Shown here piece by piece: positions 1 to 64,000 of a stretch of DNA of 64,000 nt (within the stretch, counting starts at the first letter, position 1; the number at the start of each line of letters is the position of its first letter). Under the pieces are notes generated by a model, which ran no database searches, was not told the DNA's origin, and saw only the letters and a program-made list of their open reading frames with translations. The position numbers and the translations under genes were made by a program. The DNA lies in assembly GCA_964386355.1 (NCBI GenBank), contig CAYLQQ010000006.1, positions 2,088 through 66,087 of the forward strand, written 5' to 3'. Source of the stretch: an uncultured Pseudomonadales bacterium. GTDB lineage: Bacteria > Patescibacteriota > Microgenomatia > UBA1400 > UBA1449.

Positions 1-163
1 CATTTTCACCCCAGTTTATCTCCGCCTTGGCCATGTGCTTGGCTACCCGCCAGAACATTTCGCCTGGTGTTTCTGTTACTTTTCCCTCCATATTCGTCCG
101 TAGATAACGTTTCTCGGCGATCTTTTGTGCGGTTTTGGTGAGTTTGGGTTCGGTTGGTTTCAT
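1..163 (-). CDS. Partial CDS running off the left edge; N-terminus of a second ribonucleotide reductase-like protein (class II NrdJ-type N-terminal region)
   Basis: Minus-strand ATG at ~163-161. Translation is MKPTEPKLTKTAQKIAEKRYLRTNMEGKVTETPGEMFWRVAKHMAKAEINWGEN. The KRYL...ETPEEMFxRVA pattern matches the N-terminal region of NrdJ/NrdA-type RNRs and resembles the N-terminus of the complete NrdJ at 798..2900. It is not in the ORF track because it is truncated by the window edge. Confidence 0.45.
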   Translation of the reverse strand, partial: MKPTEPKLTKTAQKIAEKRYLRTNMEGKVTETPGEMFWRVAKHMAKAEINWGEN

Positions 164-228
164 AGCTTTTTTTATTATCATTACCCTACCGAAGGCATGG
201 GTAACCTCTTGGAATTAAATCTTATCTG

Positions 229-693
229 TTAAAAACATGCAAGGTCACTAATAATCTGACGGTTTGACTTAAACTGAATTGTTTTTATCCCTACTTCTTT
301 TGCCGCTTCAATATTTGTCACACTATCATCAATAAACAATATATCTTCAGATTTTACTTGTAAAATTTCAGCAATCTTTTTATATGCTCCTGAATCTTTC
401 TTACTAACTCCAATTTCTTCTGCTGAAATGATTTGATCAAATACAGATTTTATTAGATTAAAAATACTAGGCTCGTTTTGGATATGACCACTTGTAAAAA
501 TGACTTTCTTTACCTTATTGTCAATTTTTTGAATAATGTCTAATAATTCATTGTTCAATTCAAAATGTTCAAAAATTTTATATTTGGTGTTTAATTGTAA
601 GGTATCGTGTAATGCGTTTAGTTCTCCAACATATCCAGAATCTTTAGAAAATAAAAGTACACGCGAAAAATCGAAAAGTAATACTTTTATCAT
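229..693 (-). CDS. HAD-superfamily hydrolase
   Basis: 154 aa. The N-terminal hhhhDxS motif (LLFDFSRVLL) resembles HAD motif I with the second Asp replaced by Ser. The C-terminal LFIDDSVTNIEAAKEVGIKTI matches HAD motif IV (DD). Confidence 0.55.
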   Translation of the reverse strand: MIKVLLFDFSRVLLFSKDSGYVGELNALHDTLQLNTKYKIFEHFELNNELLDIIQKIDNKVKKVIFTSGHIQNEPSIFNLIKSVFDQIISAEEIGVSKKDSGAYKKIAEILQVKSEDILFIDDSVTNIEAAKEVGIKTIQFKSNRQIISDLACF

Positions 694-734
694 AAATAGT
701 CTTTAACACTCCTAACTCATATTGTTTTCAAAAG

Positions 735-775
735 ATTCCCGATCAAGACTGCTCTGCGTCTTGTCGGGAATGACA
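735..775 (-). terminator. Candidate rho-independent terminator downstream of nrdJ
   Basis: Imperfect inverted repeat cccgatcaagac / gtcttgtcggg at 742..774. On the minus-strand RNA it is followed by UCUUUUG. It lies immediately 3' of the nrdJ stop at 798. Confidence 0.4.
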
Positions 776-797
776 TGTCCCGACATTCATCAGGACG

Positions 798-2900
798 TCA
801 AACATCGCACTTGCTCCACCCACACTTGGGACAGGTTATACACCCTTCACCTTTTACAAGGGACTCATTGCATTCAGGGCATTGTTTGAGATTTATTGGT
901 GACCTGTCCTGATTTAAAGACGGGTTTGCTCCCACCTTTTCAAGAGGTTGACCCATCATATGGGTATCTTCGGTCACATATGGTTCATTTTTTGTTCCGG
1001 TTTCTAATACCACTTCTTGTCTTGATCCGGTGACATACACCGTAATACCTTTACAACCAAGTTTCCATGCCAACATGTAAGCCTGCTTCACTTCTTCAAC
1101 TGTCGCTGTTGGGGGGAAATTTATGGTCTTTGAAATTGAGTTGTCAACAAAACGCTGCAGGGCAGCCTGCATCCGGACATGTTGCTTGGCACTCAGGTCC
1201 GATGAAACTACAAAAACCTGTTTTATCTCATCAGGAACCTCGGTAATATCCTGGCATGAACCTTCTTTTCGAACTTGCTCAAAAATACTATCCCGCTGTT
1301 TTTTCGTCAACCCGGCTTTTTTAAGTGCCTCACCAAAAAGGCCACTCTCATAGTATAGGGTCTTGAAATCCTCGCCCTTCTCAAAATCCGCCCCCTCATG
1401 GGTTTTCATCTTATAACTGAGTGAAAAGGCTGGCTCACAACCATACCCTTCCAGACCTGAGATGGTTGCAATAGCACCTGTAGGAGCAATTGTATTATGG
1501 GCTGCATTTCTCAAACCTTCTTTTTTAATGTCCTTTTTTATTTTTGTCCAGTCAAGCTCTGGTCTACCCAAGTCCAGCTCAGCCTTAACCAAAGGTTTAT
1601 TGATTGCCAAACCTAACTCCCCTTTGGCAAAGATACTTTGTGTGATACCAGGAAAAGCTCCTCGTTCCCGTGCCAGTTGTAAACTAGTTGCCAGTGTATG
1701 AAAGCGGATAAATTCCATCACCTGACCAGCCAAATCCTCGCCCTCTTTTGATCCATACCTGACTCCCACCAAATACATCATGTCCGCTAGTCCCATGATC
1801 GACAAGCCAATCCGTCTATTTTTATGTGCCGCTTCTTCCAAGAGGGGTACAGCCGGTACGTACTTGTTGGCATCCACCACATCATCCAGGAATCGGGTAC
1901 AAGCTTCCACGGTTTCCCTCAACTTCTCCCAATCAATTTCACTTGTAAAAATTCCACTTAGTTTTGACTTTTGATTTTTGATTTTTGACTTTTCTTTGAC
2001 ATGTTCCCGCAGATTCACACTCGCCATGCAGCAGTTCTCCCCCGGTCCCAACCACTGCTCGCCACATGGGTTTGTAGCTTCCAACTCATATTGATGGGGA
2101 ACTGGGTTTTCCCTGTTGGCTGCATCCAGGAAAAGTACTCCTGGCTCCCCGTTACGATGGGCAAATGCAGCAATTTCATCAAATATTTTGCGCGCTTTAA
2201 TTTTGGAAACCGCCTGCCGGGTGTTGGGATCTATCAGCTCAAAATTTTTATCATCCTCAACCGCCTGCATAAAATCGTCTGTAATACCTACGGAAATATT
2301 AAAGTGTTCAATCTCTCCCTCTGTTTTTTTACAGCGTATGAAATCAAAAACATCGGGATGGTGCACTGGAAGAACCGCCATACAAGCACTACGCCTGCCT
2401 CCTCCTTGGCCAATCACCCAAAAGGCAGTATCGTAGATCTTTAAGAAAGAAACTGCACCAGTAGCTTTGCCTTTTGAAGTTGAGATTAGTCCTCCTTTTT
2501 GTCTAAGCCTTCCAAATGAAAATCCAACTCCGCCGCCCGACTGCAATATCAGAACTGCATTACGTAGCGTTGAAAAAATACTGTTTGGCATTTTACCCAG
2601 ATCATCTTCAATGGGTAAAACAAAACAGTTAGCTAATTGTCCAGAGCCTGTACCGGCATTGGCAATAGTCCTGCCATTAGGTATAAAACGTAATTCGCAC
2701 AGGTATTCAAAAAATGTTTGCCTGATCTGGTCAGGGTCATGGCCATTCCGGTACCTATTTTCCGCCTCAGCTACCACCCGCGCCACCCGTTCAAAAATCT
2801 CTTCAGCCGTTTCTGCTGACTGGCCTGATTCTTTCTTTAAACTATACCTTCTGATAAAGACATCAAGGGCATTTGAGGGTAGATTGACAAGTTTTTTCAT
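798..2900 (-). CDS. nrdJ: Class II (adenosylcobalamin-dependent) ribonucleotide reductase
   Basis: 700 aa. The thiyl-radical loop is TNPCGEQWLGPGENCCMASVNL. The N-terminus has the ETAEEIFERVA region typical of RNRs. There is a C-terminal zinc-ribbon, CPECNESLVKGEGCITCPKCGWSKC. It lies downstream of nrdR in the same orientation. Confidence 0.88.
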   Translation of the reverse strand: MKKLVNLPSNALDVFIRRYSLKKESGQSAETAEEIFERVARVVAEAENRYRNGHDPDQIRQTFFEYLCELRFIPNGRTIANAGTGSGQLANCFVLPIEDDLGKMPNSIFSTLRNAVLILQSGGGVGFSFGRLRQKGGLISTSKGKATGAVSFLKIYDTAFWVIGQGGGRRSACMAVLPVHHPDVFDFIRCKKTEGEIEHFNISVGITDDFMQAVEDDKNFELIDPNTRQAVSKIKARKIFDEIAAFAHRNGEPGVLFLDAANRENPVPHQYELEATNPCGEQWLGPGENCCMASVNLREHVKEKSKIKNQKSKLSGIFTSEIDWEKLRETVEACTRFLDDVVDANKYVPAVPLLEEAAHKNRRIGLSIMGLADMMYLVGVRYGSKEGEDLAGQVMEFIRFHTLATSLQLARERGAFPGITQSIFAKGELGLAINKPLVKAELDLGRPELDWTKIKKDIKKEGLRNAAHNTIAPTGAIATISGLEGYGCEPAFSLSYKMKTHEGADFEKGEDFKTLYYESGLFGEALKKAGLTKKQRDSIFEQVRKEGSCQDITEVPDEIKQVFVVSSDLSAKQHVRMQAALQRFVDNSISKTINFPPTATVEEVKQAYMLAWKLGCKGITVYVTGSRQEVVLETGTKNEPYVTEDTHMMGQPLEKVGANPSLNQDRSPINLKQCPECNESLVKGEGCITCPKCGWSKCDV

Positions 2901-2908
2901 AGGCAGAT

Positions 2909-3355
2909 TTACTGTATTCTTTGAATTTGTTTTCTAAACTCGTCTACACAAGTAAATTCTAAAAACACTGACGCAAAGCGCAGATAAGCCACAGCATCCA
3001 ATTTTTTTAAGCGAGTTAGAACCATCCGTCCAATATCAGAAGATGATACCTCAACCGACTTGCGGTTGAGAAGACGCATTTCAATATCCTCAACCATTTT
3101 CCCTATCTCTTCAGCCGGAACGTTTCGTTTTTCACAAGCCACCACAATACCGCCCTTGAGCTTACCTAAGTCAAAATTTTCTTTTGTGCCGTCCTTTTTA
3201 ACTACTTTTAAATCGACTACTTCGATTCGTTCATAGGTTGTAAACCGTTTAGTGCACCGCATGCATTGGCGCCGCCTTCGCGTCACTTCACCATCTTCAC
3301 TGTCTCGTGATTCAAGGACTGATGACTTGGCGAAAGAACAGTATGGACAAAACAA
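2909..3355 (-). CDS. nrdR: Transcriptional repressor NrdR (zinc ribbon + ATP-cone)
   Basis: 148 aa. The N-terminus MFCPYCSFAKSSVLESRDSEDGEVTRRRRQCMRCTKRFTTYERIE carries the NrdR CxxC...CxxC zinc ribbon, followed by an ATP-cone-like region. It is 8 nt upstream of nrdJ, the classic nrdR-nrd arrangement. Confidence 0.88.
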   Translation of the reverse strand: MFCPYCSFAKSSVLESRDSEDGEVTRRRRQCMRCTKRFTTYERIEVVDLKVVKKDGTKENFDLGKLKGGIVVACEKRNVPAEEIGKMVEDIEMRLLNRKSVEVSSSDIGRMVLTRLKKLDAVAYLRFASVFLEFTCVDEFRKQIQRIQ

Positions 3356-3584
3356 AAAAAATAAAATCTACAATTTGCAACTTGAAATCAAATCATAATA
3401 TCGAATGTTTGAAGCATTTCAATACTTATTATTTATATTTCAATTCAAATTTCGATTTTCAAAATTATATTTAATAACCCTACCCCTAGCGTATATATAA
3501 AGAATGACACACTAGCAAGCGCTTGGCAATATAACAATTGAGATCAGTTTACGTAATGAAATACTTGTAAGAGTCCTAATAGTA

Positions 3585-4265
3585 TTAACGTAATCTTCCC
3601 GATAAAGAAGCGTCGGGTATTTTGAGTTCAGTTTCTGTGTCTGTATGTATTTTCTCAAATTGCATATTATAAATCACCTGTACCATTTCCTGTAACTGAT
3701 TTAAACTATCCACTTTTAATGTTGGCTTTGCTTGAATTTTTGCCATCTGTGTATAAATAATATGCCTGTTAAACGCATCTCCCAGATATTGGGCATACCG
3801 GTCTTTCTCTGCCGTATCATAGTGCTGATAAATATCATAAGCCTGTAATAGGTATTTCTCAGCTTTAGTTAAGGTTGAAATACCGAGCGCTTCATCTCCC
3901 GTGGCAATGAGTAGCTGCCCTGCGGCAAGCCGTTTGTCAGCAAAAAGCAAAAGAAGGCGCATTTTTTGAGTTGGATCACTTGTAGTTATCAGCTGAACAC
4001 GATCACGTACCATTTTTGTCCAATAAAACGGATGGTTAGGTAGGACTCCTGGATACGGAAGCAAATATGGATTATCTACTAATTTTATCAGGGCAGATTG
4101 GGAAGCTTCATACATGCGTTGTAAATCGTGAGTAAATTTTATATTACCTTCACCAGGCTCTGATGTTTGGGGTATCGGCTGAGATAGTTTTATTGCAGTA
4201 AACATCACAAGCGCAAAAGCAGCAGTTAAAGAAGTTATGGCTATAAGTAATTTATACGTTACCAT
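3585..4265 (-). CDS. Hypothetical protein with an N-terminal transmembrane anchor
   Basis: 226 aa. N-terminal hydrophobic helix LLIAITSLTAAFALVMFTAI. No recognisable catalytic motif. Translationally coupled to the upstream kinase-like gene (stop and start 2 nt apart). Confidence 0.45.
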   Translation of the reverse strand: MVTYKLLIAITSLTAAFALVMFTAIKLSQPIPQTSEPGEGNIKFTHDLQRMYEASQSALIKLVDNPYLLPYPGVLPNHPFYWTKMVRDRVQLITTSDPTQKMRLLLLFADKRLAAGQLLIATGDEALGISTLTKAEKYLLQAYDIYQHYDTAEKDRYAQYLGDAFNRHIIYTQMAKIQAKPTLKVDSLNQLQEMVQVIYNMQFEKIHTDTETELKIPDASLSGRLR

Positions 4266-4266
4266 C

Positions 4267-4890
4267 TCATTCCCCTTTTAACTTTTTTACAACTAACCCA
4301 AGAGTTTCTTCTCTGCTTGTTGTATAAGTATCAATTGCCAGATCGTACAATTTAGGGTGCCAAAAATATACAGGATCTGAGTCTTTAAAAAGACCTTTTT
4401 CAATAACCCATGTTTTCCACTCTTGTGCATATATGCGCTGCCATTTAGTCAGGTTATCTTGTTCACGCTTAAAGATATGATCTTTAGCTTCTTCAACTGT
4501 GATTTCATCTCTGTTTACGATGCGGTCAATCCTCACAGCATCATCACTACAATACACTAGTACCCTAAGCGTATCTGGTATATGCATTGTCATAAAGCCT
4601 GAAAGCCAGGCTTCTAAAACCTGCTGATCTTTTTCACTTGCCCATCTTCTTGCCTGATAGTCTACCTGACGATCAAAATCATCATCGTATACAGCTGCAC
4701 TGTGATGTACTTTTGCCTCCTTGTCAAATAAGCCTTTTTCGATTGCATACGACCTCATAAAATCACCACCACAAAAATAATCCCAACCCAGTTCTTTCGC
4801 AAGCGACTTCCCAAGAGTTGATGAACCTGCTCCTGGTAATCCTGAAATAGTAACATTTCTGAATGCGTACATTGATTTGGACATAGTCAT
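4267..4890 (-). CDS. P-loop nucleoside-monophosphate kinase, cytidylate-kinase-like (COG1102-type)
   Basis: 207 aa. Walker A ISGLPGAGSSTLGKSLAKELGWDYFCGGDFMR matches the Cmk/AAA-kinase N-terminus. The downstream Arg-rich lid-like region is RIDRIVNRDEITVEEAKDHIFKRE. Confidence 0.5.
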   Translation of the reverse strand: MTMSKSMYAFRNVTISGLPGAGSSTLGKSLAKELGWDYFCGGDFMRSYAIEKGLFDKEAKVHHSAAVYDDDFDRQVDYQARRWASEKDQQVLEAWLSGFMTMHIPDTLRVLVYCSDDAVRIDRIVNRDEITVEEAKDHIFKREQDNLTKWQRIYAQEWKTWVIEKGLFKDSDPVYFWHPKLYDLAIDTYTTSREETLGLVVKKLKGE

Positions 4891-4973
4891 AAATAAAATG
4901 ATATTGATGATAATGGGCGAATTATACCCTATTTTATTTTTTGTAGTATAGCTTGGACCTTACATAATAAAAT

Positions 4974-5468
4974 TTAATTAGTAGATGTATACAAACTCAC
5001 TTTTTCAATAGCTTCACAAATTAAATGTAAACGTTTTTTGGCTTCATTCAGATTTATTGTTTGATCACTTTCGACAAAATAGTGAAAAATCTGATTACGG
5101 CTTTGTTTCCACCCCTCCCAGAGAGCTTCGGCAATTTCGGGAGTGTATATCCGTACTATATCATCATATAACCGTTCAAATCCGTCTGGGTGCTGATTTG
5201 CAAGTTCGGGATTTAAGGCTTTACCAACTCTAAAACGATTACCCAAATACCTATCTTTTGTAATCAATCCCTGTTTGAAGAAAAGATCTTTAAGAAAACC
5301 TTCATAAGCTTTGGCTGCCGGCATAACCACAAATGAGTAGTCATAAAAGGTTGTTTGGATAAAACTAGGATCCTCCAGAAAATAAAAACTTTGAGAAAGA
5401 AGCTCTTTTTGGATAAAGGGTAGATTACGAAACCATACCTGGTCATGTAAGTGTGTCAGTGAAATCAT
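4974..5468 (-). CDS. Hypothetical protein
   Basis: 164 aa, soluble, with no motif I can assign. Good coding-like composition. An antisense shadow ORF at 5264..5446 is ignored. Confidence 0.4.
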   Translation of the reverse strand: MISLTHLHDQVWFRNLPFIQKELLSQSFYFLEDPSFIQTTFYDYSFVVMPAAKAYEGFLKDLFFKQGLITKDRYLGNRFRVGKALNPELANQHPDGFERLYDDIVRIYTPEIAEALWEGWKQSRNQIFHYFVESDQTINLNEAKKRLHLICEAIEKVSLYTSTN

Positions 5469-5843
5469 ACGTTTAAAAAACGTTCCTATGTATTAATCAT
5501 AGTACTATACGCATCGTTTAAGAAATACTCTTATTTTATTACTGTGTAAAAATGGTATTTTTAATAATAGTTTTACCAATTTACACTAGCAGTCTATAAT
5601 AGCTTTATGGCAAAATGGGACGTATTATTTACTAAACTCTACAGGTCGGATATATGGCGACGTAAAGTGGTCAAAAAATTGCGCCGTAAGCAGAAACGAC
5701 TTCGACTATATCTAGTTCATGCTACCCCAAAACTATCTTTCTTACCTGTAAAACAGAGTCTCACTAAACTCATGCCGGTTCCCACTGCCTTGTTAACAAA
5801 AAAAAGGCAAACTACCTTATTTAAACCTAAAAAAAAGTCAAAA

Positions 5844-8030
5844 ATGGGTAAGTTTAAAAAATATGCATTTATCTTTATAGGTGTTGTCTTAGTAACATCT
5901 CTCATACCCTTTTACATTTATATCCTTAAAGACCTACCATCCCCACGGACTCTCACCCGTGATGCGTATCCTGTATCTACCGAAATCTACGATCGTCATG
6001 GGACGCTTCTGTATGAGATTTACGCTGATCAAAATAGAACTCCAATTAAACTTGATCAAGTGCCAAAGGATCTCATCAACGCAACTATAGCAATCGAAGA
6101 CAAGGATTTCTATAAGCATGGTGGCTTAGCAATCACAGGGATAATCCGGGCATCTTACAAAACTGTAATCAAGGGAAATGTTCAAGGCGGATCTACAATA
6201 ACGCAGCAACTGGTTAAAACAGCACTATTAAGTCCTGAGCGTACAATCCAACGTAAGATTAAAGAGATATTACTAGCTTCTTTGGTTGAACTTATCTATT
6301 CCAAAGACCAAATACTTGAACTATATCTTAATCACATCCCATACGGTGGTACAGCATATGGTATTGAACAAGCATCACGTCTTTATTTTAACAAGAGTGC
6401 TTCCCAATTAAACTTAGCAGAATCAGCCTTACTTGCCGGTCTACCTCAAGCTCCTAGCAGATATTCACCGTTTGGGTCATCTCCAGAACTTGCAAAGCAA
6501 AGACAAAAACAGGTATTAGATAGGATGGTAGAAGATAAATATATCAATCAGACCCAAGCTGAAGAAGCTTTTACATATTCACTAGCGTATGCTCCTCAGC
6601 AGATTAATATTACAGCTCCACATTTTATTATGTACGTCAAAGACTGGCTTATTGATACATATGGAACACATAAGGTGGAACAAGGAGGCCTGCGGGTTAC
6701 AACTACACTCGATTTACAAACCCAGGAGTATGCCCAAGCCTCTGTTTCTGCCCAAATACAAAAACTCAAGGCATCAAGGGTTACAAACGGAGCTGCACTG
6801 GTTACCAAACCGGCTACCGGTGAAATACTGGCTATGGTTGGTTCTCGCAACTATTTTGATTCCGAGATAGATGGTAACGTCAACCTGACTACCAGTCTGC
6901 GTCAACCCGGTTCTTCAATAAAACCTATAAACTATGCTCTGGGTCTTTTAAAAGGCTATCCAGCCTCTACTATGTTTTTAGATATCCCTACCTGCTTTTC
7001 AGTTAGCGGCCAACCAGGAGCATATTGTCCCAAAAACTATGATGGTGGGTTTCATGGTTCTGTCCAAATGCGCCAAGCGCTTGCAAATTCATATAATATT
7101 CCTGCTGTAAAAATGTTAGCCCTCAACGGAGTTCCTGACCTTATCGCTACAGCTTCAGCCATGGGTATCAGTACGTTCCAAAATCCCCAGCAATACGGTC
7201 TTTCCTTAACTCTTGGTGGCGGAGAAGTAAAAATGGTTGATATGGCAGTAGCCTTTGGTGTCTTTGCCAATAGCGGTATTCGCATAGACCTTAATCCAAT
7301 TCTTAGAGTCAAAACCCATACAGGTGAGATTTTAGAAGAACATAACTATCAGATAAATCCACCCACTGGGCCAAGGGTTTTACCACCTGAAGTCACCTTT
7401 ATTATCTCAAACATTTTAGCTGATAACAAAGCTCGTGTACCTGCCTTTGGTGCCTATTCACCATTGTATATTCCAGGCAAAACGGTGTCTGTTAAAACTG
7501 GCACAACTGACGATTGGCGTGATAATTGGACAATAGGATATACGCCGGAATATCTTACAGCTGTATGGACAGGGAATAATAACAATGAGATTAAGCCGCT
7601 TTTTGTCTCTGGAGTAACCGGAGCCGCGCCGATTTGGAATAGCATTATGTCATATCTTGTCAAAGACCGAGAGGATGTGGCTCAGGCCAAGCCGGATAAC
7701 GTCATTGGGACCAATGTTTGTGCGTATCGTCAATCAGAAGATCCTAACCAAACTTGCGAAGGGCGGTTTGAGTATTATATTAAAGGTACGGAGAAAAATC
7801 AGCTGCATGGTAAAATTGAAAAAAAGAACATCTGGATCGATACAACAACCGGTAGACCACCCCTGCCAAATGTGACTGAAAACTTGGAACTTCAGGAAAA
7901 GACGGTGGCCTTGGATGAGTTTGGTCAGGAGTACTGCTTAGACTGCCCTCATGAAGGCCAGTCAGCCCAGCGAGTTAACTTGGATACTTTTTACGCTCAA
8001 CGGGCAGCCAAAGCAAAAAGTGCCCAATAA
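5844..8030 (+). CDS. Class A penicillin-binding protein (bifunctional transglycosylase/transpeptidase), copy 1
   Basis: The ORF is open from 5607, but the plausible start is the ATG at 5844 (MGKFKKYAFIFIGVVLVTSL, the N-terminal membrane anchor). GT51 motifs are EDKDFYKHGG and GGSTITQQLVK. Transpeptidase motifs are SxxK (PGSSIKP), SxN-like, and KTGT. There is a Cys-containing C-terminal tail. Confidence 0.85.
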   Translation: MGKFKKYAFIFIGVVLVTSLIPFYIYILKDLPSPRTLTRDAYPVSTEIYDRHGTLLYEIYADQNRTPIKLDQVPKDLINATIAIEDKDFYKHGGLAITGIIRASYKTVIKGNVQGGSTITQQLVKTALLSPERTIQRKIKEILLASLVELIYSKDQILELYLNHIPYGGTAYGIEQASRLYFNKSASQLNLAESALLAGLPQAPSRYSPFGSSPELAKQRQKQVLDRMVEDKYINQTQAEEAFTYSLAYAPQQINITAPHFIMYVKDWLIDTYGTHKVEQGGLRVTTTLDLQTQEYAQASVSAQIQKLKASRVTNGAALVTKPATGEILAMVGSRNYFDSEIDGNVNLTTSLRQPGSSIKPINYALGLLKGYPASTMFLDIPTCFSVSGQPGAYCPKNYDGGFHGSVQMRQALANSYNIPAVKMLALNGVPDLIATASAMGISTFQNPQQYGLSLTLGGGEVKMVDMAVAFGVFANSGIRIDLNPILRVKTHTGEILEEHNYQINPPTGPRVLPPEVTFIISNILADNKARVPAFGAYSPLYIPGKTVSVKTGTTDDWRDNWTIGYTPEYLTAVWTGNNNNEIKPLFVSGVTGAAPIWNSIMSYLVKDREDVAQAKPDNVIGTNVCAYRQSEDPNQTCEGRFEYYIKGTEKNQLHGKIEKKNIWIDTTTGRPPLPNVTENLELQEKTVALDEFGQEYCLDCPHEGQSAQRVNLDTFYAQRAAKAKSAQ

Positions 8031-8168
8031 AACGAGTCTATACTTTGTTTAATTAAACTTTACCATAAGTTCAATTTTATTCTCTTGTTTTTTTATCATA
8101 AAAGCCCTGTTAGAATAGGGGCATGGGACAGGAAAAGGCAGGACTTAAGAAAAACCGCACAAGCAGTC

Positions 8169-8193
8169 ACAACCCAGCACGGGTTGTTTTTAT
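8169..8193 (+). terminator. Candidate rho-independent terminator in the PBP-PBP spacer
   Basis: Stem acaaccc / gggttgt with a 5-nt loop, followed by a T-run (gttttta), about 140 nt downstream of the first PBP stop. Confidence 0.4.
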
Positions 8194-8521
8194 ACGTGCT
8201 CGCTATCAGAAAGAATACTTCAGACTATTTACCATTTTAAAATGGGGATATGTACATTCATTTGCTACCTTAAAATTCCTGCATAATTTCTGGAAGTATA
8301 GTATCTATGATATTAGTAAAACTATAGATAGTATTATTGCCTTCAGTAAACTACCAATCATATTGGTACGGGGTTTCTTAACAGTAACAGGTAGATTATT
8401 GACTACAAGTAAACAAAAGTGGCAAGAGTTTGAGCAAAATGTAGAAAAAATCACGTACGTTATACTCAAACGAAGTTGGCTTTTCTGCCACCCAAGGTAC
8501 CGTCTTCAGAAACGACGGCCA

Positions 8522-10618
8522 ATGGTAATAAAATTTAAATTACCGAAGATCCATTTCATTTTTCCCAGACTGGTTTTTACATCATTTATCTTGTTTATTC
8601 TAAGCAGCAGCGTTTTCTTTTACCTGTATATCCTCAAAAATCTTCCTAATCCACACGAGCTGATCACTAGACCTCAAGTGCTTACTACCAAAATATATGC
8701 CCGTGACGGTTCACTTCTGTACAAGATTTACCGGAATCAAAACAGAACACTAATAACTTTAGATCAACTGCCACCTCATCTGATTAATGCCACCATCGCT
8801 GCAGAGGATAAAAATTTTTGGAAACATCCCGGTTTTTCAGCTCAGGGAATCATTAGAGCATTCAAAACTAATATTAGCGATGACGCACTATCGCAAGGAG
8901 GTTCAACTATCACTCAGCAATTGGTAAAAAATGCCCTGTTATCTTCAGAAAAAACGTTTACCCGAAAACTTAAGGAGGTAATTTTAGCAATTGAAGTAGA
9001 ACTGATGTTTAATAAAAATGAGATTCTACAAATGTATCTCAATGAAATCCCCTACGGTGGTGTAGCATATGGAGTTGAAGAAGCAGCTCAGTCTTACTTT
9101 GGTAAGTCTGCCAAAGACCTTAATATTGCAGAGGCTGCTTTGTTATCTGGACTTCCAGTTGCCCCAACTAAATACTCTCCTTTTGGAGCCAATCCCAGTT
9201 GGGCAGTATACCGCCAACGCCAAGTCCTTAAAAGCATGCTTGATGCACAATATATTAGCTTACATGAATACAATGAAGCCTTAAAAGCAAAGATTATACT
9301 TAATCCTCCTAAGTACGATATCAAATCACCTCATTTTGTCATGTATGTCAAAGATATTTTGGTTGAAACCTATGGAACCCGCACAGTCGAAGAGGGTGGT
9401 CTTGAAGTCCTTACATCCCTCGATCCCTTGATCCAGCAAAATACCGAACAAGCAGTTATCACTGAACTGGATAATCTTAAAAATATGAATGTTACAAACG
9501 GCGCTGCTGTGGTTACCAATCCTAATACTGGTGAGATTCTAGCCATGGCTGGCTCTCGTGATTATTTTGATACCCAGCGCGACGGCAATGTCAATGTCAC
9601 TCTCATGCTCAGACAACCCGGCTCATCGATAAAACCTCTCACATATGCCTTAGCCTTACAGTCTGGAATGACTCCTTTAAGTATCATCGATGACACACCT
9701 GTTTCATATCCAGACGGTAATAGACCATATGTTCCTGTCAATTATGATGGTCGTTTTCATGGACGTGTGACGCTAAAGACAGCTCTTGGTTCTAGCTACA
9801 ATATCCCTGCTGTTAAACTCCTTAATAAACTAGGGGTAGATAGTCTATATAATTTTGGTAAAACAATGGGTATAACTACCTGGAAAGAACGCAACCGATT
9901 TGGGCTATCCCTCACTTTGGGAGGAGGGGAAGTTAAAATGATTGATATGGCAGTTGCGTATGGTGTTTTTGCTAACAATGGAGTACGCATGAATCTCAAT
10001 CCCATCCTGCAGGTACGTGATAGTAACGGTAAACTTCTGCAGCAATATGATTGCCCATCCACCAATATTTTGGCTATTGAACAACCGGTAGAGGCTGCGG
10101 GCAAAACTATGGTTAATTGCAGATCAGAGCGTGTCCTCAGTCCCCTGATTACCTACCAGATCAGTGATATGCTTTCAGATAATACTGCCCGTATCCCAGC
10201 TTTTGGTCCTAACTCACTACTTAATATTCCCAACCAGCAAATTCCGGTCAAAACTGGCACAACCAATGACAGGCGTGATAATTGGACTATCGGTTATACC
10301 CCTGATCGGGTAGTGGTGGTTTGGGTAGGCAATAATGATAACAGCCCCATGAGTGCAGTTACCTCAGGTATAACAGGAGCTACCCCTATATGGAGGACTA
10401 TCACTGATAGCTTAATACGGGATAAAGAACCTATTGTCCTAAAAGCTCCTGCAGGATTGAAGGCTGTCGAGGTATGTTCAGACAATGGCTACTTACCCTG
10501 CTCATCATGCCGAAACATCAAAACCGAGTACTTCATTCCGGGTACTGAGCCCAAGCAGCGCTGTCTGGATAAACCTCAGGAAGAACAGAATAATGTTGCT
10601 AATGTAGGATGGAATTGA
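8522..10618 (+). CDS. Class A penicillin-binding protein, copy 2 (tandem paralog)
   Basis: The ORF is open from 8123, but the likely start is the ATG at 8522 (MVIKFKLPKIHFIFPRLVFTSFILFILS, the membrane anchor). The N-terminal extension in the track has no PBP homology. Motifs are EDKNFWKHPG, GGSTITQQLVK, PGSSIKP and KTGT. It has the same domain order and Cys-containing C-terminal tail as copy 1. Confidence 0.85.
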   Translation: MVIKFKLPKIHFIFPRLVFTSFILFILSSSVFFYLYILKNLPNPHELITRPQVLTTKIYARDGSLLYKIYRNQNRTLITLDQLPPHLINATIAAEDKNFWKHPGFSAQGIIRAFKTNISDDALSQGGSTITQQLVKNALLSSEKTFTRKLKEVILAIEVELMFNKNEILQMYLNEIPYGGVAYGVEEAAQSYFGKSAKDLNIAEAALLSGLPVAPTKYSPFGANPSWAVYRQRQVLKSMLDAQYISLHEYNEALKAKIILNPPKYDIKSPHFVMYVKDILVETYGTRTVEEGGLEVLTSLDPLIQQNTEQAVITELDNLKNMNVTNGAAVVTNPNTGEILAMAGSRDYFDTQRDGNVNVTLMLRQPGSSIKPLTYALALQSGMTPLSIIDDTPVSYPDGNRPYVPVNYDGRFHGRVTLKTALGSSYNIPAVKLLNKLGVDSLYNFGKTMGITTWKERNRFGLSLTLGGGEVKMIDMAVAYGVFANNGVRMNLNPILQVRDSNGKLLQQYDCPSTNILAIEQPVEAAGKTMVNCRSERVLSPLITYQISDMLSDNTARIPAFGPNSLLNIPNQQIPVKTGTTNDRRDNWTIGYTPDRVVVVWVGNNDNSPMSAVTSGITGATPIWRTITDSLIRDKEPIVLKAPAGLKAVEVCSDNGYLPCSSCRNIKTEYFIPGTEPKQRCLDKPQEEQNNVANVGWN

Positions 10619-10755
10619 TCTATTTTATGATTTATATAACCTAGTCTTCAGTGCCAATATTGTTTAATAGAGTCTTCCAAATTTCAATTTCTTCAGAACT
10701 AAAAATATTATTTGGTGATTTTTTTCCAATTATAAATAATACGTAATACGAGATA

Positions 10756-11505
10756 CTATTTGCTTTTCCCCTGGTTCTTCACCTCATCTATTGCAGCCTT
10801 CAACTCTTCATCTGAACCTAAGAAGTGGGAACTAATGGCTTTTATCTCATCATCTAACTCATAGACCAACGGAAATCCGGTAGGTATAGTAAAATCTGTG
10901 ATGACTTCTTCGGTAATTGATGCATCCATTATTTTAACCAAAGCCCGCAGACTGTTACCTGAAGCTGATACTAAAACCTTTTTGCCCGCTTTGATTGATG
11001 GAACTATTTCATTCTGCCAGTAAGGCAAAACCCTTTCGATAGTGACTTTTAGACTCTCACCTTTTGGAAGCTGTTCGGGTAAAAGATCTTGGTAACGCGG
11101 ATCATTTCCCGGATAATACTTGCTGGTTTCTTCAACAAATGGAGGTAACGTGTCAAAGCTTCGGCGCCATATATGAACCTGTTCCTCACCATACTTAGCT
11201 GCCATTTCAGTTTTATTAAGTCCTTGCAATGCTCCATAATGTCGCTCGTTAAGCTGCCAGGCTGGGTACACAGGGATATACATCAGATCCATTTCTTCCA
11301 GAACCAACCAGGATGTTTTGATCGCTCGCTTGAGGTAGTTAGTATACACACAATCAAATGTAAAACCATTTTCTTTCAGTCTTTGTCCTGACCGTCTCGC
11401 TTCACTCAACCCTCTTTCGGTTAAAGGCACATCGGTCCAACCGGTAAAACGGTTTTCCAGATTCCATTGTGACTGGCCGTGACGAAGAAGAACTAATTTG
11501 AACAC
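10756..11505 (-). CDS. gpmA: 2,3-bisphosphoglycerate-dependent phosphoglycerate mutase
   Basis: 249 aa. N-terminus [29 protein letters not shown] matches the dPGM catalytic His motif RHGxSxWN. Confidence 0.88.
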
Positions 11506-11615
11506 ATAAATTCAAATGACAAATGACAATTCAAATTTAAAATCTATAAGATGAATTTTATATTTTGTAATTGATTTGATATTTGTTATTTGATGTTTGA
11601 TATTATTTAAAATTT

Positions 11616-12611
11616 TTATAATAACTGTTCTACTAGCCTTGCAGTATATCCCCACTCGTTATCATACCAGGCGTAGACCTTAACCAGATCTCCACCGATA
11701 ACTTGAGTAAGGGATAAATCAACCAAAGATGATGCCTCACAGCCAATCACATCTGACGAAACAATCGGTTTTTTAGTTACCCATAAGTATTTGCCAAATT
11801 GCTCATCACTGGCAGCTTCCTCCAATGCCTGATTAACTTCTTCGACTGTCGTAGCCCGGGAAGTAATAAAGGTAAAATCAGTCAGTGATGCTGTGAGCAC
11901 CGGCACTCGGACTGCAATCCCATCAAACAAACCCTTGAGTTGAGGGATAACTTCGGTAGTTGCTTTGGCTGCTCCAGTTGAGGTTGGTACGATATTGTAA
12001 GCTGCCGCCCGAGCTCTCCTGAGATCTCTGTGTGAACCATCATGCAAATTCTGATCAGAAGTGTAGGCATGGATAGTGGTCATAGCTGCTTTAGTGATAC
12101 CAAACTTATCCAATATTACCTTAGTCACCGGACTAACACAGTTGGTAGTGCACGAAGCATTTGATAGGAGCTGTTTACCTTCCCGCTCACTATCATTAAT
12201 ACCCATAACTACTGTGGTTACACCAGGACCTTTGGCAGGTGCGGATAGTACAACTTGCTTGACTGTTCCGCGCAGGTGTTTGCTCATCTCTTCAGCTTTT
12301 TCAAAAGCTCCGGTTGACTCAATAACTGCTTCAACTCCGTACTGTTCCCAGGGGATATTTTCAGGCTCGCGAATCCCGGTGACTTTGATCCGTTTGCCAT
12401 CCACAACCATATCCTCACCTTCAGACCCGACCGCTCCAGCAAAGCGGTGATAGGCAGTATCAAACTCAAACAGGTGTGCCCAACCGGCTGCATCCATTTT
12501 GCCTGATGTATTGATGATTGGAACTTCAAGCTGATCAGGGTACTTCTCCAATATCATTCTCAGGGCTAATCTTCCGATACGGCCAAAGCCGTTAATACCG
12601 ATTTTTTTCAT
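11616..12611 (-). CDS. gap: Glyceraldehyde-3-phosphate dehydrogenase
   Basis: 331 aa. NAD-binding N-terminus KIGINGFGRIGRLALR and active site SCTTNC. Confidence 0.9.
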   Translation of the reverse strand: MKKIGINGFGRIGRLALRMILEKYPDQLEVPIINTSGKMDAAGWAHLFEFDTAYHRFAGAVGSEGEDMVVDGKRIKVTGIREPENIPWEQYGVEAVIESTGAFEKAEEMSKHLRGTVKQVVLSAPAKGPGVTTVVMGINDSEREGKQLLSNASCTTNCVSPVTKVILDKFGITKAAMTTIHAYTSDQNLHDGSHRDLRRARAAAYNIVPTSTGAAKATTEVIPQLKGLFDGIAVRVPVLTASLTDFTFITSRATTVEEVNQALEEAASDEQFGKYLWVTKKPIVSSDVIGCEASSLVDLSLTQVIGGDLVKVYAWYDNEWGYTARLVEQLL

Positions 12612-12777
12612 AATAGTAATGTCATCCTGGGGTAAACGAAGAAAACGATAAACCTATATAATAACTCTTCGTTACGTACCATTATGACAGGGTAGAAATA
12701 ACAACAATACAAAAATACCAGTTTTTTACTAGTGAATTAATAGTAGCAGAGTTATCGATAAATCAGAAGAATTGAAT

Positions 12778-13101
12778 TTATTTCTTAATCCAAACCAGCC
12801 ATTTGTCCCTAATTGCACTATCTAAATCAACATTGCTGTGTTTTGCCAATAAGAGAGTTTGGCAAAGTACATCAGCAAGCTCCGATGCAAACATTTTTGA
12901 CACTTCATCTTCAGTCATCCCTTTTTGCCTTGCACGCTTACTATACATAAGATAACTTTGGGTTAACTCACCAATTTCTTCCTGAATTTTGAACATAAAC
13001 CAGTCCATTGTTCTGTCTATTTTGAATTTACTGGTATAAAGGGAAGAAACTTGTTCTATCTGGTCTGTCAATTTTTGGATATCCATACCGTTAATCTTCA
13101 A
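12778..13101 (-). CDS. MazG-like nucleotide pyrophosphohydrolase (small all-alpha NTP-PPase)
   Basis: 107 aa with the EExGEL...E..DVL pattern (IQEEIGELTQSYL ... ASELADVLCQTLLLA) typical of the MazG/HisE-like fold. The assignment is by motif only. Confidence 0.45.
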   Translation of the reverse strand: MKINGMDIQKLTDQIEQVSSLYTSKFKIDRTMDWFMFKIQEEIGELTQSYLMYSKRARQKGMTEDEVSKMFASELADVLCQTLLLAKHSNVDLDSAIRDKWLVWIKK

Positions 13102-13543
13102 TTTTGTGCAATCTTTTTACGTATTTATCATCCTGACTATAGTCTGTATTTAAAAATGATTTTACCAGTTGGAAGCACTTAAACTTGCTCGTGTGATCGG
13201 AAGCAATGGCTAAAACATTGACATGGTCATGAATGGTAAAAGATTCAACCTGACTGTGATCAAAGCCGATGGCACTTCTAATTCCCCTTATCTTATTAGA
13301 GGCAATACTGACGCCTGCACCAGATCCACACAAAATTACCCCTCTATTCTCAGGTGATTCCAATACTTTTTCACATAAAATTTTTGCATAATCAGGATAA
13401 TCATCATCGGATTTATATTCGTATGCACCAAGATCTTTAAATTCGATCTTATTAGAAATCAACCAGGCTTTGAGCTGGTTTTTTAGTTTCATCCCTCGGT
13501 GATCAGCAGCTAAGTAAAGCAAAGAGTAAGAAGTAAGAAACAA
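13091..13543 (-). CDS. rpiB: Ribose-5-phosphate isomerase B (RpiB/LacAB family)
   Basis: Motifs are LAADHRG (aligning to the canonical IGSDHAG) and GVILCGSGAGVSIASNKIRGIRSA. The track start at 13543 is a TTG. A TTG at ~13522 (MLYLAADHRG) fits the family N-terminus better, so the start is uncertain. Confidence 0.75.
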   Translation of the reverse strand: MFLTSYSLLYLAADHRGMKLKNQLKAWLISNKIEFKDLGAYEYKSDDDYPDYAKILCEKVLESPENRGVILCGSGAGVSIASNKIRGIRSAIGFDHSQVESFTIHDHVNVLAIASDHTSKFKCFQLVKSFLNTDYSQDDKYVKRLHKIED

Positions 13544-13602
13544 AAAGTAAGAACAAAGTAATTTCTACTTCATTCTTAAATTATTTTCTTAATTCTATTA
13601 AA

Positions 13603-14256
13603 CTATTGTGTATGAATAACCGGCACATTCTCCATGGTACTCAAATGCAATTTTTCAGTATCTACTTTTAACAACTCACTTTTTTGCTCTCCAACATACA
13701 GTTCCTGATTAAACTCTTCTACTGCCCGAACCACATCTTCAGGTGAAGAGGCAAACTTAAATACATAGTACTCCTGCTCCCGAAGCAACATGTTGTCAGC
13801 AATTGCTTTGATGATTTTGTGCCAGAAATCACCGTAGAGAATAAATGGTCGGTGGTTGCCAAAATACAAACGCGCCAAACACCATGCTGTTCCCAACTCT
13901 GATAATGTCCCAGTACCGCCATTTGTTATGACGTAACAGTCTGCATTCTCCATAAGCGTAAACATACGAGCGATGTAGTTATCCGTAATAATCAGCTTAT
14001 CAGTTTCATTTTTAATGTATTTTCCCTCAAAACCGGGAGCATCTTTGGGATTAAACGTGACTGCAAGGGTCTGACCTCCACCCGCTTCGGCTCCTTGAGT
14101 TGCTGCAAGCATTACCCCAGGACCTCCACCATTTACAATTGTGTGCCCTTTTTGGGCAAGAAGCTTAGAAAACTCAAATACATCTTTATACAGTTGGGTT
14201 TCCGCGCTCACTTCAGCTCCCCCAAAAACAGCAATATTATTGATCATAGAATTCAA
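13603..14256 (-). CDS. LOG-family protein (TIGR00730 Rossmann-fold nucleotide phosphoribohydrolase)
   Basis: 217 aa. Motifs are IAVFGGAEVSAE, NGGGPGVMLAATQGA and ITNGGTGTLSELGTAW (GGxGTxxE). Confidence 0.72.
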   Translation of the reverse strand: MNSMINNIAVFGGAEVSAETQLYKDVFEFSKLLAQKGHTIVNGGGPGVMLAATQGAEAGGGQTLAVTFNPKDAPGFEGKYIKNETDKLIITDNYIARMFTLMENADCYVITNGGTGTLSELGTAWCLARLYFGNHRPFILYGDFWHKIIKAIADNMLLREQEYYVFKFASSPEDVVRAVEEFNQELYVGEQKSELLKVDTEKLHLSTMENVPVIHTQ

Positions 14257-14298
14257 TAAAAATTATTAATCAGCCTCAAACTATAAGCTCTAGTGTAA

Positions 14299-14331
14299 CA
14301 AAAAAAGAGGACTGGTAAAGCCCAGTCCTCT
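14299..14331 (-). terminator. Rho-independent terminator for the 14386..14934 gene
   Basis: On the minus strand the stem is agaggactgg / ccagtcctct with a 6-nt loop, followed by UUUUUUU (plus-strand aaaaaaa at ~14301..14307). Confidence 0.6.
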
Positions 14332-14385
14332 TAAATAACAGTTGCAATAGTAATTATTGCTCTCTTAGCAAAACTTCACCAATTT

Positions 14386-14934
14386 TTATTGTTTTAACAA
14401 AATTTCTCCCGGCTCTTTCTGACCTTCAGCTTGTTTACTGATCACTACCTTAGTTCCCGACTTGTCTTCTTTTGCCTGATAGTACAGTTGTCCTGATGTC
14501 AGAGTAGTCATTTCCACACGCCCAATCGAACCAAGGCTTCCATCCTGCTTCTGCAGCCATGCTTCATAATAAAAACCTTTTTGTAAAGCAGGTAAGTTAC
14601 TGAGTGTGATTTTTTGGTAGTAGGTACCTTCACTGACAACCGCTTTTGAACTACCGCTCCCAGTGCCACCCTGACCTGCTTCCGGTTTTAGTTCGACCGA
14701 TTCGACATCTTTAGTTTTTTCATCTACCAGGTTTTTGGCAGCTTCCATATCAGCCTCAGAAAGCTCCTGAACCGTATCGCCAATCTTCTTGATAACAGTT
14801 CCGTCTTCCTGGGTAATAATCTCTTCTACTGGCGGGACTTGCTCCCCAGTCCCTGGCTGGTTCTGGTTACGATTCCACAGGTAAGCGCCAATAAGTACGA
14901 CAGCAATCGCTGAAATAATCATCCATTGTTTCAT
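14386..14934 (-). CDS. Hypothetical extracytoplasmic protein with an N-terminal anchor
   Basis: 182 aa. N-terminal helix MKQWMIISAIAVVLIGAYLW. Gly/Thr-rich segment GQGGTGSGSS. No catalytic motif. Confidence 0.45.
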   Translation of the reverse strand: MKQWMIISAIAVVLIGAYLWNRNQNQPGTGEQVPPVEEIITQEDGTVIKKIGDTVQELSEADMEAAKNLVDEKTKDVESVELKPEAGQGGTGSGSSKAVVSEGTYYQKITLSNLPALQKGFYYEAWLQKQDGSLGSIGRVEMTTLTSGQLYYQAKEDKSGTKVVISKQAEGQKEPGEILLKQ

Positions 14935-15143
14935 AGTATGTCCCCTCCAGAGACGAAATTACATAAATAAATATTATGGGCATAACTAAAGCTTACCCAT
15001 AATATATCTGTAAGTGACCAAGACGTCAATAGTGGGGAAATCGTTTTTCGTTCTCTCTAGTAATTGCTATAATATTCTTATAGCTTCCTTAACTCTAATG
15101 AAATATTGAATTGTAAAAGGATTACACGTTACTTGTGTAATTA

Positions 15144-15542
15144 ATGTCGTATATGAAAAAAATTATAACCTTTTTTTTAGGTTCCTTATTCTTAGCAGCT
15201 TGTGCGGTTGACTCACCAATCTCTGTAACTCAGTCTACCTTTAAACTCATTCAGGATAAAAATTATGAGGCTGCATGCCAAACGATGGTTAATACCAGTT
15301 CTCAAGCGTTGGATGAGAATCAACTGAAATCATGCACTGAGTATTTTGCTAAAGATTATGCTAACATGGTCAGTTTTGCTGTAGAAAATGCTCTCCCTTT
15401 ACCTGAAGAAAGATTGAAAAAGTTCGGTGTCGAGCAGGGGTTTGAAGTCTACTATACAGTCAATCTCGACCCGCAAGTACGAAATGAAAAAGTTTCTGTG
15501 ATAAAAGTGAATGGAAAACATGCGGTAGTGTGGGAGAGGTAG
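15144..15542 (+). CDS. Hypothetical lipoprotein
   Basis: 132 aa. Signal peptide with lipobox FLAAC|AVD. Confidence 0.5.
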   Translation: MSYMKKIITFFLGSLFLAACAVDSPISVTQSTFKLIQDKNYEAACQTMVNTSSQALDENQLKSCTEYFAKDYANMVSFAVENALPLPEERLKKFGVEQGFEVYYTVNLDPQVRNEKVSVIKVNGKHAVVWER

Positions 15543-15605
15543 TTTGGTGGTGCGTATTATCAGATAAATAAGATTAATAATCTCATGCAATTAAACAACT
15601 AATAA

Positions 15606-17144
15606 TTATGTGATTATTCTATGTAATTGAGCTGAATTTGAGAGGGGATTTCCTTCAATAACAGTATGTTTGATATCAATTAATAAATCCTTCATAAGAT
15701 TAGCCATAGTATTGTATGCCGGAGACGCCACAGAATGAGGAATTTCTCCAACAATCATATAGCTTCTCTCTCCTGAAAATAATGATTTTCTTTTCGACCA
15801 ACTCATTCTGTCCAATGCTCTATTTGCAGGAAATACGGGATCTCTTTCAGTAAATACATTGAATACTGGGATGTTAAGACCTCCCAACTGTTTTCTAAAG
15901 TGATCAGGCATAGCGTGCATGATGTCACCACCAGATATAAGTACTACCATCAAACGTTTACTAAAATTTATCATAGAGCCGTCTCTGGTTTCTTCTCCTT
16001 TCATCATAGCTTTAATTGTTGGTATCAAGAGTTTTTTACGTCGTTTATATGCCCTGTTTACTTCCTGAGTCTTTTCCGGTGATGCACTTAATGGGTAGGC
16101 TTTTACTATAGTACGATCTATATTGAGTAACTCAGATATCATAGCTTTACTAATTTCTGACTCTGGTATTTGTTCAATTCGCTCAATAAGTTCAGTTTTT
16201 CTAGATTCTAATTTCCTTAATTTTGCTTCCAAATCCTCTTTTTGTATTCTTTTATCTAATCTTTGATCAGGGTGTTCCATTGCATATTTAGTGCGTTCAA
16301 TTTCTTCTTCAACCAACGCAAGGAAAATAGTTGGACAATATGAAGATCCATTCATACTTTCAAGAACTTTCTCTTTATAAAGTTTAAGAACTACGTCATT
16401 TTTTTCATTTGCATTATCAATGTCTCTGAGTATCCTTAGATAGTCTTCTAATGAGGGAAACGTTTGAGAAATAACCCCTTCATTTGATATCATACGCAGA
16501 GTGGCTCTGCCAAATTCTTTTAAATCTTGATCAAATATTGCCCCAGCTTGCATGAATATTACTCCCTGTATTTGACAATTTCCACCTTCAGCCAAAAGCT
16601 TGTTCAATATGGGAATTATATACGGCGCTTCCATTGCCGATGCAGAACGAAAGCATAACGTTATATCATTTCGCGTATTAGGTAGTTGTTGTAAGGCTTG
16701 ATATAAATCTGCAGCTTGTGCGATTGCCCTATCAAGATGAGATCCAGTTACCATCCCTCTAGCATGAGGGTTAAATGAAGAGTCTATCATGATTGAATTA
16801 ACATTTTCTCCTTCAAATTCTGGATCAGCATTGGCTGCATCAGTAGTTTTTCTCGCAATTTCAATCTGAGATCTGACAGAACCACCAGCTCCTGCAAATG
16901 TAATCAATGTTCTTTGACTGGATGAATTTCTTTTTCTTCCTTCAATTAAAGCAATTTCATATTCAGGGGGATCTTCTAATAGTTTTTGTCCAATGGGACC
17001 ATCAGGAAATAACTCTCTACCAAAGCTGTATGTTAATTTAAGTGTATTTCTGTGGGCTTCTTTAGGAATAATTTCGGGGGGAATGTATCCATTTTCGTTC
17101 ATATTTAGAAAAGATTTTACTACAATTTCATAATTAACATACAA
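15606..17144 (-). CDS. Hypothetical 512-aa protein, last gene of the Fic-ligase operon
   Basis: Long intact ORF 32 nt downstream of the ligase. Predicted coiled-coil in the middle (EDLEAKLRKLESRKTELIERIEQIPESE). I see no Walker, HExxH or other diagnostic motif, and no TM or signal peptide. Confidence 0.55.
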   Translation of the reverse strand: MYVNYEIVVKSFLNMNENGYIPPEIIPKEAHRNTLKLTYSFGRELFPDGPIGQKLLEDPPEYEIALIEGRKRNSSSQRTLITFAGAGGSVRSQIEIARKTTDAANADPEFEGENVNSIMIDSSFNPHARGMVTGSHLDRAIAQAADLYQALQQLPNTRNDITLCFRSASAMEAPYIIPILNKLLAEGGNCQIQGVIFMQAGAIFDQDLKEFGRATLRMISNEGVISQTFPSLEDYLRILRDIDNANEKNDVVLKLYKEKVLESMNGSSYCPTIFLALVEEEIERTKYAMEHPDQRLDKRIQKEDLEAKLRKLESRKTELIERIEQIPESEISKAMISELLNIDRTIVKAYPLSASPEKTQEVNRAYKRRKKLLIPTIKAMMKGEETRDGSMINFSKRLMVVLISGGDIMHAMPDHFRKQLGGLNIPVFNVFTERDPVFPANRALDRMSWSKRKSLFSGERSYMIVGEIPHSVASPAYNTMANLMKDLLIDIKHTVIEGNPLSNSAQLHRIIT

Positions 17145-17175
17145 AGTGTGACTAATCGAGAGCTACATTAGAATA

Positions 17176-18936
17176 CTAAAACATTTTGGCAATTGTTTGG
17201 AGTTCCACTAGACTGGTTGCATCTTCCACCCCCTTATCGTCTCTGAACTTAATAAATCTTGGGAAGCGTAAAGAATATCCTGTCTGATACAAAGGAGATC
17301 TAGAGACTGAGTCTGCCCGTATCTCTATAACTAACCCTGGCTCAACCCATACATCAGGCACAAGCGTCTTATCAACAGAGTATTCATCAGGTCTTTTTTC
17401 TATTTTAAGATTGTCACACCTCTCCCGCATCTCTACTATCGATGTTTCGGAAAATCCTGAACCCAATTTTGAGAGAGAAATGATCTTCTCACTATCCCTG
17501 ATACCTACCAACACTTTACCCAGTCCAAATTGAGCCCACTTTCCCTGCCCCTTGAAATATCCCATGACAACAGCATCTACTGTGTCTGCCATATCCGCTT
17601 GCATACCGACTTTATATTTCACCCAGGTAAAGTCACGAGCTCCGGCACGGTAAGGTGCATCCAGTTTTTTTGCCATGAGGCCTTCCAGATTTTGTTCTGC
17701 CATTTCTTTGAAGTAGGTATTGAGGTCTTCAACTTTCTCAACTATGGTTTGGTCAGCAAGCTTTAATGCTTGTGATTGTAAATTATGAGTAAATAGGGCA
17801 ACTAGTTTTTCTCTCCGCTCATGTAAAGGAAAAGTAAGAAGTGACACTCCATCAAGATATATGACGTCAAATACATACGCCCACAAAGGCAGCTGCCTGG
17901 CAGTTTCCGCGATACCATACTTGCGCTTACGCTTGACCGTTTCCTGAAAGGGTAACACTTCAAAGCTATCAGGATCTACAGCAACTGCTTCCCCATCCAA
18001 AATCACACTTTCACAAGAGAGATTTCTGGCTGCTTCTACCAGATCAGGGAACATGGCGGTCGTATCATCAAGATTGCGGGAGAATATCTTAACAAAACAT
18101 GTTTTTTCTTGACTGAAAAGTGATCCTTCACTCTCATTCTGACTATCACGTGATCTATCTAGATGTATTTGAACTCTAAACCCATCAAACTTCGGCTCAA
18201 CAGCGCACCTTCGACCCGACATTTTCTCCAAAATATCCTCTGGATCTGTCAAGGGTGTTGCCCGTGCAGGCCTGATTGGAGTACCGGGAACAGGTATGAT
18301 TTTGCTAATTGCCTCTAGACCATCCTTTTTAAAAATCTGTGCAACCTGCCCGATATCTGCCCGTACATTGTAGGCAAACTCGAGCTCGTTTCTCAGAGAC
18401 TTATCTCCTTTTTCCATCCAGCTAAGAGCGTCAAGAATTGTCATATCTGAAAATCCTAAACGCAACTTGCCTACTGCCATCCTCATAACATACTTCCCAC
18501 TCAAGCTATCAAGTGAACCAAGCAACGTACTCATAACCATGAGTTTGCGCTCCTGTGAACCAAATCCTGAGTCTTTGGCAATTAAAACAAGTTGGCTATA
18601 TACTTCGTTTACTGAAAGTTGTTCTGAAAGGTTCTTTTGTTCTTTTAACTTTTGGTATGCCAAACCCAGGTCTCCTGTTTCCTTAAATACTTCAACTACA
18701 GTTTCTGTAGATATTCCTAAAGATTGAGCAGATGCCCTGATCATCATTTTCTCAGCCAACATGAGATCAAGACCTATAAATTTTGGTGCCAGCATACCAA
18801 GTGAGAGGTAACAGATTTTATCGATCTCAACCGCTTCTGCCTCTGTAAACAATTGTGCTAATTGCTCTGTCATCGCCAAACGCGCCGAGGTAGACTCAAT
18901 CTGTTGAAAGTAGGTAGAGAGTGTTGAAAAAAGCAT
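17176..18936 (-). CDS. lig: ATP-dependent DNA ligase (Lig1/archaeal-type, with N-terminal DNA-binding domain)
   Basis: 586 aa. Adenylation motif I is KxDGxR (EPKFDGFRVQIH). Downstream motifs are EGLMAKKLDAPY and an OB domain. The N-terminal ~200 aa resemble the Lig1 DNA-binding domain. Confidence 0.85.
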   Translation of the reverse strand: MLFSTLSTYFQQIESTSARLAMTEQLAQLFTEAEAVEIDKICYLSLGMLAPKFIGLDLMLAEKMMIRASAQSLGISTETVVEVFKETGDLGLAYQKLKEQKNLSEQLSVNEVYSQLVLIAKDSGFGSQERKLMVMSTLLGSLDSLSGKYVMRMAVGKLRLGFSDMTILDALSWMEKGDKSLRNELEFAYNVRADIGQVAQIFKKDGLEAISKIIPVPGTPIRPARATPLTDPEDILEKMSGRRCAVEPKFDGFRVQIHLDRSRDSQNESEGSLFSQEKTCFVKIFSRNLDDTTAMFPDLVEAARNLSCESVILDGEAVAVDPDSFEVLPFQETVKRKRKYGIAETARQLPLWAYVFDVIYLDGVSLLTFPLHERREKLVALFTHNLQSQALKLADQTIVEKVEDLNTYFKEMAEQNLEGLMAKKLDAPYRAGARDFTWVKYKVGMQADMADTVDAVVMGYFKGQGKWAQFGLGKVLVGIRDSEKIISLSKLGSGFSETSIVEMRERCDNLKIEKRPDEYSVDKTLVPDVWVEPGLVIEIRADSVSRSPLYQTGYSLRFPRFIKFRDDKGVEDATSLVELQTIAKMF

Positions 18937-20042
18937 TATTTACTCCGTATCGAATAATAGCTTCCCTTTGTCTTGCCCACCTTTTCAATCAACCCCTTAT
19001 CAATTAGTCCCTTAAGTTCTCGCAAAATGGTATCTTCTGAGATCATTGGCAACATGACCTGAGCGTCTTTCATGATCATCTGCTCGTGCTCCCGCATAAA
19101 CTCCAATAGTTTAATTTGTCGATCTGTTAATGCAATTTGCTGACCCAGTTTATTGAGCATCCTCTGGTCCATAGATAGCTGACGCACCTTTTCTTTAACC
19201 TGATCCAGTTCTTGAGCCAACCCAAACACGAAATATTCCAACCATGTTGTCATATCTCCGGTAATAGCAACACTCTGCAGCGCCTGATAGTACTCAACCG
19301 GATTTTTATCGTAATACTCTTCTAGGCTAAACAGTTTGCGGATATCATACCCCTCTCTAAACATAACTAGAGTAGCAAAAGCTCGTGCTACTCTACCATT
19401 GCCATCTACAAACGGGTGAATACGAACTAGTTCATAATGGGAAATTCCGGCTCTCAGAACAGGATGAATATCTTTAGAAACAAATGAGTTGATCCACTCT
19501 AAAAAGTGTTCGATCTGAAACGGAACCTCGATAGGATTTGGGGGACGAAAACTAATCTCCCCTGTAGCGGCATCCTTAATGACAACCTTGGCTGTCCGGT
19601 AATGCCCTGACTGGTCTGTGGACAAAATTTTATCTACACAGAGCTTGTGCATATACTTGATCTCATTTTCCTGATAGCGGGTGAATTTCTGGGTGGCTTC
19701 AAACAGGCTATCAACGTACTCCATAACTTTGCGGTAGTTGATGATCTCCTGAATATCACGGTCCCTGGCAACCACACCAGTTTCTGTAGCAATGACTTTG
19801 GGAGCTTTGAAGATGTTGTTTTCTTTCTCAAGATGGTCGTAGACTACTTTGGCTTGTCCTAGGGTTAGGTCATTACCCTCCAGATGTGTGCCGTAGTGGA
19901 CGGTACGAATAACCGCCTCTTCCTGAAACTTTTTCTCCCAGGCAGGAATGATGGGAGCAACATCGATCATGCCTTTAGCTCCCTCAATTTTACCTATGTA
20001 CGTTAATATTTTGTTGGAAATGGAGTATTTTGGTTCAAACAT
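18936..20042 (-). CDS. Fic-family protein (AMPylator-type) with N-terminal inhibitory-helix-like motif and C-terminal winged helix
   Basis: 368 aa. Fic active-site motif HPFVDGNGRVARA. N-terminal GTHLEGN resembles the (S/T)xxxE(G/N) auto-inhibitory motif of class II Fic proteins (one residue short). C-terminal HTH-like domain. The stop overlaps the ligase start by 1 nt. Confidence 0.82.
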   Translation of the reverse strand: MFEPKYSISNKILTYIGKIEGAKGMIDVAPIIPAWEKKFQEEAVIRTVHYGTHLEGNDLTLGQAKVVYDHLEKENNIFKAPKVIATETGVVARDRDIQEIINYRKVMEYVDSLFEATQKFTRYQENEIKYMHKLCVDKILSTDQSGHYRTAKVVIKDAATGEISFRPPNPIEVPFQIEHFLEWINSFVSKDIHPVLRAGISHYELVRIHPFVDGNGRVARAFATLVMFREGYDIRKLFSLEEYYDKNPVEYYQALQSVAITGDMTTWLEYFVFGLAQELDQVKEKVRQLSMDQRMLNKLGQQIALTDRQIKLLEFMREHEQMIMKDAQVMLPMISEDTILRELKGLIDKGLIEKVGKTKGSYYSIRSK

Positions 20043-20218
20043 GAAATTGTAGTAAGAAGTATGAAGTAAGAAGTATGCAAATTAGGTATAGAATCTCATG
20101 TTTCATACTCCATGATCCATGCTTCACCTCTTTGATTCTCGCATTTTTTGCGGAGATTGGCAAGCGGGATATAACCCTGTATATGTATTGCATTGATAGT
20201 TTTTGCTATCATAAATGC

Positions 20219-20911
20219 ATGAGTAAGAATACCCTCATGTGTATAGGTCTTGCTGTTTTTATTCTTTCGATTGGTTTAATAACACTTATTCCAGAAATCA
20301 ACCAGCTAAAATTTTCACAGCAAAAAGTTTCTCAATCACATTTATCAGGCCAGTTTGATCAGTCAATATCAGAGGCGTATTTTAATAACAAATCTGTAAA
20401 TCACCCATCCATTCCACAAACAGATCAACAGAGACAGGTCATGGGAGATACTACCGGTACGCACAAATGGATCGAGGTTGACCTGACCAACCAGAGGCTC
20501 TATGCATATGAAGATGGATATAAAGTCTTTGACTTTCTGGTTTCGACCGGTAAATGGGGCAGAACCCCAATCGGTACATTCGACATCTGGATCAAACTGC
20601 GCTACACCACTATGTCCGGAGGCAATAAAGCTCTTGGAACGTACTACTATCTACCTAACGTTCCCTTTACTATGTTTTTTTATAATACTGATTATCCGAA
20701 ATGGGTTGGCTATGGGATACATGGAACCTACTGGCATGAGAATTTTGGCCATCCAATGTCACATGGGTGTATCAATATGAAAAATGAAGAAGTAGAACAG
20801 CTCTACTACTGGGCTCAACCCGATTTGCCGGATGGTAAAACCAGCACAACTACTACGACAGATAATCCTGGTACAAAGGTGTATATTTACGGAGTAGCAC
20901 CGAAAGAATGA
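20219..20911 (+). CDS. L,D-transpeptidase (YkuD family)
   Basis: The track ORF is open from 20075. The likely start is the ATG at 20219 (MSKNTLMCIGLAVFILSIGLITLI, the anchor). Catalytic motif HGTYWHENFGHPMSHGCINM (His...SHGC). Confidence 0.78.
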   Translation: MSKNTLMCIGLAVFILSIGLITLIPEINQLKFSQQKVSQSHLSGQFDQSISEAYFNNKSVNHPSIPQTDQQRQVMGDTTGTHKWIEVDLTNQRLYAYEDGYKVFDFLVSTGKWGRTPIGTFDIWIKLRYTTMSGGNKALGTYYYLPNVPFTMFFYNTDYPKWVGYGIHGTYWHENFGHPMSHGCINMKNEEVEQLYYWAQPDLPDGKTSTTTTTDNPGTKVYIYGVAPKE

Positions 20912-21783
20912 TTAAGAGATCTCCATATAACCTCTGGTACTTTTTTAGCCAAATCATCGGCATTAAAGTAAGGACCAACCTTTTTATATAACTCATCTCC
21001 AGTAAAACCATTCATATATGTTCCAACTAAGGTAGCGGTTAACGCATCGTTGGTTGTTGCCAGAGAAGCAACTAGGCCTGCCAACACATCACCAGTCCCC
21101 CCTTTTGTCATGCCTTCATTTCCTGTTTTGTTAAAAAAAGTATCTTTGCCATCGGTAATAATATCAATGGGACCTTTGAGTACAATAGTGCAATTATATA
21201 TACCAGCTATCTCTCTAATAAAATTTGCAGTTTGTTCTATATCATCCCATGCTCCATACTCCTTACTTCTTGTTTCAAAAAATGTGGTGAATTCTTTCTT
21301 ATGTGGAGTAACAATCAAGTTTTTAACGCCAATTCTGAATATTTCTTCAGCTTTGACCGATTGCAAGGCCCCTGCATCCAAAACCCATTTTTTATTAGGG
21401 AATTTTTCTAGCAGATCCAAGACTAACTTCCTCACTTGTTCACCACTTTCTCCCGTACCCGTATACTCTTCGTTTCCCCTCACCATACCCGGACCAATTA
21501 GAACCGCATCTGACTGCTCTATGTAATCTGCTTCTTTACCATAGGGAACTGCAATAAAAGAGTACAAACCATTCTTTAGTGTATTGGTGAATTCCAGGTT
21601 TTCTTCTACAGAAACAAAGTAGGTCATGTCCACTAAGCGAGAAGCAACTTGCAGGGCAAGCATGGTTGAACCATGGAACAGTTTTGACCCCCCTATAATA
21701 GTCAGCTTCCCATTATCACCTTTATGAGTATTCTTAATAGGTAGTTTGAGTTGTTTGATGATAGAGGGGTCAATAAATCGCAT
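20887..21783 (-). CDS. nnrD: ADP-dependent NAD(P)H-hydrate dehydratase (YjeF C-terminal domain family)
   Basis: 298 aa. Signature KGGTGDVLAGLVASL (GxGDxLxG) and a ribokinase-like fold pattern. Confidence 0.72.
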   Translation of the reverse strand: MRFIDPSIIKQLKLPIKNTHKGDNGKLTIIGGSKLFHGSTMLALQVASRLVDMTYFVSVEENLEFTNTLKNGLYSFIAVPYGKEADYIEQSDAVLIGPGMVRGNEEYTGTGESGEQVRKLVLDLLEKFPNKKWVLDAGALQSVKAEEIFRIGVKNLIVTPHKKEFTTFFETRSKEYGAWDDIEQTANFIREIAGIYNCTIVLKGPIDIITDGKDTFFNKTGNEGMTKGGTGDVLAGLVASLATTNDALTATLVGTYMNGFTGDELYKKVGPYFNADDLAKKVPEVIWRSLNHSFGATP

Positions 21784-21831
21784 AGGTATCTATTATATTT
21801 AGTAGGGAGTTAATTTTCTCAAACTCTTTTA

Positions 21832-22887
21832 TTAAACTAACTCAATTACATCCACATCACTTTTTTTTATAAAACCTGCTTCAGTCGTAGTAATAATCGT
21901 CTGCTGGCCGGAAATCAGCTGCATGACCAGCTCATCATTTCTTATATCTAACTCAGAGAATATGTCATCTAATAGTAACACTGGTTTTTCATCTGATTTC
22001 TGCTTTATATACTGCAATTGAACAAGCTTGAGAGTTAATACTGCTAAACGTTGTTCACCTCTTGATCCAAACGTTGCCAAATCCCTCTGTTTTTCTTCTT
22101 TGCTTTCCTGATACACCTCAAAGTCATCTCGGTGCGGTCCTACTAGTGTTGTCCCCGTAGCAATTTCTCCTGTCTGGTGTTCTTCTAAGCGTTTTTCTGA
22201 TATTGGACTGGGTATATATGCAACTCGGTACTGAGGTAAGCTCGTTTTATGTTCAGCCCCAAGAATACTATTTGCATAATCAATATACGCCTCACGTTTT
22301 TGTCTAATGATATCGCCATTTTTTACCAGCAACCTATTCCAAAACTCAAGCTGCATCAGTTTACCTGATCCCTCACGGATAAATGTGAGTACGCGGTTAC
22401 GCTGCCTAATTCCTTTTTGATAAGCCAATAGACAACGGTCATACTCTGGATCGACTTGGGAAAGCACGAAGTCTAGATAATCTCGTCTGGCTGAAGGGCT
22501 GCCAATAACCAAATCAAGGTCACGAGGTTCAAATAGCACCGTTTTTAGCTGACCTACAAAATCTTTTCTCCGTTTTGGAGCACCATTGATCAGGTACCGT
22601 TTCTTGGCTACTTTTTTGCCTTGCCAGAGTCCGCGTGTGAGCAGAACCTCCAAGCTTTCCCCTTCTATCACCCCGCTTACTCTCCCAAAGTCAGCGCCGA
22701 AATTAATCATCTCATCATCCTTACCTGCCCGAAAACTACGACCTATAGACAGAAGTACAATACTTTCTAAAATATTAGTTTTCCCAATCGCATTTGGACC
22801 CACCAGTACTGTAACCGGTTTTGAAAATGTAATAGATCGTTGTTGATATGACCTGAAATCTTTTAAGTTAATTGAAGATAAAAACAT
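21832..22887 (-). CDS. recF: DNA replication and repair protein RecF
   Basis: 351 aa. Walker A GPNAIGKTNILESI at the N-terminus and an SMC-like signature region at the C-terminus. Confidence 0.85.
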   Translation of the reverse strand: MFLSSINLKDFRSYQQRSITFSKPVTVLVGPNAIGKTNILESIVLLSIGRSFRAGKDDEMINFGADFGRVSGVIEGESLEVLLTRGLWQGKKVAKKRYLINGAPKRRKDFVGQLKTVLFEPRDLDLVIGSPSARRDYLDFVLSQVDPEYDRCLLAYQKGIRQRNRVLTFIREGSGKLMQLEFWNRLLVKNGDIIRQKREAYIDYANSILGAEHKTSLPQYRVAYIPSPISEKRLEEHQTGEIATGTTLVGPHRDDFEVYQESKEEKQRDLATFGSRGEQRLAVLTLKLVQLQYIKQKSDEKPVLLLDDIFSELDIRNDELVMQLISGQQTIITTTEAGFIKKSDVDVIELV

Positions 22888-22935
22888 ACATGTATATTAG
22901 CATGTTATTTCAATATATATACCAGAGTATTTCCA

Positions 22936-23814
22936 TTACTTTTTTATCTGACAGCAGGGACAAAAATAGGTACCACGCCCCCCAAGTTTTATTTTTTCAA
23001 TAGTTACACCGCATTTTTTACATTTCCTTTTATCCTGTTTGTAAATTAAAAACTCATCCTGATATGAACCTCCCAAACCCGTAATATGTACATAATTTGT
23101 CTGTGAAGCCCCACCTAATTCAATTCCCCGAAATAAAACCTTCTGAATTGCTTTAGCTAAAATATCCCATGATTTAGCTTTTACATTAGTAGCCTGAGTT
23201 AGGGGATGTATGCCAGCAAGATAAAGAGCGTCATTGACGTAAATGTTACCAAGGCCGGCAACTCTATCTTGCTCAAGAAGTACAATTTTTATCTGCCGTT
23301 TTGATTCTCCTACTGCTTTCTGTAATACTGTCCCGCTAAACGTAGGAAGTAAAGGATCCAAGCCTAAAAAACCTTTTTTTTCTTTCTCAAAATCTTCTGC
23401 ACTTTCTACTAGTTTCATCCAACCGAAAACGCGCATGTCATTAAAGAATAAAATTGAATTATCTAAAAAGGTAATTATCACTCTAGTGTGTTGACTGGGT
23501 AGCTCATTTATCCAATCAGCTGTCGGATGACCCCCTACAATTCTAGTCGCAGGTGTTTGGCCATTTGCTATTGGTTGATAAATCAACTGTCCTGTCATCT
23601 TAAGGTGAATTAACAGCTTAGGGAAAAGGGTATCAAATGAAATGATCAGCATCTTACCGATACGGGTAATAGAAGTAATTTCTTTATTGATCAAACTGTC
23701 TGGGTTACCCTGAAAACTTTTGGTACGTAACACTTTAATTTTCTTTGTTTTCTTTCCAATAATGACAGTTTCGAGTTGGCGTTTGAGAGTTTCTACTTCG
23801 GGGAGCTCGGGCAT
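22936..23814 (-). CDS. mutM: Formamidopyrimidine-DNA glycosylase
   Basis: 292 aa. N-terminus MPELPEVET (catalytic Pro2/Glu3). C-terminal zinc finger CKKCGVTIEKIKLGGRGTYFCPCCQ. Confidence 0.88.
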   Translation of the reverse strand: MPELPEVETLKRQLETVIIGKKTKKIKVLRTKSFQGNPDSLINKEITSITRIGKMLIISFDTLFPKLLIHLKMTGQLIYQPIANGQTPATRIVGGHPTADWINELPSQHTRVIITFLDNSILFFNDMRVFGWMKLVESAEDFEKEKKGFLGLDPLLPTFSGTVLQKAVGESKRQIKIVLLEQDRVAGLGNIYVNDALYLAGIHPLTQATNVKAKSWDILAKAIQKVLFRGIELGGASQTNYVHITGLGGSYQDEFLIYKQDKRKCKKCGVTIEKIKLGGRGTYFCPCCQIKK

Positions 23815-23831
23815 AATGGTATACTTAAACT

Positions 23832-24665
23832 ATGTTTCAACCAGATTTTATCACGATTTTCCTTCTTATCGTTGCTTTTGGCTTCGCAGTTTATAAAATA
23901 TCATTTTTTAGCAGAAAGAGTATTGGATATTTTTCGTTAGTACAGTTTATTTATCTAGTCATTATCCCTAGCTCGTTATTTATTGCCTTAAATTCACATA
24001 TTCAAATGGTAGTAGACCGCCCATTTAATCAAGCTACGTTTTTATCAGATAAATTAATACTAAATGTAATATTTTTATCTCAGCTTTTTACATATGGAGG
24101 CTTAGCAATACATGCTGTTACTAAAATGTTATGGGTTCATATGATCCCCAATGAAAGCGATTTATACAAAATTAATAGCTATTTTCATTTAAAATTTTCT
24201 CATAACCTTATATACAGTGGTGCCATTACTTTAGCATTATTTCTTTCCCTCCTCGAAATAAATCATGTCCCACCCGACCATAATTATAACCTTGGAATTT
24301 CAGTATTAGTGGGATTAATTTCAGGCATAGCATTAATTATGTCTATGTATTGGTATAAACCGTACGGTGAACAAAGATTCAGTAAATGGTCAGATTTAAA
24401 AACTGCATTTTTACTAGTGTGGCTTGGGTTAATTTTATTTATGCTTGCGATACGCAGAATCAGACCAGATATTAAAGAGTATCAGTTATTTATTCCGATG
24501 CTCTCTGGTTTTATTCTCATTACTTTGTTTAATATTCTTTTTGTCCTTCGGAAACTTAAAAAGGGAGGGTTCAGAATTTACTTGCGTTTGGGTAAGCAGG
24601 AGCAGAAAGTGTTAGAGGTTAATCAATCTTTTTTACATCCCCACAACAAACAATCCCCAACTTAA
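23832..24665 (+). CDS. Hypothetical polytopic membrane protein
   Basis: 277 aa with about 7 hydrophobic helices and no catalytic motif. Confidence 0.45.
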   Translation: MFQPDFITIFLLIVAFGFAVYKISFFSRKSIGYFSLVQFIYLVIIPSSLFIALNSHIQMVVDRPFNQATFLSDKLILNVIFLSQLFTYGGLAIHAVTKMLWVHMIPNESDLYKINSYFHLKFSHNLIYSGAITLALFLSLLEINHVPPDHNYNLGISVLVGLISGIALIMSMYWYKPYGEQRFSKWSDLKTAFLLVWLGLILFMLAIRRIRPDIKEYQLFIPMLSGFILITLFNILFVLRKLKKGGFRIYLRLGKQEQKVLEVNQSFLHPHNKQSPT

Positions 24666-24699
24666 GTCGGGGATTGTCTTTTTTAGCTTCGTTTTAAAC

Positions 24700-24897
24700 T
24701 TATGCTTTTTTCAAAACGGGCATTCCTGTTCTTTCAGTTTCAACGACTTTGTAGCCGGCTGGAACTGCGTCGAGTGAATTTTCACGAGTATCGCGTGCAA
24801 AGAAATAGATTCTCTGATTACGACCGCCACGTAAGGTAACATCTCGATAGTGCAGGAAATAGGTTACTCCTTTTGAATTTTTAAATGAAAATGCCAT
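24700..24897 (-). CDS. Small hypothetical protein (65 aa)
   Basis: Strong SD 7 nt upstream of the start (minus-strand aaggaggtgattactc-ATG). Product is MAFSFKNSKGVTYFLHYRDVTLRGGRNQRIYFFARDTRENSLDAVPAGYKVVETERTGMPVLKKA. Confidence 0.5.
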   Translation of the reverse strand: MAFSFKNSKGVTYFLHYRDVTLRGGRNQRIYFFARDTRENSLDAVPAGYKVVETERTGMPVLKKA

Positions 24898-25142
24898 GAG
24901 TAATCACCTCCTTAGGATTGCTGTACTAACAGCTTTTTTCGATTTTCCTCTGATAACAGAGGCACTACCCCATATTAGAAGATTATTAATAGAGGTGTCA
25001 ATAGGGAAAAGTGTAATTTTTGTACATTGTATTAGAGGCGTTATCATCAAAAATGATATTTATCTTGTAAAGGTAAGGTGATTTAATATATGAAGGTTTT
25101 GTAAGTTTTGTGTAAGAAAGCATAAGTAGAGTCAATTAGTAC

Positions 25143-25442
25143 TTATTCTTGTACCATCTCATTTAATCGTAGCACCATCTTTTCTATCTGTTTTTCAGTC
25201 ATCCCGTGGATTTGCGCCCCCTGTTCAATACTGTCAAAACTGGCCGCAAAACAGCCAGCGCAGTGCAAACCATAATCCTCAATAAGTACTTGAGCCAGTT
25301 TGGGGTAAGTTTGTATCAGTTCACCAAGGTTAGTGTGGTTAGTAATTGTTTTCATTACTGTTCTTGAGTTGCCATCACTCTCGAATGTAGATAGTATTAA
25401 TAATTCCTGAAATATTGTATTAATTAATGTAAATACGTGCAC
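25143..25442 (-). CDS. DUF1858-type redox-disulfide protein (hybrid-cluster-protein-associated family)
   Basis: 99 aa. Signature TYPKLAQVLIEDYGLHCAGCFAAS (CxxC). It is the last gene of the suf cluster. Confidence 0.6.
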   Translation of the reverse strand: MHVFTLINTIFQELLILSTFESDGNSRTVMKTITNHTNLGELIQTYPKLAQVLIEDYGLHCAGCFAASFDSIEQGAQIHGMTEKQIEKMVLRLNEMVQE

Positions 25443-25478
25443 ATGTCCCTATACCGTAAGAATCCGTTTAGGCAATAA

Positions 25479-25853
25479 CTATCGGGATTCTACCGCCTTC
25501 TGTAACGCCTTCAATGCCAGACTGGCACACTTGACTCTTCCTGCATTGACCGGTCCTCCAAGTAACTTATACAGATCTTCTAACGTCAGCTTGGCTATTT
25601 CCTCTTTACTTTTTCCTTTTACAGCTTCTGTGACCAAGGACGAGGCAGCTCTTGCCAGAGCACAGCCCTGGCATTGAAATTTGACATCTCCTACTGCTTG
25701 CTGATCAAATTTCACTTGAAGTTTGATTTTATCTCCACAACTGGCATTACTTTCATCTATTTCAACATCATGGTCCGATAGGATACCGCTGTTACGTGGA
25801 TATTTGGCGTGGTCAAGAATCTGATCTCTGTATAAAGGATCCATATGATACAT
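25479..25853 (-). CDS. sufU: SufU/IscU-like Fe-S cluster scaffold / sulfur acceptor
   Basis: 124 aa. NASCGDKIKL ... FQCQGCALARAASS gives three conserved Cys in NifU-N-like spacing. Confidence 0.78.
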   Translation of the reverse strand: MYHMDPLYRDQILDHAKYPRNSGILSDHDVEIDESNASCGDKIKLQVKFDQQAVGDVKFQCQGCALARAASSLVTEAVKGKSKEEIAKLTLEDLYKLLGGPVNAGRVKCASLALKALQKAVESR

Positions 25854-26478
25854 TTCTCTGTATAACTACTCTGGCAAAAATGTAAAAAGCTGCAGCTGCG
25901 CAAAGATGCCAGATAAAATGTGTTCCCATTGGGATTATCTCACAAACTCCTTTTTCGAAAACACGGCTTAGAGCACCTATGCTGTAAAGTAAAACACCAA
26001 CTATCAATATCTTTGGATAACTTGAGTAAATCTGTTTGATTATATACGATCCACCTGCTAGTACCAGTCCCAGCGCTATTCCAATAGTAATGTTAAAATC
26101 TATAGAGTTCAATCGCGGCAAAACGACAGTAGTTATTCCTTCAATACCTACAATAATCCCGGTCACTTTCCATGGGGCGTTACCATGCGTACCGACTTGT
26201 TGTTGCAATAAAAATATTAGCACTGATAATAGAATATATACAGGTACAGCATCGAGCAAAAGTGCCGGCACTGTCAAAACCGAGTGGTACAGGATACTAC
26301 CGATACCAATCATCCAAAATAGTAATGTTAAAATCAGATATAGATTATTTTGCCTGTCTTCTTTTAGTACCAGCTTCAAAATTGAAAAGCCTGCTATAAA
26401 GTATGCAAAACTGGAAAATATGTTCCAGATCGCAAAACCTTGTTCACAATAGGGAAGTTGCATAATTTGTATAAGCAT
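25813..26478 (-). CDS. Hypothetical polytopic membrane protein embedded in the suf operon
   Basis: 221 aa with about 6-7 TM helices. The start overlaps the sufS stop, and the 3' end overlaps the sufU start region in the track. Confidence 0.45.
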   Translation of the reverse strand: MLIQIMQLPYCEQGFAIWNIFSSFAYFIAGFSILKLVLKEDRQNNLYLILTLLFWMIGIGSILYHSVLTVPALLLDAVPVYILLSVLIFLLQQQVGTHGNAPWKVTGIIVGIEGITTVVLPRLNSIDFNITIGIALGLVLAGGSYIIKQIYSSYPKILIVGVLLYSIGALSRVFEKGVCEIIPMGTHFIWHLCAAAAFYIFARVVIQRNVSYGSFIQRSDS

Positions 26479-27725
26479 TAAACTCCAAATATCTTCTCTG
26501 CCTTCACTATCCCCTGGATCATTCTGTCGATCTCATCTTTGGTATTATAAAAATAACACGAAACCCGACAGCTGGCATCAACACCCAGGTAATTGTGCAA
26601 AGGCATTGCACAGTGGTGGCCTGAACGTACTGCCACCCCAACCGAGTCAATAACCTGAGCAAGATCATGGGCATGGATCGTATCGTGCCAAAAACTAATT
26701 AAGCCTGTTTTAGTTTCCGTTATGTAGTTGGGGCCAAGAATATGGATGTGTTTGAGGATTGAAAGCCTATCTAAACAAGCATGCACTAAGCTTTGCTCGT
26801 ACTTGACTACCTCATCCATACCTACTGTAGTCAGGTATTCTATAGCTGTACCTATACCAACAGCCCCGCCCACATTTGGCGTACCTGCTTCAAATTTGTA
26901 GGGTAGTTCATTGGCAGTAAAGTGATCTGTAAAAACCTCAGCTATCATATCTCCACCCCCCATAAACGGTTCCATTTCATTTAAAATGTTTTCTCTCCCC
27001 CACAACACACCAATTCCCATCGGACCTAGCATTTTATGACCTGAAAAGGCTACAAAATCGGCTTTGAGTTTTTTAACTTCGATCTTTAGATGAGGTATGC
27101 TCTGGGCAGCATCAAGAATACATAGAATTTCTGGATTGTACTTTTTTGCTCGCTGGAAAATTTCCTCAACCGGATTTATCAAGCCAAGCACGTTTGATAC
27201 GTGGATTAGGCTGATCACTTTCGTTTTTTCGTTTAGAAGTGATTCGAAACTATCAGTATCTTTCCCATCCAACTTAAGATTTCCATCTTCATTAAGTCCA
27301 ATAAATCTAATAACAGCCCCGGTTTTACTAGCCACTATCTGCCAGGGAACGATGTTTGAGTGATGTTCGGAAATGGAGAGAATGATCTCATCACCTTTTT
27401 TCAGATTTGCCAATCCCCAGCTATAGGCAACTAGATTGATAGACTCAGTAGTATTGCGGGTAAAAATGGTCTCTTGAAACGTTGCCCCAATAAAATCTGC
27501 CACTGTCTGCCTGGATTGTTCATAGGCCTGTGTTGCTTCTTCCGACAAGACATGCACCCCTCTGTGAATATTGGCGTTATGTTGACGGTAGTACGTAACC
27601 ATAGCCTCCAAAACCTGAACCGGTTTTTGAGACGTGGCTGCGTTATCCAGGTACGCCAAAGGAAATCCATGGATTTGGCGGGAGAGAATAGGAAAGTCAG
27701 ATCTGATTTGAGAAAGATTAAGCAT
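26478..27725 (-). CDS. sufS: Cysteine desulfurase SufS (class V aminotransferase fold)
   Basis: The likely start is the ATG at 27725 (MLNLSQIRSDFPIL). The track's longer start at 27815 overlaps the neighbouring gene. PLP-Lys motif SGHKMLGPMGIGVLWG. C-terminal catalytic Cys loop RSGHHCAMP. Confidence 0.85.
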   Translation of the reverse strand: MLNLSQIRSDFPILSRQIHGFPLAYLDNAATSQKPVQVLEAMVTYYRQHNANIHRGVHVLSEEATQAYEQSRQTVADFIGATFQETIFTRNTTESINLVAYSWGLANLKKGDEIILSISEHHSNIVPWQIVASKTGAVIRFIGLNEDGNLKLDGKDTDSFESLLNEKTKVISLIHVSNVLGLINPVEEIFQRAKKYNPEILCILDAAQSIPHLKIEVKKLKADFVAFSGHKMLGPMGIGVLWGRENILNEMEPFMGGGDMIAEVFTDHFTANELPYKFEAGTPNVGGAVGIGTAIEYLTTVGMDEVVKYEQSLVHACLDRLSILKHIHILGPNYITETKTGLISFWHDTIHAHDLAQVIDSVGVAVRSGHHCAMPLHNYLGVDASCRVSCYFYNTKDEIDRMIQGIVKAEKIFGV

Positions 27726-28800
27726 AGGTTTTATATCTCTGTAACCGCTTTGGTATAATAGGTTTTTTATATTCCGTAATTTTATCGATATCCTGCAACC
27801 CAATTTTACCAGCAAACAGTTTATTTACATCTCTACCTTCATCTACATATTTTTTAACCTCAAGCATACCCTCATAGTACATAGCTTCTTTGGTAAACAA
27901 ACCGGGTTTTGATGTGTCAGATATTCCGCGCTTAAGCCTAAAGGCACGTCGGAATGCTAATTTTTTACTTAATCCATATGTAATCAGCATTTCGTACACA
28001 AGTCTGAAACCTTCTGTTTTAGCTAATCTACCTGCTAGGTACTTGGCCGCGTGTTTTTTACGGCTGTATGGTCCATTCTCAGAACAATAATCTTCAAGAA
28101 AACTAGCCAAACCCTCTTCAGTTTTTAGATAAAAAGGAAATTGTCTGCCAAGATACCCTGATTGCGTGTGCATATTGATTGCTCTCACGAGATGGCCGTC
28201 TATTTCATGAGCTATGGTCGCTTCCGGATGATACTCAGCAAAGTTAATGCTAATATAGATTTTTTTAAATCGAGGCTGAATTTTGACTGCAAAATCAGTA
28301 CGACTACTTTTTTCTACAGTCCAATCGCTAATCTGATACTCATCCAGAAGGTACCTATAAATGATATTCACAATATCATCCGCATTAGTGATATCTCTGT
28401 TTATTGGTGTTGGCTCATTTTGACTGTCTTTTTCAGCCATTACAAGGTAAATATCCTCGAACGTGCATGGGTATAATGCTTGCACAGCAGTAAAATACTG
28501 TTCTGATCCTCTATACAGACTCATGTTCAGTTTGCACTTTAATTCCTCTACAACTCTAGCTAAATAATACTGTTCTAATTCATTATCTGATTGAACTTTT
28601 GCCATATGTTCAAGTTTATCCAGTAATACTTGTAACTCTTGTTTTGGAATTTCCGGATAGACAAATAGGGGGTTACTTATTTTGTTTAGTAAAAATAGCT
28701 CCTTTTGTTCATCGTAGTTAAGAGGCATAAACCATTGAGAGGTATGTAAAAAGTTTTTTACTTTGCTGATAAGTTGTGATATTTCATTAACTGAGTTCAT
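27718..28800 (-). CDS. HExxxH-motif protein with an EEGLA motif (DUF1704/QEGLA-like putative metalloenzyme) inserted in the suf operon
   Basis: 360 aa. Motifs are IAHEIDGHLVRA (H-E-x-x-x-H) and KTEEGLASFLEDY (resembling the QEGLA motif). The family assignment is tentative. Confidence 0.45.
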   Translation of the reverse strand: MNSVNEISQLISKVKNFLHTSQWFMPLNYDEQKELFLLNKISNPLFVYPEIPKQELQVLLDKLEHMAKVQSDNELEQYYLARVVEELKCKLNMSLYRGSEQYFTAVQALYPCTFEDIYLVMAEKDSQNEPTPINRDITNADDIVNIIYRYLLDEYQISDWTVEKSSRTDFAVKIQPRFKKIYISINFAEYHPEATIAHEIDGHLVRAINMHTQSGYLGRQFPFYLKTEEGLASFLEDYCSENGPYSRKKHAAKYLAGRLAKTEGFRLVYEMLITYGLSKKLAFRRAFRLKRGISDTSKPGLFTKEAMYYEGMLEVKKYVDEGRDVNKLFAGKIGLQDIDKITEYKKPIIPKRLQRYKTYA

Positions 28801-29330
28801 ATTCGTGATTTTATTCCAATAATTAAATTTTGAAAGCTTTTATCTTGATCATCAATCTTGCCAATAATATGTTGGAAAAATCCCCTCACCAACTCATTAA
28901 CTGCTTCCTGATAAGATAAGCCTCTGCTTTGCAGATAAAAAAGTTGTTCCTGGTCTATTTGTCCAACCGAAGCCGCGTGTGAGGCTTTGACATCATCAGT
29001 AAGAATCTCGAGTCCCGGCCTCACATCTGCTCTAGCTTTATCTCCTATCAATAGCACTTTCTGGTCCAAAAAGGCATTACTTCCTTGTGCCTGTTTGCCA
29101 ATCCTGATCATACCTTCGATCCGTGCTTTTGCCTGATCAAAAAGAACACCTCTCACAATCGCATTTGACTCGGTGTTCTTAAGGGTGTGATCGGATAGTG
29201 TAGATAGGTCAAATGTATCCTGACCTCTGCCCACAAAAAACACAAACAGCTCATGGTTTTGCCCTGGATCAGTTATATCCAACTTAACTTGCTGTGGTTG
29301 GTTTGGTTTGAGAAAAACTACTTTTTGCAT
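28797..29330 (-). CDS. sufD: Short SufD-like protein (C-terminal SufB/D domain only)
   Basis: 177 aa. C-terminal LFYLQSRGLSYQEAVNELVRGF parallels SufB LFYLMSRGLSEEQANAVIVAGF. It is much shorter than the canonical ~430-aa SufD. Confidence 0.6.
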   Translation of the reverse strand: MQKVVFLKPNQPQQVKLDITDPGQNHELFVFFVGRGQDTFDLSTLSDHTLKNTESNAIVRGVLFDQAKARIEGMIRIGKQAQGSNAFLDQKVLLIGDKARADVRPGLEILTDDVKASHAASVGQIDQEQLFYLQSRGLSYQEAVNELVRGFFQHIIGKIDDQDKSFQNLIIGIKSRI

Positions 29331-29384
29331 AAATGAATGGGAGAATTCAGTTCGCCCCTACAAACAACTAACAGCCAATAATTA

Positions 29385-30812
29385 TCAGCCTACCGACCCC
29401 TCCATCTCCAATTCAATCAATCTGTTCAATTCTATTGCATATTCCATTGGTAATTGCCTCACGATCGGCTCCAGAAACCCTGCTACTATTACTGCATTTG
29501 CCTGTTCTTCTGACAAACCTCGACTCATGAGGTAAAACAGCTGCTCTTCACCTACTTTTGCTACGGTTGCTTCATGTTCTAAAGTAGCTGTATTGTTTAA
29601 TATTTTGTTTGTGGGATATGTATCACTCCGGCTTTGGGGATCTAACAAAAGAGCATCGCAGACAACCTTACTCCGACAATTTGTAGCTGTAGGAGATATT
29701 GATACCAAGCCCCGGTAACTTGCCCTACCTCCACCTTTTGAAACGGACTTTGACACAATCTGGCTTGTGGTATGAGGAGAAAGGTGGATCATCTTAGCCC
29801 CGCTATCAAGCTGCTGATCTTCCTTGGCAAAGGCAATTGAAAGCATTTCTCCATGTGCCCCAGAGCCCGCAAGAATACAAGCCGGATATTTCATCGTCAC
29901 CTTAGAACCCAGATTGCCATCAACCCAGAACATTTTCGCGTTGGATTCAACTCGCGCCCGTTTGGTTACCAGGTTATATACATTGGTATACCAATTCTGA
30001 ATAGTTGTGTACTGACACAAAGCTTCCTCTTTGACAATCACTTCAACCACTGCTGCATGTAATGAACCTTCTGAATAGGCTGGAGCACTGCAGCCCTCAA
30101 CATAGTGAACCTTTGCACTCTTTTCGACAATGATCAGGGTTCTCTCAAACTGGCCTGCATGATTGGAATTAATGCGAAAATATGCCTGTAATGGCAGCTC
30201 AACCTCAACTCCGCTTGGTACATATAAAAATGATCCACCTGACCAGACAGCAGTATTTAAGGCTGCAAATTTGTTATCATTAAGGCCTACTACTGTCCCA
30301 AAGTACTGTTTAACAAGCTCAGGATACTGCTTGAGACCCTCATCCATACTCAGAAAAATAACCCCTTGATCTGATAATTGTTTTTGTAAAGAGCCATAGA
30401 TAACCTCAGAGTCATACTGTGATTTAACACCTGCTAGATATTTGCGTTCAGCCTCCGGAATACCAAGTTTTTCAAAAGTTTCTTTGATTTGGTCAGGCAC
30501 TTCTTCCCATTTTCGTTCCTGTTTATCCATCGGTTTGAGGTAATAATAAATCTCGTCAAAATTAATTTCCGAAAGGTCTGCTCCCCAGTTTGGCATTGGC
30601 CGTTTGATAAATTCCTCATATGCTTTCAAACGTATTTCCAGCATCCATTGAGGCTCACATTTCTGTTTTGATATTGCCAAAACGATATCTTTTGAAAGGC
30701 CTTTGGGAGTTTTGTACGTATACGAAGGCTTATCGGACCAACCGTAACGGTAACCCTTATTATCAAGTAAGTTCTCATCGGTACTCGTTTTAATAGGAGC
30801 AAATCTGGACAC
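29385..30812 (-). CDS. sufB: Fe-S cluster assembly protein SufB
   Basis: 475 aa with strong family resemblance over its length, including the C-terminal EQLFYLMSRGLSEEQANAVIVAGF. Confidence 0.88.
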   Translation of the reverse strand: MSRFAPIKTSTDENLLDNKGYRYGWSDKPSYTYKTPKGLSKDIVLAISKQKCEPQWMLEIRLKAYEEFIKRPMPNWGADLSEINFDEIYYYLKPMDKQERKWEEVPDQIKETFEKLGIPEAERKYLAGVKSQYDSEVIYGSLQKQLSDQGVIFLSMDEGLKQYPELVKQYFGTVVGLNDNKFAALNTAVWSGGSFLYVPSGVEVELPLQAYFRINSNHAGQFERTLIIVEKSAKVHYVEGCSAPAYSEGSLHAAVVEVIVKEEALCQYTTIQNWYTNVYNLVTKRARVESNAKMFWVDGNLGSKVTMKYPACILAGSGAHGEMLSIAFAKEDQQLDSGAKMIHLSPHTTSQIVSKSVSKGGGRASYRGLVSISPTATNCRSKVVCDALLLDPQSRSDTYPTNKILNNTATLEHEATVAKVGEEQLFYLMSRGLSEEQANAVIVAGFLEPIVRQLPMEYAIELNRLIELEMEGSVG

Positions 30813-30888
30813 TTGTATTGTTATACTGAACTTGACTCAGCATCCCCTTGAAAGTATGAGGACCCTGAATCTTGAGTTATACTCACGT

Positions 30889-31659
30889 TCAGGATGACAG
30901 TGTATATTTTTTATACCCTTCCTTCTCTACCTGTTCTAAAAGTTCTTCTTTTCCTGTAGCTACGATCCTTCCATCAATCATTACATGAATTGAATTATAT
31001 GAAAGATATTTTAGTAATCTCTGGTAGTGGGTGATGATCAATGCTCCCATACCAAACTCATCCACGCTTTTTTGAATAGCTAAAGCAACAGACTTCAATG
31101 CATCCACATCCAACCCAGAGTCGATCTCATCAATAACAGCAAATTTTGGCTTAAATAAACGCAATTGAAGCATCTCAAACCGTTTACGTTCTCCACCAGA
31201 AAAGCCATCATTGACACTTCTTTGCAAGAGTTCAGGCTTGAGCCCAATATCCTGTGCTTCTTTTTCTACCAGATTTTTAAACTCGAATAGGGCCAGGTCT
31301 TGGCTGGGACATAGGTTTTTATGTGCTGTTCGTAAAAAGGACATAACGGATACTCCATCCAAACGCTGCGGATTTTGAAATGCGAGAAATAAGCCTGCCT
31401 TTGCTCTCTCATCCGGTGTCATTTCTAACACATCACTGTTTCCTATTTTGATTTTTGACTTTGGATTTTGGATTTTATAACTTGGGTGTCCTGCTAGTGT
31501 GTAGGCCAAAGTTGACTTGCCTGACCCATTAGGACCTAACACCACATGGATCTCACCAGGTTTAATCTCAAGGTCTAGACCTTTAATAATTTGTTTTTCG
31601 TTAATTGAAACGTAGAGGTTTTGTATGTGAAGCATCAATTTTAAATTTACAATTACCAA
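30889..31659 (-). CDS. sufC: Fe-S cluster assembly ATPase SufC
   Basis: 256 aa. Walker A GPNGSGKSTLAYTLAGHP. ABC signature LSGGERKRFEMLQ. Walker B AVIDEIDSGLD. Confidence 0.88.
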   Translation of the reverse strand: MVIVNLKLMLHIQNLYVSINEKQIIKGLDLEIKPGEIHVVLGPNGSGKSTLAYTLAGHPSYKIQNPKSKIKIGNSDVLEMTPDERAKAGLFLAFQNPQRLDGVSVMSFLRTAHKNLCPSQDLALFEFKNLVEKEAQDIGLKPELLQRSVNDGFSGGERKRFEMLQLRLFKPKFAVIDEIDSGLDVDALKSVALAIQKSVDEFGMGALIITHYQRLLKYLSYNSIHVMIDGRIVATGKEELLEQVEKEGYKKYTLSS

Positions 31660-31753
31660 TTTTTAATGAATGTATTAATAGTCAACTGTCCAATATTTGA
31701 AGGTTATGACATTAATAAATTGATTGGATAATAATAGTTGATCATTATACCTT

Positions 31754-32149
31754 TTATAAAATGTCGCTAATCTTATACTTTCCCAACACTCCTGACACCT
31801 CATCCTGGATCCTATCCCACTTATGTTTATTCTCACATTTCATTTCGCAACCACAGCTACAACCTCTTTGACAGTCGACTAAGCCCACCTGGCCATCTAC
31901 TGCTTCTATCATGTTTTTTAGACTCACTGAGTCTAAGGTTTTATTGAGAAAGTATCCACCGCCCTTACCTTCTTTGGCATCAATTAATCCAGCATGTTTT
32001 AGATCCACTGCTATTTGAGATAAAAACCGATAGGGCAAGTGCATCAAACTACTGATAGTACGAATGGAAAGATATGTTCCCGTATCCTGCTGGCCTAAAA
32101 ATGCAAGCAAACTGAGGGCATATTTTGATTTTTGGGATAACTGTAACAT
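31754..32149 (-). CDS. Rrf2-family transcriptional regulator (IscR/SufR-like), first gene of the suf operon
   Basis: 131 aa. N-terminal wHTH SKYALSLLAFLGQQ. C-terminal Cys cluster CQRGCSCGC that could ligate an Fe-S cluster. Confidence 0.78.
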   Translation of the reverse strand: MLQLSQKSKYALSLLAFLGQQDTGTYLSIRTISSLMHLPYRFLSQIAVDLKHAGLIDAKEGKGGGYFLNKTLDSVSLKNMIEAVDGQVGLVDCQRGCSCGCEMKCENKHKWDRIQDEVSGVLGKYKISDIL

Positions 32150-32267
32150 GTTCGTTTATTATCCTATTAAGGTTTTAGCATAAAATATTTTTACCATTCC
32201 AAAATAGAATATTTCTATCTATTAATTATACCACTATTCTCGCTGTGCTGTGATACGAGATTAATAC

Positions 32268-32309
32268 AAAAAAAGCGAGAATATCCATGTATCTTTGAAT
32301 ATCCTCGCT
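32268..32309 (-). terminator. Rho-independent terminator downstream of the SIMPL gene
   Basis: On the minus strand the stem is gcgaggatat / atattctcgc (one mismatch) with a 14-nt loop, followed by UUUUUUU. Confidence 0.5.
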
Positions 32310-32328
32310 CAACAATACAATAAAAGCG

Positions 32329-33069
32329 TTATTTAAGCTCAAACACCACTGTTACAGATGCAGTTACTTCCGTACTACCTGGTTCAACTGGAGCACCACC
32401 ACCCATTCCCATAGCTCTGTCAAACATAGGATACACACCTCCTGATGTACCCCCTTCACTGATACTGATCACCTTGCCCAAACTGCGACCAGTTCCGCCA
32501 ATCATCAGCTCTGCTTTTTTACGGGCATTTTCAACAGCTTGAGATAAGAGCTGGGAACGAACATCATTGGTATCTTCCATAGTAAAACTGGGTCCATACA
32601 CATTAGTAGCTCCACTATTGGTCAATAGATCGGTAAGAGCTGATGCTTTCTCGATATCACGAAGCTTAATAGTAATACTGTTGTTGACTCTCCACTGTCC
32701 CGGTCTGGAACGCTGGGCTCCTTCTGAACTATACATTTCCTGCTCCTGGAAAACACTCAAGTTTTGGGTTTGGATATCAGCTGCATCGATCCCGAATCCC
32801 TTAACTGCCATGATTAATGCCTCAACCTTGGTGTTTACATCTGCTACTGCTTTGGCTTTATCATCATCAACCGCATCCACACCAGCCGTAAACGTAGCCA
32901 CCTGATTTTTTTCGCTCGATTGCGCTTCACCAGAAACAACAATTGTATTTGTAGGCATTGTTTTGACAGTTCCCCAGGTAATATTACCCAGCGGTAAAAA
33001 TAATCCCGCAGTAATAAGAATTGCAACTACTATAAGCAAACTGGCGACAACTTGAATAAGGGTTTTCAT
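32329..33069 (-). CDS. SIMPL-domain (DUF541) secreted/anchored protein
   Basis: 246 aa with an N-terminal anchor. The VSGEAQ...FTAGVDA...A..A......A pattern is typical of DUF541. A strong SD (aggagg) precedes the ATG. Confidence 0.55.
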   Translation of the reverse strand: MKTLIQVVASLLIVVAILITAGLFLPLGNITWGTVKTMPTNTIVVSGEAQSSEKNQVATFTAGVDAVDDDKAKAVADVNTKVEALIMAVKGFGIDAADIQTQNLSVFQEQEMYSSEGAQRSRPGQWRVNNSITIKLRDIEKASALTDLLTNSGATNVYGPSFTMEDTNDVRSQLLSQAVENARKKAELMIGGTGRSLGKVISISEGGTSGGVYPMFDRAMGMGGGAPVEPGSTEVTASVTVVFELK

Positions 33070-33342
33070 AGTAACCTCCTAAAAGTAAACTGAATATGGT
33101 CACTAGTATAACACGAATATATATACTAAAAAATAAAATGAAGAAGTGGATAAAACCAATCTATCCTACAGCTACTTTTTCCAGTATCTGTAGGTTATTT
33201 TATAGATTGGTTGTCTCACCGTGACTGCATTATAACAGTGAATTGTAAGAGTTCAACAGCATTCCAATGCTTATACATATTGTTTACATAAATTAGAAAA
33301 CCGTGATAATCTATTTTTATTGGTAAAAATGAAAAAGATAGA

Positions 33343-33906
33343 CTATCTCAATTTTTTCCGCAGTATTTGCGCAATCAGGTTCCGCCATAGGTAACAGCCG
33401 ATACTGCTAACGATGCCGCCTAATACATATCCTGCCAATACATCTAGAGGATAATGGTGTCCCATATAAATTCTGTTGTGCCCAACCAATAGTACTAAAA
33501 TAGCAAGACTATACTTAACTTTCCTGTTTTTTGAAAAGATAAAAAACGGCACAGTAAACGCCATAACACTAGCGGCATGCCCAGAGGGAAATGAGTAATC
33601 AGACAATAGATCATACACAATAGTAATTGGCTCTATCTTTTGCAAAGGTCGTTCACGCTGAAATACAGGCTTCAGTAAAAACTGGTTTATCGTTGCTGTT
33701 AGAGCAAGTAGCACAAGTGCCAATGGACCAATAAAGCGCTCATTTTTTTTAGACCGTATCCAGAACAAGCCCGCAAACACAACAAGAATTAAACCCAAGT
33801 ACTGCCATATAAACAGAGCTAAAGCATCAAAAATAGGGTAATGGGGCAACTGGTTGATCATCGAGAATAAACTGTGGTCAAAAGTTCGCAGGTAGTTAAT
33901 AATCAT
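33343..33906 (-). CDS. PAP2-family phosphatase (undecaprenyl-diphosphate/phosphatidate phosphatase-like)
   Basis: 187 aa. PAP2 motifs KPVFQRERP (KxxxxxxRP), PSGH and GHHYPLD (SRxxxxxHxxxD-type). Confidence 0.78.
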   Translation of the reverse strand: MIINYLRTFDHSLFSMINQLPHYPIFDALALFIWQYLGLILVVFAGLFWIRSKKNERFIGPLALVLLALTATINQFLLKPVFQRERPLQKIEPITIVYDLLSDYSFPSGHAASVMAFTVPFFIFSKNRKVKYSLAILVLLVGHNRIYMGHHYPLDVLAGYVLGGIVSSIGCYLWRNLIAQILRKKLR

Positions 33907-33945
33907 GCCTCCACTATAGCAAAGAGGGGTAGGTTTATTGAATAT

Positions 33946-35061
33946 TTATTTATTTTCTTTACCACCCACCACAAAACAAGCCAGAAAGGTTGTAATCGGA
34001 ACTGCCAGCATCAGACCAATTGAACCAACTAAAGTTTTGACAATTTCTTCAGCTACCATTTCATAGTTGATAATTTCATTAAATGTTTTTGAATTATCTA
34101 AAAATAAAAGTAGGAGAGGCAAAAAGCCGCCTGCGTATACCAGAACAAGGGTATTGACCATAGAACTGATGTGATCCTGGCCAACTTTCATCGCCTGAGC
34201 ATAGAGCTGCTTGATATCGATTTGCTGAGCTGCTTCCCGGATAGCAAATACCACAGATGCCTGAGAAATGGTGATATCATCCAAAATTCCAACAGCTCCA
34301 ATTATTATGCCTGCCAGAAGTAAACCCCCTACATTGATCTGGCCTTGGCTCATGTTTTGTAAAAAGAGCGCATCTTCTGATGAGAAACCAGTCAGTCTTG
34401 TTAGGTTGGTAAAAACCTGAGCTAAAACGACCGTGACCACCAATGCAATATACGTACCAACCATGGCGATAGTAGTTTTTTTATTAAACCCATGTGACAT
34501 ATAGAAAGTCACTGGCACCATGAACAAAGCTCCTAATAAAGATACAAGCATGGGTGAACGCCCTGCCAGAAGCTGCGGCAATATTACGGTAAATATGATG
34601 AGGAAGGAAACCACCATACCGATAATGGATTGGATACCCCTGCGTTTGCCGATAGCAACAGCTACCGCCACAAACAGTCCAAATAGTATATAGAGCTTAT
34701 CCCTGCGGACAAAATCAACTACATACCATTGCTTTGACCCGTCCGACATGGGAGTAAAATCTAAAAGAACCTTATCTCCCATTCTATATATAGTTTGCTT
34801 TACGGTAGGTATGATTCCATTTTCCACCTCGATCATTTCACCCTGTAAAGAACGACTTTCGATCAGAACGGAAAATCTTTGATACTGCTGACTTAGATCA
34901 TTGACCTCAATAGTCTTTTCCTCTCTTATTTCCGAAATGCGTCCCTCATACACTTCATGTCTTTCCTGAGCATGTATAGCTGTATTAAAAAAGATTAACA
35001 TTGTTAAAACTAGTCCAAATTTGGCAAGGTAGTGGAAAATAAATAATTGAAGAGATCTCAT
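33946..35061 (-). CDS. YibE/F-like polytopic membrane protein
   Basis: 371 aa. N-terminal helix, a soluble ~100-aa domain, then about 7 TM helices. The family call is from overall architecture only. Confidence 0.4.
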   Translation of the reverse strand: MRSLQLFIFHYLAKFGLVLTMLIFFNTAIHAQERHEVYEGRISEIREEKTIEVNDLSQQYQRFSVLIESRSLQGEMIEVENGIIPTVKQTIYRMGDKVLLDFTPMSDGSKQWYVVDFVRRDKLYILFGLFVAVAVAIGKRRGIQSIIGMVVSFLIIFTVILPQLLAGRSPMLVSLLGALFMVPVTFYMSHGFNKKTTIAMVGTYIALVVTVVLAQVFTNLTRLTGFSSEDALFLQNMSQGQINVGGLLLAGIIIGAVGILDDITISQASVVFAIREAAQQIDIKQLYAQAMKVGQDHISSMVNTLVLVYAGGFLPLLLLFLDNSKTFNEIINYEMVAEEIVKTLVGSIGLMLAVPITTFLACFVVGGKENK

Positions 35062-35195
35062 AGTACCTCATTATACTGATGCGGAAATTATGAGTCTATG
35101 AGGATTTTGTGGCTCTGGACAGCACATGGCGAGTTGCTATAATCGGCTCTAATATCCCTGCTTTACTCTCTTACCAGATAACGCAGGGATGTTTT

Positions 35196-35774
35196 TTATT
35201 CTTTTCCTAGATGAAATTCACCTATTCTTTTATACCGTACTCCCTGTGAATCAAGTATCGACTCATACAGTACTATCTCCTCAACCGGTATTTCAAACTC
35301 ACATAGGATAGGTTGCTTGCCTTTGAGGCTATGCGGTTTGTAGCGGAAGCGGGCTAAAGTTATATGAGGAATGAGTTCATGGGTATTATCTTCCTTTACT
35401 GACTCTTTGAGCATAAATGCTATAGAATCATAAATTTTTTGAGATAAAACTTCATATATATTATTCTTCTGACAAAAACTCCAAATCATCGTCGGCCTGC
35501 GTTTGGGAGGCCCAAAACTAAGCTCTTGCCCTAAAAGCATAAATGGTTCAGTCTGAGTAATTACTAAACGTACTTTTTCCTGCAAAAAGGGAATACGAGC
35601 CTCATGAAGTTCGCCTAAGAAAAATACGGTCACATGCCAGTTCTCAGGAGGCACAACTCTTACACCATCATCCAACCATGGAAGCAAACATCTCTTAATT
35701 TGGTGCTGGATGTGGTCGGGAACCGGGATAGCTAAAAACAGACGCTTATACATACACTCGTTTGAGTATAACAA
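35196..35774 (-). CDS. thpR: RNA 2',3'-cyclic phosphodiesterase (2H phosphoesterase, LigT/ThpR)
   Basis: 192 aa with two H-x-T/S-x motifs (HVTVFF and HITLAR). Confidence 0.78.
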   Translation of the reverse strand: MLYSNECMYKRLFLAIPVPDHIQHQIKRCLLPWLDDGVRVVPPENWHVTVFFLGELHEARIPFLQEKVRLVITQTEPFMLLGQELSFGPPKRRPTMIWSFCQKNNIYEVLSQKIYDSIAFMLKESVKEDNTHELIPHITLARFRYKPHSLKGKQPILCEFEIPVEEIVLYESILDSQGVRYKRIGEFHLGKE

Positions 35775-35806
35775 AAAATAATAGATTGGCTTAAAATATA
35801 GGGTAT

Positions 35807-36949
35807 ATGGTCATAAAGCGACTAATTGTATTTATATTTTGTTTAGGATGGGTATTACTCTGCCTCTACTCTTTTTCCCAAAAGGATCTCAACCTAACTA
35901 TATTTGATCATTATCTGCTCCGGCTGTTTTATGAAAGTATGGTACAGCTGGGATACTATAGTCGCCCCTTATCTACTTTAGTTTTTATCACCCTCTCTGT
36001 TACTCTGTTACTCTGTTACCTATATTTGATATTTAGTAAAAAAATCATATTATCAATCAAGCAAATCAGCATTATACTGGCCATATTGCTCCTCACCAGT
36101 CTACCCGCCCAACCCATGTTTTCCCATGATATCTACAACTACATTTTTAATGCAAAGATGGTTTTACTATATAAAGCCAATCCTCATGAACAAGTTGCTT
36201 TAGATTTCCCCCTTGATCCCTGGTTACGGTTTATGCACAACGTCCATACACCCGCTCCATATGGCTACGGCTGGACAACCCTGTCTCTTATTCCCTATTC
36301 ATTAAGTGGAAACAGTTTTACTAAAGCGTATCTTCTGATGAAGTTGTTTATCTCTCTCCTATTTATAGCTGAGATTTGGGTGTTCTACAAACTGGCTAAG
36401 TCCAGATTTGATCAGCAAGCGGCTCTAAAACGAACCATGTTACTGGCTTTTAATCCTCTACTACTATTAGAAATTTTTATCATCGGACACAATGACAGCG
36501 CTATGATGCTGCCTGTACTTGTATCCCTGTATCTACTTACTACCACATCCACACTGCCAAGTACTCTTTTGGCATGGGTAAGCTGGATATTTTCAGTAAC
36601 AACCAAATATGCATCCGTCGTACTCGCTCCTTTTTTGGTATTACATAAAAAAATAGACATATTTACCTGGGGAGGCTTGGCAATGCTAGCTATTTTATTG
36701 ACCAGAACCGGACAATTGCACTCGTGGTACTTACACTGGGGTATGGTTTTACTGATGCTCTCAAAAAAATCCTGGGCAGTCATGTTGACAATTTTACTTA
36801 CGATCGGGGGATTGTTCCGCTACGCTCCGTATATATGGTTTGGTAATTGGGATGCACCAGTGCCTCTGTGGAGGTGGATGATCCTCATCCCTCCTCTTTT
36901 TATGCTATTATTTAAAAAAATCAGAAAATCATTCGGAAAAATTGGATAA
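35807..36949 (+). CDS. Polytopic membrane protein (possible GT-C-type glycosyltransferase partner)
   Basis: 380 aa with about 10 TM helices. It is adjacent and co-oriented with the GT39-like gene. Confidence 0.4.
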   Translation: MVIKRLIVFIFCLGWVLLCLYSFSQKDLNLTIFDHYLLRLFYESMVQLGYYSRPLSTLVFITLSVTLLLCYLYLIFSKKIILSIKQISIILAILLLTSLPAQPMFSHDIYNYIFNAKMVLLYKANPHEQVALDFPLDPWLRFMHNVHTPAPYGYGWTTLSLIPYSLSGNSFTKAYLLMKLFISLLFIAEIWVFYKLAKSRFDQQAALKRTMLLAFNPLLLLEIFIIGHNDSAMMLPVLVSLYLLTTTSTLPSTLLAWVSWIFSVTTKYASVVLAPFLVLHKKIDIFTWGGLAMLAILLTRTGQLHSWYLHWGMVLLMLSKKSWAVMLTILLTIGGLFRYAPYIWFGNWDAPVPLWRWMILIPPLFMLLFKKIRKSFGKIG

Positions 36950-36995
36950 AGTATTATGTATCAAGTATTAAGTATAAGAATACTTACTACTTATT

Positions 36996-38447
36996 ATGTA
37001 TTACTTACTAATGAAGCCCTCTTACATCCTTCCCCTTATCTACATCTTTCTGTTTACTATCCTGGCACTAGCTAGTCTTGAAGCCTTTCCCATTTTTGCG
37101 GATGAGGCTATATATCTGTTTTGGGTTCAAAAGATCTTGGGAGGTATTGCTCATCCCTTTATATCACTCTACGATGGTAAACCACCTCTATTTATCTGGC
37201 TTTCAGCCTTAGGTTCAATGGACGGATCATCTCTCTTGTTATCCGGAAGGACTATATCTGTAATGGCATATGGAGCCACACTTACTCTACTATTTTTCAG
37301 TATAAAAAAACAGAGTTTAACATGGGCATGGATTGCCCTACTTCTTACCTCACTATCACCCTTTGTCTTTTTCCATTCCCGTCTGGCGATCATGGATTCA
37401 TTACTGACTATGTTTTTAACGGCAGCAATTCTGACCTGGACTTTTAGCACTCACCGCTTTCGGGGTCTTTTGACGGGAATTTTTCTGGGACTGGCTTTTT
37501 GGACCAAAACTCCTACTCTGTTTCTGATCCCTTTTCCTATCCTTTCTGTCTTACTGTTTGAAAGAAATAAAACAAATTTCAAACAAGCCCTCATTGCTTT
37601 TGGAGTGTCTTTAGCTGCAATATTGAGCCTACGAATATCAGTCTGGTTCCCCTTTTTATTTAATCGCGCTGGTGACTTTACTTACCCGATATCAGCCATT
37701 CTCTCTGGCCAATTGAAACATATACCAACAAATTTTTATGAGCTGCTCTATTGGCTCTCAGCCTACCGTCTTTGGCCTGTAATTTTAATTAGTTTACTAT
37801 CTCTAGGTTTGGCGCTTAAAGAAAAAAATAAACTGGTACTCAACTTGGTTTTGGCTTGTATCTGTTTTAGTGTCCCGTTTGTACTCCTAGGCAAAGTTCT
37901 CTCTCCACGTTACTATCTATTGCTGGGTATCCTCCTGCCCGTGATTGCAGGCTTCAGCCTGTCAAAACTAAACAAGCGCCTGAGCATGACAGCTTCTGTG
38001 CTACTTGCCAGCCTGTATATTCCGTTTATTTTTACCTTGCTTGCTACACCACTCTCAGTCAATTTGCCTGCAGTCGATAAAGACCAGTACCTGCAAAACT
38101 GGGCTAGCGGTATTGGTATTCGAGAAGCTTCAGAATTTTTCATTGATGAGGCTAAAAATGGTAGCGTTCAGATACTTTCAGAAGGTTACTTTGGAACACT
38201 TCCAGATGGTCTATTTGTAGAGATAGGAGATAAAATAAAAGACCTGCCTTTGCAGATTGATGGTGTGGGCGAGAATGGCTCCCCAAATTATTACCGTAAA
38301 CTAACTGAAAATACAGCCGATAGTATTTTCTACATCGGCAATCATGATAGAATAAACCAAGCTACTTTAGATGAGTTAGAACTGATCCTATCTTATTCAA
38401 AAGTTGATGGAGGACCCGCTTTAGAAGTGTATAAAGTAAAAAGGTAA
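36996..38447 (+). CDS. GT-C glycosyltransferase, family 39/83-like (ArnT/PMT-type)
   Basis: 483 aa. First-loop acidic motif FADEAIYLFW. About 11 TM helices followed by a C-terminal soluble domain. Confidence 0.6.
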   Translation: MYYLLMKPSYILPLIYIFLFTILALASLEAFPIFADEAIYLFWVQKILGGIAHPFISLYDGKPPLFIWLSALGSMDGSSLLLSGRTISVMAYGATLTLLFFSIKKQSLTWAWIALLLTSLSPFVFFHSRLAIMDSLLTMFLTAAILTWTFSTHRFRGLLTGIFLGLAFWTKTPTLFLIPFPILSVLLFERNKTNFKQALIAFGVSLAAILSLRISVWFPFLFNRAGDFTYPISAILSGQLKHIPTNFYELLYWLSAYRLWPVILISLLSLGLALKEKNKLVLNLVLACICFSVPFVLLGKVLSPRYYLLLGILLPVIAGFSLSKLNKRLSMTASVLLASLYIPFIFTLLATPLSVNLPAVDKDQYLQNWASGIGIREASEFFIDEAKNGSVQILSEGYFGTLPDGLFVEIGDKIKDLPLQIDGVGENGSPNYYRKLTENTADSIFYIGNHDRINQATLDELELILSYSKVDGGPALEVYKVKR

Positions 38448-38583
38448 TTGGAAAAGACGTGAAGAAAAAAGTAATTGATCATGTTGATCAAAATTACACA
38501 ATAACCATACAGTGTGCTGTATTGGCATAATCTTCTTAAAACATACTTAATGAAGTGAATTCCAGCCCCTGCTAGATAATAGC

Positions 38584-39123
38584 CTATAACATCTCAATCT
38601 CTCCACAAATAACTGCAACATTTGTTGGTACATCCTCAATTTTATACCCTTCTATTCCGCCAATTATCTCCCAATTTATCAAGCAAACCATTTCCTCTTT
38701 TTCAAATGCTTCTGAACCATTTACTGTTCCTGCCATACTATTATACGTATTTCTGTTAAAGCCCAAATTAATGAGCATATTTGAGAGGACATTCACAATC
38801 GGCATATTGTTTTTCTTTTCAATTCTGGGTGTTTCCGTAAGCATAATTGCATATCCCGATACATCAGTACGTTCCAGCGTTCTCATCTTTCCCATTTTTT
38901 CTCCAGCCAATCTCCATGTAAAATCGAGCGGTCCTGGTTGGCTAAAATTCAACTCAACATCTTGTGATAATTGATTTAAGAATGTTTCCATTTTTTGTTC
39001 CCGGCTCTCTTGAGTTGGTGTTGGCGATGCAATAGGCTGCACTAAGATTGTGCTCGTATCTTGCTTTGTACAAGCTGTAAGAAGAACTACCATGAATATG
39101 AGGAATGTTTTTCGCATGTACAT
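38584..39123 (-). CDS. Hypothetical lipoprotein
   Basis: 179 aa with a signal peptide and lipobox (LLTAC|TKQ). Confidence 0.5.
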   Translation of the reverse strand: MYMRKTFLIFMVVLLTACTKQDTSTILVQPIASPTPTQESREQKMETFLNQLSQDVELNFSQPGPLDFTWRLAGEKMGKMRTLERTDVSGYAIMLTETPRIEKKNNMPIVNVLSNMLINLGFNRNTYNSMAGTVNGSEAFEKEEMVCLINWEIIGGIEGYKIEDVPTNVAVICGEIEML

Positions 39124-39167
39124 ACTATCTCAAATTCCCATATATATTTCAATCCTGCTATACTTAT

Positions 39168-41339
39168 ATGAACCTTCTTACGAATAAACGTATTAAACTA
39201 CTTATGGACCTATCTACTTTTTTTCATCCCAAGTCTATCGCTATCATAGGTGCCTCGCGCGACCCGCAAAAAGTTGGGGGTATTGTTGTCAAAAATATAC
39301 TTGAATCTGGTTATGATGGGCTGATTTTGCCAGTCAATCCTAAAGCTGAATCAATTTTTGACCTGAAATGTTATCCTGATTACACTAGCCTAACCCAAAC
39401 GCCTGACCTGGCTGTGGTAGCTATTCCCGCCCAGTTTGTCCTGGAAACACTCAACCAAATCAATCAAAAAGGTACAAAGAATGTTGTGGTCTTTACTGCA
39501 GGTTTTAAAGAAATTGGAGAAGAAGGCAAGCGGATCGAAACAGAGTTGACTCAGTTTGCAAAAGATAATGATATTAATCTATTGGGACCTAACTGCCTGG
39601 GGTTTGTAAACAATGCTGCCAACCTCAACGTCACCTTTGCCCAATCAATTAAAACATTAGGGCCTTTGCGTTTCATTTCCCAATCGGGAGCAATTGCCAG
39701 CTCGATATTTGACTGGTGTGAAGCAAATGGTATGGGTTTTTCACAGTTTGTAACGTTAGGCAACAAAGCGGTATTAAATGAAAATCATTTTATGGAGTAC
39801 TGGTTACAGTCTGCAGATGAGATGCCACTCCTCCCTGATCAACAATCTTTTGGGAATAAAGAACCGATAGGTCTCTATTTAGAATCGATAACTGAGGGTA
39901 GTCAATTTTTACAAATTGCTAAAAAACTTGTCATAAAGCACCCAATGTTCATTCTTAAACCAGGTAAATCTAAAGCAGCAGCCAAAGCGATGCAATCCCA
40001 TACGGGAGCAATAGCTGGAGAAGATGCTGTCATGGACCAAGCAATCAGACAAGCTGGTATGATTCGGTGCGAAGGTTTGGAAGATATGTTTGATTTATGC
40101 AGAGCATTTTCCTGGCAGAAAGCTCCAAAGGGACCCAAAGTTGCAATCATATCCAATGCAGGAGGCCCAGCAGTGATCTCAGCAGATATCATTGAACAGG
40201 AGGGTTTGGAATTGGCACAATTTGATACCATAACCCGGAATTTATTGTTGGAGAAATTACCCAGAGAAGCAAGTCTTATTAATCCGGTTGATGTTTTGGG
40301 TGACGCATTAGCCCAACGCTACAGGGACGCATGCGAAATTATTCTGCAAAATAACGAGGTAGATGCCTTGATTGTCATACTCACCCCTCAGATCATGACT
40401 CAAATTGAGGATACTGCCCAATTAATTTCCCAATTATCCACCCAATACGAAAAGCCAATTATGTGCTGTTTCATTGGCGGTTCTGATGTTTCCAAAGGAG
40501 AAAGTATTCTCAATTTTAACCATATCCCTTCATTTAGATTTCCTGAAAGGGCTATCAAGTCTCTGGCTGCCATGTGGAAATGGAGACAATGGGTAAATTC
40601 ACAAACTCAAATCTCAACTATCAAAGGTCAAAACGAAGAACAGGCATCCAGTCATCCAATTATTGATCTGGCATTATCTCAAAACCGGACTACACTGGAT
40701 TCATTTGAGGCAGATGAGCTACTAAAGTCTGCTGGAATTTCTACTCCTCCGACAAAATCTATAGAGTCACTTGAAGATGCAAAGCATTTTTCACAAGAAA
40801 ACGGATACCCGGAAGTTTTAAAACTCTCCTCTCCTCTGTTATTGCATAAAACCGAAGCCGGTGGGGTCATTACTGGTATAAACTCAGATGAAGCTCTATC
40901 TAATTTCTTTGAACAAATGAAAGCAAATATATCCAAGTTTGAATCTAATATTAGGGATACAGTCCATATCCAAATACAAAAACAAGTCGAAAAGGGAGTC
41001 GAGGTTATTGTTGGCAGCAAACGGGATGCAAACTTTGGTCCTGTGCTGATGTTTGGAGCAGGCGGAACACTGGCTGAACTGATCGCTGACAGAAATCTGT
41101 ATATCCTTCCAATTGATCAAATTTCCGCAATTGAACTGATCAAGAAATCAAAAGTATATAAACTACTTAATGGCTTCCGGGGTGCTAAACCATACTCACT
41201 TGACACTCTCGCTGATCTAATTGTTAAACTAAGTCAACTTGCTCAAAGTAACGAACGTATATCAGAAATTGAAATAAACCCCGTTATTATTACCTACACT
41301 AATACTTGGGCAGTAGACGGCAAAGTCGTGTTAAAATAA
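39168..41339 (+). CDS. Acetyl-CoA synthetase, ADP-forming (fused alpha/beta, NDP-forming acyl-CoA synthetase family)
   Basis: The likely start is at 39168 or 39204 (MDLSTFFHPKSIAIIGASRDPQKVGG, the CoA-binding Rossmann N-terminus). It has succinyl-CoA-synthetase-like and ATP-grasp regions. Confidence 0.78.
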   Translation: MNLLTNKRIKLLMDLSTFFHPKSIAIIGASRDPQKVGGIVVKNILESGYDGLILPVNPKAESIFDLKCYPDYTSLTQTPDLAVVAIPAQFVLETLNQINQKGTKNVVVFTAGFKEIGEEGKRIETELTQFAKDNDINLLGPNCLGFVNNAANLNVTFAQSIKTLGPLRFISQSGAIASSIFDWCEANGMGFSQFVTLGNKAVLNENHFMEYWLQSADEMPLLPDQQSFGNKEPIGLYLESITEGSQFLQIAKKLVIKHPMFILKPGKSKAAAKAMQSHTGAIAGEDAVMDQAIRQAGMIRCEGLEDMFDLCRAFSWQKAPKGPKVAIISNAGGPAVISADIIEQEGLELAQFDTITRNLLLEKLPREASLINPVDVLGDALAQRYRDACEIILQNNEVDALIVILTPQIMTQIEDTAQLISQLSTQYEKPIMCCFIGGSDVSKGESILNFNHIPSFRFPERAIKSLAAMWKWRQWVNSQTQISTIKGQNEEQASSHPIIDLALSQNRTTLDSFEADELLKSAGISTPPTKSIESLEDAKHFSQENGYPEVLKLSSPLLLHKTEAGGVITGINSDEALSNFFEQMKANISKFESNIRDTVHIQIQKQVEKGVEVIVGSKRDANFGPVLMFGAGGTLAELIADRNLYILPIDQISAIELIKKSKVYKLLNGFRGAKPYSLDTLADLIVKLSQLAQSNERISEIEINPVIITYTNTWAVDGKVVLK

Positions 41340-41345
41340 AATTCT

Positions 41346-42530
41346 ATGTCTATGCAAATCAAACCGAATGTTTTCTGGGTCGGCGTCATTGATTGGGATC
41401 TACGCCATTTTCATGGACACACCTACTACACCAAACGGGGTGGTACATACAATGCCTACCTGATCATGGATGATATACCAACTCTTGTGGATGCTGTATA
41501 TGGTCCCTTTTCCCAAGAGATGCTTAACAAAATCAGAGATATAACACCCCTAGATTCAATTAAACAAATAATCGTCAATCATATTGAACCAGACCACTCA
41601 GGAGCGCTGCCAGAACTGCTCGCCCAAATTCCAAATGCCAAACTATTTGGAACGCTCAAGTGTAAACAAGGTCTGGAAAAATACTACGGAACTAGCTGGG
41701 ATTTTCGGGTAGTAAAATCGGGTGATTCAATCTCAACCGGACACAAAACTGTAAAATTCCTGGAAGCTCCTATGATCCACTGGCCTGAGAGTATGTTCTC
41801 GTTTGTACCTGAAGATAAACTTTTACTGCCAAACGATGCCTTTGGTCAACAGTGGGCAACTAACGAGCGTTTTAATGATCAGGTTGATCAAGGTATTCTC
41901 TATGAAGAAGCTGCTAAATATTATGCTTCTATCCTCTGGCCGTATGCAGGTAGTATTGCTAAAAAAATTGATGAATTGCAAACTCTTGGCTGGGAAATTG
42001 ATATGATCGCTCCCAGTCATGGCTTGATATGGAGTAATAACCCGTTTCAGGCTATAGACTGGTACAAAAAATGGAGCACAAACCAGACTGAAAAGAAAGT
42101 TGTGGTCGTCTATGAAACGATGTGGAACTCAACCAAGCTCATGGCCGAATCTATTGCCCAAGGTTTGCAAGAATCAGGAGTGCCGTACCAGCTCTTTGAC
42201 ATTAATCAGACAGATAAGACAGACATATTAACAGCATTACTTGAAGCAAAAGGATATTTATTGGGCAGTGCAACTTATGACAATGATATGCTGCCAAATA
42301 TCGCTGGTTTTATGCATTATCTCAAAGGAAGTCATCCGCAAAATAGAATTGCCGGAGCATTTGGTTCCCATGGATGGGCAGGCGGTGGAGTCAAAGCCTT
42401 AGAAGATTTCATTAAAGCAATGAACTTAACACAACCTCTGCCAAGCCTCGCATTCCAGTTCAAACCCAATACAGAAGAGATCGAGAAGTGTAAACAATTT
42501 GGGAGAGAGTTTGCTGCTACTTTAACTTAG
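41346..42530 (+). CDS. Flavodiiron protein (FprA-type O2/NO reductase): metallo-beta-lactamase plus flavodoxin domains
   Basis: 394 aa. Di-iron ligand motif HIEPDHSGA (HxExDH). C-terminal flavodoxin-like domain (VVVVYETMWNSTKLMAESIA). Confidence 0.78.
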   Translation: MSMQIKPNVFWVGVIDWDLRHFHGHTYYTKRGGTYNAYLIMDDIPTLVDAVYGPFSQEMLNKIRDITPLDSIKQIIVNHIEPDHSGALPELLAQIPNAKLFGTLKCKQGLEKYYGTSWDFRVVKSGDSISTGHKTVKFLEAPMIHWPESMFSFVPEDKLLLPNDAFGQQWATNERFNDQVDQGILYEEAAKYYASILWPYAGSIAKKIDELQTLGWEIDMIAPSHGLIWSNNPFQAIDWYKKWSTNQTEKKVVVVYETMWNSTKLMAESIAQGLQESGVPYQLFDINQTDKTDILTALLEAKGYLLGSATYDNDMLPNIAGFMHYLKGSHPQNRIAGAFGSHGWAGGGVKALEDFIKAMNLTQPLPSLAFQFKPNTEEIEKCKQFGREFAATLT

Positions 42531-43307
42531 CTTGGGTGGCTCCTCCCCCATTTTCCACAAGATTTCAAACATTTGTTTCTGCATATTTGCAATTTTTTGG
42601 TTGTGAATCTCCACTCCAAAAATTTCACCTTCATACCAGTTATAATAAGCTACCACATCATTATAAATATCTGTTTGATAGTCAATTTTTAATACCTTAG
42701 CAGATAGATATTTATCCTGAAAACGGTCTCTGGGATACAAATCGTATTTATGCTTTGTAATACTTTTAATATAATCATCAGAATAAATCTCTCTAAGTCT
42801 CAAATCTCTGGTAATAAATTCGTCCCGCCATCTTTCTTCAAACTTCCTACCGATTGGTTCTGTCCAATTTCGATACGTGTACCCTACTACTTCTTTATCG
42901 GCTTTTAACGTATGCCAAGCCATTTGCCGGATCCCTTCTTTGCCACGATAAAAATATACTTTTGTGCCAGGTTGCATCATACCGTATTCAGAAGTCAACT
43001 TTTCTTTAAAACGTGCAAAGTTTTTCTTAAGCAAATCCACTTCAGAAATACGCTGGGCAAGTAAACTCTCCAATTGGTCCACATCAACTGCCTTGATAAG
43101 CACATGCTTTTCTTCGATAATTGTTTCCACCAAACCTTTAAGCTCCATGCTTTCGACACGACGATAAAGCGTTGTCCTATTTATACCGGTAGACTTGGCA
43201 ATATCATATACTGTTGCCGGCCCACTTTTAACTATAAAGAGGTACACGATTGCCTCTTCTTCATCCAAACCAAGTTTTTGTAAGTACGTAATTAGGTTAC
43301 TGTTCAT
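42522..43307 (-). CDS. TrmB-family transcriptional regulator
   Basis: 261 aa. N-terminal wHTH LGLDEEEAIVYLFIVKSGPATVYDIAKSTGINRTTLYRRVESMELKGLVE, followed by a coiled-coil and a C-terminal sensor-like domain. Confidence 0.72.
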   Translation of the reverse strand: MNSNLITYLQKLGLDEEEAIVYLFIVKSGPATVYDIAKSTGINRTTLYRRVESMELKGLVETIIEEKHVLIKAVDVDQLESLLAQRISEVDLLKKNFARFKEKLTSEYGMMQPGTKVYFYRGKEGIRQMAWHTLKADKEVVGYTYRNWTEPIGRKFEERWRDEFITRDLRLREIYSDDYIKSITKHKYDLYPRDRFQDKYLSAKVLKIDYQTDIYNDVVAYYNWYEGEIFGVEIHNQKIANMQKQMFEILWKMGEEPPKLS

Positions 43308-43384
43308 CTTTTGTACAACTATTTTGCAATTTTAATGCCTCTATTTAAAATGCAATTAGTTATTAATTATTTATTTAATAGTAT

Positions 43385-43858
43385 TTGTTAATAATCTGTC
43401 AATTACTGACACATACTATTGTTATACATATGAACAGCAAATGCAATATCTCTGTCCTTATGGGTGCCCAAGGAATTAAACAAGCTTATGAAATGAGTCT
43501 TACCGCCCAGTCACTGGATATAATCTGTCTTTCCCAAAACTATGACAAGATACTAGGAAACTATTTTGATAAAGACTATGCCCCCAGATTGTTTACAACC
43601 AGTATTCATACGAGAGAAATCATCAGTGATAACAAGGAGAATAGGTCGTATGCCAAAACAAAAAATAGTGTAAAGAATGAAGTGGGATTTTTATTCAAAG
43701 GTATGAAAAGCGAAAGCGATTTTCTAGTGTCTGATCAATTCGTTTTTTTGATTTCTTTTAACCCATTAAGTCCCTATGCTATTGTTATAGGGGATGAGGA
43801 AATGGTAAAAAGCATGAAAAGCAAGTTTGAAGTCTTATGGAGCAGCGCGTTGAAATAA
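43385..43858 (+). CDS. Hypothetical protein
   Basis: 157 aa with no motif. It is followed by a strong terminator. The start is uncertain (the first clean Met may be internal). Confidence 0.35.
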   Translation: MLIICQLLTHTIVIHMNSKCNISVLMGAQGIKQAYEMSLTAQSLDIICLSQNYDKILGNYFDKDYAPRLFTTSIHTREIISDNKENRSYAKTKNSVKNEVGFLFKGMKSESDFLVSDQFVFLISFNPLSPYAIVIGDEEMVKSMKSKFEVLWSSALK

Positions 43859-43876
43859 AGTTTACTGCTTTATACA

Positions 43877-43906
43877 AAGCCCTCTGAAATCAGAGGGCTT
43901 TTTTTA
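43877..43906 (+). terminator. Rho-independent terminator
   Basis: Stem gccctctga / tcagagggc with a 3-nt loop, followed by ttttttt. Confidence 0.7.
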
Positions 43907-43971
43907 TGCTCAACTATTCACTGTTTAGAAAGAATAGTATAATAAATTACGTAATAAAAACGTATACTCCT

Positions 43972-44667
43972 ATGCCCACATTTAAAACTGCCAGAGTGAT
44001 CAAAAATGATGTCTTAGCAGCCAAGTTCCATGATCTGGTGTTTGAAACCGATGAACCGTTTACTTTTTTACCCGGACAATTTGTAAGTATTAAAATAAAC
44101 GATAAAAAAATGAATGCCTACTCGATTGCCGGCAAACTCAATGATACACAGTTTGGCTTACTGATCGATACTTCGCCTGGAGGTTTAGGCTCTCAATATA
44201 TTGATAGCCTCAAAGTCGGGGATACAATTGAGTTCTTAGGGCCTTTGGGTCATTTTACCCTACATATGGATGATGGAGCTTCACACCTGTATTTCATGGG
44301 CACCGGCTGCGGTATTGCACCACTCAAGGCAATGATTGAAACAGTCCTGCGGGAACAGAAGTCTGATAAAAAAGTTACCCTATATTTTGGTTTGCGCCAC
44401 TGTGAAGACGTCTTTTGGGATGGGTACTTTAATGAGCTCAAATCCCAATACCCAGATTTTGAATTTAAACTGGTCCTATCTCAGCCTGAAGGAGCCTGGT
44501 GCGGAGTTCACGGTCATATCACAGACCTTGCTAAAGTTGAGATAACAGACCCTGCCAACGCTGCCGTTTATATTTGCGGTTCAATCCGCATGGCCGATGA
44601 AGCTATTGCCTTGTTTGAGCAGATGGGTACTCCAAAAGAGAGGATTTATTTTGAAAAATACGGATAA
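43972..44667 (+). CDS. FNR-family FAD/NAD(P)-binding oxidoreductase (PyrK / hydrogenase-gamma-like, no Fe-S domain)
   Basis: The likely start is the ATG at 43972 (MPTFKTARVIKND); the track ORF begins at 43906. FAD-binding NAYS (RxYS-like). NAD(P)-binding GTGCGIAPL. Confidence 0.65.
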   Translation: MPTFKTARVIKNDVLAAKFHDLVFETDEPFTFLPGQFVSIKINDKKMNAYSIAGKLNDTQFGLLIDTSPGGLGSQYIDSLKVGDTIEFLGPLGHFTLHMDDGASHLYFMGTGCGIAPLKAMIETVLREQKSDKKVTLYFGLRHCEDVFWDGYFNELKSQYPDFEFKLVLSQPEGAWCGVHGHITDLAKVEITDPANAAVYICGSIRMADEAIALFEQMGTPKERIYFEKYG

Positions 44668-44695
44668 ATACTAAATAAAAGACAAAAAAATAAAT

Positions 44696-44724
44696 AGAGA
44701 ACGAGAAATCGTTCTCTATTTGTA
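44696..44724 (+). terminator. Rho-independent terminator
   Basis: Stem agagaacga / tcgttctct with a gaaa loop, followed by atttgtaaatt. Confidence 0.55.
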
Positions 44725-44788
44725 AATTACTCATTGCTAGTCTAATTACTGATGAGATACTATTATGTAATACTAATTTCTTAGTAGT

Positions 44789-47700
44789 ATGCATCAATTA
44801 TTTTCAAACCGCCTGTTTTTTTCTTTCAGTTTTTTAACAATCTTTGGCCTCACTAACTTTTTACCAAATTTCAAACTCCCTTTTTTCCATACCTCTCCCT
44901 CGCCTACACCTGCTCCGCATGCAACAGAAATGCCACAAACCGATGGAGATGTACTGGGAAATTACCGCTACAAGCCCAGCATTCACATCAGTGGAGGCAA
45001 GGATAGCTATAGTACGGGTGGACTTATAGCACTTTCTTCAAAAGAAGAACCGTCAGTTGAGATTAGTGCATACAATACTTCGGGCGAGGTCCAAATTGAT
45101 GTCTGGGAAGCAGATGAGCAGGCTGTGTTAGAGTACCTGACCCATGACAAAGATGGGAAACAAACCAAACGGATTGAGTCTGTTGACAGATTCAAGTTTA
45201 TCGGTACCAGCAAAGCAGATATTAATGGCAGCTACGGAAGAGAATCAAAAGCCTTGCTCCCTCTTGCTGAAACAGGAATCTATTTTTTAAAGATCAGTAA
45301 AGGAGATATTGCAGAACAAGCGTTTATCATTAGGTCATCTTTTGGAGCGGTAGTAAAGGAAGGTGACGATGAACTCATCTTTTGGTCACAGGATTTTGAT
45401 ACCAAACGAAGTCTACAGTCAGGAACGGTCACTACGTTTAACTTGCTCGATAACGCAGTTGAAGTCACAAGTGCAGGGATTGACGGACAAGGTGTTGCCA
45501 AACTGCCTGTGTCAGAAAACAATGATATTGCTCTGGTAAAAAATGACGGTAAACTGGCAGTGGTCCCCTTAAACCTTCGGTACCTTAACTACGGCTATTC
45601 GTATAAAGAATTTCAGCGCAAAGAAAGGCAAAATAAGTTCTTTACCTTTACAGATAGACCGCTGTACAGACCTGGAGATACGATCTATTTTAAATCAGTT
45701 GTCAGAGATGACGATGATGCAAGATATACCCTACCAGCAGGAAATGTCACTGTTGGTTTATACTCAGGTTGGTCAGAAGAAGATAAAATCAGTGAAAAAA
45801 CACTCACATTTGATGAGTTTGGTACAGTTTCAGGTGATTTTAAATTGCCTGAAACTGCAAAAACCGGAGACTACCATGTTAAAATCAACCTTACAGAACG
45901 AATCTACTCAAATTCCTATTTTCAGGTCGAACATTTCCGTAAACCTGAATATTCTATTGATGTAAACATACCTAAAACCACATACATTTCAAAGGATGAA
46001 ATGGTATTTACCATATCTGGTTCATACTTTTCCGGTCAACCTCTTGCTAATCAAGCTGTAAAATACCGGGTCTTTAGCGGAGATTACTACCAGTATGAGT
46101 ATTATGATGAAACTGACGCATATTTTCTTAATGAGGATTATCGGTACGGAAACTGGTGGGGTAATAGCTCAGAGCAATCTTCGATGACGGTCACTCTCAA
46201 TCATCTGGGCAAAGCTGATGTCACCTTAAAACTGGATAATAATTCAAACAGAAACCGAGTGTATTCAATCGAAGCAGAGTTTGATAACGGCTCAGGCAAT
46301 CCAAGCTTTGTACGGAAAAATATGCTTGTGTACGCTGGTGAGTATGACCTGTACCGCAAAGACTACCATTCATATTATGGTTCGCTTTCACAACCACTTG
46401 ATCTTCCGCTTCGATTAGTTAGCCACGTAAACCAGCCAGTTAGTAATATTGATCTACATACAAACATTGAGGTTACAAATTGGGTAGAAGAACGTGTCCC
46501 GGAGGAAAAATACCCAAGGTATAGGAAGGTGGTTGAAACTGTACCAAGTATATCTTCAAAAACTGATAATCAAGGGTATGCTACCTTCAGTTTCCAACCT
46601 ACCAAGACGGGCTCATACACATTTCATGTAATAGGTACCGACAAACGGGGCAATACAATCTCAAAAGATTTTTATGCCTATGTAACCGATAAAAATTACC
46701 CGTACTTTAGCTCTGAACAAGATACAGGTTTGAGCTTACAGCTAGATAAAAAGGAGTATAACCCAACTGATACAGCTACACTCTCAATTTTTTCAAACAT
46801 ACCCAACCGCGATATCTTTTTGACATTTGAACGAAATCGAGTAAATAGGTACCAGGTATTATCATTGGAGGGTACCAATGGCTCAGTAGAAGTCCCTCTT
46901 TTTGATACTGACATGCCTAATATTTACCCGACTTTGACAAGTTTTTCCGATGACAATATTGATAGGGTTTCAGAAAATTTGAAGGTTTCAACTGTTTCTA
47001 AACAGCTTCAGGTACGTATCCAAACAGATAAACCCAGTTATGGTCCTGGTGAAGTTGTAACTGCCCGGCTCGAGACTAGTGATATGGCTGGAAATCCCCA
47101 ATCAGCTGATGTAGCCTTGTGGGCAGTTGATAAGGCGTTATTTGAATTGGTAAGTGAAAATCCTAAAAAAATCAGTGAAACATTCTGGAGTGAGCGCTAT
47201 GCAAATACCTCAACTGCCCACTCCCTTGAGGGCATTACAGCTAATGTGGCTGAAATGGGGGGTTGTTTTACTGCTGGCACACAAATTTTATTAGCCAACG
47301 GGACCTCTTCTCCTATTGAATCGATCAAACCGGGAGATGTAATTAAAACAAGAAAAAGCGAAACCAACAGTGCGCTTGTCAAAGCAAAAGTTAGTTCTGT
47401 TCATATTGCTACTGTTTCAGGGATATTGAAAATAAACAATAACCTGGAAGTTACACCTGAACACATTGTCTGGCTCAATGGCCGCTGGCAGGAAATTGGT
47501 AATGCTCAGATTGGTGATCTACTCTTTGACAGGCAGGGTAAAAAAGTACAGATAGCATCAATCGAATGGTTGTCCGGAAAACGAACCGTATATAACCTTG
47601 AAATTGAAAATAGGCATACGTATTTTGCAAACTCGGTTTGGGTGCATAACCAGAAAGGCGGAGGTGGAAGGACAGTTTTTAAAGATACTGCATACTGGAA

Positions 47701-49969
47701 CCCTTCTGTAAGAACTGATACTTCAGGCCGTGCCGTACTTCGTTTCAAGCTGCCGGATAACCTGACTACGTGGGTATTATCTGCAGTTGGAGATACACAA
47801 GCAACTACTGTCGGACAAACACGAAATGAAATTGTAGTTTCCAAAGATGTCATTGTTCGCCCATTCTTACCAAATATCATTCGTGAACAAGATGATCTGG
47901 CAATTCTAACCCTGGTTCAAAACTTTACTGATCAGGATCATAGTTTTGATATCAATTTATCTTTTGACTCAGGTGATGTTAGAGATGCGACAAAATCAGC
48001 AGTTTTTATCAAATCAAAAGAGTCTGTTGAGGTTACATGGCAGGTAAAGGCAACTAAAGTTAATCCTGATTCTAAACTCCGTTTTTCTGCTATTGCTACC
48101 GATAACTCTAAACTGCAGGATGTGATCACTCAACAGATACCTGTCCACGCATATGGGTATTTAGAAACCCGGGGTGAAACAGGTTATGGCGATGCGTCAT
48201 TTAAACCAGTACTCGCAAAAGACAGCAGCCCAGAGAAATCCTCCGTTACCCTATCACTCTCTCCTTCACTAGTCGGAATGTTGCCTACAGCAATGCAGTA
48301 CTTAGTTGATTACCCGTACGGCTGCGTAGAGCAAACCACGAGCCGTCTCATGCCTGTGTTGCAAGCTAAACAAAACCCTGAACTCTTTGCGGATGTAATC
48401 AAAGACAAAAATCTTGATGAAATGGTTAACAAAGGATTGGATCGTCTGAGAACTCTGCAGTACTTTGATGGTGGTTGGAACTGGTGGTCATATGGTGAAT
48501 CAAATCCCTTTATCACTGCATATGTTGTTGAAAACCTAGTTCTTGCTAAAGACTTGGGGTTTTCAGTGGACAGTGAAATGCTCCAATTGGCTGAAAGCTT
48601 CTTATCCCGGATTGATAAACAAATTACAGCAGAAGATATGATTCCCAAAAAATATGGCCTTGCCCTGCTTAAATCTGAAACGTATAAAACGTCAAGAAGT
48701 CCTGTCATTGAAAACAGTCCAGATCTTACCGCTCTGGCAGTTATGACAAATTACCTCAATGGAGTGACAGATCCCTCAGAAAACGGTTTGCAAAAACTTA
48801 TTGCAATGGGAAAGGCACAAGGAGATGGTTTGTACTGGGAAGCTGGCAAGAAAGATCGCTTTGCATCCAAAGATGCCTCAACAGCTCTGGCTTTACGGGC
48901 AATTCTTTTGGCGGGCACGGATGCTGATAGGGAAATAGCAGTCAAAGCTGCACGGTACTTAACCAAGCAACACCGTAGTCACTACTGGTCAAACACCTAC
49001 AGCACAGTGCAGGTTATACGCGCAATTACTGCCCTTGCCAATACTGATAACGAAGCTAATCCAAACTATACGTATTCGGTAACCCTGGATAACAAGATTG
49101 TTAAACAAGGAACAATAAATTCTATTAACCAAAAACCAGTTCAGATTCAAGTTCCCATAGCCAACCTAAAACCCAATGGTTCAGTATTGAGCATTTCTAA
49201 GCAAGGTGAAGGTCAAATATACTCCACATTAGTCACAAAGGAATTTCATACTGATAGAACTGCAAAAGCAATAGATCACGGCATGACCATAACCAGAGAG
49301 TATGTAAATGAAAAAGGAGAGGAATATAGTCTTGGTCTTGGTGATACTGCAATTGTAAAACTGACAATAGGCGGACTCGGGGCTGGCGATTACTATGGCG
49401 TGATCGCTGATGAACTACCCGCAGGACTGATCCCTGTTGTTGAAACTCTAAAAAATGAACAGTACAGAGATACTGGAAGCAGTTCTTATGATTATTATGC
49501 AGGCAGTAAAGAGTATACACAAAATGGTGTAATAATTTCTCTCTACCAGATATTACCAGGAACAAGAACATACGAATACAAAGCAAGGGTCGTTTCTCAT
49601 GGATCGTTTATTGTTCCTCCTGCCACAACGTCTCTCATGTACACACCTGAAATATATGGACAATCAGATGCTTACACGTTAACCATAGACAAAGAATCAA
49701 AAATTATTCCAGGTAAAAAGATCCAGAAAATCATTAAGGATAAAAGCAATTTACGACTAGATGAAAAAGCTAAACTCAAGCTGGGGATAATTTTACTAGT
49801 TGCTGTAATACTGATAATAAGCTTGCTTTTGCTACGTCCGGCTATTAGAAATACGTTTTTATATAAACAGCTTACACAAAAGCTACGTATTCTACGCAGA
49901 AAACAGAATCCAGAAACTATACATTTAGAAGATGATATACAGCAAAATCCGCCCCCTCAGCAACAGTAA
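44789..49969 (+). CDS. Alpha-2-macroglobulin-family surface protein (1726 aa) with embedded Hint domain
   Basis: N-terminal signal/anchor MHQLFSNRLFFSFSFLTIFGL. Long beta-rich region of macroglobulin-like repeats. Thioester motif YPYGCVEQTTSRLMP, with CVEQ at ~48323..48334. Alpha-helical TED-like region (LQYFDGGWNWWSYGESNPFITAYVV). C-terminal TM helix LGIILLVAVILIISLLLL. Residues ~826-954 form an intein-type Hint domain, listed separately. Confidence 0.82.
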   Translation: MHQLFSNRLFFSFSFLTIFGLTNFLPNFKLPFFHTSPSPTPAPHATEMPQTDGDVLGNYRYKPSIHISGGKDSYSTGGLIALSSKEEPSVEISAYNTSGEVQIDVWEADEQAVLEYLTHDKDGKQTKRIESVDRFKFIGTSKADINGSYGRESKALLPLAETGIYFLKISKGDIAEQAFIIRSSFGAVVKEGDDELIFWSQDFDTKRSLQSGTVTTFNLLDNAVEVTSAGIDGQGVAKLPVSENNDIALVKNDGKLAVVPLNLRYLNYGYSYKEFQRKERQNKFFTFTDRPLYRPGDTIYFKSVVRDDDDARYTLPAGNVTVGLYSGWSEEDKISEKTLTFDEFGTVSGDFKLPETAKTGDYHVKINLTERIYSNSYFQVEHFRKPEYSIDVNIPKTTYISKDEMVFTISGSYFSGQPLANQAVKYRVFSGDYYQYEYYDETDAYFLNEDYRYGNWWGNSSEQSSMTVTLNHLGKADVTLKLDNNSNRNRVYSIEAEFDNGSGNPSFVRKNMLVYAGEYDLYRKDYHSYYGSLSQPLDLPLRLVSHVNQPVSNIDLHTNIEVTNWVEERVPEEKYPRYRKVVETVPSISSKTDNQGYATFSFQPTKTGSYTFHVIGTDKRGNTISKDFYAYVTDKNYPYFSSEQDTGLSLQLDKKEYNPTDTATLSIFSNIPNRDIFLTFERNRVNRYQVLSLEGTNGSVEVPLFDTDMPNIYPTLTSFSDDNIDRVSENLKVSTVSKQLQVRIQTDKPSYGPGEVVTARLETSDMAGNPQSADVALWAVDKALFELVSENPKKISETFWSERYANTSTAHSLEGITANVAEMGGCFTAGTQILLANGTSSPIESIKPGDVIKTRKSETNSALVKAKVSSVHIATVSGILKINNNLEVTPEHIVWLNGRWQEIGNAQIGDLLFDRQGKKVQIASIEWLSGKRTVYNLEIENRHTYFANSVWVHNQKGGGGRTVFKDTAYWNPSVRTDTSGRAVLRFKLPDNLTTWVLSAVGDTQATTVGQTRNEIVVSKDVIVRPFLPNIIREQDDLAILTLVQNFTDQDHSFDINLSFDSGDVRDATKSAVFIKSKESVEVTWQVKATKVNPDSKLRFSAIATDNSKLQDVITQQIPVHAYGYLETRGETGYGDASFKPVLAKDSSPEKSSVTLSLSPSLVGMLPTAMQYLVDYPYGCVEQTTSRLMPVLQAKQNPELFADVIKDKNLDEMVNKGLDRLRTLQYFDGGWNWWSYGESNPFITAYVVENLVLAKDLGFSVDSEMLQLAESFLSRIDKQITAEDMIPKKYGLALLKSETYKTSRSPVIENSPDLTALAVMTNYLNGVTDPSENGLQKLIAMGKAQGDGLYWEAGKKDRFASKDASTALALRAILLAGTDADREIAVKAARYLTKQHRSHYWSNTYSTVQVIRAITALANTDNEANPNYTYSVTLDNKIVKQGTINSINQKPVQIQVPIANLKPNGSVLSISKQGEGQIYSTLVTKEFHTDRTAKAIDHGMTITREYVNEKGEEYSLGLGDTAIVKLTIGGLGAGDYYGVIADELPAGLIPVVETLKNEQYRDTGSSSYDYYAGSKEYTQNGVIISLYQILPGTRTYEYKARVVSHGSFIVPPATTSLMYTPEIYGQSDAYTLTIDKESKIIPGKKIQKIIKDKSNLRLDEKAKLKLGIILLVAVILIISLLLLRPAIRNTFLYKQLTQKLRILRRKQNPETIHLEDDIQQNPPPQQQ
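47264..47650 (+). other. Intein-like Hint / bacterial intein-like (BIL, A-type) domain inserted in the A2M protein
   Basis: 129 aa. Block A CFTAGTQILLANGTSSPIESIKPGDVIKT begins with Cys and is closely similar to canonical intein N-termini. Block B LEVTPEHIVWL (T..H). Block F/G VYNLEIENRHTYFANSVWVHN ends in His-Asn. There is no endonuclease domain. The +1 residue is Gln, not Cys/Ser/Thr. Flanks are Gly-rich (EMGG | ... | QKGGGG). Confidence 0.75.
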
Positions 49970-50873
49970 GCTAGTAGTATTAATTGTGATAAGTGCCGTA
50001 TGTCTTGGACTTGCGTTCATCTTGTTTTGGTCAAGCAAGTTCGAAGATATTGAGCAAACTAGTCTTCAAGCCAGGGTTCCTGCATCCTCTTTAAACAGTA
50101 AATACTATGACCTGACAGATATGGATACCAGTGAGTTTACTTCATACCTTAAAGGGTTAACTCAAAATCCCGAGCAATTAAAATATCCTGTTTCTGGCAT
50201 TGTTGTGCCGCACCATTTGCTTGCCGGAAGCCTAATTGCCCGGATACTGCAGCAAACTTCATTTCAAAATCCACGTACGGTGCTTCTTATTGGGCCTAAC
50301 CATTACGAAGCCGGAACTTTCGGTCTGATAACGAGTAATGCTGGATGGAAAACACCGTTTGGTCAGGTTCTACCTAACCAAACATGGATTGAACTACTTA
50401 CACAAAGGGGGGATGTGTATACTAATAATGATGTCATGCTTAAAGAACATGCTATATCGGGACTCATACCCTTTATCAGTTACTTTTTTCCTTTCGCTAG
50501 CCATACACCTGTAATTGTAAGTAGTTTTACACCCTTACAAGATATTGATTTATTATCTTCAGTAATTGCACAAAATCTTGATCAGAACACAATCCTTATT
50601 TTATCTCTTGATTTCTCGCATTATCTCAATAGTGAACAAGCTACTGATCGAGATTCAGTCAGTTTACAAGCAATTACAGGTTTTGATTATGAAAAAATTG
50701 CCAGATTTACCAATGAGTATGTTGACAGTCCGAAAAGTTTAAGACTGTTCTTAAAAGTTATGCAGCAAAGAGGTAAAACAAATATTACTGTTATTGACCA
50801 TACAAACTCAGGAAATATCACAGGAAATATTCACAGTGAAAATACGAGTTACTACACGCTGACATTTCACTAA
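49932..50873 (+). CDS. Memo-like protein (MEMO1 / AmmeMemoRadiSam protein B family) with N-terminal membrane anchor
   Basis: 313 aa. The start overlaps the A2M 3' end by 38 nt. TM helix LVVLIVISAVCLGLAFILFW. Memo-like motifs GIVVPHHLLAG and LLIGPNHY. Confidence 0.55.
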   Translation: MIYSKIRPLSNSKLVVLIVISAVCLGLAFILFWSSKFEDIEQTSLQARVPASSLNSKYYDLTDMDTSEFTSYLKGLTQNPEQLKYPVSGIVVPHHLLAGSLIARILQQTSFQNPRTVLLIGPNHYEAGTFGLITSNAGWKTPFGQVLPNQTWIELLTQRGDVYTNNDVMLKEHAISGLIPFISYFFPFASHTPVIVSSFTPLQDIDLLSSVIAQNLDQNTILILSLDFSHYLNSEQATDRDSVSLQAITGFDYEKIARFTNEYVDSPKSLRLFLKVMQQRGKTNITVIDHTNSGNITGNIHSENTSYYTLTFH

Positions 50874-50906
50874 ATAACATAAAACGTTACTTGTAGCGTA
50901 CATACG

Positions 50907-50914
50907 CTCACCTG
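50907..50914 (+). promoter_or_regulatory. Extended -10 promoter element (TGTATAAT) upstream of korA
   Basis: tgtataat lies about 15 nt upstream of the korA ATG (50929). It matches the TGnTATAAT consensus, with no obvious -35. Confidence 0.3.
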
Positions 50915-50928
50915 TATAATCTATCCAT

Positions 50929-52653
50929 ATGCCTACCCTACATCACCTTTTTACCCTCAAGCTTGGCGGGGCCGCTGGCCAGGGAATTAAATCGATTGGC
51001 CTCACTTTCTCCAAGATCTGTACCCGTAGCGGATACCATGTCTACAATTATACTGAATATCCCTCTTTGATCCGTGGTGGTCACAACATGATGCAGACCA
51101 CAGTCAGTCCCGATCCAGTTAACTCGCCTACCTTACATACCAGTTTACTGATTGCCCTCAACCAGGAAACAGTAGACTTACATCATAAAGAGATGGTCGA
51201 TGGGGGTATCATCATGTTTGATAAAGATTCCGGCATTGCAGCAGATGGGGTTGACCCTAAAGTCAAGATTGTAGCTATACCGCTTGTTAAACTTGCTGAA
51301 GAAGTTGGAGGCAAAGCTATCATGGCCAATACAGTAGCCATGGGTGCAACCATTGCCCTTCTAAAGGGTGAATTACAGCTTCTCAAAGACCTCTTAACGC
51401 ACGAATTTGCAGACAAACCACAAGAAATAACTGAGGTTAATCACAAAGCAGCTCAAGCCGGATACGATTATGCTTTAGAGCATTTTAGTAACCTAGTGCG
51501 CGAGGTTATTCCCCAGCGCCAGGACCAGCCAAAACGCATGATGATCAGCGGTAACGAAGCTTGTGCATTTGGAGCTATCGCAGCTGGAGTCCAATTTGCA
51601 GCTATGTACCCCATGACCCCAGCGACAAATATTTTACACAACATGGCTCCTCATCAAGAAACATTTGGATTTGTATATAAACAACCGGAAGATGAGATAG
51701 CGGCTTTGCAAATGGCTATAGGTGCAGCTAATGCCGGCGCCCGCTCAATGACTGCCACCTCAGGTGGAGGTTTCTGTCTAATGACAGAGGGTGTTTCACT
51801 TGCTGGTATGACCGAAACACCAGTCGTCATTTTTAATGTCATGCGTAATGCCCCGGCAACTGCTATGCCCACATGGTCCGAGCAGGGAGATTTACGCCTC
51901 GTTTTACACGCTGGACACGGAGATTTCCTGCGCATTGTCCTGGCAGCAGGTGATGCCAAGGAGACATTTGAACTAACTCAGCAAGCTTTTAACCTGGCTG
52001 AAAAATACCAAACTCCAGTGATTGTTCTCACGGATAAGCTTAGCGCTGAAAATGATCAGAGTTTTGAACCGTTTGACAATTCTGATTATGAGGTTAGTAG
52101 AGGTAAGTTCACTACCCATAAGATCCCTGACTACAAACGTTACGAGCTGACAGATGAGGGTATTTCACTTCGCACTCCTGTTGGGTCGGACAACTTTTTT
52201 ATAGCAAACTCTGATGAACATGATGAAGAGGGGTTTTCTATTGAGGATATTAAAATGAGGAGTGCTCAGATGGAAAAACGGAACCGGAAATTTAAAACAT
52301 GTATGCATGAAGATATGCCTAAGCCTACTCTCTATGGACCTAAAGATGCTGACGTAACTATTGTTTCCTGGGGTTCCAATAAAGGAGCTATTATTGACGC
52401 GCTTACATACTATCCTAACGTCAACTACCTTCATTTAACCTGGATCAATCCTTTTCCATCTGAAGCTGTCAAAGAAGTGCTGAATAGTGCTAAATACGTT
52501 CTTAATATTGAACAAAATTACTCAGGCCAAATGGCAGGCTGGATAGCTGAGCAAACAGGTATTAGAATCCTGGATAACCTTCTAAAATATGATGGCAGAC
52601 CGATATATCCTGAAGAGGTGATGGCAAAGCTGGATAGTATATTGCATAAATAA
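50929..52653 (+). CDS. korA: 2-oxoacid:ferredoxin oxidoreductase, alpha subunit (fused gamma-alpha, KorA-type)
   Basis: 574 aa. N-terminal gamma-like domain, then the alpha domain with GNEACAFGAIAAGVQFAAMYPMTPAT (the conserved YPITPxT region). Confidence 0.82.
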   Translation: MPTLHHLFTLKLGGAAGQGIKSIGLTFSKICTRSGYHVYNYTEYPSLIRGGHNMMQTTVSPDPVNSPTLHTSLLIALNQETVDLHHKEMVDGGIIMFDKDSGIAADGVDPKVKIVAIPLVKLAEEVGGKAIMANTVAMGATIALLKGELQLLKDLLTHEFADKPQEITEVNHKAAQAGYDYALEHFSNLVREVIPQRQDQPKRMMISGNEACAFGAIAAGVQFAAMYPMTPATNILHNMAPHQETFGFVYKQPEDEIAALQMAIGAANAGARSMTATSGGGFCLMTEGVSLAGMTETPVVIFNVMRNAPATAMPTWSEQGDLRLVLHAGHGDFLRIVLAAGDAKETFELTQQAFNLAEKYQTPVIVLTDKLSAENDQSFEPFDNSDYEVSRGKFTTHKIPDYKRYELTDEGISLRTPVGSDNFFIANSDEHDEEGFSIEDIKMRSAQMEKRNRKFKTCMHEDMPKPTLYGPKDADVTIVSWGSNKGAIIDALTYYPNVNYLHLTWINPFPSEAVKEVLNSAKYVLNIEQNYSGQMAGWIAEQTGIRILDNLLKYDGRPIYPEEVMAKLDSILHK

Positions 52654-52750
52654 TTCCGTTGTGTCATTATGAAACTGGCTGCAAGCCAATGTCCAGGATC
52701 TCGTGTATCATCCCATAAGATGCTGAAACTAGTTCAGTAAGATAATTACT

Positions 52751-53581
52751 ATGATTGACAATATCGTAGAATCTAATCAACTAAGCGATCTCCAAGTCGA
52801 TTCACCATCTGTTCCCAATCTTCAAAAACAAAACCGATTACTTAAGATCATCCTTACAGTAATCTCTCTGCTTTTTATTTCTACATTAGCAACACTAGTT
52901 CTCCTTGTTTTCCTAACAAAAAAAGATAAATCAAATACTCAGTTGCCAACTGCTGAACTCACTCAAGCCACAACTCAACCAACTATTCAAGGCCTTTCTG
53001 AAAATGAAGTACCTAGTGATTGGAAAACGTATGCGAATAAGGATTATAAATACCAGATTCAATGTCCTTCAACTTCAATTCATCATATTCAGGTTACCCA
53101 GGGTGATGGTACTAATATCCCATATTTTCAAGAGATTTGTTATGAAAAGACTAATCAAGTTACTATCAGCATAAAAAACGAAAAAATCTTACCTGATCTA
53201 GTTACTTTAACTAATAAGTTAAAAGGTACATCTCTAATACCAGAAAACTATAAAAGTTTCTCAATAAACGATAAAAAGGGTATTCAATACAACACAGTAA
53301 ATAATTCAGGTCAAATTGAGGCGTATATTGTTGAAGTAATAATACCAAATTCTAATACAGACTCAAAATTACTCCTTAGAGGCTTTAATAAGGATTATTT
53401 TGATCAGATTTTATCTACATTAATGTTCTTTAATGAGAAGCAAATTATATCTATACCAACTCAAAAAAACTCAACAATGATTAGTTACACACTGCCTTCA
53501 GGCTGGACAACTGCAAATGAATCTCCCCGCCGCCAAGCGGTCGGGGTATCTCAAGGATTTAATTCTTTTATAACAAGGTAA
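52751..53581 (+). CDS. Hypothetical membrane-anchored protein inserted between korA and korB
   Basis: 276 aa. TM helix LLKIILTVISLLFISTLATLVLLVFL, then a Thr/Gln-rich linker and a beta-rich extracytoplasmic domain. No motif. Confidence 0.45.
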   Translation: MIDNIVESNQLSDLQVDSPSVPNLQKQNRLLKIILTVISLLFISTLATLVLLVFLTKKDKSNTQLPTAELTQATTQPTIQGLSENEVPSDWKTYANKDYKYQIQCPSTSIHHIQVTQGDGTNIPYFQEICYEKTNQVTISIKNEKILPDLVTLTNKLKGTSLIPENYKSFSINDKKGIQYNTVNNSGQIEAYIVEVIIPNSNTDSKLLLRGFNKDYFDQILSTLMFFNEKQIISIPTQKNSTMISYTLPSGWTTANESPRRQAVGVSQGFNSFITR

Positions 53582-53745
53582 CGACGCAAGCGTCGAGGAA
53601 TTAAACCTTAAGAGAGATTAATACTGTTAACAGTTTTGAGCTTGGGTATGATGCAAATACACATTCTGCCGATACCACAACATTTCCAAATAATATTACT
53701 ATATTTTTAAAAAACACCCGGCGTGCATCACCATTTTCAGTTGGA

Positions 53746-54018
53746 TTGTTTGATTATGACGGAAGTTCACGACATTCCTTTATTTATAAACAGATGAATG
53801 TTGAACCTACAAAAGGTGATGCTCCTGATAAATATAAAGAGGTTGAATATATATATAATGATCGTTCTTGTTTGGTTTTGGAAAACATGTATTACTCACA
53901 ATCTCCCACAGTCTGGGGAATGTGTGATGCCGGGAATGGGAAAGCATTCCTGTTCACATCTTACATTACGGGGACTAACGATTATTTACAGTGGTTACAA
54001 ACTGTTAAAGTCAAGTAG
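53746..54018 (+). CDS. Small hypothetical protein (90 aa, TTG start)
   Basis: Track ORF MFDYDGSSRHSFIYKQMNVEPTKGD... with a non-ATG start and an overlapping alternative-frame ORF at 53798..54070. Only one can be real, and possibly neither. Confidence 0.25.
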   Translation: MFDYDGSSRHSFIYKQMNVEPTKGDAPDKYKEVEYIYNDRSCLVLENMYYSQSPTVWGMCDAGNGKAFLFTSYITGTNDYLQWLQTVKVK

Positions 54019-54091
54019 ACTATTTTCTGGCTTTATACTTTCTCTCCAATCCGATATACTAAAAGATTAGTTAACATACATATTCCTGCCT

Positions 54092-54949
54092 ATGAATCTG
54101 CAAGACCTTACTACTCCATGTCAGCCAAACTGGTGTCCCGGATGCGGAAACTTCGGTACCTGGACTGCATTTAAACAAGCAGCAGTGAAAGAAAATTGGG
54201 ATAACAGTAATACCGCTATCGTTGCAGGTATTGGTTGCCATGGACATCTGGTTAACTTTACCAAAATGACGTCGATAGAGGGCTTGCATGGCAGACCTAT
54301 TCCTGTTGCAACCGGTATCAAGCTTTCAAATAATAAACTTAACGTATTTGTGTTTACCGGAGACGGAGACTGTCTAGCTGAGGGCGGCAACCACTTTATG
54401 CACACGTGCAGACGCAACCATGACTTAACGATTGTATTACACGACAACGCTATATATGGGCTCACTACAGGTCAAAGTTCACCACGCACGCCTTTAGGCT
54501 TTAAATCAAAATCAACACCGCTGGGAAATATTGATGTCCCTCTTAACCCTTTGGAGGTTGCCATAGCTGCCGGAGCAACGTTTGTTGCCAGAGCATTTTG
54601 TATGGATATCCCTCAGCTAACGGAGATTATGATTGCAGCAAATAATCATAAAGGAATAGCAGTAATCGATATTTTGCAACCTTGTCCCTCATTTACCCCC
54701 GAACTGACACCACAATGGTACAAAGATAACTGTTACTATGTTGACCAAAGTTATGACAAAACAAACAAGCTGGAAGCTCTGGAAAAAGCTATGGTATGGG
54801 GAGAAAAACAAATCGCTTGTGGTATCCTGTATGAAAATCCTAAACAGAAGTCTTACGAAGAACTGATACCATGGATAAATGAAAAAGCAATTGTAGATAC
54901 AGCGCCAACCAAACGGGATGTATCAGCACTATTTAGTAAATTGATGTAA
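54092..54949 (+). CDS. korB: 2-oxoacid:ferredoxin oxidoreductase, beta subunit (TPP-binding, KorB-type)
   Basis: 285 aa. N-terminus TPCQPNWCPGCGNFGT (Cys motif of the OFOR beta subunit). TPP-binding region GDGDCLAEGGNHF. Confidence 0.85.
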   Translation: MNLQDLTTPCQPNWCPGCGNFGTWTAFKQAAVKENWDNSNTAIVAGIGCHGHLVNFTKMTSIEGLHGRPIPVATGIKLSNNKLNVFVFTGDGDCLAEGGNHFMHTCRRNHDLTIVLHDNAIYGLTTGQSSPRTPLGFKSKSTPLGNIDVPLNPLEVAIAAGATFVARAFCMDIPQLTEIMIAANNHKGIAVIDILQPCPSFTPELTPQWYKDNCYYVDQSYDKTNKLEALEKAMVWGEKQIACGILYENPKQKSYEELIPWINEKAIVDTAPTKRDVSALFSKLM

Positions 54950-54968
54950 AAACTTATAAGGTACATCC

Positions 54969-55898
54969 GTGACCAAAGGATTAATCACTATGAACAAAGG
55001 AATACAACTTGCCATGCTGACTGCAGTTATTTCTGGATTTTCAATTTTTATCAATAAATTCGCTGTTGATTCTATTAAGCCGGCCTTAACGTTTACAGCC
55101 AGTAAAAACGTAATGGTTGCGGTCGCTATCATATCCCTATTATTTCTGACAAGAAAGTGGAAAAAGGTTCTAAGCCTCAAAAAGGATGAGCAAACCAAGC
55201 TTGGACTGATTGCTCTTATCGGCGGTTCCCTGCCATTTTACTTATTTTTTACAGGTCTATCTCAAATCCCAGCTATTAACGCAGCTATTATCCAAAAAAC
55301 GCTGGTTCTGTGGGTAGCCCTGCTCGCAATACCTTTTTTAAAAGAAAAAATTACCAAAATCCAAATTCTGGCTGTTGCCATTCTCTTTGGATCAAACATT
55401 ATGGTTGGTGGTTTTAAAGGTTTCTCATATTCAACTGGAGAACTAATGGTATTGGGAGCAACTATTTTGTGGGCAATCGAAAATGTGATTGCAAAAAAAG
55501 TTTTATCTACAGTCGATCCGGATATTGTCACCGCTGCCCGTATGGGTATGGGAAGTATAATTCTATTTACAGCATCTATGATTATAAACCCGAATACTAT
55601 TTCTAGTCTTATAAGCCTGTCTTCAATACAATGGATGTGGCTATGGGTCACCGCTATTGCTCTGTTTGCCTATGTATCGGTTTGGTATCGCGCACTCAAA
55701 CACGCACCAGCAATTACTGTCACTGCCGTACTTGTCGCATCAACTCTTGTAACAAATATTCTCACAGCTACATTTATTACCCATACATGGAAAGAAGATT
55801 TTACAAAACAGGGGTTTTTGATGCTACTAGGAATTGCTTTACTGGTATGGCAAGCAAGACAATCTCAGGATAATATCAAGACAATTACGCAATCGTAA
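54969..55898 (+). CDS. EamA/DMT-superfamily transporter
   Basis: 309 aa with 10 predicted TM helices in two 5-TM repeats. The start may be the second Met at ~54990 (MNKGIQLAMLTAVISGF). Confidence 0.65.
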   Translation: MTKGLITMNKGIQLAMLTAVISGFSIFINKFAVDSIKPALTFTASKNVMVAVAIISLLFLTRKWKKVLSLKKDEQTKLGLIALIGGSLPFYLFFTGLSQIPAINAAIIQKTLVLWVALLAIPFLKEKITKIQILAVAILFGSNIMVGGFKGFSYSTGELMVLGATILWAIENVIAKKVLSTVDPDIVTAARMGMGSIILFTASMIINPNTISSLISLSSIQWMWLWVTAIALFAYVSVWYRALKHAPAITVTAVLVASTLVTNILTATFITHTWKEDFTKQGFLMLLGIALLVWQARQSQDNIKTITQS

Positions 55899-56715
55899 TC
55901 GAATTCAGAAGATCATTCGTCCAGTATACAAGATTTTGCTTTTCTTCTTTGGTCAGTTTTTTTGCTATCCAACCCCAATGAAGTGCCACCTCATCGTTAT
56001 TAGCTATTTCACCTATTACATCAGGATAGTATGCAAACTCTTTGGTAACATCATGCAATACATACATATCTTTTTTACGCCCAATCTCAACAGTCTCAAC
56101 TTTTATAAGTTGATAGTTGTTCAGTATTGAACTGGTACTTAATTCTTTTTGAATTTTTTGTCTATTTATTTGAGGATTGGTTAGTACTTTACCCCACCGT
56201 ATCATGCAGTTATTTATGGATTCCAGATTAAAGGGCACAGAACCGCTAGCCTTACCAACCCCTATATGTAATATGTTAAATAGATGTATGGGTATAAATT
56301 TTTGTGGTTTTTTATCTATAATTTCTTGGATAAGGAATTCCGGTACACCCTGTTTTATTAAGTGTTTCAGCAAAATATTATAATGTTCTGATTCAATATG
56401 CTTCAATATGTCATTACCTAGCCAGTAAGCTTCAACCACCTCATATGAAAAGGGATCTTTGCCAGTAATTTCTGCAATTGTTTGTAAGTACGGATTTAGA
56501 ACAATAAATTGCTTTAACTCCTCCTGAACACTGGTACATTTACCCCCTTGAATACATCGCACAAGTTTTGCGGGCGCGCTCTCTTGACCGCAATAACCCA
56601 GCATATTGGGTTGTAGGGCAAAATGGGAGCAGAGTTGCAGAGCTTTAATATTCATACTACATGCTACTATATCAGTATGCCTAAAAAAATCTATATCTTC
56701 GGTAATCCTGACCAC
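55885..56715 (-). CDS. Hypothetical protein
   Basis: 276 aa, soluble, several Cys near the N-terminus (CSMNIKALQLCSHF...CGQES...CIQGGKC). Unassigned. Confidence 0.4.
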   Translation of the reverse strand: MVRITEDIDFFRHTDIVACSMNIKALQLCSHFALQPNMLGYCGQESAPAKLVRCIQGGKCTSVQEELKQFIVLNPYLQTIAEITGKDPFSYEVVEAYWLGNDILKHIESEHYNILLKHLIKQGVPEFLIQEIIDKKPQKFIPIHLFNILHIGVGKASGSVPFNLESINNCMIRWGKVLTNPQINRQKIQKELSTSSILNNYQLIKVETVEIGRKKDMYVLHDVTKEFAYYPDVIGEIANNDEVALHWGWIAKKLTKEEKQNLVYWTNDLLNSITIA

Positions 56716-57072
56716 ATCCCTGACGCACTACCTTACGAATTTGTCCATGAAATTCAAAACTCGCTGCCGAATCTTGTAATCGTATATGTCAAACCCAATG
56801 AAGACCTGCCGTTTGACAACCATGAACATGCCGTACTGATTGATACAGTAGTTGGAATTACAGATATTACTATAATTACTGATGAAAATATTGATAAGAT
56901 TCAACTTCCGCCCCGTTATTCAGCTCATGATTTTGATTTAGGTTTCCAACTTAAGTATTTAAAAAAATTAGGAAAAATTGATTCATTCTTAATTATTGGT
57001 ATACCCATGGGTTTAGATAAATCCCCAGTAGCTGTTAATAGAATTATAAGTCTTATAATTAAGGCTAGTTAA
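56677..57072 (+). CDS. Hydrogenase maturation protease-like protein (HybD/HycI family, divergent)
   Basis: The likely start is the ATG at 56677 (MPKKIYIFGNPDHIPDALPYEFVHEI); the track begins at 56623. The pattern IxxGN...D.......L, a later Asp, and a His (SAHDFDLG) parallel the HybD metal-binding residues. The canonical GDDGxG is absent. It lies next to the hydrogenase genes. Confidence 0.45.
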   Translation: MPKKIYIFGNPDHIPDALPYEFVHEIQNSLPNLVIVYVKPNEDLPFDNHEHAVLIDTVVGITDITIITDENIDKIQLPPRYSAHDFDLGFQLKYLKKLGKIDSFLIIGIPMGLDKSPVAVNRIISLIIKAS

Positions 57073-57081
57073 ATAAGAAGT

Positions 57082-60000
57082 TTATCTCTTCCTCTTCCCT
57101 AAGACAGCCATAGCTCCAATAGCTGCTATGGCTAGGAGAATACCAATCAGCTGGACATAGACTGGTACAAAACCAGACTTTGGAAGCTCAGGTGCTTTAG
57201 GAACGGTTGGACTGCAGCTGCAGTCATTCTCTTTAGGACACTCTACGTTCACACATTTACTCTCACCTTCTACACTACGGCACACAAGAGGACTTTGACA
57301 CTGCGCATTGACTGAGCAGCTGTGATAACAACTGTAGGGAGGTGTAGCTTGAGGAACAGGACTGGGGTTGGGGGTTGGCGTGGGTGTGATAGTTGGAGTT
57401 TGCACTGGAGCGTTTGATACTACACACGATACTCCTTGTCTGTAATAACCCTGAGTACAGATATACGTACACCTTACATCACCCGTACAGGCATCTGCAA
57501 GCCTCACAGCAGTATTAGCAGTAAGACCAGCCAAATAGTTGGAACAGGGTTGAGAATGAGCTGGAACAGAACCTATACAGGTGTAGGACTGGGACGGAAG
57601 TTGACAACTACCACTAATGAGCTGATAACCAGAATTACAGGTATATTCACATTTTCTGTTTGCAGTACAAGCTGGGACAAGAGTTTTGGGTAAATTAGCA
57701 GTAAGGCCCTGTGAGTCGCCTGAGCACAGTTGGGCATAGGTTGGGGTTTGACCAGTACAGGTAAAGTCTATGCCTCCGCTACTGGGAATACAGGTCCCAC
57801 TGCTGCAGCTGGTACCAGTAGCGCAGGGTGCCTGGTTTACCCAACGGTTACTAGTACATAATTGGGGAATACCAGTTGTACTGCACCGCATTGATCCGTT
57901 ACTTGGACAGTAGTTTTCAATTGTCATACAAATACCATTGCCTGTGCACTCCTCACCCTGGGAACAGGCTACAGCTGATTCCCAGGCTGTTCCTTGAGTG
58001 TTACATACTTGATAGCTGGATTGGGAAGCACAGCGTTTCTGCTGAGGGGTACAAACAGAACCTGAGACAGGAACACAGGCACCATTCTCACACACCTGTG
58101 ATGAAGTACAGGAATTCTGGTTTGTCCACTGATTGTTAGTACAAGTTTGAGGAGTATTGCCTGTACAGCGGGGAGCACTACCACTGGCACAGTAGTTGGG
58201 AATAGCTTGGCAGGTAAATGTAGTAGTAGAACAGACACTTCCTGATGTACAAGTACTAGACACTACCCATCCCTTACGATCACTACTACAAGTTTCAATA
58301 TTCCCGTTACTACATCGTTTGGCTCCACTACTGCATGCATAAGAGTGGCAACTCCCAGATAAGCAGTACGTATCAGACTGGGTACAGTCTGTTCTTGTCA
58401 CCCACTGATTGTTAGTACAAGTTTGAACTATGCTACCCTGACAACGGGTAGCGTTTGTAGTACAAACGAAAGGAGTTGGATTAGATGTGGGAGTTAGAGT
58501 GGGGGTAGGATATGGAGTATTACCCGAATAAATCGGAACATTTGTCAACATTGCTTTATTTAAAAAACCTGGACAAAACCCAACTCCATATTGTGCCACA
58601 TTAATCTCTGATGATGAGCAGTTCGGATCCTGATCAGTAGGGTTAAAGTAATACTGATTACTAGACAAACCATTACCTACAGATACAGGAGGATCAGTAA
58701 AGAAACTACTTTGAAGACATAGGTAACTACTCTTATCTGAAACAATCCCACCTTTTATGGCGTTAATTATTGCTTGTTTTCCATCTTCCTCTTTTCCTTT
58801 CCAGTAAATTAATTTTGAAAAATTATTGGGATGATCTGGCTCATATCCATGAGCTCCTACGTTTTGATACCTACTGAAATTACCATTTTGCATCTTAGAG
58901 TCCCGCGGTCCCCAGCCATTAAACTTTAACCAAATGTTTGATTGATATGTTGAATCCATCCAAATTTCAAGTATTTTCCCAACCCTGCCAGTTGCAGACA
59001 ACCCATTGCCTCTTTGCCATACCACAGGAGTTGGCGCGAAGATTTCTACGTAGCTAGTTATGATCTGCTTCATTGCCTGAATAAAGTAATCATCAAACAC
59101 AAAGCATTCTGAATTATTCACTGAATCCAAAGGACATTTGAGCTGGTCAGATTCTGTACATACCTCAACTTTATTTCCAGGTACTAAATTACTAGGATTA
59201 CACGTGCTTCTCTTAGCAACAATATCGCTGGCTACTTGTTGGACTGAAAGAGTGGGATAATGTTGTTTTTGTACATATTTTGCCAGCGACAAAACTGCCG
59301 GACAATCTGGATTAAGTACGTCAGGCAAGCAGCTGCAACTTGGATTTTTGCGAGAGGGGTCGCAGTAGGCTGGACATTTTGAGCTTAAAACACATTCGCC
59401 TGACTCACCACCCGACATCATTTGAATAGCTTCAACTACCCCATCATCAATATCCTGTTGAAACTCCTGTTTCATAGCCCGTAAGGCATTAGCATAGTAG
59501 TCTTGAAATAAGGGATCCCATACGGCAGCAATTTTTGTCGGGAACTGAATATGGGTAGTGCCTTCTGGTGGAGTTGTACTGCCTGAAGCTGGTAGAGTCA
59601 ACTCAGTAAAGCTATTACTTCCTGGTGATGTCTCTTTTAAATACTTAGCTTCGCTAACATCAACAAACTGAGAGTTTGGCCATACAGGTTTAACGCTATT
59701 TTTAAGGTTATTAGGGTCATACCATACGTAACGTGACTTGTTGCGGTAGACGTTTAGATCTCCGCACCCGGCAGATATATACGTTTCTATTCCTTTATTT
59801 ATTGCCCACTTAGGGACATTATGTTCTTTATTTGACTTATCCCCTACTTGAATTTGAAGCATTACTTTCTTACCTAAAGACCTCGCCTTATCTACCTCAC
59901 TTCGTTTCTGGCTAAAATTATATGTCCCCTCTTGTGGTTCGATAGCTGCCCAGCTATCACCAGCACCATTACTAAAATCAAAGTACGTGGAGGATGAATA

Positions 60001-60213
60001 ACCCCATCGTATACCACTATTTGTATTAAATGATCCATATGTACCGTGACATTGACCTAAGCCTAAGCCTTGATTAGCTTGATAAAAGATTTCTGCTTGT
60101 TTGCTTCTAAATTGCGAAATACCTATCGATATACCAAGTATAATCACACTTGCTATGAAAATATATATAGAAATCAGCTGCTTAATTGGTGATAACGGAG
60201 ATATTTTCTTCAT
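57082..60213 (-). CDS. Large surface protein: N-terminal anchor, GH-clan-A-like glycosidase domain, tandem Cys-rich repeats, Pro/Thr linker, LPKSG sorting signal
   Basis: 1043 aa. N-terminal TM IYIFIASVIILGISIGI. WAAIEPQEGTYNF matches the WxxxEPxEGxYxF pattern of GH42/GH35-type TIM-barrel glycosidases. There are about five ~45-aa repeats of CxxxxxRCxxxxxQxCTNNQWxxxxxCxxxxxCxxGxC plus two longer Cys repeats containing GLTAN. Linker PVQTPTITPTPTPNPSPVPQATPP. C-terminal LPKSG, then a hydrophobic helix and KRKR tail. Confidence 0.7.
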   Translation of the reverse strand: MKKISPLSPIKQLISIYIFIASVIILGISIGISQFRSKQAEIFYQANQGLGLGQCHGTYGSFNTNSGIRWGYSSSTYFDFSNGAGDSWAAIEPQEGTYNFSQKRSEVDKARSLGKKVMLQIQVGDKSNKEHNVPKWAINKGIETYISAGCGDLNVYRNKSRYVWYDPNNLKNSVKPVWPNSQFVDVSEAKYLKETSPGSNSFTELTLPASGSTTPPEGTTHIQFPTKIAAVWDPLFQDYYANALRAMKQEFQQDIDDGVVEAIQMMSGGESGECVLSSKCPAYCDPSRKNPSCSCLPDVLNPDCPAVLSLAKYVQKQHYPTLSVQQVASDIVAKRSTCNPSNLVPGNKVEVCTESDQLKCPLDSVNNSECFVFDDYFIQAMKQIITSYVEIFAPTPVVWQRGNGLSATGRVGKILEIWMDSTYQSNIWLKFNGWGPRDSKMQNGNFSRYQNVGAHGYEPDHPNNFSKLIYWKGKEEDGKQAIINAIKGGIVSDKSSYLCLQSSFFTDPPVSVGNGLSSNQYYFNPTDQDPNCSSSEINVAQYGVGFCPGFLNKAMLTNVPIYSGNTPYPTPTLTPTSNPTPFVCTTNATRCQGSIVQTCTNNQWVTRTDCTQSDTYCLSGSCHSYACSSGAKRCSNGNIETCSSDRKGWVVSSTCTSGSVCSTTTFTCQAIPNYCASGSAPRCTGNTPQTCTNNQWTNQNSCTSSQVCENGACVPVSGSVCTPQQKRCASQSSYQVCNTQGTAWESAVACSQGEECTGNGICMTIENYCPSNGSMRCSTTGIPQLCTSNRWVNQAPCATGTSCSSGTCIPSSGGIDFTCTGQTPTYAQLCSGDSQGLTANLPKTLVPACTANRKCEYTCNSGYQLISGSCQLPSQSYTCIGSVPAHSQPCSNYLAGLTANTAVRLADACTGDVRCTYICTQGYYRQGVSCVVSNAPVQTPTITPTPTPNPSPVPQATPPYSCYHSCSVNAQCQSPLVCRSVEGESKCVNVECPKENDCSCSPTVPKAPELPKSGFVPVYVQLIGILLAIAAIGAMAVLGKRKR
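57085..57186 (-). other. Cell-wall sorting signal (LPKSG + hydrophobic segment + KRKR)
   Basis: C-terminal ELPKSGFVPVYVQLIGILLAIAAIGAMAVLGKRKR has the tripartite architecture of sortase substrates, with a variant pentapeptide LPKSG. Confidence 0.5.
57300..58480 (-). repeat. Tandem coding repeats (Cys-rich CTNNQW-type modules) within the surface protein gene
   Basis: Repeated protein modules (CTNNQWVTRTDC..., CTNNQWTNQNSC..., CTSNRWVNQAPC...) are visible in the translation. The nucleotide level shows corresponding diverged repeats (e.g. repeated cccactgattgttagtacaagtttg at ~58120 and ~58400 on the plus strand). Confidence 0.5.
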
Positions 60214-60258
60214 CTATACCTACTATAGTAGAGGAAAAGTACATCTAGCACAAATACC

Positions 60259-61560
60259 TTACTTTCTGTCCCACTCGATTTTTAGAAAGTTTGTAGCGCA
60301 GGACATGCAGGGATCATAGGCGCGGACAATCTGCTCTGCTTCCAGTTTTAAAATTGCCTCCTCTTTATGAAGATTCTCATTAAAATATTTTTTTAGGTCA
60401 TTTTCGATATTAATCTGATTTTGGGAAGTAGGTACAATCACATCATAATCTACAAGAATACCATTATCATCAGTCTTAGCCATATGGTATAAAATCCCCC
60501 TAGGTGCTTCAACCACTCCCACTCCAATACCAGCTTTATGAGTAGGTTGGGCTGGCTTTTCATCAGTAATACTGATATCTTTAAGAATATCAATAGCACT
60601 ATCAACACTATTTAAAATTTCTATTGCCTGAGCTAGATTGTTGTCATAAATATTGTCTGAGGGGAAAAATCCCAGATACTGACTAGCATCACGCCTAGTG
60701 CGCTCGTGCAGTTGATCCCGGTTAAGGTTTAGCCTGGCAAGAGAGCCTACTAAATAATCATCATGTTTGCTTGCCAATTTGTAACCTTCAGCATGTGAAT
60801 AGGGAATTACAACTTTTTCCAGCATTTCATAAAAATTCTGTTCGGGAACACAGAGCCCGTCGGTAGTTGTAATATCCCCGTTAATATAATCCCATCCCTG
60901 CCTACCTCGTAAACACATGTAGTCACTATTTCGTTTAAACTCAGCTTTCCAGTCATAAAAGACTCCAATACCCCTAATCACCTGAGGCCGCACCGCTTCC
61001 AATCTGTCGATAAGTGCCGGAAACTGACTACTATCTGGCTGCTTTAGAAAACCTCCTACTGTCGGTAGAGGGGCATGTATAGCAGCTCCGATAATGGCAT
61101 TGGCTATATCACTCCCCAAGCGCTTAATATCAAATGAGTCGTGCAAAAGCTGGTGACCCTTGTCATCAGAACTATCAGGAATATCCAAAATTGAATCAAT
61201 TCCCAGTACATCCGGTAAAACAAAAAAGTATAGATGTAGGGCATGATCGCGGATCATGAGAGCATCATAGGCCAGATGGCGTAGTAATTTCGTCTGCTCT
61301 GAAATTTCTATGCCCATGGCTTTTTCTATTGCTTCCAAAGAGGCAAACAGGTGGGAAACCGAGCATGTCCCGCATATGCGGGATAAAAATTGTGGAGCAG
61401 CCACTGCGGGCTTTTTTTGGACAGCTTTTGTGTAAAAGCGCCTGTAATCCTGGATAAAAAATTTTAGGTCCGTTACTGCACCATCTCTCACAGTAACTTT
61501 CATTCCTGCAGAGCCTTCAATTTTTGTAATCTGGTCAATCGTAATATCGCCTGAATGCAT
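60259..61560 (-). CDS. [NiFe]-hydrogenase large subunit
   Basis: 433 aa. N-terminal L1 motif RICGTCSVSH (RxCGxCxxxH). C-terminal L2 motif DPCMSCATNF (DPCxxC), followed by a short tail LKIEWDRK. The canonical His/Arg after the second Cys pair is Asn here. Confidence 0.82.
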   Translation of the reverse strand: MHSGDITIDQITKIEGSAGMKVTVRDGAVTDLKFFIQDYRRFYTKAVQKKPAVAAPQFLSRICGTCSVSHLFASLEAIEKAMGIEISEQTKLLRHLAYDALMIRDHALHLYFFVLPDVLGIDSILDIPDSSDDKGHQLLHDSFDIKRLGSDIANAIIGAAIHAPLPTVGGFLKQPDSSQFPALIDRLEAVRPQVIRGIGVFYDWKAEFKRNSDYMCLRGRQGWDYINGDITTTDGLCVPEQNFYEMLEKVVIPYSHAEGYKLASKHDDYLVGSLARLNLNRDQLHERTRRDASQYLGFFPSDNIYDNNLAQAIEILNSVDSAIDILKDISITDEKPAQPTHKAGIGVGVVEAPRGILYHMAKTDDNGILVDYDVIVPTSQNQINIENDLKKYFNENLHKEEAILKLEAEQIVRAYDPCMSCATNFLKIEWDRK

Positions 61561-61646
61561 GAATTAGAAATTAGGAATTAAGAATTTGGAATTATGGTTT
61601 TAAAAAACATCCATAATTCAGTATTCATTCTTCATAATTCATTTTT

Positions 61647-62150
61647 TTACTCAATTACTCCACAAATTTTCAAATACTTATTTACACCTGCTAAAAACAT
61701 GTCCTTATTCATTGGACAGCCCGGTACCTTATCATCTACCGTAATCACTTCGTCCAGCTTTTTTACTTTTGAAGCATAATCAAATCTGGCAAAATAATCT
61801 CGTATTTTGTCATCTATTTTCCCTTCAGCTTCAAATGAGTTACGTGATGCGCTGGGCATACCGGACACGGCACAGGAACCAATCGCCAGTACGTATTTGC
61901 TATTTGCTCGTATTTCTTTAAGCTCTTCTTCTTTTGATAGTGATGAAATTGCTCCTTCGACAATAGCCAGATCCAAGCCTTCAAGCCGATTATTGGTCCT
62001 CAATGCTTTAATATGCCGAAATTCTACCAAAGGTAACCATTGCAGCAAATAGTCATTGAGAATTTCAGTTAACAGTATTGAGCAGCCTTCGCAGCAGGTA
62101 AACGAGAAGAGACCAACCACTAATTTCTTTTTTGGGACAACTTCAGACAT
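61647..62150 (-). CDS. [NiFe]-hydrogenase small subunit (minimal, proximal-cluster only; NuoB-like)
   Basis: 167 aa. Four Cys in spacing typical of the proximal [4Fe-4S] cluster (FTCCEGC ... GSCA ... GCP). No Tat signal and no medial/distal cluster domain. Confidence 0.72.
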   Translation of the reverse strand: MSEVVPKKKLVVGLFSFTCCEGCSILLTEILNDYLLQWLPLVEFRHIKALRTNNRLEGLDLAIVEGAISSLSKEEELKEIRANSKYVLAIGSCAVSGMPSASRNSFEAEGKIDDKIRDYFARFDYASKVKKLDEVITVDDKVPGCPMNKDMFLAGVNKYLKICGVIE

Positions 62151-62255
62151 AGTATCATTATCGGTAATTTATCCCTGTTTGTGAAGGGGTAAATGGGATA
62201 CAATCGCTGGATAGCGCGAATGATATTCAATCTCTTATATTCGTATAACCATCCT

Positions 62256-62474
62256 ATGTGCCTAGCCATTCCAGGCCAAATAATCAATATCGCCGGCCGA
62301 AAAGCAACCATTAAGTACCCAAATGTTATCAACTACGCTTTAATCTCTGATGAGAACGTGTCAGTAGGTGATTGGGTACTAGTGCAAATGGGAATTATTA
62401 TCCAGAAGTTGGATGCAAATGAAGCTGATAAACGTATAAGTAGTTGGCAATCTCAACCTACCACCAAGGATTAA
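62256..62474 (+). CDS. hypC: Hydrogenase maturation factor HypC/HybG
   Basis: The likely start is at 62256 (MCLAIPGQIINI; Met-Cys N-terminus is the HypC hallmark). The track ORF begins at 62193. Confidence 0.78.
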   Translation: MCLAIPGQIINIAGRKATIKYPNVINYALISDENVSVGDWVLVQMGIIIQKLDANEADKRISSWQSQPTTKD

Positions 62475-63516
62475 TCCAGCCGGTCCATAGGCGTATTACA
62501 AGAGCATCGTAGCGGTGAATGAAGGCTTTTCGCTCTTTTTTTAATGCTTCCTTTTGGGCATTCTCTAATTCTTTGCTTGTAGTAGCTCCCAATATTACGC
62601 CATCAGCAAACTCTAGGTACGATTCATTTTGTGATTGAGTTTGTAACGATACGCCAGAATGCTTTAAGTACATTTTTTCTTGTTCTTGAAGTTTTTCTTT
62701 TGGAATTGACTCATTAACAACATCAAATGTTATGGAGTAATTTTCTTGTAATAAGTTTGTCGCTTTACCATCATTTGCCAAAACTGCACTGGTCGGTAAA
62801 AAATATACTCCCAGTAAGCCTGATTGTTTTGTTTTCAGTAAAGCTGTAGCAAAAACACCTCGATCTCCCATAAATCCTGGATTTGGTAAACCACCACTTA
62901 TACGACCATACCCTTTGTCATTATCGATCTGTTTTTGAATAAAAATGTTCGCAAATGATCCGTCTAATGTAAAATCTAGAAGTTCAAATGATTTTGGATC
63001 AAAACCTATATCTGCTTGAACAGCGTTTACTGAGGTTTTCACTTGCTCTAGCTCAATAGGCATAGGAATAATTTCTCCTATGTAATAGTGTTTACTACCA
63101 GCTGATTCTATGAACGCAACTTCACCATTATTTGCTTCCTTGTCCTTATTAAGCGGATTAATTGCAACCAGACCAAGTGCAAGAAGTTCTATGTAAACAA
63201 ACATAAGTGAGGCTAACGAAACTACAATAATGAAACTAATATTTTTTATTGTGGATTTGACTTGAACAGGCCAATGGGGCAAATTGGGAACAACTCTTGC
63301 ATTACACCATACACAATAATCTTTGGTTTTGCTCATCATGGGATATATACACGGAACCATCTGATGTTTAAGTGACCATAAAATCCAATATAGGGGTGCC
63401 ACTAACAGACCAACAAGGGCAAAAATGTGAATCAGAAGCCAAAGTGCTACTAGTAATAGTACCCCTATAAAAAGTTTTCGATATGGTATATTTTTTAAAT
63501 TATCTGGTATTTTCAT
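62458..63516 (-). CDS. Hypothetical membrane protein with large extracytoplasmic domain
   Basis: 352 aa. Two N-terminal TM helices, a Cys-containing loop (CIYPMMSKTKDYCVWC), a third TM, then a ~230-aa soluble domain. No motif. Confidence 0.45.
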   Translation of the reverse strand: MKIPDNLKNIPYRKLFIGVLLLVALWLLIHIFALVGLLVAPLYWILWSLKHQMVPCIYPMMSKTKDYCVWCNARVVPNLPHWPVQVKSTIKNISFIIVVSLASLMFVYIELLALGLVAINPLNKDKEANNGEVAFIESAGSKHYYIGEIIPMPIELEQVKTSVNAVQADIGFDPKSFELLDFTLDGSFANIFIQKQIDNDKGYGRISGGLPNPGFMGDRGVFATALLKTKQSGLLGVYFLPTSAVLANDGKATNLLQENYSITFDVVNESIPKEKLQEQEKMYLKHSGVSLQTQSQNESYLEFADGVILGATTSKELENAQKEALKKERKAFIHRYDALVIRLWTGWINPWW

Positions 63517-64000
63517 CGATCAACATGATACATGAGTAATGAAAAGTCCTTTACAGTACACACTCCATCTTTATTAAGATCGCACGCTAAATCTGTATTG
63601 GGCTCAATAACTTGAGATAGACTGGGGTTTTGTTGCTTTTTCCATTCTGACACCCAATCCTTGACTGAAGTATATACTTCTTTTCGTTCAATCTTGCCGC
63701 TATTATCAACATCAAACAACTTAAACTCCAGCGGTAGCTGACTGATTTGACCAGTTTTTCCAGAATCTTGCTCGGGTTGGGTAATCTTGCTATACGGTGA
63801 TGGGGCAGCCACTGTCCGGGGTAAAGGAGAATTGTACGGGCGAGGAGAAGCAGAAACTGTTGCTGCTACGGGACTAGCTGTCACAATAGCAGTTGGAGTA
63901 GGTGTAATACCTGGTGTTGGACTGGGAGTTGAGGTTGGATTGAGTGTATTAGTTGGGCTAGAAGTCGGAGCTGGTGTAGGTGAGCGTGTTGGCTGAGTAG
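63513..64000 (-). CDS. Partial CDS (N-terminus beyond right edge): Pro/Thr-rich linker plus C-terminal dockerin-type module
   Basis: The track start at 63884 is a GTG, but the frame stays open to the window edge (upstream translation ...PTSSPTNTLNPTSTPSPTPGITPTPTAI-VTASP...). The C-terminus has two Ca-binding dockerin-like repeats, DVDNSGKIERKEV and DLNKDGVCTVKDFSLL. Confidence 0.55.
   Translation of the reverse strand, partial: TQPTRSPTPAPTSSPTNTLNPTSTPSPTPGITPTPTAIVTASPVAATVSASPRPYNSPLPRTVAAPSPYSKITQPEQDSGKTGQISQLPLEFKLFDVDNSGKIERKEVYTSVKDWVSEWKKQQNPSLSQVIEPNTDLACDLNKDGVCTVKDFSLLMYHVDR

Follow-up and report, generated by a model that had tools for sequence, protein, structure and literature searches.

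Conserved pairing of a winged-helix Fic protein with an ATP-dependent DNA ligase in Microgenomates-group bacteria

Fic enzymes of class II include FICD/HYPE, in which a glutamate toggles the protein between AMPylation and deAMPylation. In Yersinia pseudotuberculosis, the Fic protein CccR represses its own promoter via palindromes located near the -35 and -10 elements (PMC9755527). The dimeric SoFic of Shewanella oneidensis binds DNA in the 100 bp immediately preceding its own gene and is bifunctional, acting to both AMPylate and deAMPylate EF-Tu (bioRxiv 10.64898/2026.07.09.737422). [quoted passage not shown] Here, we focus on a Fic gene (fic) that is followed by a DNA ligase gene (lig) in a 64-kb stretch of DNA, termed the window, from a lineage whose nearest named relatives are Candidatus Beckwithbacteria. 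We found no paper describing an association between Fic and DNA ligase.

Genes of the locus

Three open reading frames are located on the minus strand, at the coordinates given by the initial annotation: fic (18936..20042, 368 aa), lig (17176..18936, 586 aa) and a third gene. The fic stop codon and the ATG of lig have one base in common (AAATAATG), as was first described. The distance from lig to the third gene, originally given as 32 nt, is 31 nt if the third reading frame (15606..17144, 512 aa) is started at a TTG (17144) and 73 nt if it is started at the ATG at 17102, which is the choice of public gene calls and gives a protein of 498 aa (15606..17102). A scan of the window detected no terminator-like site at the fic-lig junction or at that of lig with the third gene. 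We infer that fic and lig are co-transcribed, and the third gene is possibly co-transcribed with them.

The Fic protein is a class II-like enzyme of the SoFic/CccR/CbFic2 type, comprising an N-terminal inhibitory helix, a canonical active site and a C-terminal winged HTH. The Pfam Fic profile scores 78.9 bits (cut-off 24), the PADLOC SoFic model matches at 1.2e-48, and an AlphaFold2 model (pLDDT 86) has full-length Foldseek matches to 4RGL, CbFic2 (8CIL), CccR (7XUX) and SoFic (3ZEC/3EQX). The active-site motif HPFVDGNGRVAR (19383..19418, minus strand; aa 209–220) fits the canonical HxFx(D/E)GNGRxxR. The N-terminal helix carries the inhibitory motif GTHLEGN (19872..19892, minus strand; aa 51–57), which had been suspected of departing from the canonical (S/T)xxxE(G/N); the glutamate (Glu55) is kept, but Gly51 replaces the Ser/Thr. 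In ortholog alignments (9 + 43 sequences), G51, T52, E55, G56 and N57 are invariant, while residues 53–54 vary. The winged HTH (18939..19145, minus strand; aa ~300–368) consists of three helices and a β-hairpin wing (helices 307–319, 324–330 and 336–348, strands 352–355 and 362–365 by DSSP of the model). PF08220 is a precomputed Pfam match to this domain in some orthologs, Csa3/CasR HTH matches to it are weak, and PDB sequence matches (8CIL, 8UQU, 7XUX) extend through it.

The ligase is of the Lig1/archaeal ATP-dependent type, with three domains and an ordinary role in nick sealing. The Pfam profiles DNA_ligase_A_N, _M and _C all match, TIGR00574 scores 340 bits (cut-off 217.8), and the closest solved relative is PDB 2HIV ('Thermostable DNA ligase', E=1.5e-101). 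It shares the DNA-binding, adenylation and OB domains of archaeal and eukaryotic Lig1-type enzymes (2HIV, human LIG1), together with the KxDG motif I, here KFDG with lysine K249 (18181..18192, minus strand). Unlike those ligases, it is bacterial, and its gene follows fic in an operon.

The third protein had been described as having no recognisable domain. This holds for a direct Pfam scan, where it has no match of its own, but its family profile and predicted structure indicate a lineage-specific, divergent α/β-hydrolase with a putative Ser-Asp-His triad. Abhydrolase_1 matches 9 of 24 family members, the AlphaFold2 model is of good quality (pLDDT 87.5, pTM 0.87), and nearly all of its Foldseek matches at E<=1e-3 are α/β-hydrolases. 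The putative triad comprises Ser153 (FRSASA; 16635..16652), Asp421 (RDPVFP; 15828..15845) and His456 (IPHS; 15732..15743), all on the minus strand; across the 24 aligned family sequences S153 and H456 never vary, and conservation of D421 is at least 90%. The protein shares its fold and Ser-Asp-His order with the α/β-hydrolases MhpC (1U2E), feruloyl esterase (7DQ9) and monoacylglycerol lipase (7L4U), from which the model differs in a helical lid of ~200 aa (aa ~190–400). The nucleophile consensus in the family is GHSLGG, and the elbow of this member reads F-R-S-A-S in contrast to the G-x-S-x-G of α/β-hydrolases. Unlike the superfamily at large, the family is very sparse: an exhaustive HMMER search of 1.84 billion cluster representatives returned 25 proteins at E<=1e-3, the query included. 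The nearest homolog, with 39% identity, is found in an unrelated gene context. No homolog occurs in 96 related loci (L003–L098), and the gene is missing from fully syntenic relatives in which Fic is 87% and 70% identical. The three-gene order is thus not a conserved one, and the third gene is a recent downstream insertion unrelated to the fic-lig module.

Conservation of the pair and its promoter

The order fic then lig is conserved, as a two-gene operon, in Microgenomates-group (CPR/Patescibacteria) bacteria. A same-strand ligase gene lies downstream of fic in 56 of 57 Fic-seeded metagenomic loci with at least 1 kb of downstream sequence, loci found through Fic proteins of 47–55% identity, and the pair is present in 10 of 16 ligase-seeded genomes. 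It spans several lineages of the group and several differing upstream contexts. The adjacency first noted therefore extends beyond one compact genome, as a pair and not as a three-gene unit.

Such conservation could simply be inherited if the block fpg-recF-nnr-fic-lig is slow to rearrange in small genomes, in which case fic and lig would share an operon of convenience with no functional tie. The entire block is syntenic in many loci; upstream of fic in Fic-seeded loci, nnr is found in 42/61, recF in 32/44 and fpg in 16/33. No Fic-specific adaptation is seen in the ligase, and the Babeliales-labelled MAGs (L011, L017), like a further four genomes, have ligase relatives but no Fic. Among 75 non-redundant pairs, 17 have unrelated genes inserted between fic and lig (gap >330 nt). 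However, retention of the fic-lig adjacency is 98%, against 48–73% for the other adjacencies of the block. The pair has at least four unrelated upstream contexts, being kept despite quite different neighbours in L003, L004, L013, L022, L031, L053 and others, and in the window lineage it has outlasted insertions on either side. It is also often translationally coupled, with eight overlapping pairs and 18 separated by 0–30 nt (26/75 together), and the stop/start overlaps are found in independent lineages. We consider inheritance without a functional tie doubtful.

The predicted fic-lig promoter (20134..20163, minus strand) has a -35 element TTGCCA (20163..20158), a 17-nt spacer and a -10 element GAGAAT (20140..20135) preceded by TG; a consensus promoter scan of the window includes this site. 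An inverted repeat, CGCA-N5-TGCG (CCGCAAAAAATGCG; 20140..20153, minus strand), is positioned within the spacer as a candidate operator. The promoter element is conserved and specific for fic. Run against 872 kb of related DNA, its DNA profile matches 19 sites at E<0.1; of these, 18 are at the fic promoter, and the same-strand matches are located 33–121 nt 5′ of the fic ATG. The pattern has no other copy in a promoter context within the window, and close relatives (L102, L104) keep it despite differing upstream genes. The half-site CCGCA/TGCGG is found in 41/85 fic-upstream regions versus 26/278 other upstream regions (p=7e-14). Clear copies of the full element are limited to ~19 loci, with different upstream sequences in other lineages, and the arms of the repeat are just 4 bp. 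Since the TGCG arm overlaps the extended -10 (TGn), promoter function by itself could account for some of its conservation. Where fic and lig are more than 120 nt apart, a half-site precedes the ligase gene in 2 of 40 cases, so that fic-type control of the ligase there would require read-through.

A 14-bp direct repeat upstream of fic, noted in the initial annotation, is real but lies in the predicted 5′ leader and not in the promoter region. Two copies of CATACTTCTTACT(T/A) (20050..20077, minus strand) end 7 nt before the fic ATG and belong to a period-7 array of 3.6 copies, TCTTACT on the mRNA strand. The window holds nine period-7 arrays of at least 3.5 copies, compared with 0–1 in each of 20 dinucleotide shuffles, indicating that the repeat is above chance yet not operon-specific. 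The TCTTACT unit recurs at 13525..13553. In relatives, the same leader position has other heptamer arrays or none. The repeat was rejected as a conserved operator; it is a leader heptamer array, one of many in this genome, and lies outside the fic-lig module.

Proposed autorepression and its alternatives

Our leading explanation, to which we give about an even chance, is that Fic is an autorepressor gating transcription of fic and lig, and that it also AMPylates or deAMPylates some target. A Fic dimer would bind CGCA-N5-TGCG between the -35 and -10 elements of its own promoter, repressing fic and the co-transcribed, translationally coupled lig, and the level of ATP-dependent DNA ligase would follow the state of the Fic protein. 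Because Glu55 is kept, Fic would be autoinhibited or deAMPylating by default, and its Fic domain would add a post-translational output on some further target. The near-constant position of fic directly before lig suggests that Fic controls the ligase. We infer DNA binding, repression and enzymatic output from the features set out above; judged by its conservation and by analogy with related Fic proteins, CGCA-N5-TGCG is probably the Fic operator. Operator type appears to match the winged-HTH subtype, a correspondence confounded by phylogeny, and the element could instead be the site of a different regulator, for instance LexA. If autorepression is correct, DNA ligase supply in these ultra-small uncultured bacteria is under the control of a DNA-binding Fic enzyme.

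Fic proteins and DNA ligases both handle AMP-phosphate chemistry, and coupling could occur at the protein level, with Fic acting on the ligase or its intermediates. Fic might AMPylate or deAMPylate a Ser, Thr or Tyr of the ligase as a switch. It could also take AMP off the ligase-Lys249-AMP adduct, or release AMP from abortive 5′-adenylated DNA as an aprataxin-like proofreader that its winged helix keeps on DNA. The strong and specific conservation of the pair is in line with this, frequent translational coupling favours equimolar synthesis, and DNA-repair genes (fpg, recF) are abundant nearby. The active-site motif of Fic is intact, and the invariant Glu is the residue required for deAMPylation in FICD, CbFic2 and SoFic (PMC10628234). 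Yet 57 Fic-linked and six unlinked ligases split at only three columns (A120, V521, E538), none of them Ser, Thr or Tyr, and the known targets of Fic relatives are EF-Tu, FtsZ and histone H3, with no ligases among them. To our knowledge, Fic deAMPylation is known only for O-linked protein AMP, and not for Lys-N-AMP or a DNA pyrophosphate. Protein-level coupling, which would be compatible with autorepression, is on balance improbable.

The defence or toxin-immunity module raised initially, in which a SoFic-type abortive-infection toxin would be followed by an antidote or passenger, is unlikely, and we rate its chances as very low: it draws on the PADLOC match, on the small downstream antitoxin AS1 of E. 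coli Sofic (PMC12249575) and on a conserved 60–70-aa hydrophobic protein encoded between fic and lig in ~20 related loci, but the PADLOC model describes in general the family with this Fic architecture, the window has no small reading frame between the overlapping genes, the inhibitory Glu is intramolecular and invariant, and the pair lies outside variable islands in almost all related genomes, at a fixed site amid the housekeeping genes fpg, recF and nnr, and was looked for and not found in viral contigs.

Comparison with known Fic systems

By sequence, the Fic core is best matched by FICD/HYPE (for example PDB 6I7G; E=1e-18), an enzyme of the eukaryotic ER that has TPR domains and the target BiP but lacks the winged helix. 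CbFic2, the second-best structural match, likewise belongs to class II and has a winged helix of DeoR type at its C terminus; unlike the window protein, it acts on the host as an effector, modifying histone H3, and has no ligase partner. SoFic resembles the window Fic by both HMM and structure (3EQX/3ZEC). Its family is sporadic and implicated in phage defence, its target is EF-Tu, and the E. coli Sofic gene is accompanied by that of AS1, whereas the window fic keeps to one core position, with the ligase gene after it. CccR, an effector and toxin secreted by the T6SS, has FtsZ as its AMPylation target and is not linked to a ligase (PMC9755527); its inhibitory motif is canonical (SARIEG, versus GTHLEGN), and identity in the structural alignment is ~16–17%. 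Nevertheless, CccR (7XUX) matches the window Fic over its full length, with the same N-terminal inhibitory helix, Fic core and C-terminal HTH, and its palindromes near -35 and -10 resemble the placement of the repeat seen here in the sequence.

A Fic enzyme encoded together with a DNA ligase

The fic and lig genes of this CPR/Patescibacteria bacterium of the Microgenomates group form a real and apparently undescribed conserved operon with a candidate operator. The arrangement is one in which a Fic regulator of the type seen in SoFic (Shewanella oneidensis) and CccR (Yersinia pseudotuberculosis), a variant of the known Fic regulators, is hard-wired to a DNA ligase. Both genes lie on the minus strand: fic at 18936..20042 (368 aa) and lig at 17176..18936 (586 aa), with the stop codon of fic overlapping the ATG of lig by a single base (…AAATAATG…). 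A third minus-strand ORF occupies 15606..17144 and begins either with TTG at 17144, 31 nt past the ligase stop, or with ATG at 17102, 73 nt past it; the latter start is used in public gene calls and gives a protein of 498 aa. The positions of the three ORFs are exactly those of the initial annotation, the observation being confirmed with small corrections, and of its interpretation the fic–lig operon stands as a conserved unit while the three-gene module does not.

The nearest named relatives of Fic belong to Candidatus Beckwithbacteria, and relatives of the ligase are found in metagenome bins (MAGs) labelled Gottesmanbacteria, Woesebacteria and 'Microgenomates group'. Other MAGs with ligase relatives (loci L003, L004, L005, L007, L009, L012, L013 and L018), most of which carry a Microgenomates-type fic–lig pair, bear the titles 'uncultured Pseudomonadales', 'Gammaproteobacteria', 'Pseudomonadota' or 'Clostridia bacterium'; in view of gene content and nearest relatives, such labelling seems unreliable.

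Winged-helix Fic proteins of class II are very widespread, but few of the roles that they play in bacterial physiology have been established, and the Fic targets known so far (EF-Tu, FtsZ and histone H3) each come from a single organism. The protein studied here scores 78.9 bits against the Pfam Fic family (PF02661; cut-off 24). Its active-site motif, HPFVDGNGRVAR at aa 209–220, fits the canonical HxFx(D/E)GNGRxxR, and residues H209, F211, G214, G216, R217 and R220 are invariant in ortholog alignments of 9 and 43 sequences. The catalytic residues are present; AMPylation/deAMPylation activity and dimerisation are putative. The inhibitory-helix motif, GTHLEGN, is N-terminal (aa 51–57), with G51, T52, E55, G56 and N57 invariant in the ortholog alignments. 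In an AlphaFold2 model built from 43 orthologs (pLDDT 86), E55-G56 follow a helix spanning residues 33–53, N-terminal to the Fic core. When this motif is set against (S/T)xxxE(G/N), a comparison suggested by the initial annotation, the Glu is kept, but the class II Ser/Thr four residues ahead of it is replaced by Gly51, which is Gly in every aligned ortholog; the protein is therefore treated as a motif variant of class II and not as a canonical member. The model also has a C-terminal winged helix of three helices and a beta-hairpin (aa 307–365). The best full-length structural matches found with Foldseek are 4RGL, CbFic2 of Coxiella burnetii (8CIL), CccR (7XUX) and SoFic (3ZEC/3EQX), while FICD matches the Fic core.

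The ligase matches PF04675, PF01068 and PF04679, the DNA-binding, adenylation and OB-fold domains of the Lig1/archaeal type, and reaches 340.4 bits with TIGR00574 (cut-off 217.8). Its motif I (KxDG) reads K249-F-D-G, with K249 as the lysine at the adenylated position, and its closest solved relative is PDB 2HIV ('Thermostable DNA ligase', E=1.5e-101).

The fic promoter and its proposed control

A promoter is predicted for fic at 20163..20135 (minus strand) with the arrangement TTGCCA-17-GAGAAT and a TG ahead of the -10 box; its spacer contains CCGCAAAAAATGCG, an inverted repeat of the form CGCA-N5-TGCG. The same combination of boxes and inverted repeat recurs ahead of fic in many loci, and is kept in two close syntenic relatives (L102 and L104) although nnr, not the YkuD gene, is the upstream gene there. 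A DNA profile of the element gave 19 matches at E<0.1 in 872 kb, 18 of which are at a fic promoter; same-strand matches lie 33–121 nt upstream of the fic ATG, and two matches are on the opposite strand. The sole match elsewhere (TTTCCGCAGAAAGTCCGATAATT, E=0.027) is at 9337..9359 on the minus strand of locus L082, downstream of the ligase and on the opposite strand to it. Within the 64-kb window the element occurs in a promoter context at fic only. A role as the box of a wider regulon was considered and rejected, given that two other window matches fall inside coding regions and that the match at L082:9359 is the one extra hit of the profile. In an unbiased k-mer test within these loci, CCGCA/TGCGG was present in 41 of 85 regions upstream of fic, compared with 26 of 278 regions upstream of other genes (p=7e-14), and the fic sites clustered 20–50 nt ahead of the ATG. 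The element is not universal, since other lineages have variants or a different upstream sequence, and no copy was found ahead of ligase genes that lie apart from fic. Operator type does correlate with winged-helix sequence, but the correlation is confounded by phylogeny and was set aside.

Closer to the gene, a direct repeat of CATACTTCTTACT(T/A), present twice at 20050..20077, ends 7 nt ahead of the Fic ATG. This 14-bp repeat had been regarded as a feature of the operon, but it is part of a period-7 tandem array. Arrays of this type with at least 3.5 copies occur nine times in the window (range 3.6–4.9 copies), compared with 0–1 times per dinucleotide shuffle (n=20). The arrays start at 1962, 11574, 13525, 20051, 31445, 36949, 36981, 61561 and 61612; seven are intergenic, several end 1–35 nt ahead of a start codon, and the unit AGTAAGA is found at both 13525 and 20051. 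Upstream of fic in relatives there are other heptamer arrays (four copies of TAATTCC in L019, and further arrays in L097, L055, L072 and L074) or, in some cases, a hairpin instead. At 5925..5995 of L102, which among the relatives with a long contig is the closest, the fic leader has an inverted repeat, agaactcagaat…attctgagttc, in place of the array; the leader is variable and the promoter element conserved. The repeat was rejected as a Fic operator because its sequence is not kept in relatives and nine arrays of this kind occur in the window; the nine arrays, together with the differing arrays of relatives, mark it as a feature of the genome or clade situated in the predicted leader. Intergenic heptanucleotide direct repeats are described for Beggiatoaceae genomes (PMC4679880).

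Three studied Fic proteins share the architecture of the window Fic. CccR, which AMPylates FtsZ, is also a repressor of its own promoter and works through palindromes close to the -35/-10 boxes (PMC9755527). The SoFic dimer binds within the 100 bp that precede its gene, and SoFic both AMPylates and deAMPylates EF-Tu (bioRxiv 10.64898/2026.07.09.737422). In CbFic2, DNA binding switches between the AMPylase and deAMPylase activities, and deAMPylation needs the inhibitory Glu (PMC10628234). The conserved, fic-specific inverted repeat points indirectly to binding of Fic to its own promoter, and to autoregulation, as a candidate mechanism. By analogy with these proteins, the best-supported reading, in which our confidence is about evenly balanced, is that Fic would act as an autorepressor on the inverted repeat in its promoter, that its binding would set the level of the co-transcribed ligase, and that the Fic domain would provide a second, enzymatic output.

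An attractive extension, compatible with the autorepressor model, is that Fic acts directly on the ligase or its AMP intermediates. Held on DNA by its winged helix, and with its synthesis matched to that of the ligase by a common autoregulated operon, Fic might reversibly AMPylate the ligase, or clear stalled ligase-AMP or 5′-adenylated DNA ends. We consider this improbable; a search for ligase residues specific to Fic linkage found none, and no Ser, Thr or Tyr is peculiar to Fic-linked ligases, which argues against direct action. Were it true, Glu-dependent clearing of ligase-AMP or 5′-adenylated ends would constitute a bacterial, Fic-based functional analogue of aprataxin, and a Fic-dependent ligase switch or proofreading activity would be a new layer of control for ligases. 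If the link is only transcriptional, the element still supplies a defined promoter/operator pair in a lineage with, to our knowledge, almost no known regulatory sites.

The gene downstream of the ligase

The third gene encodes an alpha/beta-hydrolase and is a recent insertion, not part of the conserved unit. Its product had been taken for an orphan, and direct Pfam, PDB sequence and PADLOC searches gave nothing meaningful; two word-indexed homolog searches returned only the protein itself, and matches to DndD and SIR2 were discarded as coiled-coil noise. When 1.84 billion cluster representatives were searched exhaustively with HMMER, a family of 25 proteins emerged at E<=1e-3, the query among them; nine of the 25 reach 1e-10. 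Across an alignment of 24 sequences, Ser153 and His456 are invariant, Asp421 is at least 90% conserved and GHSLGG is the consensus around Ser153; nine of the 24 match Abhydrolase_1. The AlphaFold2 model (pLDDT 87.5, pTM 0.87) has an alpha/beta core interrupted by a helical lid of ~200 residues, with Ser153, Asp421 and His456 in canonical order and each after the expected strand, and the Foldseek PDB matches at E<=1e-3 are nearly all alpha/beta-hydrolases. Against the family consensus G-H-S-L-G-G, the elbow reads F-R-S-(A/M)-S-A in the window protein and in the two proteins closest to it, which is not G-x-S-x-G; with F-R-S-A-S at this position, the activity of the window hydrolase is uncertain. 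A conserved three-gene order is not borne out: no homolog of the third gene occurs in 96 related loci (L003–L098), and relatives with 87% and 70% Fic identity lack it in their fic–lig neighbourhood. The closest relative of the protein (39% identity) is encoded next to SecDF genes and has neither a Fic nor a ligase gene in its vicinity.

Elsewhere, an Rfam scan of the whole window gave no matches. A gene at 44789..49969 (plus strand) encodes a 1726-aa bacterial alpha-2-macroglobulin (MG2, bait region, A2M, TED and bMG10), in which a Hint-type domain (Vint/PT-HINT, aa ~825–954), possibly an intein or an inserted Hint module, separates the bait region from the A2M domain. Two further proteins, a secreted-looking, Cys-rich repeat protein of 1043 aa (57082..60213, minus strand) and a protein of 483 aa (36996..38447, plus strand), have no Pfam match at E<=1e-5.

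Conservation of the pair and comparison with known Fic systems

Of 16 species-representative genomes recovered by searches seeded with the ligase, 10 have a co-directional Fic ortholog (44–56% identity) just ahead of the ligase gene; the six without Fic are two Babeliales-labelled MAGs and four others. Seeding with Fic gave 80 metagenomic loci (47–55% identity in 79, 88% in one); at least 1 kb of downstream sequence is available for 57 of them, and in 56 of these a co-directional ligase gene follows fic. Other adjacencies are less constant (nnr 42/61, recF 32/44, fpg 16/33), and the linkage also holds where the upstream genes are unrelated. Among 75 non-redundant pairs, the genes overlap by 4 or 1 nt in eight loci and are separated by 0–30 nt in 18, by 31–120 nt in seven, by 121–330 nt in 25 and by >330 nt in 17, the widest gaps being occupied by unrelated inserted genes.

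In about 20 loci with a gap of 180–320 nt, the space encodes a conserved protein of 60–70 aa with two hydrophobic helices (e.g. MNLSGPGITYLLMVIPTMFAIVVIGQGIYKLTKEEPDGGIVIAFGIVFLVLVVAAYFFFIR; L042, L088, L051, L037, L064, L031, L078, L028, L016, L053, L071, L089, L030, L091, L015, L035, L007 and L066). In most of these loci its ORF begins 0–18 nt past the fic stop, and six loci show a 4-nt overlap between its own stop and the ligase ATG; the ORF is tightly coupled to both neighbours. The protein has no significant Pfam match and is absent from the window.

The pair closes a wider conserved block in the order fpg, an unnamed 233-aa ORF, recF, nnr (Carb_kinase), fic and lig. The part ahead of fic–lig lies at ~20900–24000 in the window and is also present in L007, L016, L028, L040, L055, L087, L088, L090, L102 and L104, so that two DNA-repair/replication genes precede the pair by a few kb in the same orientation. 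Relatives with Fic 87% and 70% identical have the order fpg-recF-…-nnr-fic-lig-(130 aa, opposite strand)-(180 aa)-LOG-rpiB-gap. A YkuD-type L,D-transpeptidase gene (20219..20911, plus strand), divergent from fic, is confined to the window lineage; L102 and L104 lack it, and there nnr abuts the fic promoter. With the YkuD gene upstream and the third gene downstream, both flanks have taken up lineage-specific genes and the pair has remained intact.

The fic locus might instead be a defence or toxin module, since Fic matches the PADLOC SoFic model (PDLC03963, 1.2e-48) and the small hydrophobic protein of some relatives recalls the small Sofic antitoxin AS1 (PMC12249575). This is unlikely because the locus holds a fixed core position beside nnr, recF and fpg, with the ligase next to it almost throughout (56/57); the nnr-fic-lig order is kept in the relatives with Fic 87% and 70% identical, and no relatives were found in viral contigs. 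Mere inherited synteny is likewise an unlikely explanation of the adjacency, because the pair persists in varied contexts and stop/start overlaps are repeated among loci.

Searches of the available literature for CPR or gene-neighbourhood contexts turned up no description of a Fic and DNA ligase pairing. Kept across a whole radiation of uncultured bacteria, the pairing offers a testable candidate for what a winged-helix class II Fic controls, namely an ATP-dependent DNA ligase, at the level of its expression and possibly also of its activity. It suggests, too, that CPR cells, with their minimal genomes, regulate DNA end-joining or nick-sealing. In class I Fic toxin-antitoxin modules such as VbhT/VbhA and FicT/FicA, a separate small antitoxin gene supplies the inhibitory helix, whereas here the inhibitory motif is inside Fic itself and no small ORF lies beside fic in the window. 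An anti-phage system of the SoFic kind catalogued by PADLOC would be expected to be accessory and patchy and to occur in variable or mobile contexts; the window fic, in contrast, is fixed in position.

Follow-up and report, generated by a model that had tools for sequence, protein, structure and literature searches.

The window, by which we mean the whole stretch of DNA that was analyzed (64,000 nucleotides), comes from the Patescibacteria (CPR, Microgenomates-type), a lineage of ultra-small bacteria. Its forward strand carries a gene for a protein of the alpha-2-macroglobulin (A2M) family that is interrupted by an inserted Hint domain, and the features of this gene and its neighbor are as follows.

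44789..49969, + strand: A2M host gene, an ORF for a thioester-type protein of 1726 aa, with Pfam MG2, A2M_BRD, A2M, TED_complement and bMG10
44813..44872, + strand: N-terminal hydrophobic stretch, residues 9-28 (Kyte-Doolittle maximum 2.16, window 11)
46730..47149, + strand: A2M_BRD Pfam match, residues 648-787, upstream of the Hint insert (PF07703, E=1.2e-13)
47231..47263, + strand: N-side bait tether GITANVAEMGG, residues 815-825, ending in the invariant Gly-1
47264..47650, + strand: BIL-type Hint domain of 129 aa, residues 826-954, without endonuclease (Pfam/NCBIfam profiles, 2LWY match, AlphaFold, Foldseek)
47264..47266, + strand: Cys826 (Cys1 of the Hint), predicted nucleophile of the N-S acyl shift (111/111 carriers)
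47453..47464, + strand: block B T-P-E-H, residues 889-892 (T889 in 110/111, H892 in 111/111)
47645..47650, + strand: terminal His953-Asn954 (block G), predicted site of Asn cyclisation (each 111/111; TIGR01443 above cutoff)
47651..47683, + strand: C-side flank QKGGGGRTVFK, residues 955-965, with +1 Gln, +2 Lys and a Gly tether
47687..47953, + strand: A2M Pfam domain, residues 967-1055 (PF00207, E=7.1e-17)
48323..48334, + strand: thioester motif CVEQ, residues 1179-1182, aligned to ECAM CLEQ at 1187
49280..49651, + strand: bacterial MG10 C-terminal macroglobulin domain, residues 1498-1621 (PF17973, E=6.2e-17)
49781..49834, + strand: C-terminal transmembrane helix, residues 1665-1682, followed by a basic tail (KD plot)
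49932..50873, + strand: Memo-family gene, the downstream neighbor, overlapping the 3' end of the A2M gene by 38 nt (PF01875, E=1.5e-23)

We aligned the host protein with ECAM of E. coli by hhalign, which returned a probability of 100 over 1372 columns. The MG array, bait-region domain, TED and C-terminal MG10 are all present, placing the protein among the bacterial thioester (type I) A2Ms, and a fold search with a model of residues 641-1110 gave 5A42 and 4U48 as top matches. The Cys, Glu and Gln of the thioester motif were each found in 120/120 homologs. A conserved TAYWNP motif just past the bait marks the start of the A2M Pfam domain and served as an anchor in our comparisons. Residues 9-28 are probably a signal peptide or anchor, which would export the protein; a comparable hydrophobic stretch is present in 116/120 homologs. 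The only segment of the host with KD > 1.6 (window 19) is residues 1659-1691, which contains the C-terminal transmembrane helix, and 115/120 homologs have a comparable one. ECAM (YfhM) and Salmonella SaA2M share the MG array, a bait inside MG8, a CUB/TED with CxEQ and the C-terminal MG10. Unlike them, the protein described here has a Hint in the bait, bait flanks that are conserved and Gly-rich, and a C-terminal transmembrane anchor instead of an N-terminal lipoprotein anchor, and the first ~155 residues of ECAM have no counterpart in it by hhalign. The neighboring gene is Memo here and pbpC there. Memo is also the neighbor in 13 genome loci and at loci L003, L004 and L005, the last of them Hint-less; we treat it as context only. 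Megablast of the A2M gene against plasmids, a search for plasmid origin, gave no match. Two antisense ORFs within the A2M gene (47506-47880 and 48310-48708, - strand) had no family match at cutoff and were set aside as chance ORFs.

An earlier, sequence-only reading had placed a Hint/BIL domain at residues 826-954, and family profiles, a sequence match to 2LWY, and AlphaFold with Foldseek all agree with it. Translation of 47264-47650 gives CFTAGTQILLANG...TPEH...NRHTYFANSVWVHN, 129 aa in all. When the whole protein was searched against Pfam, PT-HINT (PF07591) scored 35.4 bits (cutoff 27.7) and Vint 31.7 bits (cutoff 27), and the insert alone reached 40.0 bits against PT-HINT (E=5.9e-10; cutoff 27.7). 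NCBIfam intein_Cterm (TIGR01443, cutoff 15.6) gave 20.4 bits with the whole protein and 23.0 with the insert, so that in this check of profile support for a Hint fold PT-HINT, Vint and intein_Cterm all came out above cutoff. The best sequence match among solved structures was 2LWY, a bacterial intein-like (BIL) domain (E=3.3e-8). The AlphaFold model of the insert had a mean pLDDT of 97.4, and Foldseek matched it to the BILs 6Y75, 6TMM and 2LWY at TM 0.89-0.90 (E about 1e-10), to inteins at TM 0.67-0.82, and to the Hedgehog Hint at 0.74-0.75. The insert is a Hint domain, and its nearest solved relatives are BIL domains. It is also mini-sized and free of a homing endonuclease, as had been proposed; all 111 carriers have a Hint of 125-129 aa. 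The GC content of the Hint (0.398) shows no anomaly against that of the gene (0.405). Related Hints occur in many (variable) surface proteins, and a search of the window for further Hints found none.

The type A BIL of Clostridium thermocellum (2LWY) superposes on the A2M Hint at TM 0.90. The two share the Hint fold, a size of about 130 aa, Cys1, the block-B T..H and His-Asn; neither has a +1 nucleophile or an endonuclease, and the host of 2LWY is likewise a secreted bacterial protein. A C-terminal His-Asn separates type A from type B BILs (PMC4031507, review), and by these motifs the insert is classed as a type-A-like BIL Hint. The closest fold is BIL2 of the BUBL polyubiquitin-like locus of Tetrahymena thermophila (6Y75, 6TMM), which resembles it further in having Gly-Gly right before Cys1 in the N-extein and a lysine available in the C-extein. 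BIL2 is eukaryotic and cytoplasmic with ubiquitin-like flanks, whereas the flanks of the A2M Hint are two bait halves. We also considered two other kinds of Hint and rejected both. Hedgehog Hog shares the Gly-Cys-Phe junction, the thioester at the Gly carbonyl and the Hint fold, but it has no terminal His-Asn, ends its protein and needs a sterol-recognition region. None of this is true of the A2M Hint, which has His-Asn at its end and about 770 aa of A2M after it. A pretoxin-HINT of polymorphic toxins would fit the PF07591 match, but where such a Hint would precede a C-terminal toxin domain and adjoin an immunity gene, what lies downstream here is A2M, TED, bMG10 and a transmembrane helix, and the neighbor is Memo.

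The catalytic residues are invariant or nearly so in the 111 sequences, down to about 40% host identity, and 21 genome loci uphold the pattern, among them those of a second A2M clade whose identity is only 30-35%. On the N side, conservation rises toward the junction (A-5 95/111, E-4 105/111, G-2 109/111, G-1 111/111). The +1 residue is Gln in 78 carriers, Glu in 15, Asp in 15, and Gly, Asn and Lys in one each (Q/E/D in 108/111). Cys, Ser or Thr occupies this position in 0/111 proteins and 0/21 loci, the latter having Q/E/D/N/G only; the ortholog check thus bears out the earlier view that +1 is non-nucleophilic. The same reading had given the C-flank as Q-GGGG. This was a misreading, and the actual order is Q-K-GGGG, with a nearly invariant Lys+2 (110/111) followed by Gly+3 (108/111). 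The host has only two cysteines, C826 and the thioester C1179, and its ectodomain is otherwise Cys-free. Exactly two Cys are present in 87/120 homologs, and six of the nine Hint-less homologs have one. C1179 opens the intact CVEQ 225 residues past Asn954, in line with the distance of ~230 residues estimated before. Catalytic conservation is expected wherever a Hint must act and does not separate the possible outcomes of processing; we likewise dropped it as a decisive sign of domestication, since any Hint obliged to remove itself gives the same pattern. What looked like a truncated Hint in locus L024 turned out to be masked sequence, a run of N, and not a decayed domain.

To our knowledge, proteins of the A2M superfamily, complement factors included, are all activated by a cut in one loop, and making this cut is normally another protease's work. 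In ECAM, the bait segment Arg923-Leu942 is disordered once a protease has cleaved it, and bait cleavage untethers the bait and leads to activation (PMC4498604). In our hhalign alignment to ECAM, E802-R803-Y804 stand opposite K922-R923-Y924, A821-G825 opposite about E937-G940, and the GITANVAEMGG tether opposite ~933-940. The Hint insertion point falls opposite ~938-942, within Arg923-Leu942, and the bait position that had been guessed from the sequence agrees with this profile alignment. As aligned, the Hint occupies the predicted protease-sensing bait loop of the A2M. The 641-1110 model has a confident Hint on two disordered tethers of ~9 residues each, with pLDDT <50 at residues 815-823 and 957-965. 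These tethers are short, Gly-rich and conserved. In conservation, the bait flanks exceed the family average (0.67 and 0.72), in contrast to a normal bait, which is variable. Janssen and colleagues are said to have described, in 2005, an anaphylatoxin domain and a chain-processing site at the bait-equivalent position of complement C3/C4/C5. These proteins too have a whole folded domain in the bait-equivalent loop, and cutting or removal at that loop matures or activates them. There the cuts are made by furin and convertases, whereas the A2M Hint would excise itself, and the inserted folds are unrelated.

We found the Hint at the same site in 111/120 homologs, with nine Hint-less. The observation is far beyond chance, and the Hint is a conserved family trait, not a one-off. 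Distances among Hints track those among hosts (Mantel r=0.75, a value reached by 0/999 permutations): Hint and host have diverged together, by vertical inheritance. Canonical inteins are sporadic and mobile and typically occupy conserved positions in essential cytoplasmic proteins, a distribution that does not fit this correlation, the lack of a GC anomaly, or a disordered Gly-rich loop in a surface protein. Loss of the Hint has happened more than once. Orthologs without it fall among the carriers, an example being P0081, which shares 79% identity with the Hint-bearing P0039, and these orthologs retain the same CxEQ as well as an intact linker. With the Hint subtracted, the linker of carriers is 22-27 aa (mode 23), and that of Hint-less orthologs is 22-26 aa and Gly-rich. 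Nine losses among 120 sequences fit slow neutral loss too, and we make no claim of selection for Hint retention. The comparisons are best explained by a Hint that was probably fixed long ago in the Gly-rich bait loop of a surface-anchored CPR A2M. The BILs described so far belong to secreted bacterial proteins that are not conserved, and they lie where these are hypervariable (PMC7765530, review). The A2M Hint differs from them in sitting at one orthologous site of a conserved family, vertically inherited over deep divergence, and at the mechanistic trigger of that family. Its host is extracytoplasmic and the bait is classically variable in A2Ms, yet host, site and flanks are conserved and orthologous. 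Our search of the literature found no paper linking a Hint or BIL with a macroglobulin, and a Hint/BIL in an A2M bait appears undescribed.

How would such a protein be processed? The reading we favor, and hold with roughly even confidence, is that the exported Hint excises itself by way of a Cys826 thioester and Asn954 cyclisation and that an amine re-joins the two halves. The A2M would first be exported and then fold. Cys826 would attack the Gly825 carbonyl in an N-S acyl shift to form a Gly thioester, and cyclisation of Asn954 would cut the Asn954-Gln955 bond, releasing a 14.3-kDa Hint. An amine of the C-flank, either the Gln955 alpha-amine or the Lys956 epsilon-amine, would then resolve the thioester and re-join the halves. 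The product would have a Gly-rich bait of ~23 residues, matching that of Hint-less orthologs in length and character, and a subset of molecules would end in a cleaved two-chain form. That this chemistry runs, where it does so, and which nucleophile resolves the thioester are inferences. We treat the predicted processing outcomes as hypotheses, which the computation used here cannot separate.

There are precedents for the re-joining step. In type A BILs, the alpha-amine that is set free can join the flanks (PMC4031507, review), an outcome that the sequence-only reading had omitted, and BIL2 uses the epsilon-amine of a Lys as the acceptor for a Gly-Gly thioester (PMC8616854). By analogy with BIL2, we hypothesize that an isopeptide bond may form at the A2M Hint. 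Because type A BILs and BIL2 ligate via amines, re-ligation would seem at least as likely as pure self-cleavage. The match in length between the Hint-removed linker and the linker of Hint-less orthologs also speaks for re-ligation. On the other side, this match could stem from deletion between the flanking runs of Gly codons, and the conserved bait flanks, so unlike a normal bait, count against the favored reading as well, as does its silence on why +1 is mostly Q/E/D and +2 nearly always Lys.

BILs in vitro yield mostly cleaved and not ligated products (PMC4031507, PMC7664689; reviews), and for this reason pure cleavage is a serious rival, although on balance we would not expect it. The Hint would cut both junctions and depart with no re-ligation, leaving a two-chain A2M made of an N-terminal part of ~93 kDa and a membrane-anchored C-terminal part of ~86 kDa. 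Since bait cutting fires ECAM-type A2Ms, this could make the Hint an internal trigger, independent of any protease, through which the CVEQ thioester becomes exposed, and redox, pH or metal ions might gate it. The Hint occupies the very place at which, in ECAM, a cut untethers the bait and brings about activation (PMC4498604), Gly-1 is invariant, and Zn modulates the activity of BIL2 (PMC8616854). However, the nested Hint-less orthologs, with their intact linker and CxEQ, imply that the core function of the family works with an uncut bait. Constitutive self-firing would be a wasted thioester, and we identified no regulatory element.

Another option, which we regard as improbable, is that, much as in Hedgehog or BUBL, the Gly825 thioester is passed to a nucleophile from outside. 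The acceptor would be a lysine, or another amine or a hydroxyl, belonging to a target protein or to some component of the cell envelope, and the N-terminal 825-residue MG array would become covalently coupled to it, a second warhead besides CVEQ. The cleavage motif of Hedgehog is likewise Gly-Cys-Phe, and related Hints are found in many surface proteins. The junction G-G/C-F resembles the ubiquitin-like Gly-Gly preceding BIL2, which is among the closest folds and conjugates ubl4 to other proteins by an isopeptide bond (PMC8616854). Against transfer, we identified no acceptor, and past the Hint there is no sterol- or adduct-recognition region: the domain ends in His-Asn, and then A2M resumes. 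The conserved C-terminal Asn argues for a cut at the C-junction, which pure transfer does not need, and the existence of Hint-less orthologs is a further difficulty.

It is very unlikely that the Hint is a silent folded module that stays unprocessed and adds bulk or a docking surface to the bait. The confident fold on flexible linkers would suit such a role, and computations reveal no turnover, but a silent domain would not keep catalytic residues so conserved in 111 sequences, nor retain Cys826 in an ectodomain that has no other Cys outside the thioester. A selfish class 1 mini-intein of the ordinary kind, with canonical splicing via a +1 Cys/Ser/Thr, can practically be dismissed: profiles of intein N and C termini do match and inteins are among the fold matches, but the +1 census refutes it, the host is extracytoplasmic, the site is a disordered Gly-rich loop and not a conserved active site, the domain lacks an endonuclease and is inherited vertically, and BIL structures fit better than inteins.

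What sets this family apart is a self-cutting module in exactly the activation loop, kept across deep divergence, and maturation or triggering of the trap by the Hint may need no protease from outside. If the Hint only splices, it would be the first BIL found to have settled at one orthologous site of a conserved family and to be passed on vertically there, and a clean natural system for extracellular splicing without a +1 nucleophile. We think it unlikely, though not negligibly so, that the Hint is a working part of the trap, either as a protease-independent and perhaps condition-gated bait trigger that fires CVEQ or by offering the Gly825 thioester as a second warhead for a target lysine. 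Were cleavage or transfer true, the protein would represent a new route to arming a thioester protein without an activating protease and would unite two different thioester chemistries in a single polypeptide, with a bearing on surface protection or attachment in ultra-small CPR bacteria. Under the trigger or second-warhead reading, an episymbiotic CPR cell would possess a self-arming, two-thioester device for covalent capture or adhesion.

The insert in this A2M is a bacterial intein-like (BIL)-class Hint domain that has the full catalytic set, lacks a nucleophile at +1 (the residue after its terminal Asn954) and is held in the bait by flexible tethers. Its host gene is one long open reading frame, and against solved structures the whole 1726-aa protein matches ECAM, the E. 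coli A2M, and Salmonella A2M. In Pfam searches of this protein, the Hint matches fall between A2M_BRD (residues 648-787) and A2M (967-1055), and MG2, TED_complement and bMG10 are also found. The features are as follows.

44789..49969, + strand: A2M gene, one long ORF, 1726 aa
near the N-terminus of A2M, + strand: hydrophobic stretch, from hydrophobicity
47264-47650, + strand: Hint insert, residues 826-954, 129 aa; translation starts CFTAGTQILLANG, has TPEH inside and ends NRHTYFANSVWVHN
residues 1179-1182, + strand: thioester motif CVEQ, from the sequence
49781-49834, + strand: single C-terminal TM helix (residues 1665-1682), then a basic tail; in 115/120 homologs
49932-50873, + strand: Memo-family gene (PF01875), product with a hydrophobic helix at its N-terminus, directly downstream of A2M with a 38-nt overlap
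genome locus L003, 11313-12182: Memo-family gene downstream of A2M
genome locus L004, 11073-11945: Memo-family gene downstream of A2M, 4-nt overlap
genome locus L005, 10858-11796: Memo-family gene downstream of A2M in a Hint-less relative

The sequence-only reading had proposed an intein-type domain at residues 826-954, and four lines of evidence agree with it: Pfam (PT-HINT, 35.4 bits with a cutoff of 27.7; Vint, 31.7 bits with a cutoff of 27), an NCBIfam intein C-terminal model above its cutoff, the closest solved-structure match of the insert alone (C. thermocellum BIL domain 2LWY, E=3.3e-8), and the fold. Modelled alone, the Hint has a mean pLDDT of 97.4. Among PDB folds it most resembles BIL2, from the BUBL locus of Tetrahymena, and the C. 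thermocellum BIL (TM 0.89-0.90); inteins (0.67-0.82) and Hedgehog Hint (0.74-0.75) score below these BILs. The C-terminal flank had been read as Q-GGGG; Gln is indeed at +1, but the actual flank is Q-K-GGGG, with Lys at +2.

The Hint in A2M is a family trait. A whole-protein search listed 120 homologs at 39-100% identity, with named sources being Woyke-, Davies-, Woese-, Beckwith- or Roizmanbacteria or "Patescibacteria group", and nearly all have precomputed Hint Pfam hits. In the alignment, a Hint occupies the same site in 111/120, with a length of 125-129 aa.

Conservation at the Hint and its junctions among the 111 carriers
Gly-1 (Gly825, directly before Cys1): 111/111
Cys1: 111/111
Phe2: 110/111
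Block-B Thr: 110/111
Block-B His: 111/111
Terminal His and Asn: 111/111 each
+1 residue: Q78, E15, D15, G1, N1, K1
+2 Lys: 110/111
+3 Gly: 108/111

None of these 111 orthologs has Cys, Ser or Thr at +1, which upholds the claim of a non-nucleophilic residue there, Gln in the window protein. The CVEQ thioester is intact, as had been stated, and its C, E and Q are each present in 120/120 homologs. The protein has only two cysteines, Hint C826 (47264-47266) and thioester C1179 (48323-48325); exactly two occur in 87/120 homologs, and a single one in 6/9 of the Hint-less homologs.

We aligned the family profile to ECAM (yfhM, E. coli K-12) with probability 100 over 1372 columns. E802-R803-Y804 falls opposite ECAM K922-R923-Y924, and the A-E-x-G-G directly before the Hint falls opposite about E937-G940. 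Once ECAM has been cut by elastase, its bait residues, Arg923-Leu942, are disordered and residues 956-963 are docked against the C-terminal MG domain (PMC4498604). The alignment thus puts the Hint in the bait proper, which belongs to the MG8-equivalent domain; the earlier reading had located it there only roughly. When residues 641-1110 were modelled, the best fold matches were native ECAM (5A42) and SaA2M, the Salmonella protein (4U48). The Hint stays confident in this model, and pLDDT drops below 50 internally only at residues 815-823 and 957-965, the two tethers; with a pTM of 0.55, the model does not fix how the Hint is placed relative to the MG body. Whereas classical A2M baits are variable, the bait flanks here (residues 790-825 and 955-966; 47157-47263 and 47651-47686) have mean column conservation of 0.67 and 0.72, above the family average.

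Hint and host pairwise distances are correlated (Mantel r=0.75, 0/999 permutations), with slightly less divergence in the Hint (p-distance 0.46 vs 0.50), and the Hint does not differ in GC from the gene or the window. The nine Hint-less proteins are scattered across a neighbour-joining tree built on p-distances, and one, P0081, shares 79% identity with P0039, a Hint carrier, so at least two losses have occurred, and probably more. The Hint-less linker reads A-E-x-G(5-8)-x-x-R, without Q-K, and spans 22-26 aa, compared to 22-27 aa (mode 23) in carriers once the Hint is subtracted.

Among the best 80 loci from species-representative genomes, 21 have the Hint. They include a second A2M group (L020-L023, L025) whose ORFs span at least ~2,100-2,190 aa and whose identity is 30-35% within a 470-aa region; its Hint lies at about residue 1360 with junctions SKGGSGGG|CF...HN|QKG, and an intact CxEQ follows about 355 residues past it, the same spacing as in the window-type A2M. 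Hint-bearing L006, L007, L011, L014, L017 and L021 have MAG labels of Nevskiaceae, Gammaproteobacteria, Bdellovibrionales or Bathyarchaeia. These labels clash with CPR-like sequence similarity and shared Memo synteny, several loci having the CPR-type A2M-Memo arrangement; the labels may be unreliable, or the gene may have crossed from one lineage to another. The other 59 loci are mainly labelled Chloroflexota and Acidobacteriota, plus other CPR lineages. Since in many of them a K-G-G-G-G(-G) run precedes an F-KDTAYWNP motif by 8-15 residues, the Gly run appears older than the Hint that sits within it. This run is at the bait position in Hint-less L030, L036, L043, L048, L050, L059, L071 and L079 (labelled Peribacteria, Gracilibacteria, Parcubacteria, Anaerolineales and Dehalococcoidia). 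It is only an idea that a pentaglycine-like bait could target Gly-Gly endopeptidases.

The A2M-Memo pairing occurs in 13/80 loci and is kept in a Hint-less relative, whereas Proteobacteria pair yfhM with pbpC. ECAM has an N-terminal lipoprotein anchor, in contrast to the C-terminal TM helix and basic tail of this family, whose topology would be an ectodomain outside with a C-terminal anchor.

A Hint profile run against 1.84 billion representatives matched 41,412 proteins when the threshold was E≤1e-3, of which 705 also reached E≤1e-30. The A2M family appears there as a single-copy Hint near residue 800-980 of ~1650-1790-aa proteins. Many other matches have 2-11 copies, often in tandem and joined by K-G-G or K-G-C only (...VHN|KGG|CF...). 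Arrays of 3-11 closely related Hints occur in non-A2M proteins P0121, P0122, P0128, P0135, P0141, P0143, P0152 and others, some fused to Tim44-like, PKD or Ig-like domains. Sampled hosts contain PKD, Big_9, cadherin-like, Laminin_G_3, CARDB, pilin N-methyl or Tim44-like domains, and share the surface or secreted context described for BIL hosts (PMC7765530).

Our literature search, which covered only a minority of subscription journals, returned no paper pairing "bacterial intein-like" or "Hint domain" with "macroglobulin"; among the matches listed, co-mentions of "alpha-2-macroglobulin" and "intein" were unrelated, and a 2026 A2M review contains neither inteins nor Hint domains. Databases already auto-tag these proteins with both domain sets, so the architecture is visible, yet undescribed as far as we could find.

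In BILs the branched intermediate cannot form; type A BILs form the N-terminal thioester, and Asn cyclisation breaks their C-junction, after which the freed alpha-amine can attack the thioester and ligate the flanks, with cleavage products dominating (PMC4031507; PMC7664689). In BIL2, the acceptor of the Gly-Gly thioester is the epsilon-amine of a lysine (PMC8616854). Every functional statement on the Hint-bearing A2M we infer. The protein would be exported first, and the Hint would then excise itself. If cleavage occurred without ligation, it would mimic bait cleavage and the trap would fire by itself. If the Gly825 thioester were instead moved to an outside nucleophile, it would act as a second warhead. 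Two readings, a silent domain and a canonical intein, are very unlikely given the near-invariant catalytic residues and the lack of a +1 Cys, Ser or Thr in the 111 carriers, the two-Cys pattern and the genome-locus junctions. We favour re-ligation of the flanks as the outcome of excision, because a near-invariant Lys adjoins the junction, the product would equal the Hint-less bait in length and character, and Hint-less orthologs show the family to be functional when the linker is intact.

Follow-up and report, generated by a model that had tools for sequence, protein, structure and literature searches.

We found that a protein encoded in the 64-kb stretch of DNA analysed here (hereafter, the window), which comes from an uncultured, ultra-small bacterium of CPR/Microgenomates-like type, is on balance probably a secreted enzyme displayed at the cell surface, in which a stalked barrel, anchored by sortase, would act on a glycan. 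Judged from sequence profiles and the predicted model, the barrel belongs to a rare orphan family that is related to GH42 and DUF4832 and is structurally nearest to GH14, GH42 and GH35 enzymes.

The gene (57082..60213; this and all features below are on the minus strand) starts with ATG, ends with a stop codon at 57082-57084, and encodes 1043 aa, 65 of them Cys. The NCBI/Logan collection holds an identical entry (P0001). The open reading frame and every motif listed in the original prediction were located in the sequence, though the label "giant" was dropped, given that the same window holds a 1726-aa alpha-2-macroglobulin. Three elements had been overlooked: a Cys-rich insertion within the barrel, between strands beta4 and beta5 (aa 274-370, 10 Cys; 59104..59394; seen in sequence, alignment and model), a first Pro/Thr-rich linker (aa 563-582; 58468..58527; pLDDT <50 for aa 563-575), and an 8-Cys, ~42-aa membrane-proximal domain between the second such linker and LPKSG (aa 960-1001; 57211..57336), which is conserved in the orthologues P0002-P0004.

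The N-terminus (aa 1-40; 60094..60213) carries an export signal or membrane anchor with a basic n-region and a 21-aa hydrophobic core. From the sequence, signal peptidase might cleave between Ser and Gln of G-I-S-Q, after aa 33; in the model, aa 8-40 form one single helix. In the homologues P0006-P0009 the signal peptides are short, of the classical type, and end right before the conserved GLGQCH.

The following region (aa 48-562; 58528..60072) was modelled by AF2 as a divergent (beta/alpha)8 glycoside-hydrolase-like barrel (pLDDT 85.9, pTM 0.85, for aa ~48-562). The significant matches of this model in a Foldseek search of the PDB were all TIM-barrel glycosidases (probability 1.0), with GH14 beta-amylases the best at 2e-5, followed by GH42 (1kwg, 9e-5) and then GH35 beta-galactosidases; the TM-scores were low (0.25-0.43) because of large insertions. 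A family profile searched against the PDB likewise retrieved GH42 (6y2k, 5e-8), then GH35 and GH10. Direct family assignment was not achieved, as whole-protein searches of Pfam, NCBIfam and PDB sequences all stayed below threshold. Pfam GH42 reached 14.4 bits (cutoff 21), over aa 87-138 only, GH35_fam scored 12.9 bits against a cutoff of 500, and the fibronectin matches in the PDB sequence search were noise (E>0.2). The glycosidase domain of clan GH-A that had been proposed stands as a barrel akin to GH42, GH35 and GH10 by profile and to GH14, GH42 and GH35 by fold, but the window protein passed no curated glycosidase family threshold in Pfam or NCBIfam.

The relationship to GH42 was clearer among the distant relatives, 28 of 41 of which matched Pfam GH42; among ten relatives checked singly there were nine GH42 matches, all nine above the gathering score. 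Their similarity is limited to profile positions 16-136 of 376 (approximately 30-135), corresponding to beta1-beta4, and ends before the catalytic strands. In one relative (P0052), the C-terminal half of the barrel matched DUF4832 at 3.4e-6. The family is rare: in a set of 1.84 billion proteins it has 58 representatives, the majority of them from CPR bacteria.

Comparison with described systems showed what the barrel shares with each. With GH42 (PF02449; PDB 6y2k, 1kwg), which is among the top fold matches, it has in common the (beta/alpha)8 barrel, the W..EP..G.y.F motif, and the beta1-beta4 region at the profile level; in the model, a Glu after beta4 and a Glu on beta7 may correspond to the acid/base and the nucleophile of GH42. 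Unlike GH42, the window protein has GGxxGE in place of the NE motif and large Cys-rich insertions, and the C-terminal barrel half of its family resembles DUF4832. No match to the GH42 trimerisation or C-terminal domains was detected in the window protein by Pfam at E<=1, where the only matches were an N-terminal fragment and the anchor; the barrel is followed instead by Pro/Thr-rich linkers and Cys-rich modules. The GH14 beta-amylases (PDB 1bfn, 1veo) gave the best Foldseek matches (TM up to 0.43), with ~10% identity in the structural alignments. The likeness is at the level of fold only: neither Pfam (E<=1) nor the 60 listed PDB profile matches, out of 113 at E<=1, included a sequence match to GH14. 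Following beta4, GH14 enzymes carry their catalytic acid in a loop rich in Gly (G-x-G-P-A-G-E), to which the GGxxGE loop of the window protein may be comparable; they are soluble, hydrolyse starch from its ends and lack stalks and anchors of this kind. The distant relatives P0052 and P0048 join a GH42-like N-terminal half to a DUF4832-like C-terminal half, as in DUF4832-containing GH42-like proteins (PF16116), whereas the window protein itself gives no match to DUF4832, an uncharacterised domain without an assigned activity.

Conserved residues of the barrel were examined in alignments of 15 close members (A1) and of 41 sequences (A2; mean column identity 10%). The WxxxEPxEGxYxF stretch highlighted by the original prediction (WAAIEPQEGTYNF, aa 88-100; 59914..59952) is precisely the segment that yields the HMM matches and is shared with the N-terminal region of GH42 and GH35. 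Its W88 does not vary in either alignment, nor does E92 among the 15 close members. E273 (codon 59395..59397), in the GGxxGE loop that follows beta4 (aa 260-264 in the model), and E458 (codon 58840..58842), in the GYEP motif on beta7 (aa 455-459), are invariant in both. Glutamates at beta4 and beta7 occupy the classic 4/7 positions. By alignment and model, E273 and E458 are placed to serve as a candidate glycosidase catalytic pair, with E273 as the candidate general acid/base and E458 as the candidate nucleophile or base. The GGxxGE pattern occurs in 58 of the 65 family members, and residues G269/G272, W428 and K430, together with the GQCH motif of beta1, are likewise invariant across the divergent family. 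The Cys-rich insertion between beta4 and beta5 is kept in the close family and missing in the distant members P0014 and P0015. At the superfamily level, the barrel, the remote homology to several families and the beta4/beta7 carboxylates together agree with a clan GH-A-type 4/7 TIM-barrel glycosidase, for which catalysis is predicted.

The barrel is joined to the C-terminus by a series of Cys-rich modules. The "at least five" six-Cys repeats proposed earlier are real and above chance, and their number is exactly five, alternating between two subtypes: A, comprising R1 (aa 583-623, 6 Cys; 58345..58467), R3 (aa 674-714; 58072..58194) and R5 (aa 768-809; 57787..57912), and B, comprising R2 (aa 626-669, 6 Cys; 58207..58338) and R4 (aa 720-763; 57925..58056). 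The motif CTNNQW starts at aa 599 in R1 and aa 691 in R3, and R5 has CTSNRW at aa 786. Local alignments were compared with 300 composition-preserving shuffles, giving z=8.4-11.9 among R1, R3 and R5, and z=4.9-7.3 for R2 against R1, R3, R4 and R5. R4 is the most divergent (z=2.4-4.9), and the R3/R4 pair alone was not significant. R1 and R3 share a 51-nt stretch at 76% nucleotide identity, 276 nt (92 aa) apart, and therefore the duplicated unit is the two-module A+B pair. Further downstream, the two longer Cys repeats that had been taken as different from each other turned out to be two copies (z=18.3) of one 55-aa, 6-Cys module, with GLTAN at aa 836 in G1 (aa 817-871; 57601..57765) and at aa 896 in G2 (aa 877-931; 57421..57585). 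A Pro/Thr-rich linker does precede the C-terminal part, as predicted (aa 932-959; 57337..57420; pLDDT <50 throughout), but it is the second of two and not a single one.

The modules were also searched for beyond this protein. The homology search with the CTNNQW region led to a single protein (P0075), with whose modules R3 is in register, and that with the C-terminal region led to a single protein (P0076); the C-terminal comparison rests on an alignment of trimmed segments (A4). Both module types thus recur in unrelated proteins, and the GLTAN module is shared by P0002-P0004, with the unrelated P0076 having three copies of it. The repeat module, which the original prediction could not name, has no name in current libraries either: neither type of unit matched a Pfam family or a fold in the PDB. 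For the CTNNQW units Pfam gave only DUF7107 (E=0.011 over 18 residues), the GLTAN units missed the threshold of Pfam Sushi (15.7 bits against 20.7) and aligned over 20 residues only (the C-x-Y-x-C-x-x-G-Y segment), and Foldseek found no significant PDB fold for the C-terminal model (best E=0.02, probability at most 0.23). Kinship of the modules to known binding domains was undetectable with Pfam and with Foldseek against the PDB.

All three parts of a sortase-type sorting signal are present at the C-terminus (aa 1010-1043; 57085..57186), as had been predicted: LPKSG (57172-57186), a 25-residue mostly hydrophobic stretch and a KRKR end, the latter two at the extreme C-terminus. The tail falls just under both LPXTG-anchor models, with 14.7 bits for TIGR01167 (cutoff 15.9; model positions 1-33 of 34 aligned) and 15.4 bits against 20 for Pfam Gram_pos_anchor (PF00746) on the isolated tail (11.4 bits on the whole protein). 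Like LPXTG substrates of Gram-positive bacteria, the window protein has the three-part signal in canonical order and spacing, an N-terminal export signal and an HMM alignment that is essentially full-length from the motif onwards; unlike them, it has Ser (its relatives Ala) in place of Thr at position 4. LPKSG is therefore a position-4 variant and not an LPXTG pentapeptide, and Ser is, as was pointed out earlier, not the canonical residue of sortase A substrates. The variant pentapeptide recurs, with LPKSG or LPQAG in the orthologues (~50-64% identical), where the PxLP context is kept, and PELPKAG followed by a TM segment without a basic end in the unrelated Patescibacteria protein P0076. Across relatives and neighbouring proteins the pentapeptides were LPQAG, LPKAG, LPNAG and LPDTG.

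About half of the family have dockerin-like tails in place of the sorting signal. Two family members (loci L003 and L010) have, immediately upstream, a gene for a small cohesin-like protein with LPDTG or LPNAG near its end, followed by a TM segment and a basic tail. A firm cohesin identity was not accepted for these proteins, as their Pfam matches were all below the threshold of 24.1 bits (16.2 and 20.1 bits) and a PDB profile search for it returned nothing. The dockerin-like tails together with these LPxTG-type neighbours make surface display look like the common theme of the family, reminiscent of cellulosomes; in contrast to cellulosome-type display, the window enzyme is fused straight to its wall anchor, and no cohesin-dockerin bridge is needed. 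The 64-kb window also has its own pair of cohesin-like and dockerin/EF-hand-like genes.

Two alternatives concern the ends of the protein. The barrel could be a non-catalytic, glycan-binding (lectin-like) head or similar on what is chiefly an adhesin; this would fit the sub-threshold scores against curated GH families, the absence of the NE acid/base motif that is canonical for clan GH-A, and a long Cys-rich stalk plus anchor that recall adhesin architecture. We regard it as unlikely, as the Glu pair at the 4/7 positions is invariant over 41 sequences that average only 10% column identity, the other invariant residues (G269/G272, W428, K430 and GQCH) complete a pattern typical of a selected active site, and dockerins, a feature of cellulosomal enzymes, are present on many relatives. 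At the other end, the last helix could simply hold the protein in the membrane as a tail anchor, with LPKSG a conserved linker and no sortase site. This is somewhat unlikely, although several observations agree with it: both LPXTG models score below their curated cut-offs, P0076 lacks the basic end, and the family members P0052 and P0060 are anchored by a C-terminus that is a plain TM or pilin-like one. Moreover, no sortase gene was found in the window (no TLxTC-type ORF, and none among the 30 window proteins scanned with Pfam) or beside any homologue examined. Against it, the pentapeptide sits at the canonical place, directly ahead of the hydrophobic stretch and KRKR, the HMM alignments start at the motif, and in orthologues, the unrelated protein and the cohesin-like proteins the flanks diverge but LPx[S/A/T]G is retained. 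Sortase is also reported to be near-ubiquitous in Microgenomates (PMC6744442), and one complete Microgenomates genome encodes a sortase (PMC7143001).

A further alternative concerns the substrate: the enzyme would remodel, release or turn over polysaccharide in the envelope or matrix of its own cell, and would not act on food or a host surface. Pel exopolysaccharide loci of Gram-positive bacteria are accompanied by DUF4832 genes (10.1101/768473), which would agree with such a role, as would the disaggregatase-related repeats and CBM96 on some distant relatives and the PMT-family glycosyltransferase and L,D-transpeptidase encoded elsewhere in the window. However, no polysaccharide-synthesis genes adjoin the gene in the window or on any homologue's contig, and the conserved neighbours in the nearest clade are hydrogenase genes. 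Dockerin/cohesin display, moreover, classically serves the degradation of external substrates, and we consider an own-envelope role rather unlikely. The adjoining NiFe hydrogenase genes keep their order in the window, P0003 and P0004; a functional tie to the hydrogenase as a general feature was rejected, as the order is not conserved for P0008, P0010 and P0013.

Under the preferred reading of a stalked, sortase-anchored enzyme, the protein would be exported by Sec via its N-terminal signal, and its 64 extracytoplasmic Cys would form disulfides through the MdbA/DsbA-like and VKOR machinery common in CPR, whose genomes encode disulfide-forming enzymes (PMC6744442). LPKSG, the hydrophobic stretch and KRKR would retain the protein in the membrane, and a sortase would cut between Ser and Gly of LPKSG and join the protein to peptidoglycan. 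The ~450 residues of Pro/Thr-rich linkers and small disulfide-rich beta-hairpin modules (five CTNNQW-type, two GLTAN-type and one 8-Cys domain) would act as a stalk on which the head projects past the wall; more speculatively, conserved Trp and Asn/Gln of the modules may also bind glycan. The head, with its modelled (beta/alpha)8 fold and its undescribed family, would use the invariant E273 and E458 in a predicted glycosidase activity, and its substrate would be a glycan, either environmental or from the envelope of a partner cell.

The prevailing view is that CPR/Patescibacteria live on other cells or at their expense, with surface proteins as the likely point of contact. In a wider joint reading, which we consider improbable as a whole, the barrel would found a new glycoside hydrolase family between GH42 and GH14 (with the GGxxGE acid/base loop and the beta1 GQCH), which CPR/Patescibacteria would display via interchangeable anchors (a sortase tail, a dockerin on a wall-anchored cohesin or a pilin-like TM) and use to cut envelope or matrix glycans of partner cells, while LPx[S/A/T]G motifs would be substrates of the CPR sortase, and the CTNNQW and GLTAN units would bind glycans as modules of a new kind. 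The interest lies mainly in an enzyme family and bead-like modules that were not described before: a conserved, surface-displayed and probably catalytic barrel outside curated families is a candidate new CAZy family, the LPx[S/A]G tails yield a testable prediction on the specificity of CPR sortase, and the two unnamed disulfide-rich modules could enter domain libraries. Current understanding is not overturned by this protein, which would instead extend sortase anchoring, cellulosome-like display and clan GH-A-type barrels to a lineage that is still little explored.

The gene at 57082..60213 (-) is an uninterrupted ORF with an ATG start, encoding a protein of 1043 aa; the public collection has an identical entry, encoded on an NCBI contig of 66.9 kb. 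Inspection of the translation recovered all the motifs claimed in the original prediction, including the WAAIEPQEGTYNF motif at aa 88-100, CTNNQW at aa 599 and 691, CTSNRW at aa 786, GLTAN at aa 836 and 896, and LPKSG at aa 1010, the last followed by a 25-residue mostly hydrophobic stretch and a terminal KRKR. Three features had been overlooked: at aa 274-370 a 10-Cys insertion within the enzyme domain, at aa 563-582 a first PT linker, and at aa 960-1001 an 8-Cys domain. Of the 65 cysteines in the protein, 15 belong to the N-terminal domain and the other 50 to the C-terminal part (5x6 + 2x6 + 8).

The N-terminal domain had been described as glycosidase-like, and no curated family threshold was reached by the protein itself. 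Its matches to Pfam GH42 (14.4 bits, cutoff 21, aa 87-138) and NCBIfam GH35_fam (E=0.03) were both sub-threshold, and no meaningful match was found among PDB sequences. The homologues form a rare family around aa ~45-560: a word-indexed search retrieved 16 proteins, and of 1.84 billion proteins searched, 58 representatives reached E<=1e-3. One member of the nearest cluster is labelled Candidatus Beckwithbacteria, and the species-representative genomes with relatives carry the labels Gottesmanbacteria, 'Saccharibacteria', and Pseudomonadales, the last probably reflecting mis-binning. A CPR bacterium of the Microgenomates type is accordingly the likeliest source of the window. In an alignment of 15 sequences the invariant positions included G51, G53, and Q54 of GLGQCH; W88; E92; G269, G272, and E273 of GGxxGE; W428; K430; and E458 of GYEP. 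E273 and E458 were still invariant when 41 sequences of distant members were aligned (mean column identity 10%). Pfam GH42 was matched by 28 of these 41 members (best 9e-9), and when ten members were examined singly, all nine GH42 matches found were above the gathering score but covered only profile positions ~30-135 of 376. The family profile retrieved GH42 beta-galactosidases from the PDB (6y2k, 5e-8), then GH35 and GH10 enzymes. The C-terminal barrel half of two distant members (P0052 and P0048) matched Pfam DUF4832, a domain with no described activity that therefore gives no lead to the substrate.

An AlphaFold model of the N-terminal domain, built from the family alignment (pLDDT 85.9, pTM 0.85), has eight barrel strands, with E273 in the GGxxGE loop that follows beta4 (aa 260-264) and E458 on beta7 (aa 455-459). 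All 37 significant Foldseek matches in the PDB were TIM-barrel glycosidases (probability 0.98-1.0), led by GH14 beta-amylases (2e-5) and followed by GH42 and GH35; the TM-scores were low (0.25-0.43) because of large insertions. By sequence the barrel family is thus kin to GH42 and DUF4832, and in shape GH14 is as close to it as GH42. We conclude from the conserved residues and the predicted fold that the domain is a putative glycosidase barrel of the 4/7 type, divergent and belonging to an orphan family. Membership of GH42 was considered and rejected, given the sub-threshold score, the replaced NE motif, and the lack of GH42 accessory domains; no other Pfam domain, these included, was detected in the protein.

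The significance of the Cys-rich repeats was evaluated by local alignments against 300 shuffles per module pair. The CTNNQW-type repeats, originally counted as at least five, number exactly five (R1-R5) and alternate between two subtypes. Pairs among R1, R3, and R5 scored z=8.4-11.9, R2 scored z=4.9-7.3 against the other four, and R4 was the most divergent (z=2.4-4.9). The two GLTAN units, which had been taken for different repeats, are copies of one module (z=18.3). The repeats are real, and composition does not account for them. In the DNA, R1 and R3 share 51 nt at 76% identity with a spacing of 276 nt, indicating that the duplicated unit was a pair of the two subtypes, 92 aa in length. The C-terminal part was modelled as small all-beta hairpin units (pLDDT ~72-84) linked by disordered PT linkers.

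As the original prediction had it, the CTNNQW module cannot be named: it has no Pfam family match, the best being DUF7107 (E=0.011, 18 residues), and a Foldseek search of the PDB with the C-terminal model returned nothing significant. For the GLTAN unit, the one trace in Pfam was a Sushi-like C-x-Y-x-C-x-x-G-Y segment that scored below threshold. Both modules also occur in other proteins. Four CTNNQW-type units in a protein of another organism (P0075) align with those of the window protein cysteine for cysteine; each of the orthologues P0002-P0004 has two GLTAN units, and an unrelated Patescibacteria protein (P0076) has three. The modules of P0075, which lies on a 2 kb ENA contig, are rich in Gly/Ala/Arg/Asp instead of Ser/Thr/Asn and share the predicted protein with a ribosomal protein L25/TL5 C-terminal domain, a fusion that is probably a gene-calling artefact. 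In the orthologues a long PT linker takes the place of the five CTNNQW units, which marks the block as a lineage-specific insertion expanded by duplication. The modules may serve as spacers, in glycan binding, or in adhesion.

The order and spacing of elements at the C-terminus are those of a cell-wall sorting signal, and the predicted motif, hydrophobic stretch, and KRKR are all present. A plain tail anchor is the main rival reading. The tail scored 14.7 bits against TIGR01167 (cutoff 15.9), in an alignment that starts at the motif and takes in positions 1-33 of the 34 in the model, and the isolated tail scored 15.4 bits against Pfam Gram_pos_anchor (cutoff 20). No sortase was found in the 64-kb window, either as a TLxTC-type ORF or among the 30 window proteins scanned against Pfam, or on the contigs of homologues. 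LPKSG recurs in two orthologues (P0003 and P0004), and related motifs are found in the orthologue P0002 on locus L009 (LPQAG), in P0076 (PELPKAG), and in cohesin-like proteins of loci L003 (LPDTG; 6798-7469) and L010 (LPNAG), so that position 4 of the pentapeptide in these lineages is T, A, or S. The P-x-L-P context, kept even in an unrelated protein, favours a recognition site over a chance match. A sortase family is reported from comparative genomics to be near-ubiquitous in Microgenomates (PMC6744442), and one complete Microgenomates genome has a sortase gene (PMC7143001), which argues for sortase anchoring; MdbA-like and VKOR disulfide machinery is also reported from CPR genomes (PMC6744442). 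We consider a plain tail anchor rather unlikely, and sortase anchoring the likeliest reading, held with moderate confidence.

Within the family, the tail of LPx[S/A]G, TM segment, and KRKR is confined to the four closest members. Dockerin-like calcium-binding repeats make up the C-terminus in roughly half of the 65 members retrieved (Pfam Dockerin_1 was reached by 9 of 41 scanned), and a few have plain TM or T4SS-pilin-like tails. In L003/L004 and L010 a gene for a ~220-aa secreted protein lies directly upstream of the dockerin-tailed enzyme gene; these proteins match Cohesin at near-full length, though below threshold, and their C-termini carry LPDTG or LPNAG followed by a TM segment and a basic tail. 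A ~190-aa TM protein, the cohesin-like protein, and the enzyme are encoded in an operon-like order (L003 6179-9595, L010 127-4550), and in L010 there is a further gene, for a dockerin-bearing BNR/sialidase-like protein. In the window, a 352-aa membrane protein (62458..63516, -) likewise matches Cohesin at near-full length but below threshold (E=7.6e-4, 20.1 bits vs 24.1) and is preceded, with a 4-nt overlap, by the gene of a 123-aa EF-hand/dockerin-like protein (63513..63884, -); the two may form a small cohesin-dockerin pair.

The target gene lies 45 nt downstream of a NiFe-hydrogenase large-subunit gene (60259..61560), itself preceded by the small-subunit gene (61647..62150), all on the minus strand. 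No terminator-like site was seen on that strand between the hydrogenase genes and the target gene, and they are possibly co-transcribed. This order, with HypC upstream, is kept for P0003 and P0004 (~50% identical; hydrogenase genes at L001 8162-9971 and L002 6871-8680) and absent for the more distant P0008, P0010, and P0013. It was read as lineage synteny and not as functional coupling. On the other side, a DUF6390 protein gene (55885..56715, -) and a 149-aa ORF without a Pfam match (56623..57072, +) are divergent, their longest ORFs overlapping by 93 nt, and the latter ends 10 nt from the stop codon of the target gene. Given the hydrogenase genes nearby, this ORF could, speculatively, encode a maturation protease.

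PMT-family (dolichyl-phosphate-mannose-type) glycosyltransferases are encoded in the window (36996..38447, +) and directly next to P0076 (L007 11204-12502); speculatively, they could be the enzymes that O-glycosylate Pro/Thr-rich linkers in surface proteins of this kind. A 1726-aa bacterial alpha-2-macroglobulin, a protease-trap protein (44789..49969, +; MG2, bait region, A2M, TED, and bMG10 domains), has Hint/intein-like Pfam matches in the stretch that separates its bait region from its A2M domain (PT-HINT, aa 862-954, E=1.6e-8; Vint, aa 825-901, E=1.7e-7), which could mark an intein or Hint insertion. A 164-aa protein (4974..5468, -) with sub-threshold RNase LS-like HEPN and RnlA-toxin matches (E=3.5e-6, 27.8 bits vs 29) may be the toxin of a toxin-antitoxin pair.

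Overall, the original observation was confirmed and its interpretation partly supported. The barrel family and the CTNNQW and GLTAN modules are parts without a current name, combined in a protein of known themes: a barrel of the clan GH-A type, an anchor of the sortase type, and modular surface display. Some relatives appear to use a minimal cellulosome-style display, with enzyme-dockerin proteins on a wall-anchored cohesin, and the window protein would reach the same end by fusing the enzyme directly to its anchor; of the contextual evidence, this convergence speaks most strongly for display of the enzyme at the cell surface.
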